Assembly: GCA_040830705.1 (NCBI GenBank)
Contig: JBFOME010000004.1
Coordinates: 3,283-67,282, forward strand
Length of the DNA: 64,000 nucleotides
Reading direction: 5' to 3'
Origin: Paracoccaceae bacterium
Lineage (GTDB): Bacteria > Pseudomonadota > Alphaproteobacteria > Rhodobacterales > Rhodobacteraceae
Shown here: one piece after another, positions 1-64,000 of the stretch
Position numbering within the stretch: the first letter of the stretch is position 1
Layout of the letters: each line of letters starts with the position of its first letter
Notes under the pieces: generated by a model
Told to the model about the DNA's origin: nothing
Seen by the model: only the letters and a program-made list of their open reading frames with translations
The model's database searches: none
Position numbers and translations under genes: made by a program

Positions 1-1422
1 CGCGGTTGCTTGCAGAAACTGAAACAACGCCGTGACTAGCGCGACCGAGATCAGGACCCCGGTTATCTCCAAGACCAGCCCGCTTTCGGCATGGGGGATC
101 GCCACACTGATCAACGTTGCGGTCAGGGATGGGGTGATCAGGCTGATCAGCCCGCCGAGCACGCCGAACAAGAGCAATGCAATCAAATCTCTGCCACTGC
201 CACGCAACCCGGTCCGCAACAGATCGCGAAAGCCGATCTTGTCCTGCATCAGGGTCGGATAGACTGCATAGGCGCGTTCCATCAGCGAGGCAGCAAGGCG
301 TGCGTCCACAACATGCGTCTGATCTGTGCGGGGATCATAGGCCAGCGCGCCCTTGCGATTTGGCGACCAGATCGCAAGCGGATGCCCCTCGGCGGTCTGC
401 ACGATCATCGGAAGGCTCTTGCCCCGCCACCAACCATCGGTCAGTTGCACTTCGCGACTGGACAGGTTGGTCTGGGTCAAAAGCGCGCTCAGCGACCTTT
501 CAGAGCCGCTCATCTTCGGGGCAGCGGCGTTTTCCGGAATCTCGATATTCAAGATGTCGGCAAGGAAATCGACAACCTTGGACAGATCATCCTGCGCGCC
601 CAGCCGATAAGTGCCCGGTTTTTTGTGGCGCGTCACCACCAGAGCGTCGTTCAGGGATTTGCTCAGCTGCGCGGCATCAAGCTCTTTGCGCCCCGCCTGC
701 TGGTCGCGCGCCCGTTTTTCGAGCAACTCGATCTTTTTCGACAATCCTTGCAGCGCGTGGGTCTGGAACAGCGACAACCCAGCCTGAGCCTGACCGTCAG
801 CGACGATGTCCGACCAGTCTCGGGTTTCCAGCGTTCCGACCTTGTCCGTTGTCAGCCACGCCATCGCAGCAATTGGAAACCAGACCGGTGTCGGCGCAAG
901 TTGAGTTGCGTCACAGAACGTCAGCTGAGTTTCCGACCGAACCCAGACCGTACCCTTGCCCGCGCAATAACTGGAGTGTGCTGCAATCTGTCCGGGCATC
1001 ACTTCACCGTCGAACACGGTCTTGCGCTCGGCACTCTCGATTACTGCTTCGCTGAGCTTCGATATCCACAGGTCAATCGCCGGACCCAATTCAGACAGGC
1101 TGTCGGGCTGCACCAACAGCGTGGACACTGGCAGTTTCAGAATTCTTGTGTGCACGGAACCGTTGCCAATCAGGGCAACGGGCGGTTTGATATCCTCGAT
1201 CTGGCCACCAAAGATAATCTCGCCTGACTGGGCCGTCAGGACATGCGTGCGCAGGCCGATGGTGTTGCCATCCGCGTCCAGATGGGTTGCAAAAACCTCA
1301 ACCGAGCCCTGCGCAACAAACCAGCAGCTATTGGGGTCGGTCAGAACAACGGGACCTTCCCCATAGGCCGCGACATTCTGTCCCTTGGTTTCAAACACCG
1401 CCCGCAGGGCGCTGCAGGTCAT
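1..1422 (-). CDS. NHLM/NHLP bacteriocin system ABC transporter, ATP-binding/permease subunit without peptidase (partial, runs off left edge)
   Basis: Not in the ORF track. Manual minus-strand translation from ATG at 1422 is open to base 1: MTCSALRAVFETKG...DPNSCWFVAQGSVEVFA...EIIFGG...LTDGWWRGKSLPMI...LIALLLFGVLGGLISLITP. It has the long N-terminal extension, GWW motif and start of the ABC TM domain typical of TIGR03797-type proteins, and starts 10 nt after the upstream stop. Confidence 0.85.
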   Translation of the reverse strand, partial: MTCSALRAVFETKGQNVAAYGEGPVVLTDPNSCWFVAQGSVEVFATHLDADGNTIGLRTHVLTAQSGEIIFGGQIEDIKPPVALIGNGSVHTRILKLPVSTLLVQPDSLSELGPAIDLWISKLSEAVIESAERKTVFDGEVMPGQIAAHSSYCAGKGTVWVRSETQLTFCDATQLAPTPVWFPIAAMAWLTTDKVGTLETRDWSDIVADGQAQAGLSLFQTHALQGLSKKIELLEKRARDQQAGRKELDAAQLSKSLNDALVVTRHKKPGTYRLGAQDDLSKVVDFLADILNIEIPENAAAPKMSGSERSLSALLTQTNLSSREVQLTDGWWRGKSLPMIVQTAEGHPLAIWSPNRKGALAYDPRTDQTHVVDARLAASLMERAYAVYPTLMQDKIGFRDLLRTGLRGSGRDLIALLLFGVLGGLISLITPSLTATLISVAIPHAESGLVLEITGVLISVALVTALFQFLQATA

Positions 1423-1432
1423 TGTTTCCGGA

Positions 1433-3574
1433 TCAGTATTTGACAAGGTCATGAAACGCCCCCCCGGCTGACATCAACGACTGGAAACTGCCGCGTTCGG
1501 TGACCTTGCCCTGATCAAGCACTAGGATTTCTTCGGAATCGCGGATCGTCGACAAACGATGCGCGATGATCAGGCAGGTGCACCCCCGCCGGCGGATATT
1601 CTGGTCGATCTTTTCTTCGACCTGCGCATCAAGCGCGCTGGTGGCCTCGTCCAGGATCAGAATACTGGGCTCAAGCGCCAGTGTGCGCGCGATCTCAAAA
1701 CGCTGTGCCTCCCCCCCGCTCAGATCGCGCCCGCCTTCGGAGAGCTGGCTTTGGTAGCCGCCGGGCCTGCGGATGATCAGATCATGAATCTCTGCATCTT
1801 TGGCCGCCTGTATCACGGTCTCCATCGAGATCGTGTCATTCCAAAGCGTGAGATTGTCATAGACCGTGCCCTCGAACAGGTTGGGTTCTTGTGCCACCCA
1901 CCCGATCGAACTGTCGCGCAGCGCTGGCGGGATTTCATCGCGGGTCATCCCATCATAGAGGATCTCGCCCTTGGTCGGATGATAGAGCCCCGCCACCATC
2001 TGACCGATCGTGGATTTGCCACTGCCCGTCGACCCGACCAGAGCAACACGCATGCCGGGCTGGATCACCATGTTCAGATCTTCGACCAGCAACGGCCCCG
2101 AGGTCGTGTAGCCAAAGCTGACATCCCTCAGCTCGATCCGCCCCGTCAGCTTCGCGGCGTCGCTGTCAGAGGCCTTGGCAGGCGTTACAAACTCTTCGGC
2201 GACGTCATGCTGCAGGATATCGTTGACCCGCGTCAGCGACGCACCAACACTCTGAAACTGGCTGACAAACTGGACAAGCCCCTCGAACGGGCGCGAGAAC
2301 GCCGTCATCAGCGCGAGAAACGCGACCAGACCGCCAACGGTCAACTGTCCGTTGACAATGTGGAAACTGCCGACGCCGAGTACGATGGCGGTGGTCAGCG
2401 ATGTCGCGACGCTGGGCAGTATGCCGATCACATTCATGATCCTGCCAAGCTGCTGTTCGGTATTGACCATCCTTGCATGGGTACCGGACCACCTTGAAAA
2501 GACCTGGTCTTCGCTGGCTCCGGCCTTGATCGTGTCAATCGCGCGCGTGCTGAAGACACCCACACCCATCAGCAGAGCGTTCTCGATTTCCAGTTTCAGA
2601 CTGGTATTGCGCAAAGCCCGCTGCGCCTGAAAACACCCGATCGCGACAAACAAGTTCACGGCGATACCGATCACCGTCAGCAGTGGATCATAGCCAAACA
2701 TCACAATCGCGAAAAAGACCACGGTAAGAAAGTTAGCAAAGTTTCGGCAAAGCTGCGTGCCGAGCATCTGCGCAATTGAATCGTTCGACAACATGCGGGC
2801 GACCAGATCGCCGGGGCTGCGTTGCGCAAAGAACCGGACCGGTAGTTTCATCAGCCGAGATTGGAAAAAGGCCGCACCAGTGAGGGACATCTTGTTTTCG
2901 ATCTGCATCAGGGACCATTCCTGCAGCCAGACCATGACGGCATAAGCGATCACCGCCACGATCATCGAAAACAGCAGGGGCCGCAGCACGTCGGTCGCGC
3001 CTTGAATCAGCACCGTATCGATAAAAATCTTCGAAAACGTTGGAACGGTAAGTCCCGGCACGATCAGCAGCAGGCTGACAAGCCCTAGCATCACAAGGCC
3101 GGATTTGACCTGCACAAGCCGCATTTTCATGTCCGCCCATGCGCTGGTCCGCCGTCCGGTACGCTTGAAATCCTTTGTGGGTTCAAAGCTGAGGGCGAGG
3201 CCGGTGAACCCATCGCTGAACGCCTCAAGACTTATCGTTCTGGGGCCTGTTTCGGGGTCGTTGATGTAAACGCAATTCTTACCGAACCCTTCGACAACCA
3301 GGAAGTGACGGAACTCCCAGAATACGATGAAGGGCGCTTTCATCTCGGCCACCTTTTCAAGGCTGAGGCGGAACCCCTTGGCCGTCAGATCATGCTCGCG
3401 CGCAGCACGCACCACATCGGCGGCGTTGCACCCGTCCCTTGAGACGTTGCAGGTGACGCGCAGCTCATCCAGCGGAACCCATTTGCCGAAATACTCCAGC
3501 ATGATCGCCAGCGAGGCCGCGCCGCACTCGACCGCCTCCATCTGGATGACGGTTGGTGTTCTGACCCGGCTCAT
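1433..3574 (-). CDS. NHLM bacteriocin system ABC transporter with C39 peptidase domain
   Basis: N-terminal VRTPTVIQMEAVECGAASL (catalytic Cys) and FWEFRHFLVVEG (His); TM domain; Walker A GSTGSGKS; signature LSGGEAQR; Walker B ILILDEATSALD. Confidence 0.93.
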   Translation of the reverse strand: MSRVRTPTVIQMEAVECGAASLAIMLEYFGKWVPLDELRVTCNVSRDGCNAADVVRAAREHDLTAKGFRLSLEKVAEMKAPFIVFWEFRHFLVVEGFGKNCVYINDPETGPRTISLEAFSDGFTGLALSFEPTKDFKRTGRRTSAWADMKMRLVQVKSGLVMLGLVSLLLIVPGLTVPTFSKIFIDTVLIQGATDVLRPLLFSMIVAVIAYAVMVWLQEWSLMQIENKMSLTGAAFFQSRLMKLPVRFFAQRSPGDLVARMLSNDSIAQMLGTQLCRNFANFLTVVFFAIVMFGYDPLLTVIGIAVNLFVAIGCFQAQRALRNTSLKLEIENALLMGVGVFSTRAIDTIKAGASEDQVFSRWSGTHARMVNTEQQLGRIMNVIGILPSVATSLTTAIVLGVGSFHIVNGQLTVGGLVAFLALMTAFSRPFEGLVQFVSQFQSVGASLTRVNDILQHDVAEEFVTPAKASDSDAAKLTGRIELRDVSFGYTTSGPLLVEDLNMVIQPGMRVALVGSTGSGKSTIGQMVAGLYHPTKGEILYDGMTRDEIPPALRDSSIGWVAQEPNLFEGTVYDNLTLWNDTISMETVIQAAKDAEIHDLIIRRPGGYQSQLSEGGRDLSGGEAQRFEIARTLALEPSILILDEATSALDAQVEEKIDQNIRRRGCTCLIIAHRLSTIRDSEEILVLDQGKVTERGSFQSLMSAGGAFHDLVKY

Positions 3575-4812
3575 TGCACACCGACCCAGCTTTTAAGCGT
3601 CGGCAGAAGCAATGTGATGGGGGCCTGCTCGCGCACGGTCACCGAGACACTCGCCAATGTGCCTGCCGAGAGCTCGGTGTCACTGGCATTGGCAGTGGTC
3701 CAGATCAGGTCGCCACTTTCGTCGCGATCCATCGAGATGCGGACCAGCAAGGGTGCCCCTTCCTGCACAAATTGATTGACGAGGTTCTGGTTCTGCAGGA
3801 TCGCAAAAAGTGCCTCTGACGACAGCGGAAAGCGTGAGACATCCTGCACCGTCCCCCGCACCGTGCCATATTCTTCCTGCTGATAGGATGCCGGGGAAAT
3901 CCGTACACCCATGCCAGGCGTGACCAGCTTGGCCTGGCCCGCATTGATGAAGGCCAGCGTATCGAGATGGGCGTTTGGCTTGATGATGGACATGACCGGC
4001 CGACCCGCATCAAGATAGGCCCCCTGAGCCACCAGTATGGGCGAGACCTCGCCCGCGACCGGCGCATAGATGGTTTCGGTCTCGGCAACCATATCTTCCA
4101 ACTCGATCACCTGAACGGTCAGTTCCGAGTGGTTCCGCTCCAGATCCAAGATACGCTGACGCCAATTTGTGACGCGTTCTTCGCGATTTAGGTCAAGCTG
4201 AGCGATGTCATTCTTGACGGACTCGATTTCCTGACGCGCCACGAAGTACTGGCTGCGCAATTCATCGACCGAGGCCACATTGGTAAAGCCGCGTTCCAGC
4301 AAGTGCTCGTTGCCCGTCAAACGGCTTTCGAACGCGTCAGCCATTTCCTTTGTATGTTCCAGCTTGCTGTCCATTGCCGCACGCTGCAATCCTTGCAGGC
4401 GGTCGAACTCTTCAAGCTCCGTGTCCCGCATCGTCTTATAGTCTTCGATGGATTGCGCCGCCTCGTCCGCCAGCAACCGTGCATGTTCCAACCGGCCAAC
4501 CAGACCGGGGTTCGATACCGAAGCCAGCACATCGCCCGCCTCGACGATGTCACCCTGATCCACATAGAGCTCGGTCAGCGTTCCGGAGCCAAGTGCGACA
4601 ACCTCGGTAAGCTCGGTGTCCTGATAGACAATGAACGCGGGACCCAGAACGCGGGTCTGAATGGTTCCCTTGATCCCCCATGCGAGCAGAACAGCAAACC
4701 CGAAGAGCAATGCAGATACCAGAACCCATGTCAACGGCGACGTCACGGCCACCGCAACTTTGAGTTCCTCGGGGGTCGAGAGCTTCTTTAAGGCTTTCTC
4801 ACGAAATTGCAT
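3571..4812 (-). CDS. NHLM bacteriocin system secretion protein (HlyD-type membrane fusion protein)
   Basis: MQFREKALKKLSTPEEL N-terminus, single TM, long coiled coil, C-terminal lipoyl-like and beta-barrel region. Start placed at ATG 4812 behind GAGGAG; stop overlaps the next ATG. Confidence 0.9.
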   Translation of the reverse strand: MQFREKALKKLSTPEELKVAVAVTSPLTWVLVSALLFGFAVLLAWGIKGTIQTRVLGPAFIVYQDTELTEVVALGSGTLTELYVDQGDIVEAGDVLASVSNPGLVGRLEHARLLADEAAQSIEDYKTMRDTELEEFDRLQGLQRAAMDSKLEHTKEMADAFESRLTGNEHLLERGFTNVASVDELRSQYFVARQEIESVKNDIAQLDLNREERVTNWRQRILDLERNHSELTVQVIELEDMVAETETIYAPVAGEVSPILVAQGAYLDAGRPVMSIIKPNAHLDTLAFINAGQAKLVTPGMGVRISPASYQQEEYGTVRGTVQDVSRFPLSSEALFAILQNQNLVNQFVQEGAPLLVRISMDRDESGDLIWTTANASDTELSAGTLASVSVTVREQAPITLLLPTLKSWVGVQ

Positions 4813-5063
4813 GTTTCTCCTCACTCTCTACCGAACATGTGCGGGCAGGAAATGCCGAAGGTGCCGCCTGAATTGAATATTTCAGATGCGGTGTGGCCGG
4901 GTGAGGTTCAATGGGCTGAGCTCGGCAAGGGCGGCGATAATCCCCAAATACGGGCGTTCAAGGCCGTATATTAAGCAGTCTTAACGTCCGCCACCGCCAG
5001 GGTTAACTTTCCAACAGCTGATTTTGAAACCGAAGCCGATCGTTGAACCGGCAATTCTTTGTG

Positions 5064-6023
5064 TCAGCGGATAATGTTTTTGCGGCGCAGTTCGGCCCAA
5101 AGTGCCGCAGGAAGATCGGCGCGGAACTGGTCGATATTGCGCAAAAGCGAGCTGGGATTTGACGTCCCGATCAAGGTGGACGCGACATGCGCGCTTTGTG
5201 CCGGATATTGCAAGGCGGCAGCAGCCATCGGAGCGTCATGGCGGGCGCAGAGTTCCTGGATCATCGCCGCCCGCGCGCGGATATCCGGCGGGGCAGGGGC
5301 GTAGTTGTATTGCGCGTCTTCCACCGGTCCGGTGGCAAGGATGCCGGAATTGAACACCCCGCCGATTACCAGCTTGGTACCGTGCCGTGTGAGCAGCGGG
5401 AACAGCCGATCGGCGGCAGTTTGTTCCAGCAACGTGTAGCGACCGGCAAGCAGGATCAAATCAATGTCGAACTGTCCAAGGAGCTCTTCGCAGATCTCGA
5501 CAGTGTTGACACCGATCCCTATGGTCGAGACCGCTCCGCTGTCTTTCAGAGCGCGCAGTGCCTTGTATCCGCTCTCCAGCAGTTGGGCGCGGTGATGCGG
5601 CGTGTCGGTGCCCGCATCGGGATCGCCGATGTCATGCACAAAAACGATATCGATGCGGTTGAGCCCAAGGCGTTGATGGCTGTCCTCTAATGAACGCATG
5701 ATCGCGTCATAGGTGAAGTCGAAATCCTGCCGGAAGGGTAGGGAGCTGTGAAAGCCGTTGACCACTTCTGGTGAGGTAGCTGTGGGGGTTAGAACGCGAC
5801 CGACCTTGGTCGACAGCACCCAACCATCCTTGTCACGCAGAAAATCCCCGACACGCCGCTCAGACGAACCGTTGTCATAATGCGGTGCAGTGTCGAAGTA
5901 GCGGATACCTGCGTCCCATGCAGTTTGCAGGACCTCATGCGCCGCCCGCGCGCTCACCGGTTTATAAAGTCCGCCAAGACTGGCCGTACCAAAAGAAAGG
6001 GTGTGGTCAGATGTCAGGATCAT
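5064..6023 (-). CDS. Aldo/keto reductase, aldose (L-galactose/L-fucose/D-threo-aldose) 1-dehydrogenase-like
   Basis: FGTASLGGLY, GIRYFDTAPHY, LSTKVGR, RIDIVFVHD, LLAGRYTLL, GGVFNSGIL motifs of the sugar-dehydrogenase AKR subgroup. Confidence 0.8.
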   Translation of the reverse strand: MILTSDHTLSFGTASLGGLYKPVSARAAHEVLQTAWDAGIRYFDTAPHYDNGSSERRVGDFLRDKDGWVLSTKVGRVLTPTATSPEVVNGFHSSLPFRQDFDFTYDAIMRSLEDSHQRLGLNRIDIVFVHDIGDPDAGTDTPHHRAQLLESGYKALRALKDSGAVSTIGIGVNTVEICEELLGQFDIDLILLAGRYTLLEQTAADRLFPLLTRHGTKLVIGGVFNSGILATGPVEDAQYNYAPAPPDIRARAAMIQELCARHDAPMAAAALQYPAQSAHVASTLIGTSNPSSLLRNIDQFRADLPAALWAELRRKNIIR

Positions 6024-6029
6024 AATTGC

Positions 6030-7232
6030 TTACGCCGCGCTGTGGCAGCCGGGCTCCGGCCGCGTTTGGGATTTATAGGTCAGGACGAATTCGGTATGGC
6101 CTAAATCTTCGGATGCGGTGGTAGCGCCCCTGGCGAGGGCGGTGACCTTTCCGAAAATCTCTTCCCCAACCTCGTCCAGCGTCGCCTCGCCGGTCAGGAT
6201 GCGCCCGGCGTCGACGTCCATATCCTCGGCCATGCGCGCATAGGTGTCCGGATTGGCGCAAACCTTGAGGACAGGCGAAATGGCAGAGCCTACAACCGAG
6301 CCGCGCCCAGTCACAAAGATCACCGCATGCACCCCGCAAGAGATCAATTCGACAATCTCGGCCGTGTCGTTGATGTTGGGGAAGCCGAATTTTGGCGGGC
6401 CGTCAGGAACAACGTCCAAAAGATAAAGGCCGCCGGTTGCCGCCCGCTGGGCGGGACGCAGGATGCCAGATATCTGGCTGTCACCAGATTTTGCATAAGC
6501 ACCCAGCGATTTCTCTTCGATCGTCGACAAACCGCCTGTGGCGTTGCCCTGTGAGAATGAGCCATAACCCATCGCGGCATAATAGGCGGCGGCCTTCTCG
6601 ACAGTACGGATCAGTTCCTGCTTGAGGGCAGGCGTGGCTGCACGAGCAGCCATGACGTGTTCGCAGCCGATCAACTCTCCGGTTTCTTCAAAAATGCAGG
6701 TGCCACCGGCGGCGACCAACTTGTCAAAGGCACGGCCAGCGGCGGGGTTGCCGGTCATTCCTGAGGTGGCGTCCGATCCGCCACAGATCGTACCGATGAC
6801 AAGGTCCGAGTGACGGATCTGCACACGGGGCTGGCATTGCAGCTCGGCGCGTCGCGCATCCACCCAAGCGCGGCCCTCATCGATCGCGGATCGGGTGCCG
6901 CCCACGTCCTGAATGGTCGTCAGCTGCACGGGCCGGCCCGAGGCTTCGACCGCGCGAAGAAGCTCGGTCTTGCGGAAGTTTTCACATCCGAGCGAGACAA
7001 GCTGAACCGCACCGACATTAGGATGGGTGCACAAGGCTTCCATCATCTCCTGCCCGTAACGGCTTGGGAAACATCCTGAAAAGCCAATGACCTGTACGTC
7101 CTGATCGGGATAACCTCGGGCGATCTGCGTGCAAACGTGATGCGCGCATTCAACCAGATATGCAACAAGTACAATGTTGCGGATGCCCTTGCGCCCGTCA
7201 CTGCGCTGCCATCCGGTTATCGGCGAACTCAT
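6030..7232 (-). CDS. UxaA-family (altronate/galactarate dehydratase) large subunit
   Basis: RSDGRKGIRN, HPNVGAVQLVSLGCE, CGGSDATSG, GGLSTIEEKSLG, FVTGRGS motifs; lacks the N-terminal SAF domain. Confidence 0.85.
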   Translation of the reverse strand: MSSPITGWQRSDGRKGIRNIVLVAYLVECAHHVCTQIARGYPDQDVQVIGFSGCFPSRYGQEMMEALCTHPNVGAVQLVSLGCENFRKTELLRAVEASGRPVQLTTIQDVGGTRSAIDEGRAWVDARRAELQCQPRVQIRHSDLVIGTICGGSDATSGMTGNPAAGRAFDKLVAAGGTCIFEETGELIGCEHVMAARAATPALKQELIRTVEKAAAYYAAMGYGSFSQGNATGGLSTIEEKSLGAYAKSGDSQISGILRPAQRAATGGLYLLDVVPDGPPKFGFPNINDTAEIVELISCGVHAVIFVTGRGSVVGSAISPVLKVCANPDTYARMAEDMDVDAGRILTGEATLDEVGEEIFGKVTALARGATTASEDLGHTEFVLTYKSQTRPEPGCHSAA

Positions 7233-7543
7233 TTGCTTTCTGCTTTCATGTCCTCGACCACTGTGTATCGACTGGCGATATTGTGCAGATGCACATGCTC
7301 GCCCTGGGCGATGTCGCTGGAGGCAAAGCCTATGGGGGCGCCATATTTGAGAACATCCGCTCCGGCAGGGATCGCGGTTAAGGCGATCTTGTGCCCCATT
7401 TCCAGATCGGCGGGGGCGGTGAAGGTCATCGAATCCAAGGTCATTGCATCGCCCCTGCCTACGGCTTGCGCCAGTACCGCCACATTGTCTTTCACATGCA
7501 GACGCAGCAGCCCGACTGCAGGCTCTGAAACACTGTTTACCAT
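7229..7543 (-). CDS. UxaA-family small (SAF domain) subunit
   Basis: LHVKDNVAV, GHKIAL, VLKYGAPIG, GEHVHLHN; AGGAGG RBS; ATGA overlap with the large subunit. Confidence 0.87.
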   Translation of the reverse strand: MVNSVSEPAVGLLRLHVKDNVAVLAQAVGRGDAMTLDSMTFTAPADLEMGHKIALTAIPAGADVLKYGAPIGFASSDIAQGEHVHLHNIASRYTVVEDMKAESK

Positions 7544-7556
7544 CGCCGCGACCTCC

Positions 7557-7614
7557 TAAAATGTATCTTTTGCAAAAAAAACAATTGACGGCAACATAAA
7601 ATGTTTTTTACGCA
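7557..7614. promoter_or_regulatory. Divergent promoter with two TAAAATGT-core repeats flanking a TTGACG -35 element
   Basis: TAAAATGTATCTTTTGCA at 7557 and TAAAATGTTTTTTACGCA at 7597 (40 nt apart); TTGACG at 7585-7590; AT-rich island between divergent operons. Confidence 0.45.
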
Positions 7615-7647
7615 TAGAAAGCATTTTTGCGGGAACTGCAGGGAACG

Positions 7648-8439
7648 ATGGGTGTGATTGAGGCAAAAGGCGCCAAGCCGCCGGTTCTGGAAGCACAAGG
7701 AATTTCAAAGCACTACGGTGGTATCGTTGCGCTCGACAGTGTTGATCTGACCCTGCTGGAAGGCGAGGTGCTGGCCGTTGTAGGTGACAATGGCGCAGGA
7801 AAGTCCACGCTGATCAAGGCCCTGACCGGTGCGATCCTCAGGACAAGCGGCACGATCCGGTTTGACGGGGTGGAAACTCAGATCGACACGCCAACAGACG
7901 CCAAAGCCGCCGGGATCGAGACCGTTTATCAGGACCTCGCACTGGTCAACGAAATCTCAATCACCAAGAACGTTTTTCTGGGTCGCGAAATTGTGCGCGA
8001 CGATTGGTTGGGGCGTTGGTTCGGGGTGCTCGACTTTAAGAAAATGGACGCCGAAATTCGCAATCTGTTCAGCAAGCTGGATGTACGTATCGCTGACATT
8101 TACCGCGAGGCCGAGGCGTTTTCCGGCGGGCAACGGCAGGCCGTCGCCTTGTCCAAAACCGTGCTCTTTGGCAAGCGCGTGGCCATCCTTGACGAACCGA
8201 CCGCAGCCCTTGGCGTGCGCGAGAGCCAGATGGCGATGGACCTTGTCCGCTCACTGAAAGACCACGGGCTGTCAGTCATCATGATCACCCATAACATGCA
8301 GCATGTCTTGAACTATTGTGACCGGGTCATGGTGCTCAGGCTAGGGCGGCTGGTGGCGGTGCGTAACGTGAAAGACGTCGACGGGGACACCTTGGTTGGG
8401 CTGATCACCGGCGCAAGTGAAACGGCGGTGGTGTCATGA
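7648..8439 (+). CDS. Sugar ABC transporter ATP-binding protein (single domain)
   Basis: GDNGAGKS, YQDLAL, FSGGQRQAVA, ILDEPTAALGVRES; start placed at ATG 7648. Confidence 0.92.
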   Translation: MGVIEAKGAKPPVLEAQGISKHYGGIVALDSVDLTLLEGEVLAVVGDNGAGKSTLIKALTGAILRTSGTIRFDGVETQIDTPTDAKAAGIETVYQDLALVNEISITKNVFLGREIVRDDWLGRWFGVLDFKKMDAEIRNLFSKLDVRIADIYREAEAFSGGQRQAVALSKTVLFGKRVAILDEPTAALGVRESQMAMDLVRSLKDHGLSVIMITHNMQHVLNYCDRVMVLRLGRLVAVRNVKDVDGDTLVGLITGASETAVVS

Positions 8440-9422
8440 GCCAGGCCGACAGCTCCTCGGCGGAATCGACACCCGGCGGTACTGCCAGGGGGGTCGATCT
8501 GCTAAAGCACAACTTCATGCAGATCTGGCAAGTGCTCGCAGCGCTGGTGCTGATCTATGGTTTCTTTTTCATCATGTCGCCACCGTTCCGCAGTTTCGAC
8601 ACGCTCCTGTCGATCTTCGGGCAGGCGTCAATTCTGGCAATCCTGGCCTGTGGCACGACGATTGTGCTGATCTCGGGCGGGCTTGATCTGTCTGTGGGCT
8701 CGATCTTTGCCGTGGTCGGCGTCTCTGTCGGCATCTTCATGGCCGAATGGGGCCTGCCGCCCTATCTGGCGGTCGGGTTGGGGCTAGCAATCGGAGCGGG
8801 GTTGGGCGCGCTGAACGGTACGATACAGGTGCTGACGAATGTGCCTGCCTTCATTGTCACCTTGGGAGGGCTTACCGCCTATAAGGGGCTTGCCGAAATT
8901 TTGGCCAGCGGTCGCGACCTTTCGCGCTTTCCCGACGCGTTCCGGGTTCTGGGCACGGGCAATACTGTCCCGATGCTGGTCATGTTTGCGGTCGCGATCC
9001 TGACCGGGCTGTTTCTGACCAAAACGCGGCTCGGCAGCCGCGCCTTTGCAATCGGTGGCAATCAGGAGGTCGCGCGCCTGTCCGGCGTGCCGGTCGCAAA
9101 AAGCCGGGTCTACTACTACATGCTGGGCGGTCTTCTGGCCGGTCTGGCTGCGATCATCGAAGTTTCGAAGCTGAACTTCGCCATGCCAGCCCGTGGGCAA
9201 AGCTATGAGCTTTATGCCATCGCTGCTGTCGTGATCGGCGGCACCAGCCTTTTCGGCGGGCGCGGCGGTGTCGGGAAAACGCTGCTCGGCATGTTCATCA
9301 TGCAAACCATTATTGTCGGATTGTCCTATATGGGCGTCGGCACCTCATACCAGCGCATTGCAATCGGCGCGATCATCATTGCCGCCGTTTATTGGGATGT
9401 CTGGCGACGATCGGCGCGATGA
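8436..9422 (+). CDS. Sugar ABC transporter permease (RbsC-like)
   Basis: ISGGLDLSVGS, AIGGNQEVARLSG, YELYAIAAVVIGGTSLFGGRG. Confidence 0.92.
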   Translation: MSQADSSSAESTPGGTARGVDLLKHNFMQIWQVLAALVLIYGFFFIMSPPFRSFDTLLSIFGQASILAILACGTTIVLISGGLDLSVGSIFAVVGVSVGIFMAEWGLPPYLAVGLGLAIGAGLGALNGTIQVLTNVPAFIVTLGGLTAYKGLAEILASGRDLSRFPDAFRVLGTGNTVPMLVMFAVAILTGLFLTKTRLGSRAFAIGGNQEVARLSGVPVAKSRVYYYMLGGLLAGLAAIIEVSKLNFAMPARGQSYELYAIAAVVIGGTSLFGGRGGVGKTLLGMFIMQTIIVGLSYMGVGTSYQRIAIGAIIIAAVYWDVWRRSAR

Positions 9423-9485
9423 GACTGTCTCACATGGCGCACATAACCGCCCCAAACGGGCATTCTTGATACTCTGGGAGGAACC

Positions 9486-10397
9486 ATGACATCCATCTTT
9501 ACCAAGTCGATATGTGCGGCAGCGACCGCGATCGGGCTGACAACAGCGACCTATGCCGCCGATATGCGCATCGCTTATACGGGCTATTCAACCGACAATA
9601 CGTTCTGGATCGGCGTGGCCAGCGCCGCAGCCGCAGAGGCCGAGGCGCAGGGCATCGAGTTCATCGACATGACCGCATCCTCCCCCGATAGCGCGGCGCA
9701 AAAAGACGCGGTGGACCGCGCCATTGATATGGGCGTTGACGGCATCATCATCGGTTCCGTTGACAACCGCGCCTTCGACGCCTCGCTCGACAACGCGGCT
9801 TCCAAGGGCATCCCGGTGGTGGCCGTCGATACCGGCATCGATCATCCGCATATCTCCAGCCTGGTGCAAACCGACAACCTTGCCGCGGCAGGCGTTGCAG
9901 GCAAATACATCGTTGACCAGCTCAACGGCGAAGGGTCGGTTCTGATCCTGGGCGGTTCTGCGGGCCACCAGACCGGCAACGCGCGCCGCGACGGCGTACT
10001 GGGTGCGGCCGAGGCCGCCGGTCACGAGGTGATTTTCCAGATCTGCGACTGGCAGGACGCCTGCGCTTTCGAGACAACGACGAACTTCCTACAGTCGAAT
10101 CCGGATATCAAGGCGGTGTTCTCAGCCTGGGACCCGGGCGCGCTGGCGGCCGTTTCAGCCTCGCAGGCCCTTGGCAAGCTGGACGACCTCGTCATCGTCG
10201 GATTTGATGGCAACCCTGCCAATCTGGTTGCAATCGAAGAAGGTGAGCAGGACGCCACCATCAAGCAGGACAACACCCGCATGGGCACAGAGTCCGTTCA
10301 GATCCTCGCCAATATCATCAAGGGGCAAGATGCCCCGGCGCTGGTGCCGATCGACGGTATCCTGATCACGGACGACAACGTCGCCGACTTCAAATGA
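9486..10397 (+). CDS. Sugar ABC transporter substrate-binding protein (RbsB/Peripla_BP_4)
   Basis: Signal peptide, GIPVVAVD, QTDNLAAAGVAG, VGFDGNP, ATIKQD; GGAGGA RBS. Confidence 0.92.
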   Translation: MTSIFTKSICAAATAIGLTTATYAADMRIAYTGYSTDNTFWIGVASAAAAEAEAQGIEFIDMTASSPDSAAQKDAVDRAIDMGVDGIIIGSVDNRAFDASLDNAASKGIPVVAVDTGIDHPHISSLVQTDNLAAAGVAGKYIVDQLNGEGSVLILGGSAGHQTGNARRDGVLGAAEAAGHEVIFQICDWQDACAFETTTNFLQSNPDIKAVFSAWDPGALAAVSASQALGKLDDLVIVGFDGNPANLVAIEEGEQDATIKQDNTRMGTESVQILANIIKGQDAPALVPIDGILITDDNVADFK

Positions 10398-10404
10398 GAC
10401 GATT

Positions 10405-10434
10405 GCGGCCGGCAGGGGATGCCTTGCCTGCCGC
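10405..10434 (+). terminator. GC-rich hairpin after the binding-protein gene (mRNA stabiliser or partial terminator)
   Basis: GGCAGG...CCTGCC inverted repeat at 10411-10432 directly after the stop; no U-tract. Confidence 0.4.
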
Positions 10435-10458
10435 CCATTCCTCTGAAAGCCGCCTCCC

Positions 10459-11487
10459 ATGCAATGCCTTGTCATCGACCGCGTCGGTAACACCGAGTTC
10501 CGCCAGATCGCACCTCCAGTGCCCGGCACCGGAGAGGTGTTGCTGGATGTGAAGTTCGTGGGTCTCTGTGGCAGTGACCTGAACACGTTTCAGGGCCTCA
10601 ACCCGCTGGTCAAACTGCCCCGTATCCCCGGTCATGAAATTGGCGGTGTTATTGCTGCGCGCGGTCCCGGGGTCGCGCCGGAATTTGCGGTGGGGCAGAA
10701 GGCGATTGTCATTCCCTATACGACCTGCGGGTCATGTCCGGCCTGCCGCAAGGGGCGGGTCAATACCTGCCGGTACAATCAGACCCTGGGCGTGCAGCAG
10801 GATGGTGGATTGTGCCGCCAAATTGTGATCAGGGCGGATCGGCTTATCCCCAATGACACGCTTTCGCTTGCGCATATGGCCTTGGTCGAGCCGCTCTCGG
10901 TGGGGTTCCACGCGGTGTCCCGCGGGCAGATCAAGGCTGACGAGACGGTTCTGGTACTTGGCGGCGGCATGATCGGCGTAGGCGCCATTCTGGGTGCTCA
11001 GGCACGGGGCGCCAGGGTGATCGTCAACGAGATTTCCGAGACCAAACGCCACACTCTTGATGCACTCGGCGTGGATGCGGTGATCAACCCCCAAACTCAG
11101 GATGCCGAACAGGCCCTCACAGAATTGACCGGCGGCGCTGGACCAGATGTGATCATCGAGGCGGTTGGCACCGCAGAGACATTCCGGGCCGCAATCGACT
11201 TGGCCCCCGTCGCAGGCCGCGTCGTCTATGTCGGCTATGCCAAAGCTGAGGTCACCTATGACACCAAATTCTTCAATCTCAAGGAACTCGACATTTTCGG
11301 ATCTCGCAATGCGACACGACCAGATTTCGAGGCAGTTGTTTCATTTCTGGAAAGCCACCCGGATATCGCCAGCCAGCTTATCTCTCGCGTGATCCCGTGG
11401 ACCGACGCAGAGAGCGCGTTAAGCTACTGGACCCGGCACCGCGACGAGACCTTCAAGATCATGATCGATATGGAGGCAGCGCCATGA
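10459..11487 (+). CDS. Zn-dependent dehydrogenase, L-galactonate 5-dehydrogenase (LgoD/YjjN)-like
   Basis: [57 protein letters not shown]; strongly resembles characterised L-galactonate dehydrogenases (from memory). Confidence 0.75.
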
Positions 11488-12239
11488 GCCTAGCAGCGAT
11501 CTATGGGCTGGATGGGCAGCGTGCCTTGGTCACCGGGGGTGGTACAGGGATCGGCAAGGCAATTGCGGCCTGTCTGGTTGAGGTCGGCGCCGATGTGGTG
11601 ATTGCAGGTCGGCGCGCGGATGTCTTGGAAGCGGCAGCAGCGGAAATCGGATCAGGCTGCCGGTTCAAGGTCTTCGACATCACTGAGATCGCGGCGATTA
11701 AGGCGTTCGAAGCCGAGCTTGGTCCGATAGATATTCTTGTCAACAATGCGGGAAACACGCTCAAAAAGGCGTTTGAGGATCAAACGCTAACCGAGTTCGA
11801 TCAGGTCTTTGACGTGCATGTCCGCGGCGCGTTGGAGCTGAGCCGCCGCGTCATCCGCCGCATGCTGGCTGAGAACCGCGCCGGTACGATCCAGTTCCTG
11901 TCCTCGATGACCGCCTATATCGGTCAGCCCATGGTCTCGGGCTACACGATTTCCAAAACCGCAATCAACGGCGTTGTGCGCGGGCTGTCGGCAGAGTTTG
12001 CTGGGCGCGGGATTCGCATCAATGGCGTGGCACCGGGATGGATTGACACCGACATTTTCCGCAATGCCACCCGGGGCGACCCGGAACGCAAAGCAAAGAT
12101 CATGAGCCGCATTCCCATGGGCCATCTCGGCCAACCCGAAGATATCGGCAGGTGTTGTGCCTTCCTCGCCTCTCCGGCGGCGAAGTACATCAATGGGCAG
12201 GTCGTCCTTGTGGATGGGGGCGGCGCGACTGGGTTTTAG
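11484..12239 (+). CDS. Short-chain dehydrogenase/reductase (gluconate 5-dehydrogenase-like)
   Basis: [19 protein letters not shown] (YxxxK), [14 protein letters not shown] overlap with upstream gene places the start at 11484. Confidence 0.88.
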
Positions 12240-12253
12240 GGAAAGGCAGGTCA

Positions 12254-12919
12254 ATGGCGTTGGATTTCGACAGAATTCGTACAGAGCTTTTCACCGCGGT
12301 CATCGGGGACGTGCTGGACCAGCTTGGCTACCGGGATCAGTTTCTTCCTGCGGGCGTGACCCCCTTGATACCGGGCACGCGCATTGTCGGGCGCGCCATG
12401 ACGGTTCAGGAGACGCCCTATGCCATGGGCGAAGGGCAGGGGCCGCTGGCTGATCGCCCATTCGGACTGATGTTCGAGGCACTTGATGACCTTAAGGAAA
12501 ACGAGATCTACATAACAACCGGGACGTCGCTAAACTGCGCACTCTGGGGTGGACTGATGTCCACGCGAGCAATGTATCTCAAGGCTGCCGGTGCGATTCT
12601 GGACGGCTATGTCAGGGATACCGCAGAGACACGGCACCTCGGGTTCCCGGTGTTTTCGCGCGGAGCTTACGCACAGGATCAGGGCACAAGGGGCAAAGTG
12701 GTCGACTATCGCATGCCACTCCGTATCGGGCCTGTTCAGATAAACGATGGCGATCTCATCGTTGCCGATGACGAGGGGGTTCTGGTCATCCCGCAAGACG
12801 TCGAAGTCGACGCAATCACGGCAGCCCACGAGAAAGCCGCCACAGAAAGCGAGGTTGCCATTGCAATCCGGGGCGGCATGTCGACAGTAGATGCCTTCAA
12901 GACGTTTGGCGTCATGTAA
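12254..12919 (+). CDS. RraA-family protein (HMG/CHA aldolase-like)
   Basis: TAVIGDVLD, IVGRAMTV, ALWGGLM, DGYVRD, GDLIVADDEGVLVIP. Confidence 0.85.
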   Translation: MALDFDRIRTELFTAVIGDVLDQLGYRDQFLPAGVTPLIPGTRIVGRAMTVQETPYAMGEGQGPLADRPFGLMFEALDDLKENEIYITTGTSLNCALWGGLMSTRAMYLKAAGAILDGYVRDTAETRHLGFPVFSRGAYAQDQGTRGKVVDYRMPLRIGPVQINDGDLIVADDEGVLVIPQDVEVDAITAAHEKAATESEVAIAIRGGMSTVDAFKTFGVM

Positions 12920-12957
12920 GCGGCGGCTGCGAGAGTTTGAGATGGTGAATTTGGAAT

Positions 12958-13854
12958 ATGTCGCGCAGTAACAGCACTTACAAAGACAGCTATAACCGGG
13001 CGCTAGACATGATTGGCACCAGCGAGAACATGCCCGAATTGCCGACTGAGGTGGTGCTGGCGGAAACTTGGGCTGTCAGCCGCACCACAGTGCGCAGCAT
13101 ACTGCATCGCTTACAGGATGCGGGTATCATTGAATGGTCGGGCCGCACCAAAAAGGTGCTGCGCAAGCCCAGAAAGAACGAGTATTTTCCGGCCTCTGAA
13201 ACAGAGTCGGTCGCAGAGAAGCTGCCATCCCTGTTCATGGAGTACATATTTGCCGGTGAGCTGACCCCGGGCGCGACGTTGCGCGAGACAGAATTGGCCA
13301 AGGCGTTTGGCGTAGGGTCCACGGCGGTGCGCGAGTTCCTGATCCGGTTCTCACGCTTTGGTCTGATCAAGAAAAACCCAAACCGGCACTGGGTCTTGTT
13401 GGGCTTCACCCGGGATTTCGCCGAAGAGCTTTTTGCGGTCCGCGAAATTTTCGAACGCGAGGCATTCCAGTCTTTCCTGTCGGGTCCACCTGCGCGCCAC
13501 GCCAAAGCCACGATGCTTCGCGCAGAGCATGAGACAATTCTGGCGCATATTTCACGGGACTATGTTCTGTTCCCACGCCTTGACGAAAAGTTCCACCGAG
13601 TTTGGATCGACGAATTCGCCAACCGCTTTGTTCGTGACTTCTTCGAGTTGGTCTCGCTTGTGTTTCACTACCACTATCGCTGGAACAAGCGCGACGAGCT
13701 GGAGCGCAACCATCGCGCCCTAGAGCAACATCTGGAGATCATCGCGGCGCTGGAGGCGGGTGACCTCCCGCGGGCCCATGCCGCCTTCGATGTCCACCTC
13801 ACCCATGCCAAAGAAACGCTTTTGCGATCTGTCACATGGGATAGTCCCGACTAG
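12958..13854 (+). CDS. GntR-family regulator with two HTH domains plus FCD (LgoR/YjjM-like)
   Basis: MSRS start, HTH1 LAETWAVSRTTVR, HTH2 ETELAKAFGVGSTAVREFLIRFSRFGLI, C-terminal VFHYHYRW...RNHRALEQHLEII, paralleling E. coli YjjM. Confidence 0.85.
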   Translation: MSRSNSTYKDSYNRALDMIGTSENMPELPTEVVLAETWAVSRTTVRSILHRLQDAGIIEWSGRTKKVLRKPRKNEYFPASETESVAEKLPSLFMEYIFAGELTPGATLRETELAKAFGVGSTAVREFLIRFSRFGLIKKNPNRHWVLLGFTRDFAEELFAVREIFEREAFQSFLSGPPARHAKATMLRAEHETILAHISRDYVLFPRLDEKFHRVWIDEFANRFVRDFFELVSLVFHYHYRWNKRDELERNHRALEQHLEIIAALEAGDLPRAHAAFDVHLTHAKETLLRSVTWDSPD

Positions 13855-13939
13855 GGGCAGATGCGCTTGGCAAGTTGCAGATTGAATACGTGCCTGATTT
13901 TCGGCGGCGCGCCGATTTGAGTGTGATACCTGTGTCGCC

Positions 13940-15025
13940 ATGTTATTTGATCTACCAGACCACGGCACCCTGTATCAGGCACTGCTAGACCGCGACCCGA
14001 CCTATGATGGTCAGGCATATGTCTGTGTTTCCTCTACCGGCGTCTTCTGCAGGTTGACCTGCCCAGCCCGCAAGCCCAAGCAGGAGAACTGCACATTCTT
14101 TGGAACTGTCGGGGAATGTATCGAAGCGGGCTATCGCGCGTGCAAACGCTGTCATCCGCTGCAACCCATGGCGTTGGCGGACCCTGCCATCGCGACGCTA
14201 TTGGCCGCCTTGGACGAACGACCCGACTATCGCTGGAGCGAAGGTGATATCGAGCGGATGGGATTTGATCTTTCCACCGTTCGGAGGAGCTTCAAGCGCC
14301 AGTTCGGAATGACATTTCTGGAAATGGCGCGCCAGAGGCGGCTCAGGGACGGGTTTCAGACCATCGCCAATGGTGGCTCGGTGATCGAAGGACAGCTTGA
14401 TGCGGGTTTCGACTCGTCCAGCGCGTTCCGAACAGCCTTCCTGAAACTCATGGGAAAAGCTCCGGGCAATCTGTCCCCGGACCCGTTGCTGTTCGCCGAC
14501 TGGGTGCCGACGCCCCTTGGCGACATGATTTCGGTCAGCAGCAAATCACATCTGTATCTTCCAGAGTTCTTTGACCGGAAGGCGCTGCCGAAGGAGCTTG
14601 GGCGCCTTGAAGCATTCGCAAAAAATCGTCTGGGTATCGGGAGCACAGAGCCTTCAGACCAGATCAAGACAGAACTGGCGGCGTTTTTTGATGGGACATC
14701 ATCAGACTTTCAAACCCCACTTGCGTATCACGGATCAGATTTCAGTGGGGCCGTGTGGGACACGCTCAAGCAAATCCCGGTGGGCACTACGCGCAGTTAC
14801 TCGGAGATAGCCAAGATCATTGGGCGCCCAACTGCCGTCCGCGCAGTCGCCCGCGCAAACGGGGCCAACCAGATCGCATTGGTCATCCCCTGTCACCGCG
14901 TCATCGGCGCGGATGGATCGCTGACCGGTTATGGCGGTGGGCTCTGGCGCAAACAGAAGCTCTTGGAAATTGAACGGCAATATTTGCCTGAAAAGACAAA
15001 AAGGAACCACAATGTGGCAAGCTGA
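13940..15025 (+). CDS. ada: Bifunctional Ada transcriptional activator / methylated-DNA-protein-cysteine methyltransferase
   Basis: Zn site TGVFCRLTCPARKP...ACKRC, AraC HTH, RAVARANGAN, active-site IPCHRV, GSLTGYGGG. Confidence 0.93.
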   Translation: MLFDLPDHGTLYQALLDRDPTYDGQAYVCVSSTGVFCRLTCPARKPKQENCTFFGTVGECIEAGYRACKRCHPLQPMALADPAIATLLAALDERPDYRWSEGDIERMGFDLSTVRRSFKRQFGMTFLEMARQRRLRDGFQTIANGGSVIEGQLDAGFDSSSAFRTAFLKLMGKAPGNLSPDPLLFADWVPTPLGDMISVSSKSHLYLPEFFDRKALPKELGRLEAFAKNRLGIGSTEPSDQIKTELAAFFDGTSSDFQTPLAYHGSDFSGAVWDTLKQIPVGTTRSYSEIAKIIGRPTAVRAVARANGANQIALVIPCHRVIGADGSLTGYGGGLWRKQKLLEIERQYLPEKTKRNHNVAS

Positions 15026-15770
15026 AAAGGCTGCCCGCTTTGCTGATCTGCACCAAAAGGGCAATCCGCTTGTGCTCTATAACATTTGGGATGCAGGAGG
15101 GGCAAAAGCCCTCGCGGATCAAGGCGCATCTGCTGTTGCCACCGGAAGTTGGTCCGTGGCGGCCGCGCAGGGTTATGACGACGGAGAGGCCATACCGATG
15201 GGCTTCGTTCTGAGCATCGTCGAACGCATCTGTGCCACTGTTGATGTACCTCTCACCGTGGATTTCGAAGGTGGATACGCGCCCAGTCCAACCGAGGTCG
15301 CTGAAAACGTCCGCAATGTCATCCGCGCAGGTGCCGTCGGGATCAACTTTGAAGACAGGATCGTCAAAGGTGAGGGACTTCATCCGATACCGACACAGGC
15401 AGCACGCATCAGGGCAATCAAGGCCGCAGCGGACGAAGAAGGCGTTCCTCTCTATCTGAACGCACGGACAGACATGTTTCTCGGAACGGACCCAGCAACA
15501 CACGAATACAGTTTGACAGAAGCACTGGAGCGCGAAGCAGCCTATGCCGAGGCTGGTGCTGATTGCTTCTTTGTGCCGGGGCTCACCGAAACCGCCTTGA
15601 TCGCGCGCGTTGTCGAAACTGCGCGATTGCCGATAAACGTCATGATGATGGGTGATCTGTCGGCAATCAAGGGCGTGGCCGCACTGGGGGTGTCCCGCGC
15701 AAGCTACGGACCCAGACCATTCCTACAGCATCTCGCCAATCTCAAGAAAGCCTACGCTGACTTACAGTAA
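15012..15770 (+). CDS. ICL/PEP-mutase family protein of unknown function (lacks KxCGH loop)
   Basis: NIWDAGGA, ATGSWSVA, VPLTVDFEGGY, GINFED, LNARTD, AGADCFFVPG; start overlaps the ada 3' end. Confidence 0.85.
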   Translation: MWQAEKAARFADLHQKGNPLVLYNIWDAGGAKALADQGASAVATGSWSVAAAQGYDDGEAIPMGFVLSIVERICATVDVPLTVDFEGGYAPSPTEVAENVRNVIRAGAVGINFEDRIVKGEGLHPIPTQAARIRAIKAAADEEGVPLYLNARTDMFLGTDPATHEYSLTEALEREAAYAEAGADCFFVPGLTETALIARVVETARLPINVMMMGDLSAIKGVAALGVSRASYGPRPFLQHLANLKKAYADLQ

Positions 15771-15872
15771 CGCATAGCGGTGTGAACTCATAGAACCGGC
15801 TTTGGTCTTCCGTGAACCAGTTTCCTTGACGCTCGAAACTCACCCCTGGCCGCCAGCATCGCGAGGTGTTTT

Positions 15873-15901
15873 GATCCAAACGCACGATGCGCGTTTGGAT
15901 C
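15873..15901. repeat. Perfect 11-bp inverted repeat (hairpin)
   Basis: GATCCAAACGC-ACGATGC-GCGTTTGGATC in the ICL-BCCT intergenic region. Confidence 0.6.
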
Positions 15902-16025
15902 GAATGAAAACTATTGAAGTTCGGTTCCAATTTTAGGATGTTGAGTGTCTCGCGCGCGCGTTGCGTGGGACCTAACTCGGCATTGCTGCGTGCAGAGCAG
16001 TCAACACTTGAGAGACCGGGACTTT

Positions 16026-17849
16026 ATGGCGCTTGAGGACCCTTTCACTGACCTCGAAATAGAAACGCAGTCGTCCGGCTTTTACGAGGGGTATAGTCTG
16101 CCGATCGCCTTGGTCAGCAAATTGACTGTGACGCTATTGGTTCTTTGGGCGTTGATCTGGCCGTTCTCCGCAAATGATACGTTGCGATCATGGAAGACGG
16201 GATTGCTGATTGAATTCAACAGATTCTACGACACATCAGTAGCGCTCTATGCGATCTTCCTGTTTCTCGTCGCACTCATTCCCGCGACCGGACGAATGCG
16301 GCTTGGAGCAGACGACGACGGGCCTGAGTTTTCCAATTTCTCCTGGTTTTCGATGATGTTTGGCGCGGGGCTGGGCGTGGGATTAATGGTTTACGCGACG
16401 GCCGAGCCTCTGGGTCTGTGGGAAACGAACCCGTTGACCATTTCGGGCGAGGTCGACCCCATGAGCGAAGACGCAATCGAAGGGGCCTACCGATATACTT
16501 TCCTGCACACAGGCTTTCACGCTTGGGCCATCTATGTCGTCACCGGCCTGAGCCTCGCCTACTACGCCTATACGCGCGACATGCCTCTGACCATCCGAGC
16601 GGCATTGACCCCTTTGCTGGGAGAGTACTCCAATGGCTTCGCGGGTCACGTGATCGACATTCTGGGGGTTGTTGCAACCATACTCGGCGTTGCGGTGACG
16701 ATTGGCTACGGCGTATCCCAATTGGTCGATGGCGCGTTTCTGATCACCGGAGCCAACTGGCTCTTGGAAAACACCGGGACTACGATGGCACCCTCTACGG
16801 CGGGGCTGATAGCCGCGCTGGTATTGGTCATGATGATGTCAACGCTTTCTGCAGTTTCCGGGGTCGGGCGCGGCGTCAAGTACCTGTCTAACCTCAACCT
16901 GGTTCTGTCGCTGGCCTTGTTGTTGGTCTTCATCATCTTCGGCTCGTTCGCCTTCGCCACTACAACCTATGCTGCGGCGCTGGTGGATTATGTTGCCAAC
17001 TTCATTCCGTTGAGCTTCCACGCCTACAGCCCGATATCAGAAACCGAATTTGCATCCGTGCTGCCCGCCGAGGCCACACCATTTGTCGGTGAGCTATTTG
17101 CCGGAGCGACAGATGCCTGGGGAACCAAAGAGGCTTTTCTTGACGGGTTGAGCAATGATGCTGCGGCCTTGTCCGATGCGACCAAGTCTGCCGCATATGA
17201 TGCGGGCAAAGAAGGGCGATTGTTTGGCTGGCAGTCTGGCTGGACAACGTTCTACTGGGCCTGGTGGATTGCCTTCTCGCCCTTTGTTGGGCTGTTTCTT
17301 GCGCGTATCTCGAAAGGTCGGACGGTACGCGAATTCATCCTGGGCGCAGTCATCGCGCCGTCATTGGTCTGTTTCGCATGGATGACGATCCTGGGCGGGT
17401 CTGCCATTGATTTGGAACTGAACGGCGACGCAAACGGGGCAATCCTCGCGGCGTCTACAACGGCAACGCTTTTTGCCACGCTCAGCGAAATGATCTCGGG
17501 TAATTTCCTGACCATCGTCAGTGTGATGTGTGTCATTCTGACCATGACGTTTCTTGTGACCTCTGCCGATTCAGGCATCTTGGTCATGAACACCATCATG
17601 TCGGGCGGATCAGAGGAGACCGGTCTTAAACACCGTATCATCTGGGGTGGATTGCTGACTATGGTGATCGGAACGTTGCTGCTGGCCGGAGGCGGTGGGT
17701 TGGAGGCGCTTACCAATTCGATGATCATCGGAGCGCTGCCCTTTAGCGTTATTTTGCTGCTAATGTGCGTGTCTCTGGCCAAGGCGATGATAAACGATTT
17801 GCGGCGTTCAAATTCTGACGAACAATCGGATACATTATCAGGCACATAG
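16026..17849 (+). CDS. BCCT-family (betaine/choline/carnitine) transporter
   Basis: FSNFSWFSMMFGAGLGVGLM, HAWAIY, WTTFYWAWWIAFSPFVGLFLARISKGRT, TSADSG; start placed at ATG 16026. Confidence 0.93.
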   Translation: MALEDPFTDLEIETQSSGFYEGYSLPIALVSKLTVTLLVLWALIWPFSANDTLRSWKTGLLIEFNRFYDTSVALYAIFLFLVALIPATGRMRLGADDDGPEFSNFSWFSMMFGAGLGVGLMVYATAEPLGLWETNPLTISGEVDPMSEDAIEGAYRYTFLHTGFHAWAIYVVTGLSLAYYAYTRDMPLTIRAALTPLLGEYSNGFAGHVIDILGVVATILGVAVTIGYGVSQLVDGAFLITGANWLLENTGTTMAPSTAGLIAALVLVMMMSTLSAVSGVGRGVKYLSNLNLVLSLALLLVFIIFGSFAFATTTYAAALVDYVANFIPLSFHAYSPISETEFASVLPAEATPFVGELFAGATDAWGTKEAFLDGLSNDAAALSDATKSAAYDAGKEGRLFGWQSGWTTFYWAWWIAFSPFVGLFLARISKGRTVREFILGAVIAPSLVCFAWMTILGGSAIDLELNGDANGAILAASTTATLFATLSEMISGNFLTIVSVMCVILTMTFLVTSADSGILVMNTIMSGGSEETGLKHRIIWGGLLTMVIGTLLLAGGGGLEALTNSMIIGALPFSVILLLMCVSLAKAMINDLRRSNSDEQSDTLSGT

Positions 17850-18120
17850 CCGAGTCTGGACCCACACTGCCGAATTGTTAATTTTGTCCGGGTTTTTCTT
17901 AATCTTTGTCATGAGATTATCTTAATGTGACGAGGCTATGTCGGTCTGGATCGTCGAGGGATGAACGCCGCATCTTCCTCTCGCCAGCGATCGCTTACCG
18001 TTGCGACTACGACAAATAACAGACCGCTCGAAGACGACGATCTTCGCGAGGCAGGTCAACGAGGTGTTCTGATATCGAGAGTGCGACGCACTCCCGAGAT
18101 ATGCCAAGAAAGGGTGCAAG

Positions 18121-20184
18121 ATGTTCGATGCAAAGGTCTACGCACCACTTTTTGAGCCGGTCCAACTGGGTCCAGTAATTGCAAAGAACCGCTTTTATCA
18201 GGTCCCTCATTGCACAGGGCTTGGTCATGTCCGCCCGCGCGCCGAAGCCGCGCTGCGAGGCATGAAGGCCGAAGGCGGATGGGGCGTTGTCTCGACACAG
18301 GAAACCGAGATCCACCCTACCTCGGATCTGTCACCATATGCCGAGGGGCGTCTTTGGGATGCGCGGGATGTGCCAGCCCTGCGGCTGATGACTGATGCCG
18401 TCCACGAACACGACGCGCTGGCCGCCATCCAGCTTGTGCATAACGGCAATCACGCGATGAACCTGCTGTCGCGGGCCCCTGTTCTGGCGCCCTCTGATAT
18501 GGCGATCAGCACAGCGCAACCGAAACAGGCGCGGGCGATGGACAAGGCTGATATCCGCGCCCTGCGGCGTTGGCACCGCGATGCTGCCCTGAGGGCGAAA
18601 GAGGCGGGCTTTGACATCATCTACGTCTATGCCGGGCACGGAATGACGCTGGCCCAGCACTTCCTGCTTTCGCATATGAATACCCGCAGTGACGAATATG
18701 GCGGTTCGCTGCAAAACCGCGTGCGGCTGACCCGAGAATTGCTGGAGGATACGCGAGAGGCGGTCGGCGACAGCTGCGCGGTTGCGCTTCGCTTCGCCAT
18801 TGACGAGATGCAGGGTCCCGACGGCATGCAGGCCGCCGAGGAAGGCCGCGCCGTGGTCGAATTGCTGGCAGACCTGCCCGACATCTGGGACGTGAATGTC
18901 TCTGACTGGTCCAACGATTCAGCGACCACGCGATTCCAGCCGCAGGATGGCTATCAGAACGAATACCTGTCCTTTGTGAAACAGGTAACCAACAAACCTG
19001 TCGTTGGTGTCGGACGTCTCACATCACCAGACATGATGATCTCGATGCTGCGGAAGGGGATCGTGGATCTGATCGGCGCGGCACGCCCGTCGATTGCCGA
19101 TCCATTTATTCCGTGCAAGATCGAGGAAGGGCGTATCGACGAAATCCGCGAATGTATCGGCTGCAACATCTGCGCTGCCTCCGATGCGCTTGGCATTCCA
19201 ATCCGCTGCACCCAGAATCCGACAATGGGCGAGGAATGGCGGCGCGGGTGGCATCCCGAGCGCATTACACCGCGCAAAAGTGCGGCCCAGACACTTGTCG
19301 TTGGCAGCGGTCCTGCGGGTCTAGAAACTGCGCTACAACTGGCGCGGCGCGGATATGACGTGACGCTGGCCGAGGCCGCATCGGAGTTCGGCGGCAGGGT
19401 CCTGCGGGAAAGCAGGCTACCGGGGCTCAGGGCCTGGGCTCGGGTTGCGGACTACCGGCTGCATGAATTGCAACAGCGCCCCAATGTTCAGATGTTCACT
19501 GAAAGCGCACTGGACGCCGCTCAGGTGGCCGAGCTGGGCATCCCGCATGTGTTCCTTGCCACCGGCGCAAGCTGGCGCGCCGATGGCCTTGGCCGCAACA
19601 CGCGCCGCCACCCTCCTCGGATCGAGCCATCCGCACGGGTCTTTACGCCCGACGACATCATGTCGGGCATCGCCCCTGAAGGCCCGGTCCTGGTCTATGA
19701 CGACGATCATATCTACATCGCCGGCGTGATCGCCGAAAAACTCGCGCGTGCGGGTTGCGAGGTGGTGTTCGTGACACCGGAAAGCCTTGTCTCCAGCTTC
19801 TCGGTCAACACGTTGGAACAGCATCGCATTCAGGCTCGGCTGATCGAATTGGGCGTCGACATCCGCTGCAATCAGGTGCTGCAAGCGGTCAATGGTCAAG
19901 AAGCAATTCTGACCTGTGGGTTTTCGGGTCGGCAAACCGGGATCGACTGCAACTCTGCCGTTCTGGTCACCGAACGTCATCGCAACACCGACCTGTTTGA
20001 CCAACTTCAGGGAACCGGGCTGGAAACGCTCGAACTCCTTGGCGATGCGGCAGCACCTGGCCTGATCGCGGATGCCGTCTTTTCGGGCCACCGCGCTGCG
20101 CGCGACTTCGAGCGGCCCAAAGTCGAAGCTGAACAAGACTGGTTCCGCCGGGAAATCACCGATCTGCGGGAGGATACGATATGA
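18121..20184 (+). CDS. Trimethylamine/histamine dehydrogenase-family iron-sulfur flavoenzyme
   Basis: RFYQVPHC (6-S-cysteinyl-FMN Cys), KAEGGW, YVYAGH, CIGCNIC...C [4Fe-4S], GEEWRRGWHPE, GSGPAG nucleotide-binding motif. Confidence 0.9.
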   Translation: MFDAKVYAPLFEPVQLGPVIAKNRFYQVPHCTGLGHVRPRAEAALRGMKAEGGWGVVSTQETEIHPTSDLSPYAEGRLWDARDVPALRLMTDAVHEHDALAAIQLVHNGNHAMNLLSRAPVLAPSDMAISTAQPKQARAMDKADIRALRRWHRDAALRAKEAGFDIIYVYAGHGMTLAQHFLLSHMNTRSDEYGGSLQNRVRLTRELLEDTREAVGDSCAVALRFAIDEMQGPDGMQAAEEGRAVVELLADLPDIWDVNVSDWSNDSATTRFQPQDGYQNEYLSFVKQVTNKPVVGVGRLTSPDMMISMLRKGIVDLIGAARPSIADPFIPCKIEEGRIDEIRECIGCNICAASDALGIPIRCTQNPTMGEEWRRGWHPERITPRKSAAQTLVVGSGPAGLETALQLARRGYDVTLAEAASEFGGRVLRESRLPGLRAWARVADYRLHELQQRPNVQMFTESALDAAQVAELGIPHVFLATGASWRADGLGRNTRRHPPRIEPSARVFTPDDIMSGIAPEGPVLVYDDDHIYIAGVIAEKLARAGCEVVFVTPESLVSSFSVNTLEQHRIQARLIELGVDIRCNQVLQAVNGQEAILTCGFSGRQTGIDCNSAVLVTERHRNTDLFDQLQGTGLETLELLGDAAAPGLIADAVFSGHRAARDFERPKVEAEQDWFRREITDLREDTI

Positions 20185-21773
20185 CCGATGCAACTCAAAC
20201 CCGGAAGACCGCGGGCCAAAGCTCTCCCCGCCGCCGCGGCGGTGGTCGCGCCGCACGCATCGCGTTGCAACAGGCGACAACCGGCAATGAGGCGGTGCGC
20301 GGCGGCCTGCCTGGCGGTCGCTATCGCCCGCTATCGCAGACGGATATGGAAAACATCCACCAAGCTGCATTGACAGTGCTCGAAGAGACTGGTTTGGCGG
20401 ATCACTTTCCCGAACTGCTGGATATTGTCTTGTCCCAGGGCGCCACGCTGAGCGAGCACAATCGCCTGTGCTTTCCGCGCGCGCTGATTGAGGATGTGCT
20501 ATCGAATGCCGCCAAGGAATACTACGTCTTTGCGCGCGGCGAACGCGCGGGCAAAGACGACATGCACTGCACGGCCGAGAGCGTCTATTTCGCGAATTCC
20601 GGTACTGCGGTCACCACATTTGACGCAAAGACACGATCTTACCGGCCCTCTGATCTGCGTGACATTTACGACTTTACCCGGCTCGTCGACAAACTGGACA
20701 ACATTCACATGCTGGGGGCCACGGTGTTGGCCACCGATGTCACCGATGACTTTGCCCATGACATGAACATGGTCTATGCCATGCTGTCGGCCAGCCAGAA
20801 ACCGGCTTGCCTGGCCTTTCGCGATCGCAGCCATATCCCACATGCCATCCGCATGTTCGATCTGGCCTCGGGCGGCGAAGGTGCGTTCATGAAGAAACCA
20901 TCGGTAATCTTCGGCGGCTGCCCCATCGTTTCACCCTTGCGCATCGGGCGCGAGAATATGGAGATCCTGATTGATACGGCCAAGCTGGGCCTGACCGTCG
21001 ATCTGGCGGTGCCACCACAGGCGGGGGCCACGGCACCCGCCACCCTGGCGGGCACGCTGGTACAGGCTGTGGCAGAAACTTTGGCCTGTGTCGCCATCGC
21101 CAACCTGATCACACCCGGTTGCCCCGTCAGCTTCGCGGCCTGGCCCTTCATTACCGATCTGCGCAGCGGTTCCTTCACGGGCGGCAGCGGCGAGCAGGCG
21201 TTGATTGGCGCGGCTGCGGTGCAGATGGGCAACTTCTATGGTCTGCCAACATCAGTTGGCGCGGGCATGACCGACGCGAAGCTACCAGATGCGCAATACG
21301 GGCTGGAAAAGGCGCTTGCCTTCGCACTGGCGGCCCATGCCGGGGCAAACCGGGTCTGCGAGTTCGGCGGCATGTTGGGAAGCCTGATGGGATGCAGCTT
21401 TGAAAGCATGGTTATCGACAATGAAGCGGGGGGCATGATCTTGCGCTCGCTGCGCGGCATTGAGGTGACGGACGAGACTATGGCCGTGGATGTCATCCAC
21501 AAATGCGCCATCGATCCCGGACACTTTCTTGGTAACCCGCATACGCTCAGCTTCATGAGTTCCGAGTTTGTGTACCCGCAGCTGATGGACCGCGAACGCA
21601 CCGATACATGGGAGAACCAGGGTCGCCTCGATCTGATGGAGCGGGCCCATGACAGCGCCGGTGCCATTCTAAATTCCCATTTCCCGAACTACTTCGGGTC
21701 GGCAGACCTTCAGGTCCGCGAGGAATTTCCGATTGTTTTGGGCACGGATGACATGCGCCACCCGAGGAAATGA
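20181..21773 (+). CDS. MttB-superfamily methyltransferase, non-pyrrolysine
   Basis: YRPLSQTDMENIH, SPLR, GATAPATLAGTLVQ, DLRSG, GAGMTDAKLPDAQ, PGHFLG; Met at the Pyl-equivalent position; ATGA overlap with the upstream gene. Confidence 0.92.
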   Translation: MTDATQTRKTAGQSSPRRRGGGRAARIALQQATTGNEAVRGGLPGGRYRPLSQTDMENIHQAALTVLEETGLADHFPELLDIVLSQGATLSEHNRLCFPRALIEDVLSNAAKEYYVFARGERAGKDDMHCTAESVYFANSGTAVTTFDAKTRSYRPSDLRDIYDFTRLVDKLDNIHMLGATVLATDVTDDFAHDMNMVYAMLSASQKPACLAFRDRSHIPHAIRMFDLASGGEGAFMKKPSVIFGGCPIVSPLRIGRENMEILIDTAKLGLTVDLAVPPQAGATAPATLAGTLVQAVAETLACVAIANLITPGCPVSFAAWPFITDLRSGSFTGGSGEQALIGAAAVQMGNFYGLPTSVGAGMTDAKLPDAQYGLEKALAFALAAHAGANRVCEFGGMLGSLMGCSFESMVIDNEAGGMILRSLRGIEVTDETMAVDVIHKCAIDPGHFLGNPHTLSFMSSEFVYPQLMDRERTDTWENQGRLDLMERAHDSAGAILNSHFPNYFGSADLQVREEFPIVLGTDDMRHPRK

Positions 21774-21781
21774 ACCCATTT

Positions 21782-21804
21782 TGGTCGGGCCAACGGCCCG
21801 ACCA
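21782..21804. terminator. Hairpin between convergent mttB and tcuB
   Basis: TGGTCGGGCC-AAC-GGCCCGACCA, perfect 10-bp stem. Confidence 0.6.
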
Positions 21805-21906
21805 CTAAATATCCGCGATCTTCAACGTCACCCAGGGTCCGCATCGGAACGAAGTCTTGCTCTGTGTCCAAAATCGCTGGGACTTTGGACACCCCAGTCA
21901 GCCGGG

Positions 21907-22971
21907 CTATTCCCGGTATCTCTGCGCATTTCGCACCAATGCCGCTATTCGATAAAATCCGTGAGCCATCTTCGTGAACGGCGTAAGCAGGAAAAATGTC
22001 AAAACAGCCCCAAGATGTATGGCCAACAGCGCGGGCATCCACGTGGTACCACCCAACGCGTAGAGCATCAGGCCGCTCAGCCCCGTGAAGCCGAGCAGCA
22101 GGATGAAACCGATGTCTCCACCCCAGGCGCCAGGATCACCGAGTACACGGTCAGAACTCAGCTTCAGCTGCGCCATCCAGGCGCAGCCCAGCGTCAACAG
22201 AAGCCCGCCGGGGATACCCAGAAGTTTGGGCAGGGACCAGAACGGGTAGGGGGCCGGGCTGTTGAAGAGATAGTGCAGGACAGTCCCCGCACTTGTCGCT
22301 GCAAAGCAAAGCAGAAAGCCGTACATGATCGCTTGGTGGGCATAGCGGCGCGATTGCGAGAAGCGGTCTTCGTCCTCGAAATTACACCCCTCGCCATGTC
22401 CGGCAGCCAGATCCTTCATCCGGGCGGCGCTGCCGAGTGCGGCTGACAGATCGGCCAAAACAATCGGTTTGCCGCCCACGATGCGCCAGTACCTCCGCAG
22501 GCTGATGCCAACGCTCAACAATGGCAGCAAGAATGCCGGGGCAAAAAGCGCGACCATCGCGCCATGTGACATGACTGCATAGAATCCGTCCCCTCCGGCA
22601 GAGCCAAGGGCACGGATCGCCAGAAACATTAGTGCATAGCCCACCACAAGTGCCAGCGCGATGGCGCCGCCCTGACTGTGGAACCGGCGAGCGAGAGGCT
22701 GCGGCCAGGCTAGGTCTTCCCAACTGTCCCGGCGAACTTCTGCCAGAGCTTTGGGCAGGTTCAGGTCAAACTCGTGTGGCGCGGTGTACTGGCAGGCATA
22801 ATAGCAACCGCGGCAGTTGTGACAGAGGTTGGCCAGTTGTGTGATGTCCCCATCGGCAAAGGCACGCTGACTTTGAAGCGTCGGAAAAACCGAGCAGTAG
22901 CCTTCGCAATAACGACAGGCATTGCAGATCTCGGCCTGCCTGCGGGCCTCCTGGATCAAATCAATTTGCAT
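21907..22971 (-). CDS. tcuB: Tricarballylate utilisation 4Fe-4S membrane protein
   Basis: ICNACRYCEGYC and LCHNCRGCYYACQY Fe-S motifs, TM segments, FTKMAHGFYR; start placed at ATG 22971. Confidence 0.92.
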   Translation of the reverse strand: MQIDLIQEARRQAEICNACRYCEGYCSVFPTLQSQRAFADGDITQLANLCHNCRGCYYACQYTAPHEFDLNLPKALAEVRRDSWEDLAWPQPLARRFHSQGGAIALALVVGYALMFLAIRALGSAGGDGFYAVMSHGAMVALFAPAFLLPLLSVGISLRRYWRIVGGKPIVLADLSAALGSAARMKDLAAGHGEGCNFEDEDRFSQSRRYAHQAIMYGFLLCFAATSAGTVLHYLFNSPAPYPFWSLPKLLGIPGGLLLTLGCAWMAQLKLSSDRVLGDPGAWGGDIGFILLLGFTGLSGLMLYALGGTTWMPALLAIHLGAVLTFFLLTPFTKMAHGFYRIAALVRNAQRYRE

Positions 22972-24343
22972 AGGCTGCGGCCTCCCGCCCTGCGATGCGT
23001 CCAAAGACGGTTCCGATGGTCATGCCGAACCCGGCCAGATAGCCTTGACCAAGGATCGATCCGGCCATGGTCTCTCCGGCGGCCCAAAGGTTCTGGATCG
23101 GGCCATCGGCGTTAGAACATTGGGCAGTTTCGTCGACTTTCAGACCGAGATAGGTGAAGGTGACGCCGGTGCGCAGCGAATACCCATAATATGGTGGGTC
23201 ACAGATCGGACGGGCCCAGTTTGTCTTTGCGGGCGTGATACCGCTTGTTGCCACGCCATCCAGTTCGGTTGAATGGAAGGCTGAGGTATTCCCGCAAGCA
23301 TCGTTGAACTGCTCCACGGTTTTGCTGAGCTGAGCAGCTGGCAAGCCCATCATGCAAGCCAATTCCTCCAACGTGTCGGCCTTCAGCGGGGGGAACACAG
23401 ACGGCATGAACAGATCGAGCGACTTGCTGTCGATGATCACATAGGCCACCTGATCCGGTTGCACGGCGACCAGCCGCCCCCAGATCGCATAGCGTTTGGG
23501 CCAGACATCTTCGCCCTCGTCATAGAAACGCTCACCATTCTTGTTGACGACAATCGAGAAGGGCACACAATCCAGCCGCGTGACGATGCCGCCATCGAAT
23601 TTTGGTGCACGTCCGTCGACGGCAACCGCATGGCACTGGGTCGGGTCACCCACGCTTTCGACGCCCTGATCCAACAGATCGGCCAGAACGACGCCCCGAT
23701 TGAAAGGCGTGCCGCGGATCAGGAAGTTTTTTGCCGCTGGCCCCCAGGCCCGCGCAAGCCAATCGGTATCTGCCTGAAAGCCACCCGAAGCAACAATCAC
23801 GGCGCTGGGTTCGATACGGTGGTCCTTGCCCGCATGGGTATAGTCGACCCGCTCTATCCGATCCCCATTCAGTTCCAAATGGGTCACATGCGCCTCGTAA
23901 AGCACATCGACACCCAGCGCCTCGGCGGTCCGGTAATAGGCGTTCACCAGAGCCTTCCCGCCGCCCATAAAAAACGCGTTTGTGCGTGCCAGAGACAGCG
24001 TGCCAGAGAGCGACGGCTGAAACCGCACGCCATGCGCCCGCATCCACGGCAGGCACTCTTCCGAAGTGCGGATCGCGAGGCGGGCCAAGGTTTCGTCTGT
24101 GTTGCCCCCGGTGACTTTCAGCAGATCGTCGAGATACTCCTCTTCCCCATAGCTTTCGACCAAGGGCCCAAGCGGCCCTGTATGGGCGCAGCGGAAGTTA
24201 CGCGTATGGCGCGAATTGCCGCCACGATAGGGCTTTTGTGCGGTTTCAAGGATCAGCACACGAGCCCCGGCCTCTGCTGCCGTGATGGCCGCGCACAAGG
24301 CGGCGTTGCCACCTCCGATTACTGCAATGTCATATTTCGTCAT
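22961..24343 (-). CDS. tcuA: FAD-dependent tricarballylate dehydrogenase
   Basis: IGGGNAALCAA, RGGNSRHTRNFR, ARTNAFFMGGGKAL, HAVAVDGRAPKFDGGIVTRLD, GYLAGFGMTIG. Confidence 0.93.
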   Translation of the reverse strand: MTKYDIAVIGGGNAALCAAITAAEAGARVLILETAQKPYRGGNSRHTRNFRCAHTGPLGPLVESYGEEEYLDDLLKVTGGNTDETLARLAIRTSEECLPWMRAHGVRFQPSLSGTLSLARTNAFFMGGGKALVNAYYRTAEALGVDVLYEAHVTHLELNGDRIERVDYTHAGKDHRIEPSAVIVASGGFQADTDWLARAWGPAAKNFLIRGTPFNRGVVLADLLDQGVESVGDPTQCHAVAVDGRAPKFDGGIVTRLDCVPFSIVVNKNGERFYDEGEDVWPKRYAIWGRLVAVQPDQVAYVIIDSKSLDLFMPSVFPPLKADTLEELACMMGLPAAQLSKTVEQFNDACGNTSAFHSTELDGVATSGITPAKTNWARPICDPPYYGYSLRTGVTFTYLGLKVDETAQCSNADGPIQNLWAAGETMAGSILGQGYLAGFGMTIGTVFGRIAGREAAAYAN

Positions 24344-24422
24344 GGTGTGTTTCCCGTCTAATCTCTGCCTAAAGCCGCCGGTTTGATTTGACCAATGACA
24401 GTTTTTTCGCAATTGATGCGTT

Positions 24423-25316
24423 ATGAGCATTAATTATGATTTTGGGGACCTCGAAGCGTTCCTGGCCGTCAAGAACACCGGTTCCTTTCATGCGGCGGCA
24501 GAGCATCTGAACCTGTCGCAATCAGCGATAACCCGGCGCGTTCGCAAGCTTGAACTGGCGTTGGATTCGGTTCTGTTCGAGCGTACGACACGCGCCGTAA
24601 AACCTACGCTGGCCGCGAAACGCCTGCAGGCGCGGGCCGAAGCTATTCTGGACGATGCCCACGAAACGGCGCGGGCCATGCGGGATGAAAGCGTGGCCTT
24701 TGCCCATCAACGCGGGGCCGTTGTGACACTGGCGGTGATCCCCAGCGTGCTTTCGCGGCTTGTCCTTCCTGCGCTTGGGAGTTTTCGTGCGGCGGGCCAC
24801 TCAGCCCGGCTGCGTCTACTGGACGGGTCAGCAAACGAAGTGGCCGAAGCAGTTTCCGGTGGCGAGGCGGATTTCGGGCTGTGCCCCATCCCCCTGATCG
24901 ACCCGCAGACGGTGTTTGAGCCGCTCTTTGACGATCCGATGGTGCTGGCTGCGCCAAGGGATCATGATCTGGCTCGTTCGGGTCACGTCAAATGGCGCGC
25001 GGTGCGTGATGTACCTCTGATCCTGCCCGCGCGCGGAACCGGCAACCGGCTATTGATCGACGAGGCAATGGCCAAGGCGCGACAACCGTTGCGATGGACC
25101 TTCGAAGTCGGGCGCACAACGACGGCGCTTGATCTGGTCGAAAGCGGCTTTGGCGTGGCCCCGCTGCCTCGGTCGGCAATCAGCAGGGCAGGGGTTGCAA
25201 CTTGTGAGCTAACCGAGCCGGGAATCGCGCGTCCGGTTGGCTTGCTCTCGCGTTTGGGGCACAGGGACACAAACACCGTGGCTGCGCTGAAGGACGCGAT
25301 ACGGGCGGCGATCTAG
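24423..25316 (+). CDS. LysR-family regulator divergent from tcuAB
   Basis: GSFHAAAEHLNLSQSAITRRVRKLE HTH and LysR substrate domain. Confidence 0.9.
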   Translation: MSINYDFGDLEAFLAVKNTGSFHAAAEHLNLSQSAITRRVRKLELALDSVLFERTTRAVKPTLAAKRLQARAEAILDDAHETARAMRDESVAFAHQRGAVVTLAVIPSVLSRLVLPALGSFRAAGHSARLRLLDGSANEVAEAVSGGEADFGLCPIPLIDPQTVFEPLFDDPMVLAAPRDHDLARSGHVKWRAVRDVPLILPARGTGNRLLIDEAMAKARQPLRWTFEVGRTTTALDLVESGFGVAPLPRSAISRAGVATCELTEPGIARPVGLLSRLGHRDTNTVAALKDAIRAAI

Positions 25317-26287
25317 CCCATCCAAACCTCGGGATTGATCATGTGGATCGGGGCGCCTGCGTCGAAAGCATTCACCTGATCAAAGATATCGGCGAATTGC
25401 AGATCGAACTCGTCCTTAGTGACAAACCCAATATGCGGTGTCGCAATCAGGTTTGGGTGGGACAGCAGTGGATCATCGGGATCAATCAGCGGTTCATGAT
25501 CAAAGACGTCGATCGCGGCTGTACCGGGCCGCCCTGCCTCCAACGCCTGCAACAATGCACCTGGCGCGACCAGCCCTGCGCGAGAGGTATTGACGAACAA
25601 AGCACCGGGCTGCATCGCGGCCAAGTCCTGCGCAGTGATGATCCCGTTTGTGTCGGGCTTGAGCCGCACATGCAGAGACACGACATCGCTGTTACCAAAA
25701 AACGCCGCGCGGCTTGGAGCGAGTTGAACCCCGTCTGCTGCCGCTCTGGCACGGCCCCTCTCTGATGACCACCAGAAGACCTCCATACCAAAGGCCTGCG
25801 CATAGCCTGCCACCGCCTTCGCGATCCGGCCATAACCGTACAGCCCCAGCCGCCGCCCGCGCAGTGTTTTGCCCACGCCAGCTTGCCAGCGCCCGGCCTT
25901 CACCGACGCCATCTGTCGCGGCAGGTCGCGCATACCGGCCATGATCAAAGCCCAGGTCAGCTCGGCAGCCGCATAAGATGGCGTGCCACCATGCATATTG
26001 GAACACAGCAGAACGCCGTGATTGGTGCAGGCTGGCACATCCACATGAGGATAGACGCTGCGCTGGCTGATCAGTCGTAGATTGGGCAGTCGGGCCAAAA
26101 GTTCGCCGGTCACCTTTGTGCGTTCGCGAAAGAGCACCAGCGCGTCGGCATCCGACAGTCGTTCGGCGAGACTGTCAACATCATCGACATGGTCGGTCCA
26201 AACCGTGACGTCATGATCTCTGAGCCGGTCAAAACAAGGCAAGTGGCGCAGCGTGTCGAACCAGTCGTCGAGGATATGGACCTTCAT
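25313..26287 (-). CDS. D-2-hydroxyacid dehydrogenase family protein
   Basis: LFRERT, GLYGYGRIA, VNTSRAGLV, IDVFDHEP, TPHIG. Confidence 0.92.
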   Translation of the reverse strand: MKVHILDDWFDTLRHLPCFDRLRDHDVTVWTDHVDDVDSLAERLSDADALVLFRERTKVTGELLARLPNLRLISQRSVYPHVDVPACTNHGVLLCSNMHGGTPSYAAAELTWALIMAGMRDLPRQMASVKAGRWQAGVGKTLRGRRLGLYGYGRIAKAVAGYAQAFGMEVFWWSSERGRARAAADGVQLAPSRAAFFGNSDVVSLHVRLKPDTNGIITAQDLAAMQPGALFVNTSRAGLVAPGALLQALEAGRPGTAAIDVFDHEPLIDPDDPLLSHPNLIATPHIGFVTKDEFDLQFADIFDQVNAFDAGAPIHMINPEVWMG

Positions 26288-26523
26288 CGGCTTTCGATGC
26301 TGCTGACCGGTTCTAGCCTGCGAGGCGTAGGTACGAAGAGCTGCGCATCCAATGCTTCCAGAGCATTCCGGACCCGTTGGCTTTGCACCAGCAAATGATT
26401 GAACTGCTCATCGCAACCGGCGATCGGGGTTGGGTAGTTCGACATCTCATGGCGCAGCGCGCGATGGGCGAGGCGCAATTCCTGTCGGGCGATGTCGAGG
26501 CATTCAGAGTAGTCAGGGTTCAT
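26284..26523 (-). CDS. Small hypothetical protein (79 aa)
   Basis: MNPDYSECLDIARQELRLAH...YPTPIAGCDEQFNHLL; GGAGAG RBS; ATGA coupling to the downstream dehydrogenase. Confidence 0.7.
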   Translation of the reverse strand: MNPDYSECLDIARQELRLAHRALRHEMSNYPTPIAGCDEQFNHLLVQSQRVRNALEALDAQLFVPTPRRLEPVSSIESR

Positions 26524-26589
26524 GACGCTCTCCATTGTATGCCTTTGTATACCAAAGGCGCGCCGCATATTCAAGCGGTGCCCGTGCCT

Positions 26590-27405
26590 TCAATGCGACA
26601 GGAGAACGGGGACCGGTACCTCACGTAAAACGCGCGCGGTCACTCCGCCCAGAAAATCCTCACGGAATTTCGAATGCTCGTAGGCCCCCATGACCAGCAC
26701 ATCAGGGTTGTTGTTTTGACAATAGGCAAGAAGCGCCCGCGCCACGCCAGGATCCGCCGGGATGTGTTCGTGCGTGGCGGTGACCGCGTGACGTTCGAGA
26801 TGCCGAACGACATCTGCCGCCGAAACCGACGCACCCGTTTCGCCAACGGTCAGAACAGTTACATGGCTTTCGCTGTCTAGCAGGCTGAGGCTATCGGACA
26901 ATGCGCGTGCGGCTGCCCGTCCGCCATCCCAGGCAACCACGACATGCGCACGCGTTGCGCTCTTATGTTCGCTTGGGACGATCAGGATCGGCCGACCGCT
27001 GAGCAAGGCGATCCGATCCGGATGCAGCATCACATGGGCATCGACCTGCTCGGCAAGGTCCTGACCCGCGATCAGCAGATCGAAGCTGCGCGCCGTTTCG
27101 GACAGAACCTTGTCAACCCGCCCCGATACTCGTTCGAAATGGAGCCTTTGGCCAAGGTCCAACGCGTCGCGCGTCGTTTCGAACCGGCCCTCGATCTCCG
27201 CAAGAACATCAGCATTCGCCTGTGCTATGATCTCGCGCGCCTTGGCCGGTACCCAGGGTGCATGGCTGTTGACGTCTTCATGCGTCGAATGTGCCAGCAA
27301 CGCGGTGACATGGCCCGCGCTGCCTGCCAAAGACGCCGCATACTTCAAGGCAGACAGCGCCCCTTCGGAGCCGTTGAAGGCGACCAGGCTGTTTCGAATG
27401 CTCAT
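26590..27405 (-). CDS. Universal stress protein (tandem USP)
   Basis: SLVAFNGS, SGRPILIVP, VVAWDGGRAAARAL, VLVMGAYEHSKFREDFLGGVT; start at 27405 overlaps the upstream stop. Confidence 0.9.
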   Translation of the reverse strand: MSIRNSLVAFNGSEGALSALKYAASLAGSAGHVTALLAHSTHEDVNSHAPWVPAKAREIIAQANADVLAEIEGRFETTRDALDLGQRLHFERVSGRVDKVLSETARSFDLLIAGQDLAEQVDAHVMLHPDRIALLSGRPILIVPSEHKSATRAHVVVAWDGGRAAARALSDSLSLLDSESHVTVLTVGETGASVSAADVVRHLERHAVTATHEHIPADPGVARALLAYCQNNNPDVLVMGAYEHSKFREDFLGGVTARVLREVPVPVLLSH

Positions 27406-28502
27406 GACGTTCCCTCCGGTCCGGCCCAGATCGCACTGGGAATATAGACATGCCCGTCGGCCAGTTTGCGCGCTGTCCGCACAAGGCCTGCGCTGTTCAG
27501 GCCAAACCCGCCCTCGGTCGAGAAATCGGCCAATACCTCGATCGTGCCGCTTGGATGCTCCAGCACCACGCGCGCGGGGCTGGTCTCGGGGCGGGTCAGA
27601 AGACCATCCGCGACCGTACCCGGCGTCAACGCGCAAGACGCCAGACATTGCGCACCGGTGACTGCCATCGAGGGATGCGTGTTCCAGGGCATGAAATAGC
27701 GCGCGGCGACGGTACCGCCCTCTTGCGCTTGGGTCAGCAAACCGAATTTGGGCGTCACCGATTGCGAAACATCTCCCATGCCCATCTTGGCACCCGCCTT
27801 GATGCGGATCGCCTCCATCCGATCGAAGAAGGCGCGGTTGTCGTCCAGCTCTGCGGCGCTTTCATGGCCTGTCAGACCAAGAACGTCAGCGCGAGTGATG
27901 ACCATCGGCACAGCGACATCCATGCAGGTCACTTCCACCCCATCGATTTCGTCGCGCAAGTTACCGGTGGGCAGGAATGACCCTGTCGCAGCACCGACAA
28001 CACCCATAAAACTCAGCTGCACTGGTGCGGCCTGTCCAGGCACTCCGGCGATTTCCGTGGTCCCTTCATAGGCCAGTTGACCGCCGGGTGTCTGGATCCG
28101 GGCAAGCACCTGAGCACCGGTATTGACCGCGCGAATGCGCACCTCCGTTTCATCCCCCTGCGCGTCGACCAGGCCCATTTCCAGCGCCGCAGCCCCGACC
28201 CCCGACAGGATGTTGCCGCAGGTCGGTTTGAAATCGACAAGTTGATCCTCAACCGAAACCTGGGCAAAGAAATAGTCTACATCCGCCCAGTTGTCCGCGC
28301 TGCGCGATAGCATCGCCACCTTGGTCGTCACCGCCGCCCCGCCGCCGATCCCGTCGATGTTCAACGGATGGCCAGAGCCGACCACGGCGATGAGCGTTTC
28401 TGCAAGCTGGTCCAGATCCTCGGGCAGATCACTGCGTCGGAAATAGGGACCGCGAGAAGTCCCGCCACGCATGAAAACGTAAGGTATCGCGGTCTGGGTC
28501 AT
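27402..28502 (-). CDS. PrpF-family isomerase (4-oxalomesaconate tautomerase/FldA/YbhH-like)
   Basis: MRGGTSRGPYF, IDGIGGG, CGNILSGV, HPSMAVTG, HPSG, VRTARKL; start placed at 28502 (ATGA overlap). Confidence 0.87.
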   Translation of the reverse strand: MTQTAIPYVFMRGGTSRGPYFRRSDLPEDLDQLAETLIAVVGSGHPLNIDGIGGGAAVTTKVAMLSRSADNWADVDYFFAQVSVEDQLVDFKPTCGNILSGVGAAALEMGLVDAQGDETEVRIRAVNTGAQVLARIQTPGGQLAYEGTTEIAGVPGQAAPVQLSFMGVVGAATGSFLPTGNLRDEIDGVEVTCMDVAVPMVITRADVLGLTGHESAAELDDNRAFFDRMEAIRIKAGAKMGMGDVSQSVTPKFGLLTQAQEGGTVAARYFMPWNTHPSMAVTGAQCLASCALTPGTVADGLLTRPETSPARVVLEHPSGTIEVLADFSTEGGFGLNSAGLVRTARKLADGHVYIPSAIWAGPEGTS

Positions 28503-30529
28503 TTCAGCGGCCATGGCAGGTCGACCGCGCTCTGCAAGAGACCCGGCGGGAAATCGCGATTGAGAGCGCCGGCCATCAGGCACATAAACGCGATGCCCGC
28601 GGCGGTCAGGATAAGCGTCATGCGCCAGTCTGCGCCTGCCCGCACCCGGAAGAAGGTGATCAGGAAACCGATCAGCGCCAGGATGAAGCCAACAAACCAG
28701 GTTGCTGCAATCAGCCCCGCAAACCATGCCAGCGTCGACCACAGCCCATAGGGTGCATCAGCATCTTCGCCAGCGACTTCCTTGTCGGCAAAGATTACGT
28801 CGCCTTCGGGACGCCGCATCATCTGCACCAGCAGAACCGCGCAACAGGCCAGCGAGAAGCCTCCGATCACCAGCGGGATGACCTTGTCGGTCATGTTGTA
28901 GTCGGGGATCATGTTGGCATTGATCAGTGCGGTGATCAGGTAAGCCATGATGACCAGCAGGAAGACCAGCGGCGCGCGCTTGGAGCCGGATTGCACATCG
29001 CCTTCGGCCATTATGGTCTTGGCCTGCCGGATGCCCAGCACGACCGAGACCACTGTGATGATGATCAGGACAATCACGATGGGGCTGAAGATGTAGTCCA
29101 TCCCTTCCTCGAAGCTTTTACGGAACCTGAAGGACGCGATCTGAAACGCCTGATTGGTGAATTTCTCGACCGGGTTCGACAGCACGAAACCGATCAGGAA
29201 GGCCGGGCGCGACCAGTCGAAACGGCGCAGGAAAATGCCGATCAGACCGATGGTGAAGAGCGCCAGCAGATCTTCGAAATTCTGCCCCGACTGGAAGGCG
29301 GCAAAGCTGATCAGCATGAACAGGAACGGCGCCAGATAGGTGAATCGGATCGTGGTTAGTTTCGCGATGCCGCCCGAGGCCGCGATGCAAAGGATGGTAC
29401 CCACCACATTGGCCAGCGCCAGTAGCCAGACAATGGAATAGGTGATGTCGAGATTGTCCTTGAGCATGCTCGGGCCGACCTCGATTTCGCCCGATCCGAG
29501 TAGTGCCACGGCACCGATGAAAATGGCCATCGAGCCGGAGCCGGGAATGCCGAAAAGCAGCGTCGGCACCAGCCCGCCGCCTTCCTTGGCATTGTTCGAA
29601 CTTTCCGGCCCGATGATGCCGCGTACTTCGCCCTTGCCGAAATTGGACTTGTCCTTGGTGGTCTGCACTGAATGCCCATAAGCGATCCAGTCAACCACGG
29701 AACCACCAAGGCCGGGGATCACACCCACCGCCACACCGATGACGGAACAACGCACGGACAGCCAGATATTGGCGAACCAATCTTTGATGCCGTCGAACCA
29801 ACCAGCGCCAAGTGAGGCGCCCTTTGCAATGGAACGATCTTGTCGCAGCAGCGAGACAATTTCGGGCACTGCGAAGATGCCAAGCCCGACGATAACCAGC
29901 TTCAAGCCGTCGGTGAGATAAGGGATGTCATAGGTGGCCATGCGCAGGCTGCCACCCGCATCAGCCTCGCCAATCGTGCCGATCATCAGACCAAGCCCGG
30001 CCGCCGCCATCCCTTTAAGCGCGATCCGCCCGGCCAAAACGGCCACCATCGACAGACCCAGAATGGTGATCATCAGCATCTCGGGCAGGCCAAAGGCCAG
30101 CACGATGGGCCGGGCCACGAGGATGAAGACGGTCAGGAAGGTGGCGCCCACAAGCCCACCGAACAAAGAAGATGCAAACGCAGCAGACAGCGCCCGCGCA
30201 GCCTGGCCGTTCTTGGCCATCGGAAACCCATCCAGCACGGTGGCCTGCGAGGCCGAACTACCGGGGATTCCCATCAGCACCGAAGCAAACGTGTCCGATG
30301 TGGGCACAACAGCAACCATGCCGATCATCAGGGCAAGACCGTAGACCGGCTCCATCCCGAACATGAACGGTAGCAAAAGGGAAAGACCTGCAATGCCGCC
30401 GAGGCCGGGAAAGACACCAACAGCGAGCCCCATGACGACCCCAAGCACAAGGTAGCCCAGAACAACAGGTTGCAGGATCAGAGCCCAGGCATTGCCGAGC
30501 TCAGGAAGAGCCGTCGCGAGAATCTCCAT
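28499..30529 (-). CDS. tctA: Tripartite tricarboxylate transporter permease, TctA with fused C-terminal TctB-like domain
   Basis: GVFPGLG, GIPGSSASQAT, PESSNNA, LLFGIPGS; about 170 extra C-terminal TM residues ending FPPGLL. Confidence 0.9.
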   Translation of the reverse strand: MEILATALPELGNAWALILQPVVLGYLVLGVVMGLAVGVFPGLGGIAGLSLLLPFMFGMEPVYGLALMIGMVAVVPTSDTFASVLMGIPGSSASQATVLDGFPMAKNGQAARALSAAFASSLFGGLVGATFLTVFILVARPIVLAFGLPEMLMITILGLSMVAVLAGRIALKGMAAAGLGLMIGTIGEADAGGSLRMATYDIPYLTDGLKLVIVGLGIFAVPEIVSLLRQDRSIAKGASLGAGWFDGIKDWFANIWLSVRCSVIGVAVGVIPGLGGSVVDWIAYGHSVQTTKDKSNFGKGEVRGIIGPESSNNAKEGGGLVPTLLFGIPGSGSMAIFIGAVALLGSGEIEVGPSMLKDNLDITYSIVWLLALANVVGTILCIAASGGIAKLTTIRFTYLAPFLFMLISFAAFQSGQNFEDLLALFTIGLIGIFLRRFDWSRPAFLIGFVLSNPVEKFTNQAFQIASFRFRKSFEEGMDYIFSPIVIVLIIITVVSVVLGIRQAKTIMAEGDVQSGSKRAPLVFLLVIMAYLITALINANMIPDYNMTDKVIPLVIGGFSLACCAVLLVQMMRRPEGDVIFADKEVAGEDADAPYGLWSTLAWFAGLIAATWFVGFILALIGFLITFFRVRAGADWRMTLILTAAGIAFMCLMAGALNRDFPPGLLQSAVDLPWPLK

Positions 30530-30571
30530 GGGAGCCGCTTTCCGTCAGTGAGAATTGTAAATCGAAATGGT

Positions 30572-30597
30572 GGCAGCCCCGGTCAATCGAGGCTGCC
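30572..30597 (-). terminator. Hairpin between tctC and tctA
   Basis: GGCAGCC-N12-GGCTGCC just downstream of the binding-protein stop. Confidence 0.4.
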
Positions 30598-30609
30598 CAA
30601 GCCCGGCGC

Positions 30610-31698
30610 TCAGTTCAGCTCGACACCATAGGCGTCCTTGAGCCAGCCAAGAACAAACTGCTTGGCCCCGTCCTGAACGCTGGTTGCCGTTTCCAGAGCG
30701 GCCTGCGAGCCGTCGCCGACAAAGACCGGGTATTTGCCCACGCGCTTCGACGAAATCTCGGCGAAGTCAGGGCGCTCGATCACTGCCTGGAAGGCGGCAG
30801 TATACGTATCGACCACATCCTGCGGCGTGTCGCCGGGCAGGAATGCCAGCTTTTGAACCGGGAAACCGGCCACAAAGAAGGCTTTCCACGCATCCCATTG
30901 CTCGCCCGAGGTTTCGCAACCCTCGGTCGCCTCACAGACTTCCTTGAAACTTGGAATATCCGGGAAGGTCGGATCGCGCACGATGTTGCCATCTGCATCC
31001 AACGCGCCCCAGGTCATCATCGGAACGGCCTGTCCGGCCTCGACCAACGGCACCGAGCCGCCCAAATAGCCTGATGAGGTCTGATAGTCGATTGTCGCTT
31101 CGCCCCGCTCGAACATAAGGCGACCGTCGCCACGCCCCTTGATGCCAAAGACTGGCTCGACATTCATGCCCAGCATCTGCCAGGCCAGCAGCGGCACCAG
31201 ATCAAGCCGCGTCGCCCCCTGGCTGCCATAGATAAAGTTCACATCTTTCAGGTTGTTGGCTGAACCATCGAACTTGGCCCCATCATCGGCGTTCAGATAG
31301 GCAACGCCACCGGTGCCCGACGCCATGACAGGAATCCATTCCTTGTATTCATAGCGGACCCGAGGATCGTTCAGCAGATAGGGGAATTGGGTCGACCCGG
31401 ATGTTCCAAAAAGCAGCGTGCCGTCGTCATGGTTCTGCTCTTGAAACCAGTTCGCCCCCTTGGTCGAGCCCGCACCCGGCATGAATTTGACCACCACGGT
31501 CGGCTGACCCGGCAGTTCCTCGGACAAGAGCGGGGCAAAGAAATTCGCCCATTTGGCCGACCCGCCAGTTTCGGAAAATGGAATCACCCACTCGATGGTC
31601 TTGCCTGAAAAATCGACCTCGGCTGCGGCAGGTGCCGCAATCCCGGCAGCCGCGATCAGCGATATCACCGCGCGGCGCGTGAAAACAGAAACGGTCAT
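30610..31698 (-). CDS. tctC: TTT substrate-binding protein (TctC/Bug family)
   Basis: Signal peptide FTRRAVISLIAAAG, IEWVIPFSETGGS, MPGAGS; GGGAGG RBS before ATG 31698. Confidence 0.88.
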   Translation of the reverse strand: MTVSVFTRRAVISLIAAAGIAAPAAAEVDFSGKTIEWVIPFSETGGSAKWANFFAPLLSEELPGQPTVVVKFMPGAGSTKGANWFQEQNHDDGTLLFGTSGSTQFPYLLNDPRVRYEYKEWIPVMASGTGGVAYLNADDGAKFDGSANNLKDVNFIYGSQGATRLDLVPLLAWQMLGMNVEPVFGIKGRGDGRLMFERGEATIDYQTSSGYLGGSVPLVEAGQAVPMMTWGALDADGNIVRDPTFPDIPSFKEVCEATEGCETSGEQWDAWKAFFVAGFPVQKLAFLPGDTPQDVVDTYTAAFQAVIERPDFAEISSKRVGKYPVFVGDGSQAALETATSVQDGAKQFVLGWLKDAYGVELN

Positions 31699-31803
31699 TA
31701 TGTCCTCCCTGGTGACCAACAACCAGTCCGGCTCCTCCGATCCCGACTTGGCTGTTCCTGCATACGGGGTTGATTCCCCCTGCGATCTGCCAATCATGGT
31801 GTT

Positions 31804-31825
31804 CCAACCTTGCGCCAAGCTTGCG
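31804..31825. promoter_or_regulatory. 11-bp tandem direct repeat, candidate TctD (OmpR-family) binding site
   Basis: CCAACCTTGCG CCAAGCTTGCG (10/11 identical) between divergent tctC and tctD. Confidence 0.55.
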
Positions 31826-31834
31826 GGAGCTGAA

Positions 31835-32503
31835 ATGCGGATCGTCATCATCGAGGATAACGAGGCGTTGGCAAATGCCATAGCCTACCGTCTGCGTGAT
31901 CGGGGACACTCGGCGGACGTGTTGCATGATGGTCAGGAGGCCGACGCATTTCTGGCGCGCGAAGGTGCGGATCTGGTGGTGCTGGACATCAATCTGCCCG
32001 GACGATCCGGCTTCGATATCCTGCGCGCAATGCGTGACCGCGAGGACAATGCCCCGGTTATTCTGTTGACGGCGCGCTCGGAAACCAGCGACCGCGTGGC
32101 CGGTCTGGACATGGGTGCCGATGACTATCTGGTCAAACCGTTCGAGATGGACGAGTTGGAGGCGCGCATTCGTGCCCTGTCGCGCCGTAAAAGCCTGGAC
32201 TATGGCGCGCAGGAACAAATTGGCGGGCTGGAATTCGACCGAAACACGCGCGAGATAAAGGCCGAAGGCGTGGCGCTGGACGTTCCTCGCCGCGAACTGG
32301 CGGTGCTGGAATGTTTGCTGGAACGCCGCGGGCGCATCGTATCCAAGGCGCAACTAACCGATCATGTCTATGGCGTCGGGGCGGATGTGGATGATACGGC
32401 TGTCGAGCCACATGTCTCGCGCCTGCGCAAGAGACTTGGTGCTTTCGGCATTTCGATCAAGACCGCGCGCGGACTGGGATACATGCTGGAGGTCGCGGTC
32501 TGA
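31835..32503 (+). CDS. tctD: OmpR-family response regulator TctD
   Basis: MRIVIIEDN, LVVLDINLPG, GADDYLVKPF, winged helix KTARGLGY; start placed at ATG 31835. Confidence 0.88.
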   Translation: MRIVIIEDNEALANAIAYRLRDRGHSADVLHDGQEADAFLAREGADLVVLDINLPGRSGFDILRAMRDREDNAPVILLTARSETSDRVAGLDMGADDYLVKPFEMDELEARIRALSRRKSLDYGAQEQIGGLEFDRNTREIKAEGVALDVPRRELAVLECLLERRGRIVSKAQLTDHVYGVGADVDDTAVEPHVSRLRKRLGAFGISIKTARGLGYMLEVAV

Positions 32504-33864
32504 TGCGCCGCGCTTCCCTGCGGCTTCGCCTTTTTGTCCTGATCCTCAGCCCGCTGGTCGTGATGGCCGTCATATTGGGCTATTGGCGCTTTACGGTCGC
32601 CCAACGCACCGCCGAAGACCTTTTCGACCGCGGCCTATTGGCCGCCGCTCTCGCAATATCACGCGATGTGGCCGTGTCCGGCGGTGATGCCTTGTCTCCT
32701 TCGACCCGCGATTTGATACGGGACGCAGCGGGGGGAGAGGTGTTTTATCATGCCACGGGCCCCGGCGGCATCTACATCACCGGTTATGCTTACCCGCCAA
32801 AATCCTCCCGGTCGGAGGAGGCCGATTTTTACGCGCCCCACTTCTTCGAAGCGACCTATCGAGACGAGGAAGTGCGGGTGTTAAGGATCAGGGAGCGGGT
32901 GACGATCGAGAATCTGACCGGCGATGCTTCGGTCAAGGTGTGGCAACGGATCGAGGATCGACAGCTGTTTGCCCGCCAACTTGCGGTGCGCGCAGCCGCG
33001 CTGATCGGCACACTGCTTGCAACGCTTGCGCTGGTCGTCTGGTTCGGAGTGGCACGTGGTCTGCGGCCGCTGATCGATCTGCAGGATGCGATTGCGGCGC
33101 GATCACCAAATGACCTGAGCCAGATAAAGCGCCCGGTGCCTATCGAGGTGAGCGGCATTGTTCGAACGTTGAACCATCTGTTTGGCAAGGTAGAGGCCAG
33201 CATCGACGCCCATCAGGTCTTTATTTCGGACGCCGCGCATCAGCTGCGCAACCCGGCGGCTGCCGTTCAATCCATGGCCGAAGCGGTGCGCGATGCGCCC
33301 TCTGCCAAAGACAGAAACAAGCGGATATCCGAACTGGTCAACGCCGCCCGCGGTTCCGCCCGTGTCGCCGATCAGCTCTTGTCGCTCGACCGTCTGCAAC
33401 AATCCGCGATGGCACCGGATCTTGAGCCCGTCGATCTTCGAGATGTCGTTCAGGACATTTGCGCTGAGTTCGGGCCAACTATTCTCTCACGCGGGCTCGA
33501 GTTCGAATTCAACGCGCCGGATTACCCAATAAATGTATCCGGAGACCGGCTGTTTCTTACCGAAGCAATCAAGAACCTGATCGACAATGCGTTAAAGCAT
33601 GGTGGCCCTGATCTGACCCAGATCGCCGTAAACATCACGCATTCGAATGGCGACGCTATCGTTACGATCAAGGATGATGGCAAGGGCCTCAAGCCCGAGC
33701 AAAGCGAAACCGCGTTCGGCCGCTTCTCGCAGGTGGAACCCTCCGACGGCAGTGGCCTTGGGCTGGCGATTGCAATGTCGGTCGCTGAGCGACATGGCGG
33801 CAGACTGGTCATTGATCGGGTCACGAAAGGCGCGAGTATTTCGCTTCATACACCGACACTGTAG
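32503..33864 (+). CDS. tctE: Sensor histidine kinase TctE
   Basis: AEDLFDRGLLAAALAI sensor region, DAAHQLRNP (phospho-His), NLIDNALKH, DDGKG, GSGLGLAI. Confidence 0.88.
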   Translation: MRRASLRLRLFVLILSPLVVMAVILGYWRFTVAQRTAEDLFDRGLLAAALAISRDVAVSGGDALSPSTRDLIRDAAGGEVFYHATGPGGIYITGYAYPPKSSRSEEADFYAPHFFEATYRDEEVRVLRIRERVTIENLTGDASVKVWQRIEDRQLFARQLAVRAAALIGTLLATLALVVWFGVARGLRPLIDLQDAIAARSPNDLSQIKRPVPIEVSGIVRTLNHLFGKVEASIDAHQVFISDAAHQLRNPAAAVQSMAEAVRDAPSAKDRNKRISELVNAARGSARVADQLLSLDRLQQSAMAPDLEPVDLRDVVQDICAEFGPTILSRGLEFEFNAPDYPINVSGDRLFLTEAIKNLIDNALKHGGPDLTQIAVNITHSNGDAIVTIKDDGKGLKPEQSETAFGRFSQVEPSDGSGLGLAIAMSVAERHGGRLVIDRVTKGASISLHTPTL

Positions 33865-34065
33865 GGGATCGCGTGGCAAGTTTAATTCGAAAAGCCCGTC
33901 AAAAGAATCCCATAGCACTGGGTCACGCTAACAAACGGTCCAACCCCAGACAAAAAATATAGCTTGGAACTACAGCAAAAACTGAGACAGAGCGTCCATT
34001 GACCATGCGATGCAAGCACGTCCTGTCAGGTTCAGTCAGCGCATGATCGCGCGGATGTTCAGATA

Positions 34066-34094
34066 TCCCCGAAGCCGCCAACCGGCTCCGGGGA
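34066..34094 (-). terminator. Hairpin downstream of thiC
   Basis: TCCCCGAAGCC...GGCTCCGGGGA just after the thiC stop; weak U-tract. Confidence 0.4.
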
Positions 34095-34100
34095 CAAGCA

Positions 34101-36127
<2,027 letters not shown>

Positions 36128-36520
36128 AATCGCTAGCCCAGCCCGTGCAGATTTACAATGGTGTTGGTGAACAATCCGGCATCGGCCTCAGCTTGGGCCG
36201 ACACGCGGATCACATCTACTGACAACTCCAAGGAAAGACCAAATTATTGAAGATAGTCAACGATTATGGGAAAAATTCCGACTTTTAGTATCAGAAGATT
36301 GAATAATGAAAATACTTATGCAGCCGCTTGCAGCTTCTTCCGGACGCCGATTGGTCTTGCGATTGCCAAAAAAACCGTCTCGTGCTCTCGTCCGCCCGTG
36401 CTTTCTCCCACGGCGCACTGACCGGGGTCTGGGATACGTCAGACCCAGCCGTGCAAAGCCTAGTCGGTGCCGTCTATCGCACACGGATCGCGGTGATGGG
36501 CGGCGGCAGGGGAACTGGCT

Positions 36521-36868
36521 TTATCGAAGTTCATGCCACAAGGCAAAGATCGGCTCAGTCACTTGACGGTTCGCGGCCACGTGCAGACTTTTCATGGGTT
36601 CAGACCCAGCTTCGACATAGTCCCAGCAGGCCAGCGCGGCCGCATGATCGTGAAACCGCATCTCGATCAGCACCGAGACCTCTGGAAAACGCGCGTCATA
36701 GCCATCGTGATAGGCGCGTCGCCAGACCCGCCAGGACTGGAGGTAGCCGCGCTCCTTAAGATGCTCGCAATAGGGATCATATGCCGCTTTGAACGATGCA
36801 AGATCGCACCCGCTGCGAAGGTTAAATGCCCCGAACATCGCGCAGGCATCCTTATGTGGATCATTCAT
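36521..36868 (-). CDS. Hypothetical protein, possible dimeric alpha/beta-barrel
   Basis: 115-aa ORF with protein-like composition (FNL...YCEHLKERGYLQSWRVWRR...LIEMRFHD...LHVAANRQV); fold inferred only. Confidence 0.6.
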   Translation of the reverse strand: MNDPHKDACAMFGAFNLRSGCDLASFKAAYDPYCEHLKERGYLQSWRVWRRAYHDGYDARFPEVSVLIEMRFHDHAAALACWDYVEAGSEPMKSLHVAANRQVTEPIFALWHELR

Positions 36869-37115
36869 AATACCACCCCGAGATCATCAACCGCTATCCG
36901 GAAGATTAGCGCGCCATATGCGAGGGCCTTGTACCAATACGACGGAATTCCGGTCGCCCGCGCAGGTCCCGCTCCAAACAGGGTTGGCGATCAGTTGTGT
37001 TTGGACGGCTAGAAGGTTCTCCTATGTCTGCGGTGTTTCGTCCATGGGCTCGACGCGCAGTTCCAGTACACACGACAGCCAGTGGCGGCCTATCATGGGT
37101 GGTTGCCCGCCTTTA

Positions 37116-37161
37116 TTGCGACTAATTCGCAAAAGGCTTGACAGTTGCGAGTGATTTGCAT
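37116..37161 (+). promoter_or_regulatory. sitA promoter with two Mur-like boxes flanking TTGACA
   Basis: Perfect TTGCGA-N5-TCGCAA at 37116-37132, TTGACA at 37138-37143, TTGCGA-N5-TTGCAT at 37145-37161. Confidence 0.75.
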
Positions 37162-37201
37162 TTACACAAAATTGATTTATCTGCTCTGCAAGGAGATACG
37201 G

Positions 37202-38104
37202 ATGCTGACGACGCTGTTCAAAACCACTTCCGCCGCAGTATTGACCATAACCTTCGCGACAAGCGCGCAGGCGGACGACAAGATGAAGGTGGTGACCACT
37301 TTTACCGTTCTGGCCGACATGGCCTCAAACGTGGCGGGCGAGGCGGCCGAGGTCGTCTCAGTCACAAAGCCCGGCGCGGAAATTCACGGTTACGAGCCGA
37401 CGCCGCAGGATATCGTGCGCGCCTCAGATGCGGACCTGATCCTATGGAATGGTATGAATCTGGAGCTTTGGTTCGAACAGTTCCTGTCCAATCTGGGCGA
37501 TGTGCCTTCGGCCACGCTGACCGAAGGGATCGACCCGATTCCCATCGCATCGGGCAACTACGAGGGCAAGCCAAATCCCCATGCCTGGATGGGGCTCGAT
37601 AACGCGCTGGTCTATATTGACAATATCGAGCGTGCCTTTTCTCAGAACGATCCGGAAAACGCCGAAATCTATGCCGCGAACGCTGCCGCCTACAAGGATG
37701 AGCTGCGCGCGACGATTCAGCCTTTGCGTGATGCCATTGCGGCAATTCCCGAGGACCGCCGCTGGCTGGTCACCTGCGAAGGCGCGTTCAGCTATCTGGC
37801 CCGCGATTTCGGGATGAAGGAACTGTACCTTTGGCCGATGAATGCTGATCAGGTCGGAACGCCGCGTCAAGTACGGGCGGTGATCGATGGGGTGCGCGAC
37901 AATGATATACCTGTCGTGTTCTGCGAAAGCACGGTCAACACCGCTCCGGCCAAGCAGGTTGCGCGCGAAACTGGTGCAGCCTACGGCGGCGAGCTCTATG
38001 TGGATTCGCTGAGCGAGGCGGGTGGAGCGGTGCCCACCTATCTGGACCTGCTCACAGTGACCTCGGGCACGGTGGCACAAGGGTTAACCACGGCGACCAA
38101 CTGA
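37202..38104 (+). CDS. sitA: Mn/Fe ABC transporter substrate-binding protein
   Basis: AEIHGYEPTP, NPHAWM, TCEGAFSYL, LYVDSLS metal ligands; AAGGAG RBS. Confidence 0.94.
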   Translation: MLTTLFKTTSAAVLTITFATSAQADDKMKVVTTFTVLADMASNVAGEAAEVVSVTKPGAEIHGYEPTPQDIVRASDADLILWNGMNLELWFEQFLSNLGDVPSATLTEGIDPIPIASGNYEGKPNPHAWMGLDNALVYIDNIERAFSQNDPENAEIYAANAAAYKDELRATIQPLRDAIAAIPEDRRWLVTCEGAFSYLARDFGMKELYLWPMNADQVGTPRQVRAVIDGVRDNDIPVVFCESTVNTAPAKQVARETGAAYGGELYVDSLSEAGGAVPTYLDLLTVTSGTVAQGLTTATN

Positions 38105-38129
38105 AGGCCGCAAGGCAAAGGAAGGCTGA

Positions 38130-39029
38130 ATGCGGGACGACCAAGGCCCGATCCGGGATGTGAGTGACACCGGTGCATCCGGCGCTGGTATCAGCGCCCG
38201 CGATGTCACCGTCACCTATCGCAATGGCCATACCGCGCTGTGGAATGCCAGTTTCGAAATACCGCGCGGCACGGTCACCGCGCTGGTGGGCGTCAACGGC
38301 GCGGGCAAATCCACACTCTTCAAGGCAATCATGGGTTTTGTGCCTGCCGCGCAGGGCGAGATCCGCATTCTTGGCATGGCCGTGAAACAGGCGCTGGCAC
38401 AGAACCTGGTCGCCTATGTCCCGCAATCGGAGGAGGTGGATTGGGCGTTTCCCGTGCTGGTCGAAGACGTGGTGATGATGGGTCGCTACGGCCATATGGG
38501 GTTCTTGCGACGGCCCAAACAGGCTGATCACGATGCGGTCGATCAGGCCCTGCGCCGGGTCAACATGCAGGATTATCGCCACCGCCAGATCGGAGAGCTG
38601 TCCGGCGGGCAGCGCAAACGGGTCTTTCTGGCCCGCGCGCTGGCGCAGGACGGTCAGGTGATCCTGCTGGACGAACCCTTCACCGGCGTGGACGTGAAGA
38701 CTGAGGATCAGATCGTCGCACTTTTGCGCGAGTTGCGGGACGAAGGCCGGGTGATGCTGGTCTCGACCCACAATCTTGGCTCTGTCCCGGAATTCTGCGA
38801 CCGCACCGTTCTGGTCAAAGGCACCGTGCTGGGCTACGGCCCGACCGAAACCACCTTCACCCGCGAGAACCTCGAACAGGCCTTTGGCGGCGTGCTGCGC
38901 CACTTCACGCTGGGCGGCGACACGCTGCATGACGATGAAGATGCGCGGCAGGTTACCATCCTGTCCGACGATGAACGCCCCTTTGTGCAATATGGCGACA
39001 AAACCCAGCGCACGGAGCGGCAGGAATGA
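38130..39029 (+). CDS. sitB: Mn/Fe ABC transporter ATP-binding protein
   Basis: [35 protein letters not shown]. Confidence 0.94.
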
Positions 39030-39913
39030 TCGAGTACCTGGCTGAGCCATTTGACTACGCCTACATGACAAACGCTATGTGGGTGTCGGCGCTGGTCGGC
39101 GGCGTCTGCGCCTTTCTGTCCGCTTATCTGATGCTCAAGGGCTGGTCGCTGATCGGTGACGCGCTGTCCCATTCGGTGGTGCCGGGCGTCGCCGGGGCCT
39201 ATATTCTCGGGTTGCCGTTCTCGATGGGCGCCTTTCTTGCGGGCGGGCTGGCGGCGGGCGCAATGCTGTTCCTGTCTGAACGCTCGGGCCTCAAGGTGGA
39301 TGTCATCATCGGCCTGATCTTCACCTCGTTTTTTGGGCTGGGACTGTTCATCGTGTCGATCAACCCGATGTCGATCTCGATCCAGACCATCACGATGGGC
39401 AATATCCTGGCCATCACGCCCGAGGATACGCTGCAACTGGCGATCATCGGCTTTGTTTCGCTGGCAGTGCTGCTGGCGAAGTGGAAAGACCTAATGGTCA
39501 CCTTTTTTGACGAGAACCACGCCCGCGCCATCGGGCTGCGGCCAGGTTTGCTGAAAGCGGTGTTCTTTGTGCTGCTCTCGGCCTCGGTGGTCGCCGCAAT
39601 GCAAACCGTTGGCGCATTTCTGGTGATCGCCATGGTGGTGACCCCGGGGGCCACCGCCTATCTGCTCTGCGACCGGTTTCCCCGGCTGATCCTGACCTCG
39701 GTTTTGATCGGGTCGGTCACAAGCTTTCTCGGGGCCTATGTCAGCTATTTCCTCGACGGGGCGACTGGCGGCATCATCGTCTGCTTGCAAACGCTTCTGT
39801 TTCTTGCGGCATTTGTCTTTGCCCCGAAACACGGGCTATTGGCGGCCCGGCGCAAGGCGGATGCGGCGCTGGCGCGCGGCCCGACCTCCAAGCCGGAACG
39901 AAAGGCAGCCTGA
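39026..39913 (+). CDS. sitC: Mn/Fe ABC transporter permease
   Basis: [28 protein letters not shown]. Confidence 0.93.
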
Positions 39914-40782
39914 TGGAGATCGAGACGCTGCTCCTGCCCTTCCGCTTTCCCTTCATGCAGAACGCCTTTCTGATCTCGATGATCGTCTCGGTGCCAACAG
40001 CCCTGCTGTCGTGTTTTCTGGTGATGAAGGGCTGGGCGCTGATGGGCGACGCGGTCAGCCATGCTGTGCTGCCAGGGATCGTGCTGGCTTATATCTTCGG
40101 CCTGCCGCTGATCGTCGGAGCTTTCGCGGCGGGCATGACCTGCGCCGTGGCCACTGGTTATCTGTCCAGCAATAGCCGAGTCAAACAGGATACGGTTATG
40201 GGCGTGGTGTTTTCCGGCATGTTCGGGCTGGGTATCGTCCTTTATGTTTCTGTGCCTACCAACGCGCATCTCGATCACATCCTTTTTGGCAATATGCTGG
40301 GGGTCGAGGCGCATGAGCTTTGGCAAGCAGGGATCATCTCGGGGCTCGTCGCCCTGGGGCTGGGGCTGAAATGGAAGGACCTGCTGCTGCACAGTTTTGA
40401 CCCGGCGCAGGCGCGTGCGTCGGGGCTTTGGGTCAACTGGCTTTATTATGGTTTGCTGGCCGCACTTTCGCTGACCATCGTGGCGACGCTGGCCGCAGCC
40501 GGGTTGATCCTGGCTATCGGATTGCTGATTGCACCAGGTGCAATCGCCTTTCTGATCGTTCGCAAGTTTTCAACCATGCTTTGGGTCTCGGTTCTGGTCT
40601 GCATGGCGGCGATGTTGCTGGGCACCTATGCCAGTTTTTTCCTCGACAGCGCGCCCGCACCCACCATCGTACTGATCCTGACGGCAATGTTTCTGATCGC
40701 TTTCATACGGCGCCAGATCATCACGCGCCGCCTGTCCATGCGCCGGGTCGAGGCCGCTTCACATAATGGCCCCGCATCCTGA
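39913..40782 (+). CDS. sitD: Mn/Fe ABC transporter permease
   Basis: KGWALMGDAVSHAVLPG, HLDHILFGNMLG. Confidence 0.93.
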   Translation: MEIETLLLPFRFPFMQNAFLISMIVSVPTALLSCFLVMKGWALMGDAVSHAVLPGIVLAYIFGLPLIVGAFAAGMTCAVATGYLSSNSRVKQDTVMGVVFSGMFGLGIVLYVSVPTNAHLDHILFGNMLGVEAHELWQAGIISGLVALGLGLKWKDLLLHSFDPAQARASGLWVNWLYYGLLAALSLTIVATLAAAGLILAIGLLIAPGAIAFLIVRKFSTMLWVSVLVCMAAMLLGTYASFFLDSAPAPTIVLILTAMFLIAFIRRQIITRRLSMRRVEAASHNGPAS

Positions 40783-41762
40783 TGGCCCGGATCGTGATCG
40801 CAGGCGCTGGCGCTATCGGATGTCTGACGGGTGGGCTTTTGGCACGCGGCGGACATCAGGTCACGCTGCTGGGGCGGGTCCGTGTTCTGGATGCGGTGCG
40901 CGCACAAGGGCTGACCGTCACCGATTTTTCGGGTCTTTCAGTCCGCCTGGACGCCGCCGATCTCGGTTTGTCCGAAAACCAGGCCTGCCTTGCAGAGGCC
41001 GAACTGGTGATCGTGACCGTCAAGACAACCGCAACCGAAGAGATCGCAAAGCAGATCGCGTCACATGCTCCGCCCCATGCACCGGTCTTGTCCTGGCAGA
41101 ACGGAATTGGCAATGCCGAGGTCCTGCGCGCGGGGTTGCCCAAACGTGACATCCGCGCCGGGATGGTGCCCTTCAACGTTGTGCCGCAGGCAGAGGGTCG
41201 CTATCACCGCGCCACCTCGGGGGATATCGTCATTGAAGCGGGTCCTGGTGGCTTGGGCCAGCAACTGACCGTGCCAGACCTGCGTGTCACCGAAAGCGAT
41301 CAGATCGAGGCGATCCAGTGGGGCAAGCTGCTGATCAACCTCAACAACGCGCTCAACGCTTTGTCCGGCCTGACCCTGCAGGCGCAGTTGCTGGACCGCA
41401 ACTGGCGCCATCTGATGGCAGATCAGATGGCCGAAGCGCTGGCCGTGCTGAAAGCTGCCGGCATCGCTTCCGAATCCACTACACCACTGCCCACCTGGAT
41501 GCTGCCGCATGTCCTGCGCCTGCCGACGCCGCTCTTCTCGCGGATCGCGGCGCGGATGCTCATCATCGACCCGCATGCGCGCACCTCGATGGCTTATGAC
41601 CTGATGGCGGGGCGGGTGACCGAGATCGGCACGCTTCAGGGCGAAATCATTGCGCTGGGGCAATCCCATAACCGGCCCACACCGCTCTGCCAGAAGGTCG
41701 CAGGGCTGATCCGCAGCGCGCCGGAAGTGCCCCTGACCCCCGACCAGATCCGCGCCGCCTAG
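40782..41762 (+). CDS. panE: 2-dehydropantoate 2-reductase (ApbA/PanE family)
   Basis: GAGAIG, VTVK, WQNGIGN, WGKLLINLNN, TSMAYDL, TEI. Confidence 0.82.
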   Translation: MARIVIAGAGAIGCLTGGLLARGGHQVTLLGRVRVLDAVRAQGLTVTDFSGLSVRLDAADLGLSENQACLAEAELVIVTVKTTATEEIAKQIASHAPPHAPVLSWQNGIGNAEVLRAGLPKRDIRAGMVPFNVVPQAEGRYHRATSGDIVIEAGPGGLGQQLTVPDLRVTESDQIEAIQWGKLLINLNNALNALSGLTLQAQLLDRNWRHLMADQMAEALAVLKAAGIASESTTPLPTWMLPHVLRLPTPLFSRIAARMLIIDPHARTSMAYDLMAGRVTEIGTLQGEIIALGQSHNRPTPLCQKVAGLIRSAPEVPLTPDQIRAA

Positions 41763-43225
41763 GCGAAGAGAGTCAGCACACCGAAGAGCGCCGCGGACAG
41801 CAGCGCCGTGGCGGGGACGGTCACCACCCAGGCGGCGATGATGGTCATGAAATGCGAGCGGCGCACGAGTTTGCGGTGGCGACGTTCTTCGATGGCGACC
41901 CGCTGCGCGGGCAGCGACCGGCGCTGGATGTTTCGGACATGCCATTCTCGATAGAACCCCACACCGAAGACGCCTCCAACCGCGATATGGGTCGAACTGA
42001 CCGGCAGGCCCTGCCAACTGGCCAGTAACACGGTAATGGCTGTGGACAAGGCCACGCAGAAGGCGCGCATCGGGTTCAGCTTGGTGATCTGCGTACCCAC
42101 CATCCGAATAAGCCGCGGGCCAAACAGGAACAGACCAAAGGAGATACCAAACGCCCCGATCGTTATCACCCAGCCGGGCACTGGCACCTCTGCCGCAAAC
42201 GCTCCGAACTGACTGGTATGCACAATGGCCGCCACCGGACCCACCGCATTGGCCACGTCATTGGCCCCATGCGCGAAACTCAAAAGGGTCGCGGCCACAA
42301 CCAGCGGTAGGCCAAACAGGCTTTTGAGCGAACGGGTCCGGTTCTCCATCCCTTCGGATCTGCGGCGCACCCATGGCGCGGTGATGCGCCAAGTCGCGCC
42401 TCCAGCAAGAAGACCCGTCAAAAGCGCCGGGCCGAGGTCGATCCGGACAACCCGTTCCAGGCCCTTGACCGCCAGATAGGCGACAAAGGCGCCTGCCATC
42501 ACTGCAACCAGAACCGGGACCCAAATCCGAGCGGCTGCGATTTTATCGTCCTGATCCTGAATGCGCGTCCTGATAAACGCCAGAATGGCGGCGGCGATAA
42601 CGCCACCCAACAATGGCGCAATGATCCAGCTTGCCGCAATCGCACCCATCATGGGCCAGTTGACCGCCGCCGTCCCCGCAGCGGCGACACCTGCGCCCAT
42701 CACGCCGCCAACCACCGTTTGGGTGGTCGAAACCGGCGCGCGGATAAGGGTGGCAAAATTCACCCATAGCGCGGAGGAAATCAGCGCCGCCAACATTGCC
42801 CAGATAAAGACCTGCGCATCCTGCATCGCCGTGGGATCGACGATGTTCTTGGAAATGGTCTCGACCACCTCGCCGCCGGCCAGCAGCGCCCCTGCGCTTT
42901 CCGCCAGGGCTGCGATGCAGATCGCAGTTCCCATGCTCAGGGCATTGGCGCCCACTGCCGGACCCATATTGTTGGCCACATCGTTGGCGCCGATATTCAT
43001 GGCCATATAGGCGCCGAAGACAGCAGCCGCGATCACGACCAACCCACCGGTGGTCTGCCCGAAGAACAGCGCAGCAGTGAGACCGGCAAGAATAATGAAG
43101 GCGAGCGCGATACCCGGCGCGACCAGCGGGCGTGCCGCGTAAGAGGCGGCAAGCTCGGCGCGGGAAATGTGGCTCAGGTCACGATCAAGCTTGGTCCAGC
43201 GGAAGTCGTCCTGTCCGTCATTCAT
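41759..43225 (-). CDS. Inorganic phosphate transporter, PiT family
   Basis: GANDVANNMG and HGANDVANAVG signatures, PVSTT, PVSSTH. Confidence 0.93.
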   Translation of the reverse strand: MNDGQDDFRWTKLDRDLSHISRAELAASYAARPLVAPGIALAFIILAGLTAALFFGQTTGGLVVIAAAVFGAYMAMNIGANDVANNMGPAVGANALSMGTAICIAALAESAGALLAGGEVVETISKNIVDPTAMQDAQVFIWAMLAALISSALWVNFATLIRAPVSTTQTVVGGVMGAGVAAAGTAAVNWPMMGAIAASWIIAPLLGGVIAAAILAFIRTRIQDQDDKIAAARIWVPVLVAVMAGAFVAYLAVKGLERVVRIDLGPALLTGLLAGGATWRITAPWVRRRSEGMENRTRSLKSLFGLPLVVAATLLSFAHGANDVANAVGPVAAIVHTSQFGAFAAEVPVPGWVITIGAFGISFGLFLFGPRLIRMVGTQITKLNPMRAFCVALSTAITVLLASWQGLPVSSTHIAVGGVFGVGFYREWHVRNIQRRSLPAQRVAIEERRHRKLVRRSHFMTIIAAWVVTVPATALLSAALFGVLTLFA

Positions 43226-43306
43226 GAGACCGCCAGCACTGCGCATCGCGCGGGTCCTGCCCGCCTATCCCGTAGTGATACCGAATTACGTGTGGCAAGA
43301 CGCAAG

Positions 43307-43765
43307 TCAGAGCGCGCGCAACAGGTCTTGGAGTTCCGGCTCCGCCACCAGATTGGCGGCCTCTTTGGGGCACATCCAGCGTCGCTCGCGCTGGCCTGCC
43401 TCGGGGAAATCATCGGCCAGCGCATCCACCTTGATCCGATAGACGCTGACCCGCACCGGTTGCTTAGCGCCGTCATTCAGCACTTTGCCGTAATCGAAGC
43501 TGCCGACCGGTTCATTGTCGATCTGTTCGGCTTGCACGCCTGCCTCTTCCCAGGCTTCCTGCAGCGCCGATTCCGCGCCGGTCTTGCCATCGATGGGCCA
43601 GCCTTTCGGCACCACCCAGCGGCCGGATCCCCGACTGGTGATCATCAGCACTTCGCGATTTTTCTTCTTGCCGCGCAGGCAGAGCGCCGCAACCTGCACC
43701 GCTTCTGGACGCTGGATAAGAGGGCGCACAACCTCTTCCCAGGTACTCTTTAACGCCATAAACAT
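43307..43765 (-). CDS. NUDIX hydrolase
   Basis: QVAALC, ITSRGSGRWVVPKGW, ALQEAWEEAGV Nudix box, FPEAGQRERRW. Confidence 0.9.
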   Translation of the reverse strand: MFMALKSTWEEVVRPLIQRPEAVQVAALCLRGKKKNREVLMITSRGSGRWVVPKGWPIDGKTGAESALQEAWEEAGVQAEQIDNEPVGSFDYGKVLNDGAKQPVRVSVYRIKVDALADDFPEAGQRERRWMCPKEAANLVAEPELQDLLRAL

Positions 43766-43936
43766 ACTGCCGACCCTTTCTTTGCCGCTTATGAGCGCGG
43801 CTATCGCTCTGATACTTGGACATTTTGCCCGATTTTTCAACAAATCTGGGGGCATTTGACGCCTAGAAATCTGAAAAATGACATAATAGGCACGAAAAAT
43901 GCATCAAAAGCGGCGTCATTGCGCCTCTGCGAGCGT

Positions 43937-46393
43937 TCAGCGCCCGGAGGGGCGGCGTTTGGCGCGAAGGGTGGGATCGGCCTGCGTCGGGTCTTCGGGC
44001 CAGGGATGTTTCGGGTATTGCGCGCGCATGTCCTTGCGTACATCGGCATATGATCCGGCCCAGAAGCCCGGCAGATCGCGGGTGATCTGGATCGGGCGCT
44101 GCGCAGGTGACAGCAGCGTGACCTTCAACGGGACACCACCGCTTTCGGGGTGGCGCGTTACGCCAAACATTTCTTGCAGCCGGACCGAGATTTCGGGGCC
44201 GTCCGACCCGTAGTCAATCGCCACCTTGCGCCCGAGCGGCGTCACGAATTGCCCCGGTACACGGCGGTCCAGCTCCTGCATCTGGGACCAGCTGAGCGCG
44301 GCCTGCAACGCGGGGAGGACATCGAATTTCCGCCAATCTGAGGCACTGCGAACGCCGCTCAGCATCGGCAGCAGCCAGTCTTCCAGCGTATCGGTCAGTC
44401 CCTGAAGCGAAAAGTCGGGGAAGTCACCACCCTCGGCACGGGCGAGTTCCACGCGCGTGGCCAACCGCTCTGCAGCACCCTGCAACCGCAGACCCAGATC
44501 GCGGACGCCGTCCAGCATCGCGCGCGCCACGCGCTCTGGCGGGACATCCTTCCAAATGCGATCCTCCAGCGTGATCGCGCCTAGCCGCTCCTGCCTGCGG
44601 GCGATCACCCGCCGCTCACGCTTGGACCAGTCGCAGCTGTCGACCCATTCGATCTGGCTCTCGAAACCGTCGCGTATCTCGCGTTCGGAGATTTGAACCG
44701 CCTGCCGAATTCGTGCCTCGCGCGGATTGCCATCGGTGTCGGTCGCAACAAGATAAGCTGCGCCGGCCAGAGGATCACCCGCATCCAAAACGGCCCCCTT
44801 GCCGCCACTCAGAACAAAGCTCGGCGCATCGCCGGGGCGGCGCTGGCCGATGCGGTCGGGGTAGGCCAGCGCCGCCATCACCGCCGGACTGAGTGTTTCG
44901 GACACCGTTGGGGCCTGCCGAGCCAGCCGTCTGGCTTCATCCTTGACCCGGTTCACAGCGCCGGGATTGACCTGATAAGGACGCTCGCGGCGGAAGCGTT
45001 GCAGATCGCGAAGGGCCGTCAGCCGCAGGGTCAAATCGACCGGCGCGCCGCGCAGGATATCACGATCCGCCAAAAGCGCGGCCAAGGGGGCGGCGTCGCG
45101 CCCGGCCCGGATCAGCATATGGCCCAGTCGCGGATGCAGGGGTAGTCGCGCCAGTGCCCGCCCGTGATCGGTGATCCGGCCACGCGCGTCCAGCGCGCCC
45201 AGCAAGGCAAGCAGCCCGCTCGCTTCTTGCATCGCGCCCTCGGGCGGCTGGGTCAGAAACGGCAGTTCGCCCGGCGCGGCCCCCCATTGCGCCAGTTCCA
45301 GCGCCAGCCCGGTCAGATCCGCCGCCTCGATCTCGGCAGGTGGAAACGCCATCAGCGCCCCTTCTTCACCCTTCGACCAGAGCCGGTAACACACGCCCTC
45401 GGCCACACGGCCCGCCCGGCCCGCACGCTGGGTGGCCTCGGCGCGGGTAACACGCTCGGTCACCAGCCGGGACATGCCAGAGCCCGGATCAAACCGTGCC
45501 CGCCGCGCCCGGCCCATATCGACCACCGCCCGTACATCCGGCAGGGTCAGCGAGGTTTCGGCAATCGAGGTTGCCAGAACCAGTTTGCGGCCTTCGCGCG
45601 CTGGGGCGATCGCCTTGCGTTGTTCGGCGAAGGGCAGGGCGCCGAACAGGGGATGCACAGCGCAATTCTTGGGCAGACGGTCGCTCAGCCGACCCTGAAC
45701 GCGCCGAATCTCACCTTCGCCCGGCAGAAAGACCAGCAGACTGCCACCAGCGCCGCGCGTTTCCTGCTCGGCCCGTATCACAAGATCGGCCAATGCCATG
45801 AGCGAGTCGGCATCCTTGCCTAATGGCCGCTCCAGCCAGCGGAGATCGACCGGATAGCTTCGCCCTTCGGAGGTGATCAATGGCGCCTGCATGAGCGCGG
45901 CTACCGGTCCGGCATCCAGCGTGGCCGACATGGCCAACAGGATCAGGTCATCGCGCAACGCGCCTGCCACCTCAAGGCAGAGCGCCAGTCCCAGATCGGC
46001 ATTCAGCGAGCGTTCGTGAAATTCATCGAAAATCACCGCGGCCACGCCCGGCAAATCGGGGTCCGATTGCAGCATCCGCGTCAGAATGCCTTCGGTCACC
46101 ACTTCAATCCGGTTGTCTGGCCCGCTCTTCACTTCGCCCCTGATGCGATAGCCAATCGTCTGACCGACCGGTTCGCCGAGGGTTTCGGCCATCCGCTCGG
46201 CGGCAGCCCGGGCGGCCAGGCGGCGCGGTTCGAGCATGACGATCCGGCCCTGGGCCAGTCCTGCCTCTAGCATGGCCAGCGGCACGCGCGTGGTCTTGCC
46301 CGCACCAGGTGGGGCTTGCAATACGGCGCGGCGCGAGTGGCGCAGCGCGCCCAGCAGGTCGGGCAGGGCGTCCTCGATGGGCAGTCGGGTCAT
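43937..46393 (-). CDS. hrpB: ATP-dependent helicase HrpB
   Basis: APPGAGKTT, DEFHERSL, SAT, ATSIAETSLT, QRAGRAGR, C-terminal YPKHPWP. Confidence 0.96.
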   Translation of the reverse strand: MTRLPIEDALPDLLGALRHSRRAVLQAPPGAGKTTRVPLAMLEAGLAQGRIVMLEPRRLAARAAAERMAETLGEPVGQTIGYRIRGEVKSGPDNRIEVVTEGILTRMLQSDPDLPGVAAVIFDEFHERSLNADLGLALCLEVAGALRDDLILLAMSATLDAGPVAALMQAPLITSEGRSYPVDLRWLERPLGKDADSLMALADLVIRAEQETRGAGGSLLVFLPGEGEIRRVQGRLSDRLPKNCAVHPLFGALPFAEQRKAIAPAREGRKLVLATSIAETSLTLPDVRAVVDMGRARRARFDPGSGMSRLVTERVTRAEATQRAGRAGRVAEGVCYRLWSKGEEGALMAFPPAEIEAADLTGLALELAQWGAAPGELPFLTQPPEGAMQEASGLLALLGALDARGRITDHGRALARLPLHPRLGHMLIRAGRDAAPLAALLADRDILRGAPVDLTLRLTALRDLQRFRRERPYQVNPGAVNRVKDEARRLARQAPTVSETLSPAVMAALAYPDRIGQRRPGDAPSFVLSGGKGAVLDAGDPLAGAAYLVATDTDGNPREARIRQAVQISEREIRDGFESQIEWVDSCDWSKRERRVIARRQERLGAITLEDRIWKDVPPERVARAMLDGVRDLGLRLQGAAERLATRVELARAEGGDFPDFSLQGLTDTLEDWLLPMLSGVRSASDWRKFDVLPALQAALSWSQMQELDRRVPGQFVTPLGRKVAIDYGSDGPEISVRLQEMFGVTRHPESGGVPLKVTLLSPAQRPIQITRDLPGFWAGSYADVRKDMRAQYPKHPWPEDPTQADPTLRAKRRPSGR

Positions 46394-46407
46394 GCCAACT
46401 CCCGTGC

Positions 46408-47109
46408 CTAGCGCCGGATGACCGTGGCAGGGCCGAAGAGTGTATCCGCGCGCACCTCTACCAGCCGCATCAGATCGCCGGCTGGGGCGTAGGTGGTCGT
46501 GAATTCGAAGTCGCGCTTGCGTTTCAGGTCCTCTGGCGAATAGCCAGCCACGCGGCGAAAAACGCCGTGGCAGGTGATCAGCGGCCCGGCTTCAGTGCGG
46601 CGCAGCATCTCAATTTCGGTCAGCCGCTTGCCGTCGAAGACCCGCTGCGTGAGATCGCACAGACCTTTTGCAGGCTGATCGCGCATCACAACAAAAAGGG
46701 CCGTCAGCGGGTCAAGCGCGCCTTTTTGTTCCGCGTCGGTGACCGCATGTTCGGATTTGGGCCCTGGATCGGCATCATCAGAGCGAGCCACGCCACCCGT
46801 ATAGGTCAGCCGCTCGTTTGACTGCCGGCGGCCAGTGTTCATTTCTTCGACATAGTTGCGCGGCTGGAACGTGCCATCGTTCACGCGGCCATTGGCTTTC
46901 AGTTGGAACTGCACGCCCGAGAGAGCATTGACCAGACCGCTGGTCTCGAACCGTGAAGCAACGGCGTAGCGCCCGTCGGTGATCGTGCCGGACAGGGCCA
47001 GATCACCAACCTTGGCGCCAAGCGCGCGCACATCATACTGTCCCTCGGTGTGCTGTGCCCATCCAAAGCCGGGCTGGCACAGAAGCAGGATGACCCCTAT
47101 CAATCGCAT
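46408..47109 (-). CDS. Exported DUF3108-like protein
   Basis: Signal peptide MRLIGVILLLCQPGFGWAQ, LDPLTALF, VFDGKRL. Confidence 0.7.
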   Translation of the reverse strand: MRLIGVILLLCQPGFGWAQHTEGQYDVRALGAKVGDLALSGTITDGRYAVASRFETSGLVNALSGVQFQLKANGRVNDGTFQPRNYVEEMNTGRRQSNERLTYTGGVARSDDADPGPKSEHAVTDAEQKGALDPLTALFVVMRDQPAKGLCDLTQRVFDGKRLTEIEMLRRTEAGPLITCHGVFRRVAGYSPEDLKRKRDFEFTTTYAPAGDLMRLVEVRADTLFGPATVIRR

Positions 47110-47192
47110 CACTAAAGATCCCTGTCGGTTCGGCACTGGACAAAGGCGATATACCCACGGCATGAAGGCACCACAACAGCATTGGCGAGGCC

Positions 47193-48188
47193 ATGACAAC
47201 CGATACTCTGTCAATCCGGATCCTGAACGGCGAGCGCCGTGCATTGGCCCGTGCGATAACTTTGGTCGAAAGCCAGCGCGCCGACCACCGGGCCGAGGCC
47301 GCGTCGCTGCTGGAACAGTTGCGCAAATCGGGTCGCCAGGCGATCCGGATCGGGTTGTCGGGCACGCCCGGTGTCGGCAAGTCGACCTTTATTGAGAGCT
47401 TCGGGATGTTTCTGACCGGGCAGGGGCTGCGGGTGGCCGTACTGGCGGTCGATCCAAGCTCGGCCCGTTCGGGCGGATCTATCTTGGGTGACAAGACGCG
47501 CATGGACCGGCTGTCGCGCGACCCCAACGCCTTTATCCGTCCTTCACCCAGCCAAGCCCATCTGGGTGGCGTGGCGCGCCGTACACGAGAGGCGGTGAGC
47601 CTTTGTGAGGCGGCTGGCTTTGACGTGGTGCTGATCGAAACAGTTGGCGTGGGCCAATCGGAAACGGTGGTGTCCGAGATTTCCGACATCTTTCTGCTTT
47701 TGCTTGCGCCTGCTGGCGGCGACGAGCTTCAGGGCGTCAAGCGCGGCATCATGGAAATGGCCGATATGATTCTGGTGAACAAGGCTGACGGTGACCTGAA
47801 GGCCACCGCCACCCGCACCTGCGCCGATTATGCCGGGGCGCTGCGCCTGCTGCGCAAACGCCCACAAGACCCCGAGGGTTTCCCCAAAGCCATGACCGTC
47901 TCGGCCGTCGAGGAGCACGGGCTGGAGCAGGCCTGGAGCGAGATGCAGGCGTTGACTCAATGGCGCCGTGAAGCCGGTCATTGGGAGGCCAACCGCGCGG
48001 CGCAAGCGCAATACTGGTTCGAACAGGAGGTTCGGGCGGCCCTTCTGGCCCGCCTTTCGACCCCGCAAGCGCGCAGCGAAATGGAGCAAATGGGGATCAA
48101 GGTCAGCAGCGGCCAGATCAGCCCCTCGGCTGCCGCCGATCTGATGTTGGCGACGTTGACGACGGGGCAAGAGCAAAAGACCCTCTGA
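47193..48188 (+). CDS. meaB: Methylmalonyl-CoA mutase-associated GTPase
   Basis: GTPGVGKST, AVDPSS, GDKTRM, ETVGVGQSE, GDELQGVKRG, NKAD. Confidence 0.95.
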   Translation: MTTDTLSIRILNGERRALARAITLVESQRADHRAEAASLLEQLRKSGRQAIRIGLSGTPGVGKSTFIESFGMFLTGQGLRVAVLAVDPSSARSGGSILGDKTRMDRLSRDPNAFIRPSPSQAHLGGVARRTREAVSLCEAAGFDVVLIETVGVGQSETVVSEISDIFLLLLAPAGGDELQGVKRGIMEMADMILVNKADGDLKATATRTCADYAGALRLLRKRPQDPEGFPKAMTVSAVEEHGLEQAWSEMQALTQWRREAGHWEANRAAQAQYWFEQEVRAALLARLSTPQARSEMEQMGIKVSSGQISPSAAADLMLATLTTGQEQKTL

Positions 48189-48328
48189 TCTAACGCGTAG
48201 CGCCTTCGCCTCAGATGAGGTATCGTGATTCTCGATACACTTTTGAGTTGCATTTGCTGATGGCTGAAACTCCTTTGAAAAAGTGATGACTCGAACGTGG
48301 CCTAGCGAACTTTTGGGGATTGCCGATC

Positions 48329-49515
48329 ATGCCCGATATTACCGGGACCTCAAGCGCCGACAATATTGACGTCACCAATGACGACGGCACGCTGAACGGG
48401 GTGCCGCAGGGTAACCCGATTGACAATATTGCTGCGCTTGGCGGTGCGGACACGATCACCATCAATACCAGCACGATTACAGGCAACGTCAATGCCAATG
48501 CGGGCCGTGATGATATCACAATCTCGGGCAGCACGGTGGGCCAGCTCAACGCCGGACGCGGAGCGGATACGGTCACGGTGCAGGGCTCAAGCTTTGGCAA
48601 CATCCGGCTAGGCAATCAAAACGACACACTCGATTTCCGTATCAGCACAGTCAGTGGCACGGTAAACGCGGGCGGTGGCACAGACACGCTGAACGTACCT
48701 GAGGGAACGATTGTCAATGACGCAACCTTCGGGACCTTCACAGTGCAGGCCGGGTCGGCTATTCCCTGTTGAGCGGCAGCTTCACGCTGCCCTCAGGCAA
48801 CACGATCACCTAATCAGCGTTCGAGAATGGCACCGGCGTAGCCTGTTTCACACAAGATACACGCATCTTTACCCGGGCAGGTATGCGCCCCGTCCAAACC
48901 CTGCGCGTGGGTGACCTGATCGCGACCCTGAGCCGCAGGCCACAACCGATCCGCTGGATCGGACATCGCCATTTCGACAGGGCCGCGCTGCGGGAAAACG
49001 CCCGGTTGCGCCCGGTACGCATTCTGGCCGGCGCATTGGGGGGCGGATTGCCACATCGTGATCTTCTGGTCTCGCGTCAGCACCGGATGCTTGTGCAGTC
49101 GAGAATCGCGGAACGGATGTTTGGCACGACCGAGGTTCTGATACCCGCCGTCAAACTGACCGCTCTGCCGGGTATCTACGTGGATTACACGGTGTCGACG
49201 GTCCGTTATTTTCACCTGCTCTTTGATCACCATCAGGTGATTTTTGCTGAAAACGCGCCAACCGAGAGCCTGTATGCCGGGGCGGAGGCCATGGAATCCC
49301 TGGGCCCAGAGTCGCGGCGTGAAATATACGGGCTTTTTCCGGAACTGGCGGACCAACAGGTGCCGGAAACGGCCCGTTTCATTCCTCATATGCGCCAACA
49401 AACACAGCTGATTAGACGCCACCTGAAGAATAACAAAGCCCTGCTGCAACCCGGTGCCCTTGGTGCTGGCAGGGATTTCGCGGGAGCGGCAAAGATTCCG
49501 CGCCATCCGTCTTGA
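48329..49515 (+). pseudogene. RTX-like repeat / Hint (BIL-type) protein disrupted by a 1-nt frameshift and an in-frame TAA
   Basis: N-part has GGADTI, AGRDDI, GRGADTV, GNQNDTL, GGGTDTL repeats and stops at 48772. A -1 frame from about 48755 reads YSLLSGSFTLPSGNTIT*SAFENGTGVACFTQDTRI... with TAA at 48811-48813 and Hint Cys1 at 48844, then LLVSRQHRML, YFHLLFDHH, TESLYAG. Confidence 0.85.
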
Positions 49516-49645
49516 CCCTCGCGGCGATTCCTCATACACGCATCCAACCAGTTTTCGGGCGCGCCTTCGGGCCGCGCCCTTCATGATTTGGCAGGGGCCT
49601 GACAGAGGTCGGAACCACTGCCGCAAGATACGAAGGATGAAACCC

Positions 49646-49936
49646 ATGTCGCGCCGTTGCGAACTGACCGGAAAAGGCCCGATGACTGGCAACAATGTCA
49701 GCCATGCGAAAAACAGAACCCGTCGCCGGTTCCTGCCCAACCTGAATGATGTGACCCTGCAGTCCGAAACCCTGGGCCGTGGCGTCAAGCTGCGCATCTC
49801 GGCGGCGGCCCTGCGTTCGGTCGATCACCGCGGTGGTCTGGACGCATTCCTGGCCAAAGCCAAGGACGACGAACTGTCTGCCAACGCGCTGAAGGTCAAG
49901 AAAGAGATCGCGAAGGCACAAGCGGCCTCCGCCTGA
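49646..49936 (+). CDS. rpmB: 50S ribosomal protein L28
   Basis: [33 protein letters not shown]. Confidence 0.98.
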
Positions 49937-49954
49937 TCCCTAACCGGATTCAAG

Positions 49955-49987
49955 AAAAGAACCCCGCACCGGCTGGCGCGGGGTTTT
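49955..49987. terminator. Intrinsic (probably bidirectional) terminator after rpmB
   Basis: AAAAGAACCCCGC...GCGGGGTTTT stem with A- and T-runs on either side. Confidence 0.75.
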
Positions 49988-50027
49988 GTCGTTTCTACAC
50001 AACGCTAAAGTCTACACGACGCTCAGC

Positions 50028-50720
50028 TCAAGATGAGACCCGCAGCTCAGCGATGGCTTCCTGAAACGCCGGGTTTGCGGTGATCGCATCCGCATAGGCA
50101 TGTCCCAGAATCTGGCCCGCCAGCACATCCACCGGGTAATGCACCCCGCCCGTCACGCGGCCATATCCGATCCGCTCGGCGAGATTGATGAGGTCATCCT
50201 CATGCTGAGGAAAAGCCTCGGAAAGCAGCCTCGCGTAGACCACCGCGCGGATCGAATGGCCGCTGGGATAGGCGGCGACGGGACGCACTTCGCCGATGGG
50301 CTCAATTGCGTCATTCACGACAAAGGGTCGCGGCAAGTCATAGACCGATTTGAGCGCGTCATAGTCGAAACGCACCTCGTCGATCGAGTGGTCGATCACC
50401 TCTTTCAATGCCGCTGCGTCCACCGTGAACATATCCGGGCCGATGACGGGCCAGAACCGTTCCACGGTCAGGGGGATTTCGACAAACGCGACCTGCTCGG
50501 GCGTGCGTATCAGCTGCTCCCATTCCACAATAGCCATCTGGGTGTCGAAGGCGGCGCTGTCCATTTCGGGTGGCGGCGGGATCAATTCGGTTGCAGTGAC
50601 GCTGCCCTCGGCCAGGTAGTCGTTGGTGGCGGCATAGCTCGGCTGCGTCACGCCGATGGTCAGCAGGGCAAGCCCTGCAGCAAAGGCAGGGGCCGTCAGG
50701 ACGGTTCTGGCAAATGTCAT
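50028..50720 (-). CDS. Exported PAP2-family (class A nonspecific acid) phosphatase
   Basis: Signal peptide; K-X6-RP (KSVYDLPRP), YPSGH, GR-X5-H-X3-D (GRVTGGVHYPVD). Confidence 0.88.
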   Translation of the reverse strand: MTFARTVLTAPAFAAGLALLTIGVTQPSYAATNDYLAEGSVTATELIPPPPEMDSAAFDTQMAIVEWEQLIRTPEQVAFVEIPLTVERFWPVIGPDMFTVDAAALKEVIDHSIDEVRFDYDALKSVYDLPRPFVVNDAIEPIGEVRPVAAYPSGHSIRAVVYARLLSEAFPQHEDDLINLAERIGYGRVTGGVHYPVDVLAGQILGHAYADAITANPAFQEAIAELRVSS

Positions 50721-50966
50721 TTCGGAGTCTCCTTTCCCGGTCGCGCGACGACCCTCGATGTTGTGATCACACCGGAGATGGGGTGAAAACGACCCCGCAC
50801 CAATCGGACGTCACCGGTTTCGTGCTTGTCTGAACAAATCGTAATGCGGGCTTAATCTGCGCTCTTGCGTCATGGTCTGGCGATACTAGTCTGCCGGATG
50901 GAAAAGACCTGAATGTTTCGCGCTTTGGCCAACCAAGCCTGATGTCGCATTTATCGAGGATGCACA

Positions 50967-53342
50967 ATGAAAACCCTATGCCACTGGGTGTTTGAAGAGC
51001 AGAGCGCAAACAGCTTTATGCTACGGATTGAGGGCTGCCATCTATTGCGCGTCGAGATTCTTGAACATGATCTGGCGCGGATCCGCCTGTTGAAGGAGGG
51101 CACATACCGGTTGGATCGCAGTTGGACCGTCGCACCCGAAGGCGATGTGCCCTGGGAGGGGCGCGCGCGCGATGCAATAAGCGGGTTTTCCTGCCCCGAC
51201 GTGCTGGTTGATGGGCCGATGCTGGAGACCGACCATCTGCGCCTGACGGTGCTCACGCCACTGGCGCTGCGTTGGGAGTGCCGCACCGACCCGGACGCGC
51301 CCTGGGTTCCGCTGGCCGAGGATCGCACCACCGGGGCCTATATGCTGGGCAGACGCGACAATCGCGTCTCGCATTTCATGCACCGGTTCCCCGGCGAGCG
51401 ATATTTTGGGCTGGGCGAAAAGGCAGGACCCTTGGAGCGGGGCGGCAAACGCTATGAGATGCGCAATCTCGATGCGTTGGGATACGATGCGCGCAGCACC
51501 GATCCGCTCTATAAACATTTCCCCTTCACGATCACCGAACGTCCGGGGGCGGGCGCGATGGGGCTGTTCTATGACAACCTGTCGAGCAGTTGGTTCGATC
51601 TGGGCAACGAGCATGACAACTATCACGCCGCGTTCCGAAGCTGGCGGGCCGAGGACGGGGATCTGGACCTCTATCTCAGCTGGGCACCAGATGTGCGCGG
51701 TGTGGTCAAGCGGCAGGTCTGGCTGACCGGCGGCACCGCGTTCATGCCGCGCTGGGGGCTTGGCTATTCGGCGTCCTCCATGGCCTATACCGACGCGCGG
51801 GACGCGCAGGACCAGATGGGCGGGTTTCTGGCGCGCCTGCGGGCCGAGGATATCCCCTGCGACAGCTTCCAGATGTCCTCGGGCTATACCTCGATCGATG
51901 GGAAGCGGTACGTGTTCAACTGGAACACGGACAAGTTCCCCGACATGAAGGGGCTTGCGGCAGCGTTTGAGCAGGATGGCATCCAACTAATTGCCAATAT
52001 CAAACCGGTGATGTTGGACGATCACCCGAAATACGTCGAGGCGGCGGAGCAAGGTCTGTTCCTGCGTGACAGCGAAACCGGGCTGCCCGAAGTGTCGGCC
52101 TTTTGGGACGGGCAGGGCAGTCACCTGGACTTCACCAATCCCGACACCATCCGCTGGTGGCAGAACGGCGTCACCACGGCGCTGCTGGAACAGGGCATTG
52201 GCCATACATGGAATGACAATAACGAGTTCGAGGTCTGGGACGATGCCTGCCCCGCTAACGGCTTTGGTACGCCAATTGAGATCGCACAGATCAGGCCATT
52301 GATGAGCCAGCTCATGACCCGCGCTTCGCATGAGGCGCAGATTGCGCATAACCCGGGAAAACGCTCTTACCTGATCTCGCGTTGCGCAGCACCTGGTACC
52401 CAGCGCTATGCTCAGACATGGACCGGTGATAATCGCACCGGCTGGGATACGCTGCGCTGGAACATCCCGATGGGTCTGGGGCTGAGCCTGTCCGGCTTTT
52501 ACAACATAGGACATGATGTGGGCGGTTTCGCCGGTCCCAAACCCGACCCCGAGCTGTTTCTGCGTTGGGTCCAGAATGGCATCTTTCATCCGCGCTTTAC
52601 CATCCATTCCTGGAACGACGACGGCACTGCAAATGAGCCATGGATGTATCCCGAGATTACGCATTTGGTGCGCGACGCGATCCGTCTGCGCTATCGGCTG
52701 CTGCCCTATCTCTACACGCAGCTTTACCGCGCGATACGTGAACATGAGCCGATGCTGCGCCCGCTCTTCCTGGACTATCCCGAGGATCCGGCCTGCCGTG
52801 ATGAGCAATTCGAGTTCATGCTCGGTCCCGACCTTCTGGTTGCCTCTGTGATCGAACCGGAGGCGCGCATCCGCCAGCTTCATCTTCCAGATTGGCCCGG
52901 CGGTTGGTGGCATTACGAGACCGCCAAATGGTACGCAGGCGGAACCGATCTGGACCTGCCGGTGACGCAATCCAGTATTCCGCTCTTCATACGTGGAGGT
53001 GCTGTGCTGCCGCTATCGGATAATACGGTGCGCGCCACGCCTGAGCAGGAGGGGCGTAGGGTCCTGTTGGCTTGCCCGGCACCCGCGGGCGGGTCCGAGG
53101 TCACTTCTTGGGTCTATGACGATGACGGGGATGCCACTGACGCTCCGGCGCGCGATCACTGTCTGGCGCAGGTGTCGCTGTCCTGCGGGCCGGATCTGCC
53201 ACAGCTTGATTGGCGCATATCCGGAACTTATGCCCCTGTTTTCAAACAGGTTGAAGTCAGACATATCGCTGGCACTGAGGTCAATGTCGCGGGGAAGGTC
53301 AGCCCATCCGGCACCATGCATGATTATCGGTCAGACGGGTAA
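50967..53342 (+). CDS. Glycoside hydrolase family 31 (Aec37-like alpha-glycosidase)
   Basis: DPLYKHFPF, SSGYTSIDGKRYVFNWN, nucleophile WNDNNE, acid/base WTGDN, GHDVGGF, RYRLLPYLYT. Confidence 0.92.
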   Translation: MKTLCHWVFEEQSANSFMLRIEGCHLLRVEILEHDLARIRLLKEGTYRLDRSWTVAPEGDVPWEGRARDAISGFSCPDVLVDGPMLETDHLRLTVLTPLALRWECRTDPDAPWVPLAEDRTTGAYMLGRRDNRVSHFMHRFPGERYFGLGEKAGPLERGGKRYEMRNLDALGYDARSTDPLYKHFPFTITERPGAGAMGLFYDNLSSSWFDLGNEHDNYHAAFRSWRAEDGDLDLYLSWAPDVRGVVKRQVWLTGGTAFMPRWGLGYSASSMAYTDARDAQDQMGGFLARLRAEDIPCDSFQMSSGYTSIDGKRYVFNWNTDKFPDMKGLAAAFEQDGIQLIANIKPVMLDDHPKYVEAAEQGLFLRDSETGLPEVSAFWDGQGSHLDFTNPDTIRWWQNGVTTALLEQGIGHTWNDNNEFEVWDDACPANGFGTPIEIAQIRPLMSQLMTRASHEAQIAHNPGKRSYLISRCAAPGTQRYAQTWTGDNRTGWDTLRWNIPMGLGLSLSGFYNIGHDVGGFAGPKPDPELFLRWVQNGIFHPRFTIHSWNDDGTANEPWMYPEITHLVRDAIRLRYRLLPYLYTQLYRAIREHEPMLRPLFLDYPEDPACRDEQFEFMLGPDLLVASVIEPEARIRQLHLPDWPGGWWHYETAKWYAGGTDLDLPVTQSSIPLFIRGGAVLPLSDNTVRATPEQEGRRVLLACPAPAGGSEVTSWVYDDDGDATDAPARDHCLAQVSLSCGPDLPQLDWRISGTYAPVFKQVEVRHIAGTEVNVAGKVSPSGTMHDYRSDG

Positions 53343-53480
53343 CCAAGGAACCAAGATGGCGAAATGGCCTCCCCTCATCCAGCCTGACTGAGACTGCAGC
53401 ATGCTGCAGATCCGTCTACTGTATCCGAACCAGGGCAACTTCGCAGAGGCCTGAGACGCGGGTGTCCAGGTCTACATGCT

Positions 53481-54623
53481 TCAGTTAGCGGCTGTGTCAC
53501 CGGTGTAGAACACGGTTCCGTCCATGATGCGACGCTGGGTTCGGAACGTGCTGGCCGAGATAGCCTCGGGTCCGTCAGAACCTTGTGAAACATCCGCGTT
53601 GACCGGCAGGACACCAGACGGGTTGCCGATACGCACCGGGCTCGCCGCACCGGCGATCTGGTTTACCAGCGTGCCGGGTATGTGGGCCGCCACGCCAGTA
53701 CACATACCCCCGGTCAGGGTGATCGCGCGATGAGAATTGCCCATCGAAATCAGCCGCACGCCAAGATCGTGACTGTCTGTAACATAGGCGGTGCCATCCA
53801 ATGCAGTGAAAACCGCCGATGCACCGATGATGGCCACCTTTGGGTTGGACAGCGCGACCTCGTCAACGGTCGCGGCCATGCCCATCGCCACCCCTCCAGC
53901 GCGTCGAATAGCCTCCATCCGCGCCATGTAGTCTTCATCCGCATCCAGCTCTTGCGGCAGCTCTGTGGCGGTTTTGCCAAGCGCTTCGGCGCGTACAAAA
54001 ACCACCGGGTTGGCCGCGTCCACCAGTGATGCTTCGATCGATCCCAGCCTCTCGACGGTCAACAGATCTAGTGGATTGCCTGTAGGCAACAGCCGGCCCG
54101 TCGCTGCACCACCCGGTTGCAGAAAATCCAACGTGACCCGCGCGCCGGTGCCGGAAACGCCGGGGATAGTGAAGTCACCCTGCTCGACCGGCTGCCCGCC
54201 CTGAACCGGAAAGCGCGCGTGGTAGATCTGGCCAGTATTGGTGTTGAAGATCCGCACCAGCGCCTCGCCCTCAGGGGAAACCTGAACCAGTCCCTCTTCC
54301 ACCGCAAAGGGACCGACACAAGAAGACATGTTTCCGCAGGCGGAGCCATAGTCAGCCACCGGCTGATCCACCGCGATCTGAACAAAGGTATAATCCACAT
54401 CCGCATCAGCACGGGCTGAGCGCTCGACGATAACGACCTTCGAAAGCGAGGAAATCCCGCCCCCCATGCCGTCTAGTTGCCGCCGGTAGGGATCGGGGCT
54501 GCCCAGCACCTGCAGAAAGATGCGGTCGCGCTCTGCGCGGTCCGAAGGCAGGTCGGCACCATTGAAGACCACCGCTTTCGACGTACCGCCGCGATAGAAG
54601 GCTGCCCTCAAACCCTGCCGCAT
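53481..54623 (-). CDS. PrpF-family isomerase
   Basis: RGGTSKAVVF, GSPDPYRRQLDGMGGGISSLSKV, CGNMSS; variant NPSG and RTQRRIMDG; start at 54623, 1 nt after the aconitase stop. Confidence 0.88.
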   Translation of the reverse strand: MRQGLRAAFYRGGTSKAVVFNGADLPSDRAERDRIFLQVLGSPDPYRRQLDGMGGGISSLSKVVIVERSARADADVDYTFVQIAVDQPVADYGSACGNMSSCVGPFAVEEGLVQVSPEGEALVRIFNTNTGQIYHARFPVQGGQPVEQGDFTIPGVSGTGARVTLDFLQPGGAATGRLLPTGNPLDLLTVERLGSIEASLVDAANPVVFVRAEALGKTATELPQELDADEDYMARMEAIRRAGGVAMGMAATVDEVALSNPKVAIIGASAVFTALDGTAYVTDSHDLGVRLISMGNSHRAITLTGGMCTGVAAHIPGTLVNQIAGAASPVRIGNPSGVLPVNADVSQGSDGPEAISASTFRTQRRIMDGTVFYTGDTAAN

Positions 54624-54624
54624 C

Positions 54625-57216
54625 TTATGCCGCCTCCTTGCCCAAAAACGAGCGGAACGCCATGGGCAATAGCCCGCCATGCGCGAAGGTCTCACGCTCA
54701 CGATCGTTGTAGAGCCGCAGGTCAAGCGGTGTCTGAGCGCTTGTGCCATCCATGCGGTGGATGGTCAGCTGCGCCTGTGTCAGGTCGTCGGACAGGGTGA
54801 TGTCATAGGTTTCAGACCCGTCCAAACCCAGCGTCTCGCGCGTCACACCCTCGGAGAAACAAAGCGGAGCGATGCCCATATTCACCAGGTTCGAACGGTG
54901 GATGCGCTCGAAGCTTTCGGCGATCACCGCGCGGATGCCCGCAAGCCACGGGGCCTTGGCGGCCGTGTCGCGGGATGAGCCGCAGCCATATTCCTTGCCG
55001 CCGATCACCACCAGTTGCTGGCCGCGCTCCAGATAGGTCTGGATCGCTTTGAACACAGTTGTGACATCGCCCTCGGGTTCGATCCGGGTCCAGGAGCCTT
55101 CCTTGCCCGGCACCATCTCGTTGCGCAGGCGGTAGTTGGCGAAGGTCGAGCGAATGATCACATCGGAACAGCCCCGGCGCGTGCCGAAAGAGTTGAAGTC
55201 ACGCGGCTCAACACCGTTGGCGATCAGGAACTGACCCGCCTCGGATTCGGGCGTGATCGTGCCCGAGGGCGAGATGTGATCGGTCGTGACCGAGTCGCCC
55301 AGGATCACCAGAGGCCGCAAGCCGGTCAGCGGGGCGACGCCCGAATGATCTGCGCGGATCGACTTCACGAAGGGCGGAAAGCTGACATAGGTGCTGGGCA
55401 CCCAGTCATAGCTGCCTGTGCCGACCTCCAGCGCGGTCCATTCGTCGTTCACCTCTCCGATCGCATTGAAATTGCTGATAAAATCATCTGCTGTCACATA
55501 GGTGTTGATGATCTCGTCCACCTCCTGCGCGGATGGCCAAAGATCGGTGAGCGTAACTGGATTACCCTGCGCGTCCGTACCAAGCGCATCCTGGCTGATA
55601 TCCTTCAGGATCGTGCCCATCAGCGCATAAGCCACCACCAGCGGCGGTGAGGCGATCATGTTGCGCGAGGCCAGCGGATGGATGCGGCCCGCGAAGTTAC
55701 GGTTGCCCGAAAGCACCGCGACACCCTTCACGTCATGCGCCTTGATCGTCGCCTCATGCTCGGGACGCAGGGGGCCAGACATGCCATTGCAGGTCGAGCA
55801 GGAAAAGGCTGCGACCTCAAAGCCAAGTTTGTCCAAATCCTCCTGCAAGCCGCTGTTCTTGAGATACCGCGCGACCACCCGCGAGCCTGGCGCAAGCGAG
55901 GTCTTTACATGTGGCTTCACGCTCAGGCCGCGCGCCACGGCATTGCGAGCGATCAACCCGGCCAGGATCATGTTGCGCGGATTGGCGGTGTTGGTGCAGC
56001 TGGTTACCGCGGCGATGATCACGTCACCATCGCCAATATCATGGCTCGCACCCTCGACCGGCACGCGGCGGGCGGTTTCGACCTCGTCCTGTAGAGCGAG
56101 CGTCCGGGTGGCCTTGTCCAGATCGATCCGCTGTTCGGGCCGCGAGGGGCCAGAGACGGAACGGCCAATGGCGCTCAGGTCCAGCGTGACCACCTGATCG
56201 TATTCGATCCGTGCATCGACACCCTCGGACCACATCTGCTGCGCCTTGCAATAGCTTTCGGTGTTGCGGATCGTCTCAGCACTGCGCCCTGTCTCGCGCT
56301 GGTAGCGGATCGTGTTGGCATCGACCGGGCAGAACACCTGGGTCGAGCCATATTCGGGTGACATATTGGCGATGGTGGCGCGGTCAGCGACGCTCAGCCG
56401 ATCATAGCTGGCCCCGAACATCTCGACAAACGTATCCACCACGCCCAAGGCGCGCAGCTTTTCAGCAACGACGAGCGCCACATCGGTGGCAGTGATGTCA
56501 TGCGAGGGGTCGCCGATCACTTCCAGCCCGATCACGCGCGGCACGTTCACGGCGGTGGTTTCGCCGAACAAGAGCCCCTCGGCCTCGAGCCCGCCGATAC
56601 CCCAGCCGGTGATGCCAAGCGCATTGATCATGGTGGTGTGGCTGTCAGTGCCAAGGCAGCTATCGGGGATCAGCACCTGTGCGTCCTCGTTCGAGGGCAA
56701 CACGGTCTGGCCGAGGAATTCCAGATTGACCTGATGGCAGATGCCGCCGCCGGGCGGGATCACGCGCAGACGCGGGAAACGCGTTTCGCAGGCCTTGAGA
56801 AACGCAAACCGCTCGCGGTTCACTTCGAACTCGCGGGTCATGTTCTTTTCCAGCGCAAACCGCTCGGCCCAGTGGTTGATCGTCATCGCATGGTCGATCA
56901 CCAGATCGACCGGCAAGCTCATGTCCACATCACCTGGATCGCCGCCGTGATCCTCCAGAATGTTACGCATCGCCATGATGTCCACGAGGGCGGGAATGCC
57001 CAGCATGTCATGCAGCAGCAGGCGGGCGGGGCGGAACGGTACGGCGTCGCCCTTGCGATCAGCCACCAGTGCGGCATCTGCTCCGCCCTCGGAATGGCGC
57101 GCGGCGTTTTCCGCCAGCACCCGCAGAGAATAGGGAAGGGTGGTCAGCCTCTCGCCCAACCCTTGCGCATAGTCGATTGCCTGAAACCCTGTGCCTGCCA
57201 CATCAAAGTATCGCAC
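54625..57216 (-). CDS. Divergent aconitase-family hydratase (AcnD/AcnA-like)
   Basis: LPYSLRVLAEN, HQVNLE, GTDSHT, AVTSCTNTANP, CSTCNGMSG (three Fe-S Cys), SGNRNF, GSSRD, FERIHRSNL. Confidence 0.9.
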   Translation of the reverse strand: MRYFDVAGTGFQAIDYAQGLGERLTTLPYSLRVLAENAARHSEGGADAALVADRKGDAVPFRPARLLLHDMLGIPALVDIMAMRNILEDHGGDPGDVDMSLPVDLVIDHAMTINHWAERFALEKNMTREFEVNRERFAFLKACETRFPRLRVIPPGGGICHQVNLEFLGQTVLPSNEDAQVLIPDSCLGTDSHTTMINALGITGWGIGGLEAEGLLFGETTAVNVPRVIGLEVIGDPSHDITATDVALVVAEKLRALGVVDTFVEMFGASYDRLSVADRATIANMSPEYGSTQVFCPVDANTIRYQRETGRSAETIRNTESYCKAQQMWSEGVDARIEYDQVVTLDLSAIGRSVSGPSRPEQRIDLDKATRTLALQDEVETARRVPVEGASHDIGDGDVIIAAVTSCTNTANPRNMILAGLIARNAVARGLSVKPHVKTSLAPGSRVVARYLKNSGLQEDLDKLGFEVAAFSCSTCNGMSGPLRPEHEATIKAHDVKGVAVLSGNRNFAGRIHPLASRNMIASPPLVVAYALMGTILKDISQDALGTDAQGNPVTLTDLWPSAQEVDEIINTYVTADDFISNFNAIGEVNDEWTALEVGTGSYDWVPSTYVSFPPFVKSIRADHSGVAPLTGLRPLVILGDSVTTDHISPSGTITPESEAGQFLIANGVEPRDFNSFGTRRGCSDVIIRSTFANYRLRNEMVPGKEGSWTRIEPEGDVTTVFKAIQTYLERGQQLVVIGGKEYGCGSSRDTAAKAPWLAGIRAVIAESFERIHRSNLVNMGIAPLCFSEGVTRETLGLDGSETYDITLSDDLTQAQLTIHRMDGTSAQTPLDLRLYNDRERETFAHGGLLPMAFRSFLGKEAA

Positions 57217-57287
57217 GTCTCACCCTCCGGTCGTTTACGCGATAGAGCTAGACAATCCACCCCCAACCCCGCAAGGTCGCAGAGAGT

Positions 57288-57308
57288 GCGTTTCACCAGA
57301 GAGAACAC
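57288..57308. promoter_or_regulatory. Candidate IclR operator 1
   Basis: GCGTTTCACCAGAGAGAACAC, imperfect palindrome immediately before the iclR ATG; 17/21 match to the reverse complement of site 2. Confidence 0.65.
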
Positions 57309-57977
57309 ATGTGCGCCACCAGAACGGAATCGGTTGAACGGGCAATGTCGATCCTCAACGCGTTCTCCGCCCAGCAACCTGAGATGACGCTGGCGCAACT
57401 TGCCGAGGAAACTGGCCTGCACAAGAGCACGATCCTGCGGCTGACCAATTCGATGGCGATCTACGGCTTCATCCAGCGCGACAAAGCAGGTGTGTTCAGC
57501 GTTGGTCCCAGTGTCTGGCGGCTGGGCCTGATCTTCCGCCGAGACTTCACAAGGCGTGAGCATCTGGCGCCTGCCTTGCGCATGCTGGCCGAGGCGACGG
57601 GAGAGACCGCCTCATTCTATGTGCGCTCGGGCAATGAAAGGGTCTGCCTTTACAGGGAAAACTCGCCCAACCTGTTGCGGTTCCATGTGGAGGAGGGGAT
57701 GCGGCTGCGCCTGTCCACGGGCGCGTCGGGCATGGTGCTCCGCCATTTCAGCGGCGAGGACGTGGGCGATACCAGTGGGTTCAATGCGGCAGGCACAACA
57801 ATGTCAGTTGGGGAGACCAATCCAAACATCTCTTCCGTTTCGACACCGGTCTTTTCCCGCGAAGGCGCATTGCAGGGCGCCCTGACGGTCTCTGGCCTGG
57901 CCAGTCGGTTCGACGAAGAAGCCCGCAAGGCAGTCGTGCCGCTGCTGGAAAGCCTCGCAAGGTCGCTTTCTGCTTAA
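57309..57977 (+). CDS. IclR-family transcriptional regulator
   Basis: SVERAMSIL, LAQLAEETGLHKSTILRL HTH, ATGETAS, GASG, GALTVSG. Confidence 0.92.
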   Translation: MCATRTESVERAMSILNAFSAQQPEMTLAQLAEETGLHKSTILRLTNSMAIYGFIQRDKAGVFSVGPSVWRLGLIFRRDFTRREHLAPALRMLAEATGETASFYVRSGNERVCLYRENSPNLLRFHVEEGMRLRLSTGASGMVLRHFSGEDVGDTSGFNAAGTTMSVGETNPNISSVSTPVFSREGALQGALTVSGLASRFDEEARKAVVPLLESLARSLSA

Positions 57978-57998
57978 GCGTTCTCCCTGACGAAACGC
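57978..57998. promoter_or_regulatory. Candidate IclR operator 2
   Basis: GCGTTCTCCCTGACGAAACGC (reverse complement GCGTTTCGTCAGGGAGAACGC), 80 nt upstream of the ICL-family lyase ATG. Confidence 0.65.
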
Positions 57999-58077
57999 GA
58001 TTTCCGTCACCTTGATGCCGGGCAGGGGCAGCCGCTAGATACCCGGGATCAATGACTGCGCTCAAGGGAGCCCCACA

Positions 58078-58947
58078 ATGCTGACACATGAGATCAACAA
58101 AGCCTTTCGCGAGCGTCTGAACACGGGCCGCGCGGTGCTGATGCCCGGCGCGGCCAACGCGCTTGCGGCGCGGGTGATCGAGGATCTGGGCTTCGAGGCG
58201 ATCTATATCTCGGGTGCCGGCGTGACCAACACGTTCTATGGCATGCCCGATCTGGGCTTCATCAACTTGACCGACATCGCTCAGCATTGCGCCGCCATCC
58301 GCAATACCAGCGACCTGCCGATCGTGGTGGATGCCGATACCGGTTTCGGCAACGCGCTGAATGTGCATCACACAGTGCGGATGCTGGAGCGGGCAGGTGC
58401 CAGCGCCATCCAGCTGGAAGACCAGGTGAACCCCAAGCGCTGCGGGCATTTCTCAGGCAAGGACGTAGTTGGACTTGATGAGGCACGGGGCCGGATCAAG
58501 GCGGCTGTCGACGCGCGGCAGGACCCGAATTTCATGATTGTCGCCCGCACCGACGCCCGCGCAACCACCTCGCTGGATGAGGCGTTGGACCGGGCGGCGG
58601 CGTTCATCGAGGATGGCGCGGATATCACCTTTGTCGAAGCGCCGGTTTCGGCGGATGAAATCCGAGAAATCCCCCGCCGCCTGCAAGGCACGCCGCAACT
58701 GGTCAACCTGGTGGTCGGCGGCAAAACCCCGATCCTTGGCTTCGACGAGTTGGATGAGATGGGTTTTGGCCTAGTGCTCTACGCCAACGTCGCGTTACAA
58801 GGCGCGCTCTACGGCATGGTCAACGCCTTGTCGCAACTGAAATCAGAAGGGATCATGACCGAGGATGGCCCGCTTGCGGGCTTCCAAATGCGGCAGGAGG
58901 CGGTGCGCAAGGACTACTACGACGCATTGGAGCAAAAATACACCTGA
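58078..58947 (+). CDS. ICL/PEPM-family lyase (methylisocitrate or dimethylmalate lyase-like)
   Basis: YISGAG, GMPDLG, VDADTGFG, QLEDQVNPKRCGH catalytic loop, VARTDA. Confidence 0.88.
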   Translation: MLTHEINKAFRERLNTGRAVLMPGAANALAARVIEDLGFEAIYISGAGVTNTFYGMPDLGFINLTDIAQHCAAIRNTSDLPIVVDADTGFGNALNVHHTVRMLERAGASAIQLEDQVNPKRCGHFSGKDVVGLDEARGRIKAAVDARQDPNFMIVARTDARATTSLDEALDRAAAFIEDGADITFVEAPVSADEIREIPRRLQGTPQLVNLVVGGKTPILGFDELDEMGFGLVLYANVALQGALYGMVNALSQLKSEGIMTEDGPLAGFQMRQEAVRKDYYDALEQKYT

Positions 58948-59792
58948 CCGTTGCTGCCGTCAGAGGTAGAAGAGCTAGCGTCGTTGAACACGCCGAGCAT
59001 GTCGCGGATCAAGGTCGATATCAAAAAAACTGTTCTCTGTGGCAACTTGCCTGTTCGTGCCATTAGCGCGGGTGTCGGATGGGTTCGAGTTCGAAATACA
59101 GGAAACCCTGATCCATCAAAATAACCGGCGTCGACCATCGCCGTCTCTAGAGACGGCGCCGCCCGGGCAACCGCCACATCGGCGCACAACGCCATCCGCG
59201 ATGCAGCAAAGAAGATGCCGCTGCTGCTGGGTTATGCCATGGAATTGGAGGCAAGCAGGAAGACTCCAAGCAACAAGGTCCATAAACCATAGCAACAGAG
59301 GTTCGAACCCGTTGCAGCGAAGCAGCGACATAGGCAGTTATTTTACCATAATCATGATTATCGCTTCTTGCCGCCACTAGGCTCCAGACTGTCGGAGTAC
59401 GTAAATAATGAGACTGAATTATTGAGACTCGCCTCCCTTTGAATTCAACACCTTAGGATTTTTGCGCTTATCTAATGTTTCGAGGGTTTTAGCGCTTCAA
59501 GTCTACGTCAAACGAACGCCAGTGAGCCTGTTCGCAACCTGGAAACCGACGCAGTCTGTCTTACTTGAGTTTGGTTGATCAGCAGAATGCCCTGCCCCAG
59601 CTCACGGCCCAGAGCCGTCGTTCGACCCTAGTCGATTTGCTGCGGTCGCAGCCCGCTTTGCCGCCATTCAATAGGAATGCTCGATCCAGGCGTTGACCGA
59701 GGTCTAGATCGCGGACATAGACGACCTTCATTATTTCATTCAGACCGTCCGCTTTGCGGTTTCAATGGCAAATATAACCAAAGGACTTAAGC

Positions 59793-60788
59793 CTAAACTC
59801 TTTTGCTAGAGGCCAGATCTTTGGATTGCTCTAGCTCCACGCTATGGTTTCCGATTTTCCCCATATGACGCGCAATTTGTTGTGCCAGTATCTGTTTGCA
59901 CAATTCCGCGACGGCCGCTGGGAGGCCCCGCAACTCCTCTTTCCTAGCAACAACCGTCAACGTGCGCGACAACCCTGAGACTGGCAGTTCTTGAAATCGC
60001 AGGTTCATGTTTTCCACGAGACCATCGATCAATAATGTCGGTGTCAAAAGGCTAAATCCCTGTCCTATCGAAACACAGGAGGTCACCATACTGGAGCGAT
60101 CTGCTTGTATGACTGTGTCGGGCTCAAACCGCAGTCGGCGCAGATGCTGGGCAATCTGCCGTCCCGCATTTGTCGTATCCCCAAAACGTACCAACGGAAG
60201 CCTCGTCTGGATCGCTTCTAGGCTTTCGGTCGGGCCGTCGTATGTTTCGGGGAGCACCAAAAGGTATCTCTCAGTCAGAACATGATGACGCTCCAATCCG
60301 TCCATGTCTAAAAATGGGTTCGACGTAATCGCCAAATCCGCCTGCTTGGTGCGCAGCAGATGCTCATGATTACCGCTTTGCCCGGCATGCAGAGTGATGT
60401 CTTCGACGTTGAACACCCTTTGCGCAAGATCGATCAATGATGGCGTCAGGGTCGTCGCAATGGAGGCTTGGATGCCCACCCTCAGCAGCGTCAGGGATTG
60501 TTCGCCGACATGCCGCAATTCGGTTTCCATATCGGACAGTGCATCCAGTATCTTCTGCGCTTTGCCATGCAGTCGCGCACCAGCATATGTTAGCCGAGCA
60601 GGTCGCGTACTGCGATCGAGCAGAGTCGTGCCAAACGCTTTCTCCAACGCAGTGATGTGTTGGGATGCTGCGGGCTGTGAGAGACCGAGCAGTTTCGCAC
60701 CGGCTCGCATTTGACCTGTTTCTGCAACCGCAACGAAAACCTCTAACGAGCGCATGAGACTCGGTGAAATCTTGTGGCGATCGAGCAC
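59793..60788 (-). CDS. LysR-family regulator
   Basis: LEVFVAVAETGQMRAGAKLLGLSQPAASQHITALE HTH; divergent from mttB. Confidence 0.88.
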   Translation of the reverse strand: MLDRHKISPSLMRSLEVFVAVAETGQMRAGAKLLGLSQPAASQHITALEKAFGTTLLDRSTRPARLTYAGARLHGKAQKILDALSDMETELRHVGEQSLTLLRVGIQASIATTLTPSLIDLAQRVFNVEDITLHAGQSGNHEHLLRTKQADLAITSNPFLDMDGLERHHVLTERYLLVLPETYDGPTESLEAIQTRLPLVRFGDTTNAGRQIAQHLRRLRFEPDTVIQADRSSMVTSCVSIGQGFSLLTPTLLIDGLVENMNLRFQELPVSGLSRTLTVVARKEELRGLPAAVAELCKQILAQQIARHMGKIGNHSVELEQSKDLASSKRV

Positions 60789-60867
60789 GACTCATCCTTA
60801 GTATAAATTTTTCTGATACTATTTGGTTTTTCTTGGGTTCCGTCAATCGCTGCGGCACCATGGGTAT

Positions 60868-62397
60868 ATGTCACGCCCACGTACATCTCGTCGCCAAAAA
60901 GCTTCAGCCAAACACACCCAAGATGAGGCTCGTGCGCCTTTCATTCTTCGCAAGCTTTCGACCTTCAATGTACTCAGCGACGCCGGGCTAGAACAGATCG
61001 AGTCAAATGCGGACACCATCCTTGCCGAAACCGGGATGGAGTTTCAGGACGACCCCGAAATCCTCCGGATATTCACTAATGCAGGTTGCGATGTGGATGG
61101 CACCCGAGTTCGGTTTCCTACGGGCTTCTGTCACAGGAAGATTACCGCCACGGCGCCGGGCCAGTTCACGCAGCATGCCCGCAACCCCAAGAACAGTGTG
61201 CAGCTTGGCGGGGAAGCGACGGTTCTTTGCCCATCTTGGGGGCCGCCTTTCGTACATGATCTGGATCGCGGTCGGCGCTATGCGAATTACGAAGACTTCA
61301 CCGATTTGGTGAAATTGCACCACACTTTACCGTGGCTGCATCATTCGGGCGGCGTAGTTTGTGAACCCGTTGATCTTCCCGCCAATAAGCGTCATCTGGA
61401 TATGCTCCACGCCCATATTCGGTACTCTGACCGCGCGTTCATGGGCGCCTTTATCGGGGCCGAGCACGCAGGCCACGCAATCGACATAGCACGGATCGTT
61501 TTTGGCGACGAATTCGTGGCAGAAAACCCGGTACTCTATTGCGTGTCCAACACAAACGCGCCCTTGGTGATGGATAGCCACATGTCGGGCGCGCTGAAAA
61601 CCTATGCGCGGGCGGGGCAGCCTGTGGCCTGCACACCTTGGGTGCTGACAGGGGCGATGTCGCCGGCGACGGTCGCTGGGACACTCGCGCAAGTGCTGGC
61701 CGAAACCATGGCGACGATGACTCTTACCCAACTGGTGAACCCGGGCGCGCCATGCCTGATGGGCAGCTTTGCATCGACCATGTCAATGAAGTCCGGCGCG
61801 CCGACCTTTGGAACGCCAGAGGCAGGGTTGATGGTTCTGGCGGCCGGGCAGCTTGCGCGCAGGCTTGGAGTGCCGTTTCACACCGTGGGCACTCTCAGTT
61901 CGTCCAAACTGCCCGACGCGCAAAGCCAGCAAGAGGCCGCTTGGGGCCTAATGATGTCGATGTTTGCCGGTGCCAATCTGATCAACCATGCGACTGGCTG
62001 GCTCGAAGGGGGGCTGGTGACCTCGTTTGAAAAAACCGTGATTGATCATGATCTTTGCGGCAAGATCGGGCGCTTCTTTGATGGGATCGACATGAGCGAG
62101 AATGCGCAGGCAATGGAGGCGATTGCCAGGACTGGGCCGGGGCAACACTTCCTTGGGTCTGAACATACGCAGGCCAATTTCATGACCGCGCTCTTCCGCC
62201 CGTGGACACCTGATGACAATTCGTTCGAACAATGGCACGCGGCTGGCGAACAGGATGCCGCTGCGCGGGCCAATGTTATCTGGAAGGAACGTTTGGCAGG
62301 ATATAAAGACCCCGGCCTCGACCCCGACGTAGATGCGGCCCTGAAAGACTACATCGCCGCGCGCAAGGCCGAAAAACCAGATCAGGACTATTTCTGA
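60868..62397 (+). CDS. MttB-superfamily methyltransferase, non-pyrrolysine (second paralogue)
   Basis: GPPFVHDLDRGRR, CEPVDLP, GAMSPATVAGTLAQ, KSGAPTFGTPE, GTLSSSKLPDAQ, GWLEGGL; Leu at the Pyl-equivalent position. Confidence 0.93.
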   Translation: MSRPRTSRRQKASAKHTQDEARAPFILRKLSTFNVLSDAGLEQIESNADTILAETGMEFQDDPEILRIFTNAGCDVDGTRVRFPTGFCHRKITATAPGQFTQHARNPKNSVQLGGEATVLCPSWGPPFVHDLDRGRRYANYEDFTDLVKLHHTLPWLHHSGGVVCEPVDLPANKRHLDMLHAHIRYSDRAFMGAFIGAEHAGHAIDIARIVFGDEFVAENPVLYCVSNTNAPLVMDSHMSGALKTYARAGQPVACTPWVLTGAMSPATVAGTLAQVLAETMATMTLTQLVNPGAPCLMGSFASTMSMKSGAPTFGTPEAGLMVLAAGQLARRLGVPFHTVGTLSSSKLPDAQSQQEAAWGLMMSMFAGANLINHATGWLEGGLVTSFEKTVIDHDLCGKIGRFFDGIDMSENAQAMEAIARTGPGQHFLGSEHTQANFMTALFRPWTPDDNSFEQWHAAGEQDAAARANVIWKERLAGYKDPGLDPDVDAALKDYIAARKAEKPDQDYF

Positions 62398-63134
62398 TGG
62401 GCCTGACTTTCCGCAATCTCGCGCATCCGAACATAGAACGGCACGTGATGCGCAGTTATGTCGGTGTAGGGCTCACCGAGCTGGTCAAGCTCCGCATGGA
62501 AGTCGAATATTTCAGGAGCTTTGATCGCGCCGCTTTGCAGCACTTCGGTGTGCCAGCTTTGCACGGAACACCATCCATCCGGCACAGTGTCGTTCCAGGT
62601 GAATGCCTGGTCCAGGAACGCAAGCCCGGCATGCGCCCAGTAGCGGCGCAACGCAGTTTGCGGATCGTTGCGCAACTGATCTGCAGTGATCACCAACGGG
62701 GTATGTCCCAGCTCGGTCAATGCGCCATAAAGCCTGTATTGCGCCTCATGCCCCAACTCCAATCGCGTGAATTGCGGGTCACGTTTTGCATAAGACAGCG
62801 CAGCTTCGATGGGGTTGCGCACCAGAAAGGCATGGGACATTTCGCCCGCAGACCCTGCGTCGCGCGACAACCGGTCCGCGACGTAATAGGCCATATCCTT
62901 GAAAAAAACCGGGCCGCTCTGTGCTGTTTCGCGGATCATTGCGCGGATCTCATCATAGGTGACGGGATGTCCCGGTTCTGGCGAGAAGCCCGGAAAAAGC
63001 CGGTCTGTGGTCGTCAGGTAGTGGTGATACATGAACGGTTCGTGCTGGACCGACAGATCGCCACGCTCACGCATGATCCGTTCAAACGCCGTCGAAACCG
63101 AGCACGGTTGGCACCACAAAGCATGTATCCTCAT
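62388..63134 (-). CDS. Sulfotransferase-like P-loop protein
   Basis: LWCQPCSVSTAFERIMRERGD, HEPF, FFKDMAYY, FLVRNP, W...WH; family normally reads P-R-S at the N-terminal motif. Confidence 0.75.
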   Translation of the reverse strand: MRIHALWCQPCSVSTAFERIMRERGDLSVQHEPFMYHHYLTTTDRLFPGFSPEPGHPVTYDEIRAMIRETAQSGPVFFKDMAYYVADRLSRDAGSAGEMSHAFLVRNPIEAALSYAKRDPQFTRLELGHEAQYRLYGALTELGHTPLVITADQLRNDPQTALRRYWAHAGLAFLDQAFTWNDTVPDGWCSVQSWHTEVLQSGAIKAPEIFDFHAELDQLGEPYTDITAHHVPFYVRMREIAESQAHQK

Positions 63135-63181
63135 CCGGTTAGCCTAACGACGACTGAAAGCTTGCCTCAACGGAGGCTTGT

Positions 63182-64000
63182 ATGAGCCGCAAATTGATCA
63201 TCGGCGGCGGAGCGATCGGTCTCAGCGTGGCTTATCATTTGGCAAAACGCGGCGCGCAGGACGTGACTCTGCTGGAACGCAACCAGCTGACGTCGGGCAC
63301 CTCTTGGCATGCGGCCGGGATTGTGGGGCCTCTGCGCGCAACGCCCAATATGACTACGCTCGCCTCTGCGGCGCTGGAGGTCTTTCCCGCGCTGGAGGCT
63401 GAAACCGGTATGTCCACCGGATATCGCCGCACTGGGGGGTATTGGTTGGCGCGCGAACCGGCGCGGCTGGATGAACTGCACCGGATTGCCGACTTGGGTG
63501 CGACGCAATGGCTGACGCCAGCGGTAATTGCTGCAGGCGAAATACACATGCCCCTGCTCGATCTGTCAGAGCATGTCGGAGCTTTGCATGTGCCCGAAGA
63601 CGCCAATGTGAACCCGGTGGACCTTTGCATGGCATATGCCCGTGCCGCAAAGAACCTCGGCGTAACGATCCGTGAAGGGATTGAGGTCAAAACCGTTGTC
63701 ACAAAAAACGGGATAGCCGAGGGCGTGGCACTTGCTAGCGGCACTACTTTGGAGGCCGACCAGGTCGTCATCGCCACAGGAGCCTGGTCGCGAGAGCTGG
63801 CTGCGACGGCCGGGGTTGCGCTGCCGCTTCAAGCGGTTGAGCACATGTATGTCGTGACAGAAACCATCCCCGATCTACCAGACCCCTTCCCCGTGATCCG
63901 CGATCTGGATCGCGGCATCTATATCAAGGGAGATGCCGGAAAACTGGTGATTGGCGGCTTCGAACCGGACGCCAAATGTTGGAACCCATACGGGCCGGAA
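63182..64000 (+). CDS. GcvT-family FAD oxidoreductase (sarcosine/dimethylglycine dehydrogenase-like), partial at right edge
   Basis: Not in the ORF track. Manual translation: MSRKLIIGGGAIGLSVAYHLA...LLERNQLTSGTSWHAAG...VNPVDLCMAYA...ATGAWS...VEHMYVVTE...IRDLD; open to base 64000. Confidence 0.9.
   Translation, partial: MSRKLIIGGGAIGLSVAYHLAKRGAQDVTLLERNQLTSGTSWHAAGIVGPLRATPNMTTLASAALEVFPALEAETGMSTGYRRTGGYWLAREPARLDELHRIADLGATQWLTPAVIAAGEIHMPLLDLSEHVGALHVPEDANVNPVDLCMAYARAAKNLGVTIREGIEVKTVVTKNGIAEGVALASGTTLEADQVVIATGAWSRELAATAGVALPLQAVEHMYVVTETIPDLPDPFPVIRDLDRGIYIKGDAGKLVIGGFEPDAKCWNPYGPE

Follow-up and report, generated by a model that had tools for sequence, protein, structure and literature searches.

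A putative L-galactose/L-galactonate gene cluster with a split dehydratase and an RraA-like protein in a marine Roseobacter-type bacterium

A ten-gene cluster in a marine Roseobacter-type bacterium, represented by a MAG from a mollusc metagenome, is tentatively read here as encoding the oxidative breakdown of L-galactose, L-galactonate or both. The system varies a known pathway, with putative stand-ins for several textbook enzymes, and is not of a new kind. What the analysis establishes is gene content, domain families, conserved catalytic residues, synteny and the distribution of modules across genomes; we infer all substrates, the step order and how the genes are regulated. In the proposed route an ABC system would import the substrate and an aldo-keto reductase (AKR) would oxidise L-galactose at C1, assisted in relatives by a mutarotase and a lactonase, while in this genome ring opening of the lactone would be spontaneous or fall to an unrelated lactonase. 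A Zn-dependent dehydrogenase (ZnDH) would then oxidise L-galactonate at C5 to D-tagaturonate, which a classical SDR would reduce from the other face to D-altronate, the two steps jointly inverting C5. Further on, KDG (2-keto-3-deoxygluconate) would be cleaved to pyruvate and D-glyceraldehyde by an RraA-like protein without phosphorylation, or could leave by another exit, the KdgK and Eda encoded elsewhere in the genome. An LgoR-like regulator would govern both operons via their shared promoter region.

Layout of the cluster and its regulator

ORF calls, Pfam and NCBIfam place ten intact genes, arranged as two divergent operons, at positions 5064–13854 of the window (the whole stretch of 64,000 nucleotides analysed). 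The gene list of a first-pass annotation (AKR, split UxaA, ABC system, ZnDH, SDR, RraA-like protein and regulator) proved right in content and coordinates, and the cluster's gene content confirms its remark that UxaB, KdgK, Eda and a lactonase are absent from the cluster. The flanks are unrelated: upstream lies a type I secretion/C39 exporter, and Ada is found downstream. The features are as follows.

5035..5052, minus strand: terminator-like hairpin just past the AKR stop codon (consensus scan; a weak pattern match only)
5064..6023, minus strand: AKR, last gene of the leftward operon (PF00248, full length)
6030..7232, minus strand: large (catalytic) subunit of a heteromeric UxaA/GarD-family sugar-acid dehydratase (PF04295 and PF20629; GD_AH_second and GD_AH_C domains)
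7229..7543, minus strand: dehydratase small subunit (PF08666, SAF domain)
7559..7625, no strand assigned: putative shared divergent promoter/operator region (conserved sequence pattern)
7648..8439, plus strand: ABC ATPase with a single nucleotide-binding domain (PF00005, one stretch)
8436..9422, plus strand: CUT2-type ABC permease, RbsC/GguB-like (PF02653)
9486..10397, plus strand: periplasmic solute-binding protein, ribose/allose-binding-protein-like (PF13407)
10459..11487, plus strand: ZnDH, a Zn-dependent polyol-dehydrogenase-type MDR (PF08240 and PF00107)
11484..12239, plus strand: classical SDR (PF13561)
12254..12919, plus strand: RraA-like protein (PF03737)
12958..13854, plus strand: LgoR-like GntR-family regulator (two winged-helix stretches and an FCD domain, Pfam)

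The regulator, described as LgoR-like in the first reading, aligns over its full length (298 residues) with E. coli LgoR at 33% identity, and the genome has no other LgoR-like gene. Within the intergenic region lies the pattern AAATGTA-N-GCAAAAAAAACAnTTGAC-N-AAATGTTTTTTA, which nine Roseobacter-group loci have conserved ahead of their ABC gene and which is found once in the window, against an expectation of 0.01 chance matches.

Enzymes of the proposed route

The AKR is probably an aldose 1-dehydrogenase of the L-galactose/L-fucose/D-arabinose type. Each of its top five PDB hits is an L-galactose dehydrogenase (E from 1e-16 to 1e-21), and the Asp-Tyr-Lys-His tetrad is present; substrate residues Met212 and Trp223 of LguA, a characterised L-galactose dehydrogenase, are replaced by Gly and Tyr, and related AKRs are known to oxidise L-fucose and D-arabinose as well (PMC6336799). 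In Shimia, Cognatishimia and allied genomes one 12-gene operon holds three ABC genes, ZnDH, SDR, RraA, LgoR, the small and large dehydratase subunits, AKR, lactonase and mutarotase in this order, with no promoter gap at the regulator–dehydratase junction; its lactonase scores 202 bits against the L-fucono-1,5-lactonase model, and its mutarotase matches RhaM. No homologue of the cog3618 lactonase or the RhaM mutarotase was detected at E<=1e-8 in the present genome (MAG 92% complete), and both genes are taken to have been lost here.

ZnDH is probably an L-galactonate 5-dehydrogenase. As its initial labelling as LgoD-like implied, it shares 34% identity with E. coli LgoD and belongs to a monophyletic clade sister to LgoD (94/83 support), not to RspB or to the genome's own paralogues, in a tree of long branches and few characterised members. 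Catalytic residues Cys37, His59 and Glu60 and four structural-zinc cysteines are all in place. The SDR, whose start overlaps the ZnDH stop (ATGA) and whose gene comes directly after ZnDH wherever the two were detected in one locus, is a probable 5-keto-aldonate (D-tagaturonate) reductase, with best matches among the KduD, gluconate 5-dehydrogenase and galactitol dehydrogenase types. It scores 180 bits against a KduD cut-off of 339, and 193 against a cut-off of 215 for the glucose 1-dehydrogenase subfamily. Inversion of C5 before dehydration by a Zn-MDR and a reductase has precedents in the LgoD/UxaB, LgnH/LgnI and LguD/LguC pairs (PMC12632266).

The two dehydratase genes overlap by 4 bp, indicating translational coupling, and adjoin one another in 59 of 80 related loci. 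The large subunit matches the GarD structure 6u7l (1.9e-38), and its conserved C29, C54, C83 and C150 align with the iron-ligand cysteines of UxaA (PMC6336799), while the small subunit corresponds to the N-terminal end of the galactarate dehydratase model. Substrates of the UxaA family include D-altronate, L-galactonate, L-fuconate and D-arabinonate (PMC6336799).

Modular distribution and competing readings

Across genomes AKR/lactonase, ZnDH/SDR and dehydratase/RraA can be found as modules apart from one another, as the proposed step order predicts. ZnDH, SDR, both dehydratase subunits and RraA, without an AKR, stand behind acid importers, with TRAP versions in Devosia, Phaeobacter and E. coli; in the latter the TRAP version occurs in 664 of 5426 complete genomes (about 12%), and an MFS version, whose importer is 30% identical to LgoT, in three. 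Phaeobacter sp. J2-8 carries lactonase-ZnDH-SDR-AKR and AKR-ZnDH-SDR sets with no dehydratase gene within or immediately beside them, which suggests that ZnDH and SDR act on the aldonate.

The RraA-like protein is probably a metal-dependent (class II) pyruvate aldolase for a 2-keto-3-deoxy acid, and retains Gly101, Arg123, Asp124 and Glu199 of the HMG/CHA aldolase 3NOJ, residues engaged in metal binding and pyruvate-enolate stabilisation (PMC5065237). No assayed member of this RraA-like sub-clade appears in the literature searched. No unit is more conserved than the dehydratase-RraA pair (55 of 80 loci), which stands alone in Bosea and Kaistia, and an RraA copy of 66% identity occurs in an L-fucose-type cluster without ZnDH. 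Together with the redundancy of a KDG aldolase beside KdgK and Eda, this speaks for a direct non-phosphorylative route, in which L-galactonate or L-fuconate would be dehydrated and then cleaved by RraA to pyruvate and L-glyceraldehyde or L-lactaldehyde, with SDR and ZnDH removing the aldehyde (for instance by turning L-glyceraldehyde into glycerol and this into dihydroxyacetone, on the model of the fungal galacturonate pathway). Such a route is nonetheless unlikely, since ZnDH is of the polyol-dehydrogenase type nearest LgoD and the SDR of the keto-sugar-acid reductase type, neither resembling an aldehyde reductase, both are retained in clusters that have lost RraA, and the J2-8 ZnDH-SDR-AKR sets contain no RraA, the lactonase-led set having none nearby either. 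Under the L-galactose/L-galactonate reading, six clusters that are otherwise intact lack the RraA gene or keep only a remnant of it, in keeping with a product such as KDG, which KdgK and Eda can also handle; the presence of the latter two in the genome would make a non-phosphorylative ending optional, not necessary. The genome encodes elsewhere KdgK, an Eda/Edd pair, a UxaC and UxaB-like pair and a fused UxaA, and holds a separate fused UxaA-SDR-FAH module of the type of the L-fucose/D-arabinose route. The cleavage without phosphorylation proposed in the first-pass annotation gains from the retained aldolase residues and loses from the dispensability of RraA in several clusters and the availability of KdgK and Eda.

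Some features of the importer would suit a different substrate. Its ATPase covers no more than the first half of RbsA/YtfR-type models, two fused nucleotide-binding domains being usual in CUT2-type ABC ATPases. Ribose- and allose-binding proteins are the closest PDB matches of the binding protein. With E. coli RbsB as the template, its pocket is seen to retain two Asp but a single Arg, as in neutral-sugar binders, and looks suited to a neutral sugar. Clusters without AKR carry the same importer (binding protein 85–88% identical). The pocket, the importer's presence in clusters without AKR, and the proximity of the SDR to the glucose 1-dehydrogenase subfamily cut-off would suit a rare neutral sugar, polyol or lactone oxidised first by ZnDH or SDR, with the AKR a lineage-specific add-on. 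This too is improbable, since acid-carrying importers, TRAP and anion-type MFS, also precede the ZnDH-SDR-dehydratase-RraA core, and since the affinities of regulator and ZnDH lie with LgoR and LgoD.

The split dehydratase is 60–68% identical to copies from L-fucose-type clusters, and so may act directly on L-galactonate or L-fuconate. Those copies must act on the AKR/lactonase product itself, and the SDR's best matches include KduD, the natural reaction of which leads from 2,5-diketo-3-deoxygluconate to KDG. A changed order of steps could follow, whereby the dehydratase makes 2-keto-3-deoxy-L-galactonate from L-galactonate, ZnDH converts this to 2,5-diketo-3-deoxygluconate, and a KduD-like SDR yields KDG. 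The dehydratase-free sets of J2-8, the SDR's shortfall from the KduD cut-off, and the fact that C5 inversion precedes dehydration in all known precedents render this order quite unlikely. An L-gluconate/L-glucose-type route as in Paracoccus 43P (C5 inversion to D-idonate, UxaA-type dehydration to 2-keto-3-deoxy-D-galactonate, RraA-like cleavage) matches the families of LgnH (dehydrogenase), LgnI (reductase) and LgnE (UxaA-family D-idonate dehydratase) from a related order of bacteria and would explain the cluster's own aldolase by its keto-deoxy-galactonate product, but is very improbable given that L-glucose and L-gluconate have no known status as natural substrates, that LgnE-type enzymes are fused and resemble the genome's other UxaA (C8), not the split one, and that the relatives' lactonase, mutarotase and AKR are of the L-fucose/L-galactose type.

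Most of the L-galactose/L-galactonate pathway first proposed for this locus is supported by comparative genomics, through the kinship to LgoR and LgoD, the AKR structure matches, the relatives' lactonase and mutarotase, and the modules, whereas the AKR without the LguA Trp and Met, the dehydratase near L-fucose-type copies, and the neutral-sugar-like importer that also occurs without AKR weigh against it.

Comparison with known systems

The HMG/CHA aldolase (LigK/ProA) and RraA-like class II pyruvate aldolases share the fold of the cluster protein as well as the four residues named above, although overall similarity is low (57 bits), Asp102 is replaced by Gly, and the former serves aromatic catabolism in contrast to the sugar-acid context here. 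The Paraburkholderia mimosarum L-fuconate dehydratase (A19U_RS0100650/655, PMC6336799), likened by its description, is also a two-subunit UxaA/GarD-type enzyme. The non-phosphorylative L-fucose 'Route III' (PMC6336799) resembles the relatives' front end of AKR, lactonase and mutarotase and has substrates with a common C2–C4 configuration. Unlike it, the cluster has neither an L-KDF 4-dehydrogenase-type SDR (its own is 30–33% identical to those) nor a FAH-family hydrolase, and features the ZnDH/SDR pair and the RraA-like protein instead.

BVU_0220 of Phocaeicola (Bacteroides) vulgatus, presumably of the cog3618 lactonase family, has a counterpart in the lactonase of the cluster's relatives. The L-galactose pathways of this species (BVU_0219/0220/0222) and of Luteolibacter LG18 (LguA-E, H) likewise employ an AKR-type aldose dehydrogenase and a C5 aldonate dehydrogenase, then tagaturonate reductase and altronate dehydratase (PMC12632266). 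They differ in that the cluster AKR lacks the LguA Met212/Trp223, the window lacks a lactonase, and the downstream enzymes are non-orthologous, with a proposed non-phosphorylative ending as opposed to KDG kinase and KDPG aldolase.

The E. coli accessory islands at abrB-gltA (TRAP version) and aceB-metA (MFS version), uncharacterised and bearing only generic gene names in RefSeq, have this enzymatic core too, with the genes similarly ordered. Compared with the window proteins, identities are 56–57% for RraA, 45–47% for ZnDH, 42–44% for SDR and 42–47% for the small dehydratase subunit; the large subunit is 55% identical in the MFS version and frameshifted in the TRAP strain examined. Both have a GntR-family regulator, though of FadR-type versus LgoR-type in the cluster, together with acid importers and no AKR. 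As a counterpoint, E. coli already has LgoD, UxaB, UxaA, KdgK and Eda, and 12% of its strains would then carry a redundant second route for L-galactonate. Compared with the K-12 L-galactonate pathway (LgoT, LgoR, LgoD, UxaB, UxaA, KdgK, Eda), the cluster has an SDR in place of the long-chain mannitol-dehydrogenase-type UxaB, a dehydratase in two parts (SAF subunit and catalytic subunit), a putative RraA-like aldolase replacing KdgK and Eda, an ABC importer as against the MFS LgoT, and an added AKR for the free sugar. Common to both are an LgoR homologue, a Zn-MDR that is LgoD or a member of its sister clade, a UxaA-family dehydratase, and the proposed logic leading from L-galactonate via D-tagaturonate and D-altronate to KDG.

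Gene layout and the ancestral operon

The ten-gene cluster represents a version of a known pathway that has yet to be characterised, and its core module is widespread. The route proposed by a first-pass annotation, read here as running from L-galactose through L-galactonate, D-tagaturonate, D-altronate and 2-keto-3-deoxygluconate (KDG) to pyruvate and D-glyceraldehyde, stands as the best-supported reading in that order of steps, with chances that we put at roughly even, and it needs four amendments, concerning the loss of a lactonase and a mutarotase, an optional aldolase, the importer cargo and the aldo-keto reductase. ORF listing and profile searches recovered the full gene content of that annotation, with all ten genes intact and arranged as two divergent operons between 5064 and 13854.

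Genes of the cluster, with window coordinates and strand
5064-6023, leftward (-): aldo-keto reductase (AKR; PF00248, full length)
6030-7232, leftward (-): UxaA/GarD-family dehydratase, catalytic large subunit (PF04295 + PF20629)
7229-7543, leftward (-): SAF-domain small subunit (PF08666)
7648-8439, rightward (+): ABC ATPase, single nucleotide-binding domain, 263 residues
8436-9422, rightward (+): ABC permease, BPD_transp_2
9486-10397, rightward (+): solute-binding protein, ribose-binding-protein-like, Peripla_BP_4
10459-11487, rightward (+): zinc MDR dehydrogenase (ZnDH)
11484-12239, rightward (+): short-chain dehydrogenase (SDR), start overlapping the ZnDH stop as ATGA
12254-12919, rightward (+): RraA-like protein
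12958-13854, rightward (+): GntR regulator, two winged-helix stretches and an FCD domain

The two dehydratase subunit genes overlap by 4 bp, a terminator-like hairpin lies 3' of the AKR gene, and neighbouring genes on either side have unrelated functions (a C39-peptidase ABC exporter with HlyD upstream, Ada downstream). Nine Roseobacter-group loci share an A/T-rich promoter/operator segment, which in the window lies at 7559-7625 and has no second copy. Words in the E. coli lgoR-lgoD spacer (L081:7880-7925) resemble this segment (AAAACATTTTTATGCGT vs AAAATGTTTTTTACGCAT), a likeness that may be due to chance. By its close homologues the organism falls within the Roseobacter group; the assembly is a MAG of 3.94 Mb, 92% complete, whose sole sequencing run derives from a mollusc metagenome. 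A search for expression data found none: the sequence turned up only in a DNA run and in oligo-dT metatranscriptomes from a mollusc sample, the latter giving no coverage.

In the nearest relatives (Shimia species, a Rhodobacteraceae isolate and genome G380) the genes of the window form a single 12-gene operon that ends in AKR-lactonase-mutarotase and joins the regulator and dehydratase genes without a gap, and Cognatishimia sp. SS12 has a version that lacks the ABC and RraA genes. In these relatives the lactonase is an L-fuconolactonase-type amidohydrolase with a match to the L-fucono-1,5-lactonase model, and the RhaM-type mutarotase has one to RhaM. In the window the AKR gene is followed by a spacer of about 240 bp (4825-5063) and then a type I secretion gene set, at the place occupied by lactonase and mutarotase at loci L002, L004-L008, L099 and L115, and no homologue or remnant of either was found at E<=1e-8 in this 92%-complete MAG. 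Both genes are part of the ancestral operon and have been lost in this genome.

Importer, dehydrogenases and split dehydratase

The binding protein and permease fit the CUT2 (ribose-type) importers. Such importers usually have an ATPase with two fused nucleotide-binding domains; the one found here has a single domain, as in all close relatives. Mapping of the binding-protein pocket on E. coli RbsB showed two Asp and one Arg to be kept, suggesting a neutral ligand, and a comparison with solved structures returned only generic ribose/allose-binding relatives. The binding protein is 85-88% identical between clusters with and without AKR, and the cargo is uncertain among L-galactose, its lactone and the acid.

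All top five PDB matches of the AKR are L-galactose dehydrogenases, at low similarity (E 1e-16 to 1e-21), and a catalytic tetrad can be read directly off the sequence. In LguA, a characterised bacterial L-galactose dehydrogenase, Met212 and Trp223 are substrate-pocket residues, the latter kept in 99.3% of homologues (PMC13661200); neither is kept here, the aligned positions holding Gly and Tyr. Given the low similarity and these pocket changes, the AKR is best described as an aldose 1-dehydrogenase of the general L-galactose-dehydrogenase type, and action on L-galactose itself is not proven. D-arabinose, L-fucose and L-galactose are all oxidised by a related AKR from Paraburkholderia (PMC6336799).

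In the ZnDH sequence both the catalytic Cys/His/Glu residues typical of polyol-type MDRs and their structural-zinc cysteines can be read, and the enzyme is 34% identical to LgoD, the E. coli L-galactonate 5-dehydrogenase. Its best NCBIfam model is RspB, far below cut-off, and the same holds for LgoD itself. In a tree with long branches and thin sampling, all dehydratase-linked ZnDHs, including copies from E. coli islands, form one clade, whose sister is LgoD and not RspB or the genome's other ZnDH paralogues. The SDR is of the classical type, its best matches being the KduD, gluconate 5-dehydrogenase and galactitol dehydrogenase types, i.e., keto-sugar-acid reductases. The regulator aligns over its full length with E. 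coli LgoR (33% identity, E 2e-56), and its two GntR stretches and FCD domain reproduce the LgoR-type layout of about 300 residues with an extra N-terminal winged helix; the genome holds no second LgoR-like gene.

Two more adjacent ZnDH-SDR pairs occur on other contigs of this genome (C14:51491-62062, locus L102, and C21:22845-25689). The C14 pair adjoins a TRAP transporter, a Gfo/Idh/MocA oxidoreductase, two 3-hydroxyisobutyrate-dehydrogenase-like genes and a xylose-isomerase-like TIM-barrel gene, and this set is probably another sugar-acid route. In Amaricoccus tamworthensis a second set directly next to the cluster copy (L106:10633-18046) follows the same three-enzyme logic but draws its dehydratase from another family: SDR and ZnDH are joined there by an enolase-superfamily dehydratase and a ribose-type ABC importer.

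The dehydratase has the domain division of heteromeric UxaA/GarD enzymes, with SAF on the small ORF and the GD_AH second and C-terminal domains on the large one. The sulfolactate sulfo-lyase SuyAB lacks four cysteines that have been proposed to bind iron in UxaA-type enzymes (PMC6336799). The large subunit has them as C29, C54, C83 and C150, with conservation of 98-100% across 66 aligned sequences; C29, C83 and C150 align with cysteines of E. coli UxaA, and all four with those of the fused UxaA encoded on contig C8 of this genome. These conserved cysteines, together with the sugar-catabolism context, rule out a SuyAB-type identity. The enzyme is a candidate dehydratase for an aldonate with the C2-C4 configuration of D-altronate and L-galactonate.

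A probable RraA-like aldolase and three separable modules

Aligned to the HMG/CHA aldolase 3NOJ, the RraA-like protein conserves Gly101 of the pyruvate pocket, Arg123, which stabilises the pyruvate enolate, and the metal-binding Asp124 and Glu199 (residue roles from PMC5065237). The conserved metal and enolate residues indicate that it is probably a catalytically competent class II pyruvate aldolase, not an RNase E regulator. When genes were called, clustered and mapped at 80 loci encoding large-subunit relatives, the RraA-like gene emerged as the most constant neighbour of the split dehydratase (55/80 loci). These proteins divide into two widely different groups. One, 56-76% identical to that of the window, lies mostly beside a ZnDH-SDR pair. 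The other, about 28% identical, is found in Bosea as part of stand-alone triads, in Kaistia together with ABC importers, and in Hoeflea, Roseibium and Paracoccus within L-fucose-type clusters that also have enolase-type dehydratases, SDR, FAH hydrolase and lactonase. More distant homologues in other Alphaproteobacteria (41-57% identical) are stand-alone genes beside unrelated functions, so that their contexts were uninformative.

The putative RraA-like aldolase is optional for the pathway. Its gene is missing from otherwise intact clusters at five loci, and a sixth, the ABC version of Phaeobacter sp. J2-8, keeps a 29-residue remnant (L115:17019-17105). Such loss would be tolerable if the pathway product were a common metabolite, as KDG is. 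This genome does encode KdgK and Eda, along with a UxaB-like protein, on contigs other than that of the cluster.

All UxaA-type substrates have the C2-C4 configuration in common (PMC6336799), so their keto-deoxy products share the configuration at C4, and a single type of aldolase could thus act on KDG, L-KDF and similar acids. The presence of a 66%-identical RraA copy within an L-fucose-type cluster would be explained in this way. NCBIfam family NF009399, of 501 residues, fuses an FAH-hydrolase domain to an RraA-like domain; the fusion hints that these two families, one or the other of which accompanies UxaA-type dehydratases, are linked in function.

Across genomes the enzymes fall into three separable modules. 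The first, ZnDH-SDR-small subunit-large subunit-RraA, stands behind acid importers and lacks AKR; with TRAP systems it occurs in Devosia, Phaeobacter and Geminicoccus, the last without the RraA gene. The split dehydratase is matched in 664 of 5426 complete E. coli genomes, and in the one strain examined for each site the core is a TRAP version between abrB and gltA (Z226-1, L104), with the large subunit annotated as two fragments, and an MFS version between aceB and metA (PE164, L100). The latter version, found in three E. coli genomes, is headed by an anion-type MFS transporter 30% identical to LgoT, the E. coli L-galactonate transporter, and RefSeq names of the island genes are all generic. 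The second module is seen in Phaeobacter sp. J2-8, which holds four related gene sets (L009, L115, L118: TRAP, full ABC, lactonase-ZnDH-SDR-AKR and AKR-ZnDH-SDR); the last two come with importers and have no dehydratase gene within or immediately beside them. The third comprises L-fucose-type AKR-lactonase-split dehydratase-SDR-FAH clusters without ZnDH. This pattern is expected if AKR and lactonase produce an aldonate, ZnDH and SDR convert it, the dehydratase takes the converted acid as substrate, and the RraA-like aldolase cleaves the dehydratase product. Since K-12 already has an L-galactonate pathway, which the core would duplicate, the core may serve a related acid in E. coli. A literature search for a ZnDH-SDR-split UxaA-RraA module returned nothing, published assays included.

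Order of steps, alternative routes and known systems

Conversion of L-galactose or L-galactonate to KDG, with the steps in either order, is moderately favoured. The dehydratase could instead come first, a KduD-like step then inverting C5 at the level of the keto-deoxy acid. In the large-subunit tree the family is tight (64-81% identity), and ZnDH-linked members are polyphyletic with no clean split from fucose-type copies. Inversion of C5 of an L-aldonate before dehydration is the task of Zn-MDR/reductase pairs in E. coli (LgoD/UxaB), Paracoccus 43P (LgnH/LgnI) and Luteolibacter (LguD/LguC) (PMC12632266). For L-galactonate this inversion would matter, giving D- instead of L-glyceraldehyde; for L-fuconate, which yields L-lactaldehyde, it would be immaterial. 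It may also be that the route leads directly to L-glyceraldehyde, ZnDH and SDR acting downstream, or that it is an L-gluconate/D-idonate route of the Paracoccus type.

The L-fucose 'Route III' is ruled out for this cluster, since a Pfam search found no FAH-family hydrolase in it, its SDR is only 30-33% identical to SDRs beside FAH genes, and a module of that kind lies elsewhere in the genome, at C8:20489-23610. There, on C8:19671-23610 (L101), a GntR regulator is grouped with three enzyme genes, for a UxaA-family dehydratase of the fused form (506 residues), an SDR and an FAH-family hydrolase that scores 416 bits with the 2,4-didehydro-3-deoxy-L-rhamnonate hydrolase model. Judged by its genes, this set, which has no neighbouring aldose dehydrogenase, looks like the lower part of a non-phosphorylative 'Route III' for D-arabinose/L-fucose.

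A wider proposal, put forward tentatively and at somewhat less than even chances, is that the RraA proteins linked to split UxaA form an unrecognised family of metal-dependent 2-keto-3-deoxy-(6-deoxy)hexonate/-pentonate aldolases within a fully non-phosphorylative route. Its members occur in organisms as different as E. coli, on accessory islands, soil Rhizobiales and marine Roseobacters; they would act on KDG, L-KDF and related acids of one C4 configuration and, with the ZnDH/SDR pair for C5 inversion, make a portable route for L-galactonate and L-galactose. The family could be a candidate for the bacterial Dahms-type aldolase, still called unidentified in recent literature (PMC12994016).

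Were the L-galactose reading wrong, the cluster would still be an ordinary sugar-acid operon. Were it right, several generically annotated gene families, exemplified by a conserved accessory island in about one-eighth of complete E. coli genomes, would gain a function, and RraA-like aldolases a new substrate class. L-galactose occurs in plant cell walls and in the galactans of red algae, snails and tunicates, and to our knowledge little has been learned of its use by marine bacteria. If the L-galactose reading holds, three textbook steps would be replaced by unrelated or rearranged proteins, namely an SDR for tagaturonate reductase, a two-subunit enzyme for the fused altronate dehydratase, and an RraA-like aldolase for KDG kinase and KDPG aldolase. 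In the E. coli L-galactonate system, by contrast, the pathway is completed by UxaB, KdgK and Eda, none of which is encoded within this cluster.

Follow-up and report, generated by a model that had tools for sequence, protein, structure and literature searches.

A translationally coupled MttB-family methyltransferase and flavoprotein amine dehydrogenase in a rhodobacteral genome: a candidate route for cationic quaternary amines

Introduction

Two well-known systems remove N-methyl groups from betaines by pairing a Rieske N-demethylase with an FMN/Fe-S N-methyl amine demethylase of the OYE/2-enoate-reductase family: Stc2-StcD, which acts on stachydrine (proline betaine) in Sinorhizobium meliloti, and GbcAB-DgcAB, which acts on glycine betaine in Pseudomonas. 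In Ruegeria pomeroyi DSS-3 the MtgBCD(E) system is an aerobic cobalamin-dependent glycine betaine demethylase, or split methionine synthase, and many MttB paralogues have been proposed to serve other methylated compounds (Mausz et al. 2025, PMC12478193). MtgB binds glycine betaine through Y97, R312, H348 and F356 and is inactivated by R312L or H348E; MtcB, MtyB, MtpB and MthB, the substrates of which all have an acidic group, share R312 (PMC13080624). The solved histamine dehydrogenases (HADHs) accept the dications agmatine, putrescine and 1,3-diaminopropane (PMC10180351).

Here we describe a gene pair in a 64,000-nucleotide stretch of a Paracoccaceae genome (the window), in which a flavoprotein, P0001, is coupled to a methyltransferase, P0002. 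With a confidence only a little above even, we read the pair and the BCCT-family carrier encoded upstream as a unit for the uptake and demethylation of a quaternary ammonium compound without an acidic group. In its host, a marine Ruegeria bacterium, this conserved unit most likely strips methyl groups from a positively charged trimethylammonium compound.

Gene arrangement and conservation

The genes for P0001 (687 amino acids, 18121..20184) and P0002 (530 amino acids, 20181..21773) lie on the forward strand and share an ATGA stop/start overlap at 20181..20184, already noted in the initial annotation, with a Shine-Dalgarno-like GGGAGGA 6 nt 5' of the P0002 ATG, an arrangement indicative of translational coupling. 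Stop and start coincide likewise in two congeneric genomes (G251 and G252) and in locus L020. Directly upstream of P0001, 271 nt away and on the same strand, is a gene that the initial annotation had missed, encoding a betaine-type BCCT-family importer of 634 amino acids (15945..17849; PF02028, E 3e-145). The PF02028 domain and the Trp-box GWTTFYWAWWIAFSPFVG place the carrier in the BCCT family; it has the motifs AGLGVG and WAWWIAF and an insertion of about 65 amino acids before the Trp-box helix. The betaine BCCT model scores best in NCBIfam (406 against a cut-off of 650), and the carrier does not reach the cut-off of any substrate-specific model there. The carrier is the probable uptake component of the module; the order BCCT-flavoenzyme-MttB recurs in L020, and L029 and L040 have an orthologue of the carrier (83-84%) next to the cluster.

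Among 251 Rhodobacteraceae genera, the two genes stand side by side in G208 (74/80% identity) and G015 (68/67%), and the same holds for three of the four other species in the GTDB genus. In 17 of the fetched loci the gene immediately 3' of the flavoenzyme gene encodes an MttB orthologue (58-90% identity). In a FastTree tree of 92 flavoenzyme homologues, all 33 demethylase-linked enzymes (15 linked to a Rieske gene, 13 to MttB and 5 to both) fall in one clade of 47 with a support of 99, while none of 40 homologues outside this clade has such a linkage. The association of flavoenzyme and demethylase is beyond chance, conserved and clade-specific. This bears out the earlier proposal that both genes belong to one functional unit for an unassigned methylated amine, and disposes of the possibility, raised with it, that they are not conserved together.

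Unbiased ORF clustering over 43 clade loci shows what else the module contains in relatives. Beside the flavoenzyme (43 loci) are an ABC ATPase (22), a BetI-like TetR regulator (21), a Rieske protein (20), two permeases (19 each), MttB (17), a PotD-like binding protein (16), a class-III transaminase (10) and a BCCT carrier (4). The Rieske protein is nearest to the stachydrine demethylase Stc2 (3VCA/4QUP, E 6e-71) and, by NCBIfam, to GbcA; the transaminase is nearest to 3I5T, followed by putrescine/polyamine:pyruvate transaminases, and the binding protein has a weak likeness to PotD/PotF. Taken together, the BetI-like repressor, PotD-like protein, Stc2/GbcA-like Rieske protein and polyamine-type transaminase indicate that the substrate is a quaternary ammonium compound. 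Where relatives have a PotD-like ABC importer, the window has the BCCT carrier. The genome of the window has no orthologues of the Rieske oxygenase, PotD-like binding protein, BetI-like repressor and transaminase, so that the pathway beyond two steps is not visible there.

The flavoprotein dehydrogenase

Homology and residue alignments identify P0001 as a predicted FMN, 4Fe-4S and ADP-containing amine dehydrogenase of the HADH/trimethylamine dehydrogenase (TMADH) family. It matches both PF00724 and PF07992 in Pfam, and residues 7-683 align with 6DE6 (E 6e-220), 3K30 (E 1e-215), 6L6J (E 2e-199) and 1DJN (E 9e-153). The protein is homologous over its full length to the HADHs of Nocardioides simplex (3K30) and Rhizobium sp. 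4-9 (6DE6), and its similarity to the TMADH of Methylophilus methylotrophus (1DJN/2TMD) is lower. In HMMER alignments Cys31 occupies the position of the covalent-FMN cysteine (HADH Cys35, TMADH Cys30) and Tyr170/His173/Asp266 those of TMADH Tyr169/His172/Asp267; a CX2CX2CX11C 4Fe-4S motif spans residues 345-363, and the GxGxxG of the ADP site reads GSGPAG at 395. P0001 therefore has the covalent-FMN cysteine, Tyr-His-Asp triad, 4Fe-4S motif and ADP domain of HADH. Fold, cofactors and catalytic residues would likewise be those of TMADH, the chemistry of which, oxidative N-dealkylation of a tertiary amine, P0001 may share.

The same alignments place Glu61 opposite TMADH Tyr60 and HADH Gln65, Trp263 opposite TMADH Trp264, and Asp355 (CAASD) opposite TMADH Trp355 and HADH Asp358 (CVSGD). 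They agree on every point with the initial annotation, which by eye had picked out the cysteinyl-FMN cysteine, the Tyr/His pair, the Fe-S cysteines, and the Glu and HADH-like Asp at the Tyr60 and Trp355 positions. The pocket signature is C31, Q60-E61, L70, Y73, E75, H111, M175, W263 and D355. Within it E61, E75 and D355 are kept throughout the wider flavoenzyme family, so they carry little information on the P0001 clade in particular.

On these grounds we place P0001 in the TMADH/HADH cluster of the OYE 2-enoate-reductase subfamily, with its cofactors predicted. Membership of this 6-S-cysteinyl-FMN cluster separates it from StcD and DgcA. Identity to the other long OYE-type paralogues of the genome, which we take to be of the DgcA/StcD type, is about 30%.

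The methyltransferase and the corrinoid machinery

[quoted passage not shown] The pyrrolysine position of 7XCL is taken by Met363, as had been proposed, encoded by ATG in a frame free of internal stops. With Met363 at this site, no in-frame UAG, and a score of 357 bits against a cut-off of 525 for TIGR02369, the model of the pyrrolysine-type trimethylamine methyltransferase, P0002 is not an MttB of that type. It resembles instead the PF06253 TIM-barrel proteins without pyrrolysine, MtgB, MtcB, MtyB, MtpB and MthB of Desulfitobacterium and Eubacterium limosum, and like them would be expected to methylate a corrinoid protein from a quaternary amine. Unlike these hosts, the organism that carries P0002 is an aerobe.

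The PF02310 corrinoid domain is absent from the contig of the window; the three matches in the genome are on contigs C7, C11 and C16. The genome search for a corrinoid protein that the initial annotation had proposed leads to an MtgC-like gene on C11 (64657-65355; 232 amino acids, B12-binding_2 and B12-binding), adjoined by a DUF1638 gene (C11:65543-66190). C11 also holds a RamA-like gene with RACo_C_ter (12219-13031) and one of two Pterin_bind genes (C11:488428-489153 and C6:183693-184382), so that the MtgBCD-type set of MtgC-like, pterin-binding, RamA and DUF1638 genes is complete in the genome. The missing corrinoid neighbour had been correctly observed, and none lies nearby, but it is no anomaly: one small MtgC would be common to the ten PF06253 (MttB) genes of the genome, as published for Ruegeria pomeroyi, which makes the lack of an adjacent corrinoid gene ordinary. 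The likeness to the R. pomeroyi system extends to the organism group, to the separation of the PF06253 gene from the single shared MtgC, and to the presence of a pterin-binding MtgD-type gene, RamA and DUF1638. P0002 differs from R. pomeroyi MtgB in its translational coupling to a TMADH/HADH-family dehydrogenase.

Further MttB paralogues of the genome are also followed by genes for amine-oxidising flavoproteins. On C10 an MttB gene precedes a class-III transaminase and a DMGDH-like enzyme, on C21 MttB stands with a DMGDH-like enzyme, and in the window itself a second MttB is accompanied by a DAO-family enzyme (60823-64000).

Proposed pathway

The compound would be imported by the BCCT carrier, and P0002 would then use one of its N-methyl groups to methylate the single small MtgC encoded on C11, in the Co(I) form. 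From there the methyl would pass to tetrahydrofolate through the pterin-binding MtgD-type enzyme, with RamA and DUF1638 keeping the cobalamin reduced; this step is modelled on MtgBCD of Ruegeria pomeroyi, the component genes of which are present here. The coupled flavoprotein could next act at its 6-S-cysteinyl-FMN to oxidise a C-N bond of the tertiary amine so formed, and the 4Fe-4S cluster would pass the electrons on to an external acceptor such as ETF. Hydrolysis of the iminium may give formaldehyde and a secondary amine, a TMADH-like N-demethylation that is possibly repeated. Alternatively, cleavage of a non-methyl C-N bond, as in 6-hydroxypseudooxynicotine-type enzymes, may release an aldehyde and dimethylamine. 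The sequence of demethylation and oxidative deamination first suggested for this pair holds in its sequential logic, which fits all contexts; deamination is one of two chemistries, and N-demethylation of a tertiary amine by the flavoenzyme is at least as likely.

In relatives, a Stc2/GbcA-like Rieske N-demethylase would replace MttB or act alongside it with the same flavoenzyme clade, and the polyamine-type omega-transaminase would take off the final primary amine. The proposed route matches the two-step logic of GbcA-DgcA and Stc2-StcD, in which an FMN/4Fe-4S flavoprotein takes up the tertiary amine left by a quaternary-amine demethylase, and would build it from a cobalamin methyltransferase and an HADH-type enzyme; the Rieske partner in 20 related loci adds to the likeness. 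It departs from Stc2 and GbcA in that the first step in the window is predicted to depend on cobalamin and not on oxygen. The related loci also differ from Stc2-StcD and GbcAB-DgcAB, since they hold no conserved Rieske reductase gene.

A more tentative idea, which we regard as unlikely, goes further. The clade may define a hybrid cobalamin/flavin route, joined by a Rieske enzyme in relatives, for cationic trimethylammonium compounds free of acidic groups, such as trimethylammonium-capped di- or polyamines and amino alcohols, with a self-powered demethylase pair in the relatives. In some of these the Rieske gene overlaps the flavoenzyme gene or lies less than about 90 nt from it, no conserved reductase gene being found there, and oxidation of the tertiary amine may supply its two electrons straight to the Rieske oxygenase responsible for demethylating the quaternary amine. 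If true, the hybrid route would cover a class of marine metabolites without an assigned catabolism.

Nature of the substrate

In an alignment of sequence rather than structure with 9YCE/2QNE, the residues Y97, R312, H348 and F356 of MtgB correspond to G141, S358, E394 and L402 of P0002, and every orthologue in the alignment shares S358, E394 and M363. P0002 thus lacks the Arg and His that bind glycine betaine in MtgB, and with Gly141, Ser358, Glu394 and Leu402 at the binding positions it is rejected as an MtgB glycine betaine methyltransferase. Ser358 and Glu394 also set it apart from the five characterised enzymes with acidic-group substrates, in which Arg312 is kept. Five other MttB paralogues of the genome are basic at both acid-binding positions (Arg/His in four, His/His in the second copy in the window); P0002 is about 25-28% identical to these and belongs to a different subfamily. 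The Ser/Glu pair, together with changes at four of eight pocket positions of P0001 (below), makes the substrate probably a cationic quaternary amine, and not a classical betaine, histamine or trimethylamine. Such a compound would probably be a di- or polyamine-like or amino-alcohol-like trimethylammonium cation. In keeping with a cation are the acidic residues E61, E75 and D355 that the flavoenzyme retains and the dications that the solved HADHs take as substrates.

The alternative that survives best, although we regard it as unlikely, keeps the two-step logic and makes the substrate a classical zwitterionic betaine (glycine betaine, beta-alanine betaine, gamma-butyrobetaine, valerobetaine or trimethyllysine), with the flavoenzyme a functional analogue of DgcA/StcD acting on the dimethylamino acid. 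The carrier is nearest to betaine-type carriers and has the Gly-rich AGLGVG motif, presumably with Gly at the BetP G153 position, where choline-type carriers have Asp. BetP G153D binds choline (PMC3578728), and these features weakly favour a carboxylate betaine. BetI-like repressors in relatives and a Rieske protein nearest to Stc2 and GbcA, both of which act on carboxylate betaines, point the same way, and the terminal omega-transaminase would suit beta-alanine, GABA or 5-aminovalerate. Against this, both acid-binding residues are missing from P0002 and from all of its orthologues (R312 to Ser, H348 to Glu). H348E inactivates MtgB, and R312 is found in every characterised non-pyrrolysine member, including the gamma-butyrobetaine enzyme MtyB. 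The binding protein of the relatives is of polyamine type rather than OpuAC/ChoX type, and the five paralogues basic at both positions already provide for such substrates.

A doubtful reading, less probable again, assumes a substrate that has, besides its trimethylammonium head, a primary or secondary amine left free, as a trimethylated diamine would. P0001 would oxidatively deaminate this free end like a histamine dehydrogenase, while MttB acts independently on the quaternary end. Primary amines that carry a distal cation are indeed HADH substrates (histamine, agmatine, putrescine, 1,3-diaminopropane), the acidic E75 and D355 are kept in P0001, and a PotD-like binding protein and polyamine-type transaminase would suit such a compound. 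However, a transaminase and a dehydrogenase for one primary amine end would be redundant in the 10 loci with both, and the flavoenzyme would seem to take the product of the quaternary-amine demethylases, to which its clade is strictly linked. The histamine site is also altered. Of the residues proposed to form it in 3K30 (Gln65, Ile74, Phe77, Glu79, Asn115, Tyr181, Trp267 and Asp358), P0001 has in order E61, L70, Y73, E75, H111, M175, W263 and D355. The equivalents of Trp267, Glu79 and Asp358 are retained, whereas four of the eight are changed non-conservatively (Q65 to E, F77 to Y, N115 to H, Y181 to M), among them the equivalents of specificity positions 72 and 110 of Rsp HDH.

The same four changes exclude P0001 from assignment as a histamine dehydrogenase (EC 1.4.9.1) and make it very improbable that it is a dehydrogenase of histamine or another biogenic amine, sharing an operon with MttB and not a pathway. 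The best PDB matches are indeed two HADHs (E about 1e-215 to 1e-220), but similarity to these is apparently of the same order as that to dozens of unlinked paralogues, which share 54-60% identity with P0001. The linkage to MttB and Rieske genes is conserved and clade-specific, histamine-pathway genes were not found near the locus, and the genomic context, unlike that of HADH, is one of quaternary-amine catabolism; nothing points to the histamine, N-methylhistamine or hordenine put forward as candidates in the initial annotation. That the pair is a trimethylamine system of TMA/DMA dehydrogenase and TMA methyltransferase, as the public orthologue names 'trimethylamine dehydrogenase' and 'trimethylamine methyltransferase family protein' imply, is hardly credible, since two of the three aromatic-bowl residues Tyr60/Trp264/Trp355 are gone in the alignment to 1DJN (Glu61/Trp263/Asp355), which rejects P0001 as a trimethylamine dehydrogenase (EC 1.5.8.2) and removes the plain TMA/DMA dehydrogenase considered at the outset, P0002 has Met in place of a pyrrolysine codon and falls below the TIGR02369 cut-off, and importer and regulators are of betaine/polyamine type.

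Candidate regulatory elements

Two inverted repeats with 14-nt arms flank the BCCT gene. The first (15870..15904, 7-nt spacer) precedes the BCCT start by about 40 nt and is a candidate operator; the second (18072..18100, 1-nt spacer), which ends 20 nt before the P0001 start, is a candidate operator or leader hairpin. A perfect 10-bp G+C-rich hairpin (21782..21804) lies 9 nt past the MttB stop between convergent ORFs; it has no T-run and is a likely transcript end.

Organization of the locus

The gene for P0001, a flavoenzyme of 687 residues from the histamine dehydrogenase (HADH)/trimethylamine dehydrogenase (TMADH) family (18121–20184, + strand), and that for P0002, a 530-residue protein of the MttB methyltransferase family (20181–21773, +), share the ATGA overlap described in the initial annotation. 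They are preceded, across a 271-nt spacer, by the gene for a 634-residue BCCT-family transporter (15945–17849, +), and these three genes, all on the + strand, occupy 15945–21773 of the window. The genes flanking them on both sides belong to unrelated families, among them Ada, a PEP-mutase-family protein, an FAD_binding_2 protein and LysR. A G+C-rich perfect hairpin of 10 bp lies 3' of the MttB stop codon at 21782–21804; a scan of promoter and terminator consensus sequences returned no more sites than were found in shuffled sequence. The orthologues of P0001 in Ruegeria jejuensis and R. discodermiae are 89–90% identical to it, which identifies the source organism as a Ruegeria. Among the sequencing runs listed for the window DNA, a mollusc metagenome, which may be its source, is alone in containing it in full, and none of the runs is of RNA.

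Ahead of the Trp-box helix, the BCCT protein has about 65 inserted residues (~365–430), acidic and rich in Ala, which interrupt its Pfam and NCBIfam matches so that these fall into two parts. Convergent with the MttB gene is a 365-residue ORF (21907–23004, –) with no Pfam match. The position after MttB is taken by a cytochrome P450 gene in the nearest relative (L020) and in genome G015; a P450 identity for the window ORF was rejected, as it has no Pfam match and tblastn gave no match on the window's contig.

Conservation of the flavoenzyme–MttB pair

Of 251 Rhodobacteraceae genomes, each representing one genus, five encode a close orthologue of P0001 (62–74% identity). A P0002 orthologue lies directly downstream in G208 (80%) and G015 (67%), and the same position is held by a Rieske/Ring_hydroxyl_A oxygenase in G003, G071 and G148. 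Both genes are adjacent in three of the four other species of the GTDB genus, two of which have the identical stop/start junction. Scanning a single genome for each prokaryotic species provided 80 further loci. All of the linked flavoenzymes in a 92-homologue tree fall into a single clade of 47 members (support 99), which is represented in public data by over 120 sequence clusters at ≥70% identity. The proposal that the two genes are conserved together is thus sustained, with the linkage confined to this one clade: 13 members, the window included, have only an MttB orthologue as neighbor, 15 only a Rieske oxygenase and five both, while neither neighbor occurs beside any of the 40 flavoenzymes outside it. 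Of the 14 clade members without such a neighbor, at least three lie at a contig end. Rieske and MttB partners are interleaved within the clade, a clear case of exchange or combination of oxygen-independent and oxygen-dependent demethylases on one flavoenzyme clade.

Cultured carriers include Ruegeria jejuensis, R. arenilitoris, Aliisedimentitalea scapharcae and Leisingera spp. The pair is also carried by sponge-symbiont genomes (L052, L053, L056 and L058, from Poriferihabitaceae, Spongiihabitans and a sponge-derived gammaproteobacterial bin), which hints at a host-derived substrate.

Composition of the module in relatives

Unbiased clustering of every ORF in 43 clade loci recovered the flavoenzyme (43/43), an ABC ATPase (22), a BetI-type TetR repressor (21), the Rieske oxygenase (20), two families of ABC permeases (19 each), MttB (17), a PotD/PotF-like binding protein (16), a class-III aminotransferase (10) and BCCT (4), with no recurrent family beyond these. 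The nearest structure to the Rieske protein is the stachydrine demethylase Stc2 (3VCA/4QUP), and by NCBIfam it is nearest, below the cut-off, to the glycine betaine monooxygenase GbcA. In L021, L024, L031–L033, L035, L037, L062 and other loci its gene overlaps that of the flavoenzyme or lies within about 90 nt of it. The transaminase of the relatives is nearest to 3I5T, followed by putrescine/polyamine:pyruvate transaminases. No conserved gene for a Rieske reductase or ferredoxin reductase was found in the 20 Rieske-bearing loci, and electrons for the oxygenase might be supplied by the flavoenzyme.

The window and L020 contain a reduced module of BCCT, flavoenzyme and MttB, and their sister lineage (L021, from R. 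arenilitoris, and L062, both Ruegeria) has an ABC importer, flavoenzyme, Rieske oxygenase, MttB and transaminase. The window's own genome holds no orthologue of the relatives' Rieske protein, binding protein, repressor or transaminase. The BCCT carrier is probably part of the module, because two further Ruegeria loci (L029 and L040) have an orthologue of it (83–84%) next to the full cluster.

The flavoenzyme P0001

The best PDB matches of P0001 are the two solved histamine dehydrogenases, 6DE6 (E 6e-220) and 3K30 (E 1e-215), at full length, followed by 6L6J, on which a literature search found nothing relevant, and then by TMADH. Membership tests placed P0001 with neither histamine dehydrogenase nor TMADH. 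The residues that had been picked out by eye are all recovered by alignment: Cys31 at the FMN-linking position, Tyr170/His173/Asp266 against the TMADH triad, a 4Fe-4S motif at 345–363, Glu61 in place of TMADH Tyr60, and Asp355 (CAASD) in place of TMADH Trp355, where it also aligns with HADH Asp358. The ADP-site glycines are at 395. In the flavoenzymes of L050, L058 and L064, which are MttB-linked clade members, Ala replaces the 6-S-cysteinyl-FMN Cys, as it does in the solved relative 6L6J, so that part of the clade can do without the covalent link.

In 3K30, histamine is proposed to be bound by Gln65, Ile74, Phe77, Glu79, Asn115, Tyr181, Trp267 and Asp358 (PMC10180351), for which P0001 has Glu61, Leu70, Tyr73, Glu75, His111, Met175, Trp263 and Asp355. 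The clade as a whole has the pocket signature L70, Y/F73, E75, H111, M175 and D355, in which 73 and 111 are equivalent to the two positions that tune specificity in the Rhizobium histamine dehydrogenase (PMC10180351). Glu61, Glu75 and Asp355 are shared by the family at large and so are not diagnostic. Reactions known in this family include the N-demethylation carried out by TMADH and, in HADH, the oxidative deamination of a primary amine. The HADH/TMADH family accepts the dications agmatine, putrescine and 1,3-diaminopropane (PMC10180351), and 6-hydroxypseudooxynicotine amine oxidase is a structurally characterized member (PMC11759058).

The methyltransferase P0002 and its paralogues

P0002 belongs to PF06253 and is not a Pyl-type MttB: it scores under the cut-off of the Pyl-type model, and the Met reported at the Pyl site is indeed present, Met363 occupying the pyrrolysine position of Methanosarcina MttB (7XCL). 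Nor did a membership test assign it to MtgB, the glycine betaine methyltransferase. [quoted passage not shown] In an ungapped HMMER alignment to 9YCE/2QNE, the positions of Tyr97, Arg312, His348 and Phe356 are Gly141, Ser358, Glu394 and Leu402 in P0002, and Ser358, Glu394 and Met363 are invariant across every aligned orthologue. That Ser and Glu stand in place of the basic pair speaks against a substrate with an acidic group and, as judged from sequence, would fit one that has a second positive charge or a hydroxyl.

Ten PF06253 genes are distributed over contigs C2, C4, C6, C10, C11, C14 and C21 of the genome, and they divide equally into two classes. Five, which are also the top Pfam scorers, are basic at each of the two acid-binding positions (four with Arg/His, the second copy in the window with His/His), and both residues are lost in the other five, P0002, C10:94174–95718, C14:30637–32172, C11:34470–36176 and C21:246745–248235. 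Orthologues of P0002 labelled Ruegeria pomeroyi have recent MCE/WP accession numbers in place of SPO locus tags and so are probably not from strain DSS-3; their names had no match in the supplements of PMC12478193.

Corrinoid machinery

The absence of a corrinoid protein gene beside the pair extends to the whole of the window's contig, which encodes no corrinoid domain, and the suggested genome search for a cognate protein gave one candidate. This MtgC-like protein is the only small corrinoid protein in the genome (232 aa, C11:64657–65355), with B12-binding_2 and B12-binding domains, and its gene adjoins a DUF1638 gene; a RamA-type activase and two pterin-binding genes are also present. Genetic work demonstrated the same arrangement in Ruegeria pomeroyi DSS-3, and its authors pointed to up to seven MttB paralogues with a possible role in handling other methylated compounds (PMC12478193). 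With a single shared corrinoid protein encoded elsewhere, as in DSS-3, the lack of an adjacent gene is the norm.

Proposed pathway and substrate

Direct observation covers the anatomy and conservation of the module, the residue patterns, and the occurrence in the genome of the shared cobalamin components. As to substrate class, step order, regiochemistry and electron acceptor, we infer a unit that would work like the cobalamin-dependent MtgBCD system and like GbcA–DgcA and Stc2–StcD. The BCCT carrier would import a quaternary ammonium compound, P0002 would move one methyl to Co(I)-MtgC and on to tetrahydrofolate, and P0001 would oxidize the tertiary amine product, with hydrolysis then giving either formaldehyde and a secondary amine or an aldehyde and dimethylamine. 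In 6-hydroxypseudooxynicotine amine oxidase it is the non-methyl C–N bond of an N-methyl secondary amine that is cleaved.

Our best guess for the substrate is a cationic di-/polyamine-like or amino-alcohol-like trimethylammonium compound, given the polyamine-type binding protein and transaminase of the relatives and the acidic residues in both enzymes. Against this, the BCCT protein is nearest to betaine-type carriers, and its Gly-rich motif, which by the BetP G153 rule we take to be of betaine rather than choline type, is a weak lead in the same direction.

A literature search found no published description of a module joining MttB to an HADH/TMADH-family flavoenzyme. Roseobacters have up to ten MttB paralogues each, for which, to our knowledge, the substrate is established for glycine betaine enzymes only. 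The window module gives one orphan paralogue a partner enzyme, and its subfamily a defined flavoenzyme clade and a prediction of charge class that can be tested, namely that the substrate is a non-acidic quaternary amine. Identification of the substrate would add a route for methylated nitrogen and vitamin B12 use by marine, sponge- and mollusc-associated bacteria, and would correct widespread "trimethylamine dehydrogenase" and "trimethylamine methyltransferase" annotations.

Other MttB operons

The MttB paralogues on C10, on C21 and at 60823–62397 of the window are each followed by a DMGDH-like or DAO-type amine oxidoreductase, so the demethylate-then-oxidize logic of the pair recurs at other MttB loci in the genome, although in the C10 and C21 operons the flavoprotein is of a different family.

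The second operon in the window (59793–64000) comprises a divergent LysR gene (59793–60788, –), the MttB paralogue (60823–62397, +), in which His occupies the positions of both Arg312 and His348 of MtgB, a 262-residue ORF with no Pfam match (62397–63185) and a DAO-family flavoprotein gene from 63182 onward, cut by the window end. The C10 operon (L100, C10:90000–100000) has overlapping genes for MttB, a class-III transaminase and a DMGDH-like enzyme (DAO + GCV_T, 799 aa), and that on C21 (L102, C21:242000–253000) encodes MttB, an SRPBCC protein, an arylmalonate-decarboxylase-like protein and a DMGDH-like enzyme of 802 residues; in both, MttB is of the class that has lost both acid-binding residues.

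Follow-up and report, generated by a model that had tools for sequence, protein, structure and literature searches.

An IclR-linked aconitase, PrpF-like isomerase, and lyase gene set that may serve the catabolism of an imported aconitate-type tricarboxylate

RESULTS

Gene content of the locus

We analyzed a window of 64,000 nucleotides of DNA from a Paracoccaceae bacterium. Open reading frame and profile searches showed that positions 53481 to 58947 of this window encode a PrpF-family isomerase, a monomeric aconitase, a short IclR regulator, and a PrpB-like lyase with the motif KRCGH. The genes and operator-like sites of the locus are as follows.

53481..54623, minus strand: PrpF-family isomerase, 380 aa, counted from the ATG one base past the aconitase stop
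54625..57216, minus strand: monomeric Fe-S aconitase of a third clade, neither AcnA nor AcnD, 863 aa
57290..57306, plus strand: operator-like site 1, GTTTCACCAGAGAGAAC, in the divergent acn/iclR spacer, ending 2 bases before the iclR ATG
57309..57977, plus strand: IclR-family regulator, 222 aa, below the usual length
57980..57996, minus strand: operator-like site 2, GTTTCGTCAGGGAGAAC, between the iclR stop and the lyase start
58078..58947, plus strand: ICL/PEP-mutase-superfamily C-C lyase, neither PrpB nor ICL, 289 aa

The prpF-like ATG lies 1 nt past the acn stop codon, an arrangement of translational coupling, and the two genes overlap in the related loci L008 and L010 to L012. The first-pass annotation had described an IclR-linked set of aconitase, PrpF, and ICL-family lyase. 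The open reading frames and family profile scores bear this out, and every motif that it quoted for the three enzymes is present in the translations. All three enzymes score below the respective NCBI cut-offs for PrpF, AcnD, and PrpB. The adjacent GH31 gene was considered as a further member of the unit and ruled out; it is absent at the equivalent position in the three closest Ruegeria loci. The window also encodes meaB.

The aconitase belongs to neither AcnA nor AcnD

The aconitase scored 1057 bits against the AcnA subfamily model NF006757 (cut-off, 686) and 1034 against a second AcnA subfamily model (cut-off, 905). With the AcnA equivalog TIGR01341 it fell exactly at the threshold (945.1 bits; cut-off, 945). 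It failed the AcnD model TIGR02333, reaching 773 bits against a cut-off of 1420, whereas genuine AcnD proteins score 1475 to 1829 bits. Scores with the LeuC and LeuD models were far under the cut-offs. Identity is 44% to the genome's own AcnA, encoded on contig C11, and 43 to 45% to AcnD. We compared 11 module sequences with 10 AcnD sequences from prpB-prpC-acnD-prpF operons and 30 alphaproteobacterial housekeeping AcnA sequences in a maximum likelihood tree. Three separate clades were resolved: AcnD (support, 100/100), AcnA (100/99 to 100/100), and the module (100/100), the last on a stem of 1.67. The module aconitase lies outside the clade of 30 AcnA, all of them sampled from the Alphaproteobacteria.

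The first-pass annotation had also read this protein as a mixture of AcnD-like and AcnA-like motifs with unusual ones, and an alignment of the module sequences with the 10 AcnD and 30 AcnA agreed. His69, which replaces Gln (HDMLG, positions 69 to 73), and CSTCNGMSG (473 to 481) are shared with AcnD; DSHTTM (within DSHTTMIN, 191 to 198) is shared with AcnA. DHaMtINHWA (DHAMT, 108 to 112), TRRGC (679 to 683), RDTAAK (within SSRDTAAK, 747 to 754), and LRLYN are specific to the module clade. The three cluster cysteines and the D-H, D-S-H, N-R..R, RRG, and S-S-R residues align with those of human IRP1, AcnA, and AcnD. The sole change among the aligned cluster, catalytic, and substrate residues is that of Gln to His69, as in AcnD. 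By its alignment with human IRP1, the protein has the residues expected in the aconitase superfamily and is predicted to be competent as an Fe-S hydro-lyase. Its RRG arginine aligns with R699 of IRP1, which we take to bind the third carboxylate. As in an AcnD operon, a prpF-like gene follows acn, but prpC was found in neither the locus nor the genome, and the lyase gene is divergent behind iclR.

The PrpF-like protein retains the catalytic residues of PrpF

The PrpF-like protein matched PF04303 with 379 bits and stayed below the cut-offs of the prpF model TIGR02334 (317 versus 440) and the OMA tautomerase model (302 versus 440). Its catalytic Lys (SLSK62) and Cys (AC96GN) are kept in all module members and correspond to K73 and C107 of SoPrpF, both essential in that enzyme (PMC5690661). 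It carries NPSG at 334 to 337 and RTQRR at 361 to 365; in the alignment, all sequences of the module clade have N or T where HPSG has its His. In a tree with 12 true PrpF (support, 100), Mii, and YbhH, the module proteins grouped separately from all of these (support, 99). This clade joined true PrpF before Mii with a support of 85. By E value, the protein is nearly equally close to Mii (4.4e-78) and PrpF (1.3e-77).

The PrpF superfamily includes proven aconitate isomerases, namely, SoPrpF (PMC5690661) and TarA and TbrA (PMC11495376). The nearest relatives outside the module clade are 48 to 54% identical to the PrpF-like protein, versus only 40 to 44% for true PrpF. Such relatives neighbor tcuAB-acnA in Shinella and tctC-tcuA-leuCD-tctC in Hydrogenophaga; on Rhodococcus opacus pLP414, the genes found alongside are acnA, tctBA, and those for an ICL-family lyase and a citrate:H+ symporter. 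The partner aconitase in the Rhodococcus and Shinella sets is an ordinary AcnA, 59 to 67% identical to AcnA references.

The lyase combines features of PrpB and the petal death protein

The lyase scored 148 bits with PEP_mutase, 278 with prpB TIGR02317 (cut-off, 354), and 244 with NF008455 (cut-off, 353). Its match to isocitrate lyase TIGR01346 (62 bits; cut-off, 276) was confined to the catalytic-loop region. It is the only member of the ICL/PEP-mutase superfamily that tblastn with the lyase found in the genome. In a maximum likelihood tree the module lyases formed a clade (100/99) on a stem of 2.06, outside PrpB. The first-pass annotation had proposed phylogeny as a check, and in the maximum likelihood trees all three proteins branch outside genuine AcnD, PrpF, and PrpB.

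The lyase retains the features that mark the lyase branch of the superfamily, namely, the KRCGH gating loop with its general-acid Cys (120 to 124) and the Mg-binding Asp and Glu ligands, with DADTG at 85 to 89 and LEDQ at 113 to 116, and in the alignment it keeps R157, F185/E187, N210, L234, and R272. Compared with 12 proteobacterial PrpB (E. coli numbering), it has V212, A236, and Q241 in place of T, P, and R; T212 and R241 are invariant across the 12. From structure papers on E. coli PrpB, we take the C2-methyl pocket to be F186/L234/P236 (E. coli numbering). The pocket residues would then be F, L, and P in methylisocitrate lyase and W, F, and T in isocitrate lyase, and the module lyase has F185, L234, and A236. 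This likeness to methylisocitrate lyase would favor a C2-alkyl substrate and pyruvate over isocitrate and glyoxylate.

The best match among solved structures was the carnation petal death protein (PDB 1zlp; 2.9e-57), which cleaves 2-alkylmalates with broad specificity and also hydrolyzes oxaloacetate. Methylisocitrate lyases and 2,3-dimethylmalate lyase came next. The module lyase shares with the petal death protein the N-x-(V/I)-x-G-G-K-T-P loop, here N-L-V-V-G-G-K-T-P, and the K-(R/K)-C-G-H catalytic loop. However, the petal death protein is very distant in the lyase tree (end branch, 3.4 to 3.7) and lacks the PrpB-type C-terminal Q-x-R arginine of the module lyase.

The four genes share a putative operator and a conserved order

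The regulator has both domains of its family (HTH_IclR PF09339, 57 bits; IclR_C PF01614, 58 bits) and reaches none of the equivalog models. It is 76 to 92% identical in all related loci, and its gene always lies between those for aconitase and lyase. The 17-bp operator pattern GTTTCNNCAGNGAGAAC has 2 matches in the window, with 0.02 expected. They are the only exact matches in the 3.9-Mb genome, one in each promoter region of the unit. A genome-wide scan gave no further good site and none at the tctC promoter on contig C8 or the CoA-transferase promoter on C10. A related site is kept at the position of site 1 in L003 to L012, and most related loci that cover the iclR-lyase spacer have an equivalent of site 2 with more mismatches.

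The four-gene unit is conserved among marine bacteria, in about 20 genomes, among them Ruegeria, Roseibium, Epibacterium, Antarctobacter, and Geminicoccaceae, with the same gene order in every related locus retrieved and across several alphaproteobacterial families. Conserved synteny and the shared putative operator indicate that the four genes are a co-regulated unit. The module is rare and patchy in distribution, being present in 1 of 200 other genera of the family; a search across 400 genomes of the class Alphaproteobacteria yielded nothing but housekeeping AcnA at up to 50% identity and served as a source of AcnA references. Cultured carriers are strains of Ruegeria, Epibacterium ulvae, Antarctobacter, and Roseibium. 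The sequencing runs that contain this DNA all come from one mollusc metagenome sample, and none of the locus sequence words was found in the RNA runs of that sample.

These data bear on whether there is a joint pathway at all. The aconitase might instead duplicate the TCA-cycle enzyme, for instance as a stress-resistant form, and have functionally unrelated neighbors. Many bacteria carry two aconitases, and no transporter gene adjoins the module in this genome. Yet the order of all four genes is kept across several families, acn and prpF are translationally coupled, both promoter regions share the operator, and the same family trio recurs in Rhodococcus. We consider the chance that these genes have no common function to be close to negligible.

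The unit is linked to tricarboxylate importers

Among the non-Ruegeria loci, about 10 were informative, and 8 of these have a TctCBA tricarboxylate importer next to the unit (L006, L008, L011, L012, L071 with two copies, L073, L075, and L076). Its genes come immediately after prpF, in the same orientation, in L006, L011, L073, L075, and L076. In L009 a TRAP transporter beside iclR takes its place. No MFS gene lies directly beside the unit; in L011 one comes after tctCBA. The Ruegeria loci, including that of this genome, have no transporter adjacent to the module, and the TctCBA ortholog of this genome (83 to 93% identical) is encoded on contig C8 with TctD/E-like genes. The solved structures nearest to TctC give no clue to its ligand. 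Next in the operons of L006 and L073 come genes for a CoA-transferase and for a protein that scores above the cut-off of the NCBI citryl-CoA lyase model (453; cut-off, 261), and in L073 and L076 an RraA-type gene lies within the operon. These genes point to citrate-type chemistry.

Given the repeated linkage to TctCBA, an externally supplied acid is the natural reading. The first-pass annotation had proposed an externally supplied di- or tricarboxylate. External supply is consistent with the importer linkage, but a dicarboxylate is unlikely, because the hydratase is a monomeric AcnA/AcnD-type enzyme with the IRP1-aligned Arg and Ser and the transporters are of the tricarboxylate type.

For the same reasons, the close analogy that had been drawn with nicotinate fermentation is unlikely. 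In Eubacterium barkeri, Mii, DmdAB, and Dml act in this fermentation, with a two-subunit LeuCD-type hydratase on a dicarboxylate. The sequence of isomerization, hydration, and retro-aldol cleavage and the three superfamilies are the same. A corresponding module would convert methylitaconate through dimethylmaleate and 2,3-dimethylmalate to pyruvate and propionate. The near-equal closeness of Mii and PrpF to the PrpF-like protein, the petal death-like loop of the lyase, and its solid match to 2,3-dimethylmalate lyase fit such a pathway. So do the genes behind the lyase in L008 (acyl-CoA dehydrogenase, CoA-transferase, MaoC-type hydratase, and HpcH-type lyase), a combination typically seen where branched C5-dicarboxylates are broken down, but this set is found at one locus only. 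Unlike DmdAB, the module hydratase is a single 863-aa chain that keeps tricarboxylate-binding aconitase residues, including the RRG arginine; the importers found with the module belong to the TTT tricarboxylate type; and no other nicotinate-pathway gene occurs in the window or the retrieved neighborhoods. A dicarboxylate route of this kind is thus highly improbable.

Methylcitrate synthase is absent from module-bearing genomes

As the first-pass annotation had stated, the window encodes no PrpC, PrpD, or PrpE. The genome check for prpC that it had called for extended this absence of the synthase to the whole genome (91.7% complete), where we found only GltA (331 bits; cut-off, 421) and a citryl-CoA-lyase-like fragment, and to the 11 other module-bearing genomes (12 of 12 without PrpC). 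The window is nevertheless not free of related genes. At 21.9 to 33.9 kb it holds tcuB, tcuA, and a LysR gene (21.9 to 25.3 kb), a second PrpF-family gene, and a TTT transporter. TcuA is encoded in 8 of the 12 module-bearing genomes and missing from 4, versus 45 of 121 family genera without the module (37%). We did not take these counts as evidence that TcuA is coupled to the module; without this genome and G612, they are 7/11 and 44/120 (Fisher P of about 0.1).

One of the closest known systems is the AcnD/PrpF methylcitrate cycle (prpB-prpC-acnD-prpF, e.g., in Shewanella oneidensis; PMC5690661). The module has the same three families, the same order and coupling of aconitase and prpF genes, the PrpF Lys and Cys, the aconitase Fe-S ligands with the AcnD-type His-for-Gln and CxTCNGMSG, and the KRCGH loop of the lyase. 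It differs in its lack of PrpC; in its proteins, which fall below the equivalog cut-offs, form separate clades, and are 37 to 45% identical to their counterparts; and in its IclR regulator, divergent lyase gene, TctCBA linkage, and lyase without T212, P236, and R241 of PrpB. Judged from the sequences, the module is related to the propionate (methylcitrate) pathway but is clearly not that pathway.

A PrpC-less branch of methylcitrate metabolism would account for some of these features. It would remove or salvage 2-methylcitrate that is imported or made as a by-product by housekeeping citrate synthase from propionyl-CoA, perhaps a diastereomer that the standard enzymes cannot use. AcnD-like dehydration, a shift by the PrpF-like enzyme, rehydration by aconitase, and cleavage by the lyase would yield pyruvate and succinate. 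In genomes without PrpC, 2-methylcitrate that arises would have no other metabolic outlet, and meaB in the window is consistent with a methylmalonyl-CoA route for propionyl-CoA. The gene order and coupling, the AcnD-type aconitase residues, the joining of the PrpF-like clade to true PrpF before Mii, and F, L, and A at the presumed C2-methyl pocket positions of the lyase also fit. However, the three proteins fall far short of the equivalog cut-offs and have long stems of their own in the trees, and the lyase lacks the PrpB-invariant T212 and R241 although the leaving group would still be succinate. Operonic TctCBA, CoA-transferase, and citryl-CoA lyase suit a growth substrate better than detoxification, and propionyl-CoA metabolism is presumably common in a family where 1 of 200 other genera has the module. 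We therefore regard a methylcitrate branch as rather unlikely.

DISCUSSION

We propose, tentatively and with a probability of about 0.45, that the module serves catabolism of an imported aconitate-type tricarboxylate, with trans-aconitate as the leading candidate. It would be a self-contained, IclR-controlled, and horizontally spread unit for an aconitate/citrate-type tricarboxylic acid. The acid would enter through a TctCBA-type importer, encoded on contig C8 here and in or beside the operon in most other genera. The PrpF-like enzyme would then catalyze a 1,3-allylic or cis-trans shift of the aconitate-type double bond, most plausibly from trans- to cis-aconitate. Hydration by the dedicated aconitase would give an isocitrate-type 2-hydroxy acid or citrate, and the lyase would cleave the hydroxy acid by a retro-aldol reaction into a 2-oxo acid (glyoxylate or pyruvate) and a succinate-type acid. 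IclR would bind the 17-bp site in both promoter regions and may respond to the substrate or an intermediate.

This proposal draws on the conserved four-gene unit, whose operator occurs twice in the genome, both times in the unit, and is kept in relatives; on TctCBA beside the unit; and on the absence of PrpC in 12 of 12 genomes. It also draws on the IRP1-aligned Fe-S ligands and substrate Arg and Ser of the aconitase and on the retained Lys and Cys of the PrpF-like protein, whose superfamily includes proven aconitate isomerases (PMC5690661, PMC11495376). The nearest PrpF-like relatives, at 48 to 54% identity, sit with tcuAB, acnA, and citrate transporters. For this reason, the description of the substrate as not yet assigned in the first-pass annotation may be too strong; the known trans-aconitate, or aconitate derived from tricarballylate, leads.

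Several observations do not fit well with a trans-aconitate module. Plain trans-aconitate would require no more than isomerization and import, the two functions of the Bacillus tar system, and would leave the divergent aconitase and the lyase superfluous. The presumed pocket of the lyase favors a C2-alkyl substrate, and the aconitase shares His69 and C-x-T-C-N-G-M with AcnD, a 2-methylcitrate enzyme. The tcuRAB genes, PrpF-family gene, and TTT transporter at 21.9 to 33.9 kb are a simpler candidate system for aconitate or tricarballylate in the same window. Ruegeria has no adjacent transporter, the operator was found at neither the C8 tctC promoter nor the C10 CoA-transferase promoter, and TcuA is not significantly enriched.

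A rival reading is an undescribed route for a substituted or unusual tricarboxylate (an alkyl-, hydroxy-, or carboxy-substituted aconitate or citrate, or homoaconitate) for which the three active sites have co-evolved, the new pathway that the first-pass annotation had in mind. Each of the three enzymes forms a deep private clade with clade-specific changes at or beside its active-site motifs: DHaMtINHWA, TRRGC, and RDTAAK in the aconitase; V212, A236, Q241, and GGKTP in the lyase; and loss of the HPSG His, RTQRR, and HRAITLTG in the PrpF-like protein. The rare, patchy distribution is typical of a niche substrate. The database names listed for the lyase are all generic or homology-based, none coming from tested function, and a full-text literature search found no description of this gene set. 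Against such a route, no accessory enzyme for an extra substituent is consistently linked to the module, ordinary AcnA partners in Rhodococcus and Shinella suggest that plain aconitate chemistry suffices for the wider PrpF-like subfamily, and TctCBA with TctD/E is the gene arrangement of a classical citrate-type system. We consider this route doubtful but worth keeping in view. The same grade applies to its broadest form: an undescribed free-acid pathway in which a third co-evolved AcnD-PrpF-PrpB lineage, an IclR sensor, and TctCBA might handle a tricarboxylate that is neither aconitate nor a standard methylcitrate intermediate. Candidates would be a substituted aconitate or citrate from algae or invertebrates, or the "wrong" diastereomer of 2-methylcitrate.

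Two known systems feed aconitate into metabolism or assimilate it. Salmonella tcuRABC serves tricarballylate utilization, and TcuA oxidizes tricarballylate to cis-aconitate. The PrpF-like relatives of the module lie beside tcuA or tcuAB in Hydrogenophaga and Shinella, and tcuBA lies in the window; unlike tcu, the module has no flavoprotein, and TcuA is found without the module, and the module without TcuA, at the frequencies given above. In Bacillus velezensis, trans-aconitate is assimilated by TarR, TarA, and TarB (PMC11495376). Like the module as proposed here, tar is an inducible unit around a PrpF-superfamily isomerase and a tricarboxylate importer, and the leading candidate chemistry for the first step is the same. 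Besides the isomerase, tar comprises only an MFS importer and a LysR-type activator, and it depends on the housekeeping aconitase (PMC11495376). The module has IclR, its own aconitase, a lyase, and, in relatives, a TTT importer. Compared at the level of protein families, the module matches LysR TarR, MFS TarB, and PrpF-superfamily TarA in the isomerase superfamily only.

Why AcnD and not another aconitase is used is still an open question (PMC5690661). The module offers a clean test case for substrate specificity in AcnA/AcnD-type aconitases and PrpB-like lyases. To our knowledge, only two pathways have so far been found to use the trio of aconitase, PrpF, and ICL-family lyase: the methylcitrate cycle and nicotinate fermentation, the latter with a different hydratase. 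The module adds a third, deeply separated lineage of all three enzymes, with its own regulator and putative operator, no synthase, and a tie to a tricarboxylate importer. With trans-aconitate as its substrate, the module would be a more complete form of an assimilation trait already known; with any other substrate, it would be a new pathway. The module could also show which tricarboxylic acid is taken from their partners by roseobacters that live with hosts and algae.

Gene layout of the module

The module comprises four genes together, in two divergent units, in window 53481-58947.

53481-54623, minus strand, PrpF-like protein, 380 aa (PF04303, 379 bits)
54625-57216, minus strand, aconitase, 863 aa (NF006757, 1057 bits)
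57309-57977, plus strand, IclR regulator, 222 aa (HTH_IclR, 57 bits; IclR_C, 58 bits)
58078-58947, plus strand, lyase, 289 aa (PEP_mutase, 148 bits)

The GTG start of the aconitase gene (acn) is preceded by a GGAGGG ribosome-binding site, and the ATG of the PrpF-like gene lies one base past the aconitase stop. A longer PrpF-like ORF of 422 aa, overlapping acn, was unsupported: the starts of relatives align with the ATG of the shorter ORF or overlap the stop. We found in the sequences all of the motifs quoted for the three enzymes in the first-pass annotation.

The flanking neighbors are an unrelated GH31 glycosidase, PAP2 phosphatase, LysR, and MttB. The GH31 gene, which is alpha-glucosidase- or xylosidase-like (window 50967-53342), lies between the PrpF-like and PAP2 phosphatase genes and the three Ruegeria loci most closely related to this one lack it there. 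It thus appears to have been inserted beside the module in this lineage. In window 59793-64000, a LysR gene is divergent from an MttB-superfamily methyltransferase gene, whose product scored 653 bits against PF06253 and fell under the trimethylamine equivalog cutoff. A 262-aa ORF without a family match and a DAO-type FAD oxidoreductase follow, and this stretch resembles a quaternary-amine demethylation cluster.

Conservation, regulation, and distribution

The order of lyase, iclR, and divergent acn and prpF was kept at 72-93% protein identity across related loci from Ruegeria, Boseongicola, Roseibium, Epibacterium ulvae, Antarctobacter, and several metagenome-assembled genomes (MAGs), one from Geminicoccaceae. 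A Pseudorhodobacter contig shows, of the four genes, iclR and acn alone and then ends. Cultured strains that carry the module include Ruegeria spongiae, Epibacterium ulvae U95, and Antarctobacter jejuensis. An operator-like sequence occurs at two places.

57290-57306, plus strand, GTTTCNNCAGNGAGAAC, in the acn/iclR spacer
57980-57996, minus strand, GTTTCNNCAGNGAGAAC, between the iclR stop and the lyase start

Two matches were found in the window against 0.02 expected, and the 3.9-Mb genome has no further exact copy. Most other loci have related operator-like sites at both equivalent positions. On these sequence grounds, the module is a real and presumably co-regulated unit. The idea that its enzymes share no joint pathway is poorly supported and the least probable of the readings considered.

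We found a module ortholog in all five species of the GTDB genus, in 1 of 200 other genera of the family, and in 0 of 400 genomes sampled across Alphaproteobacteria; Stappiaceae and Geminicoccaceae nonetheless have orthologs. Rare and patchy in its distribution, the module is evidently mobile. For the lyase by itself, there are more than 120 clusters at ≥74% identity, mainly from marine metagenomes, whose names are generic or guessed from homology. A Cognatishimia sp. (L077 5581-9876) has a partial module with iclR, the lyase, and an intact aconitase (77% identical, its gene uncalled in the source table), with no PrpF-like gene beside them, and a Paracoccus MAG (L072 4340-5209) has only the lyase, amid sugar-metabolism genes.

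Relation to the methylcitrate-cycle enzymes

We compared the three enzymes with true AcnD, PrpF, and PrpB, taken from ten genuine prpB-prpC-acnD-prpF operons of other Pseudomonadota. The aconitase scored 773 against the AcnD model TIGR02333 (cutoff 1420; 43-45% identity to true AcnD), the PrpF-like protein 317 against the PrpF model TIGR02334 (cutoff 440; 38-43% identity to true PrpF), and the lyase 278 against the PrpB model TIGR02317 (cutoff 354; 37-45% identity to true PrpB). In maximum likelihood trees, the module proteins formed their own clades on long stems. AcnD (10 rows), alphaproteobacterial AcnA (30 rows), and the module aconitases (11 rows) each formed a clade with 100/100 support. 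The PrpF-like clade had a support of 99 and true PrpF of 100, with Mii and YbhH more distant; the lyase clade (100/99) lay outside PrpB, with the petal death protein remote. The module aconitase is 44% identical to the 896-aa AcnA of its own genome (contig C11). There was no PrpC in this genome, where the top match was GltA (331 bits against a cutoff of 421), and likewise none in the 11 other module-bearing genomes.

The first-pass annotation had allowed that the proteins might branch inside bona fide AcnD, PrpF, and PrpB and that prpC might lie elsewhere in the genome. Because the clades are separate in all three trees, the scores lie below the cutoffs, and PrpC is missing, these alternatives, the ones open to testing, do not hold. 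By these comparisons, all three enzymes fall outside the methylcitrate-cycle families.

Active-site residues and candidate substrates

Our leading reading, to which we give a probability of roughly 0.45, is that the module breaks down an aconitate-type tricarboxylate taken up from outside, trans-aconitate being the likeliest substrate. The three cluster cysteines of the aconitase, together with Asp-His, Asp-Ser-His, Asn-Arg..Arg, Arg-Arg-Gly, and Ser-Ser-Arg, align with those of human IRP1, AcnA, and AcnD. Judged against the established aconitase active site, these residues argue for a substrate with three carboxylates; a nicotinate-like dicarboxylate route is poorly supported and very improbable. 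His69 (Gln in AcnA) and C-S-T-C-N-G-M are common to the module aconitase and AcnD, DSHTTM is common to it and AcnA, and DHaMtINHWA, TRRGC, RDTAAK, and LRLYN are private to it.

Aconitate isomerases are established within the PrpF superfamily (PMC5690661; PMC11495376). The PrpF-like protein retains the Lys and Cys that are essential in Shewanella oneidensis PrpF (PMC5690661), lacks the His of HPSG, and has RTQRR and HRAITLTG as its own motifs. The lyase retains the Mg ligands, KRCGH, R157, F185/E187, N210, and the C-terminal R272, and it has V212, A236, and Q241 where 12 of 12 proteobacterial PrpB proteins have T, P, and R. Its loop NLVVGGKTP is similar to that of the petal death protein. We take F186, L234, and P236 of E. 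coli PrpB to be the C2-methyl pocket; if so, the lyase (F/L/A) would suit a C2-alkyl group and not isocitrate. The module enzymes thus look catalytically competent, with altered pockets.

We hold the aconitate-type reading loosely, since plain trans-aconitate needs an isomerase and an importer only, and since a methyl-branched substrate is suggested both by what the aconitase shares with AcnD and by the C2 pocket of the lyase, which is PrpB-like. These features would suit salvage of 2-methylcitrate without PrpC. A further reason is the altered C3 pocket of the lyase, which is a clean fit for neither isocitrate nor 2-methylisocitrate. Because of these reservations, we give some weight to 2-methylcitrate salvage, although we think it unlikely, and a little more to a substituted tricarboxylate that is still unassigned, which is possible but doubtful.

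Linked transporters and accessory genes

A TTT importer adjoins the unit in nearly all loci outside Ruegeria. In L006, L011, L073, L075, and L076, the tctCBA genes are immediately downstream of prpF and in the same orientation. In L008 (Rhodobacteraceae bacterium Alg231_04) and L012, they adjoin the unit and are accompanied by genes for an additional binding protein and a TctD/E-like two-component pair, and in L071 (the Geminicoccaceae MAG) they flank it on both sides. In L009 (Pseudorhodobacter), a TRAP transporter adjoins iclR. Contig C8 of the window's own genome has orthologous tctCBA (83-93% identical), again accompanied by these two-component genes.

In L006 and L073, the operon runs on into a family III CoA-transferase gene and one for a 265-aa protein that scored 453 bits against the NCBI citryl-CoA lyase model (cutoff 261). 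Such pairs were found at three places.

Own genome, C10:69296-71370 (L074 7297-9371), CoA-transferase and citryl-CoA-lyase-like pair
L006 8153-10152, CoA-transferase and citryl-CoA-lyase-like pair
L073 1-1684, CoA-transferase and citryl-CoA-lyase-like pair

The citryl-CoA-lyase-like protein (265-273 aa) corresponds to the C-terminal domain of citrate synthase only. The pair is joined to the acn-prpF-tctCBA operon in two genera, and in the own genome it is separate, following a cyclase-like gene. Together, the two would be an ATP-independent citrate-lyase-like route; we found no paper on such a pair. An RraA-type gene, from a family that includes oxaloacetate decarboxylases and HMG/CHA aldolases, is inserted in L073 and L076.

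Directly downstream of the module lyase in L008, on the same strand (2266-6132), are genes for an acyl-CoA dehydrogenase, a family III CoA-transferase, a MaoC/FAS1-type hydratase, and an HpcH/CitE-type lyase, a set, seen in this one locus, of the kind that typically degrades itaconate, methylsuccinate, or mesaconate by way of CoA esters. In L071 (3781-5261), a GD_AH-type dehydratase large subunit and a separate SAF-domain small subunit lie between one tctCBA operon and the module, a split like that of the sulfolactate sulfo-lyase SuyAB and its relatives.

A second tricarboxylate island in the window

A tricarballylate/tricarboxylate island, which also encodes a 2-hydroxyacid dehydrogenase and a Usp protein, lies at 21.9-33.9 kb (window 21907-33864).

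21907-23004, minus strand, tcuB (TIGR02484, 332 against 247)
22961-24430, minus strand, tcuA (NF006130, 671 bits against 369)
24423-25316, plus strand, divergent LysR gene
27402-28475, minus strand, PrpF-family protein, passing the 4-oxalomesaconate tautomerase model (462 against 440) and 50% identical to E. coli YbhH
28499-30529, minus strand, TctA protein, 676 aa
30610-31881, minus strand, 423-aa ORF without a family match
31553-33864, plus strand, TctD/E-like two-component pair

The island looks like a locus for uptake and conversion of tricarballylate or aconitate, with an isomerase annotated for a lignin-pathway reaction. Its simpler set of regulator, transporter, and isomerase could itself serve aconitate or tricarballylate, and the trans-aconitate reading of the module is therefore slightly weaker. 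TcuA was present in 45 of 121 genera of the family without the module and missing from 4 of the 12 module-bearing genomes. Thus, the module and TcuA are not obligatorily coupled.

Looser relatives and the function of the module

Genomic context is the best clue to module function. Outside the clade, the closest PrpF-like proteins are 48-54% identical to that of the module, against 40-44% to true PrpF. They occur in the following contexts.

Shinella plasmid, tcuB-tcuA / acnA-...-prpF-CoA-transferase
Hydrogenophaga plasmid, tctC-tcuA-leuC-leuD-tctC-prpF
Rhodococcus opacus pLP414, GntR / ICL-family lyase-acnA-citrate:H+ symporter-...-prpF-tctB-tctA

On pLP414 (L080; CP128997.1 116908-134059), Usp and an AbrB-like membrane protein lie between the symporter and the PrpF-like protein. 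The aconitase in these looser versions is ordinary AcnA. The pLP414 lyase (40-42%) and PrpF-like protein (48-50%) are nearer to their module counterparts than to PrpB or PrpF, which suggests that the trio of aconitase, PrpF-like protein, and lyase is an old, recurring functional combination. What recurs across contexts is an aconitase, a double-bond isomerase, and often a lyase, combined with uptake of an acid of the citrate or aconitate type. The first-pass interpretation is partly supported, in the form of an orphan pathway of the tricarboxylate type that is fed from outside and separate from the methylcitrate cycle; its description of the substrate as not yet assigned may be too strong, in that a known compound is a serious candidate.
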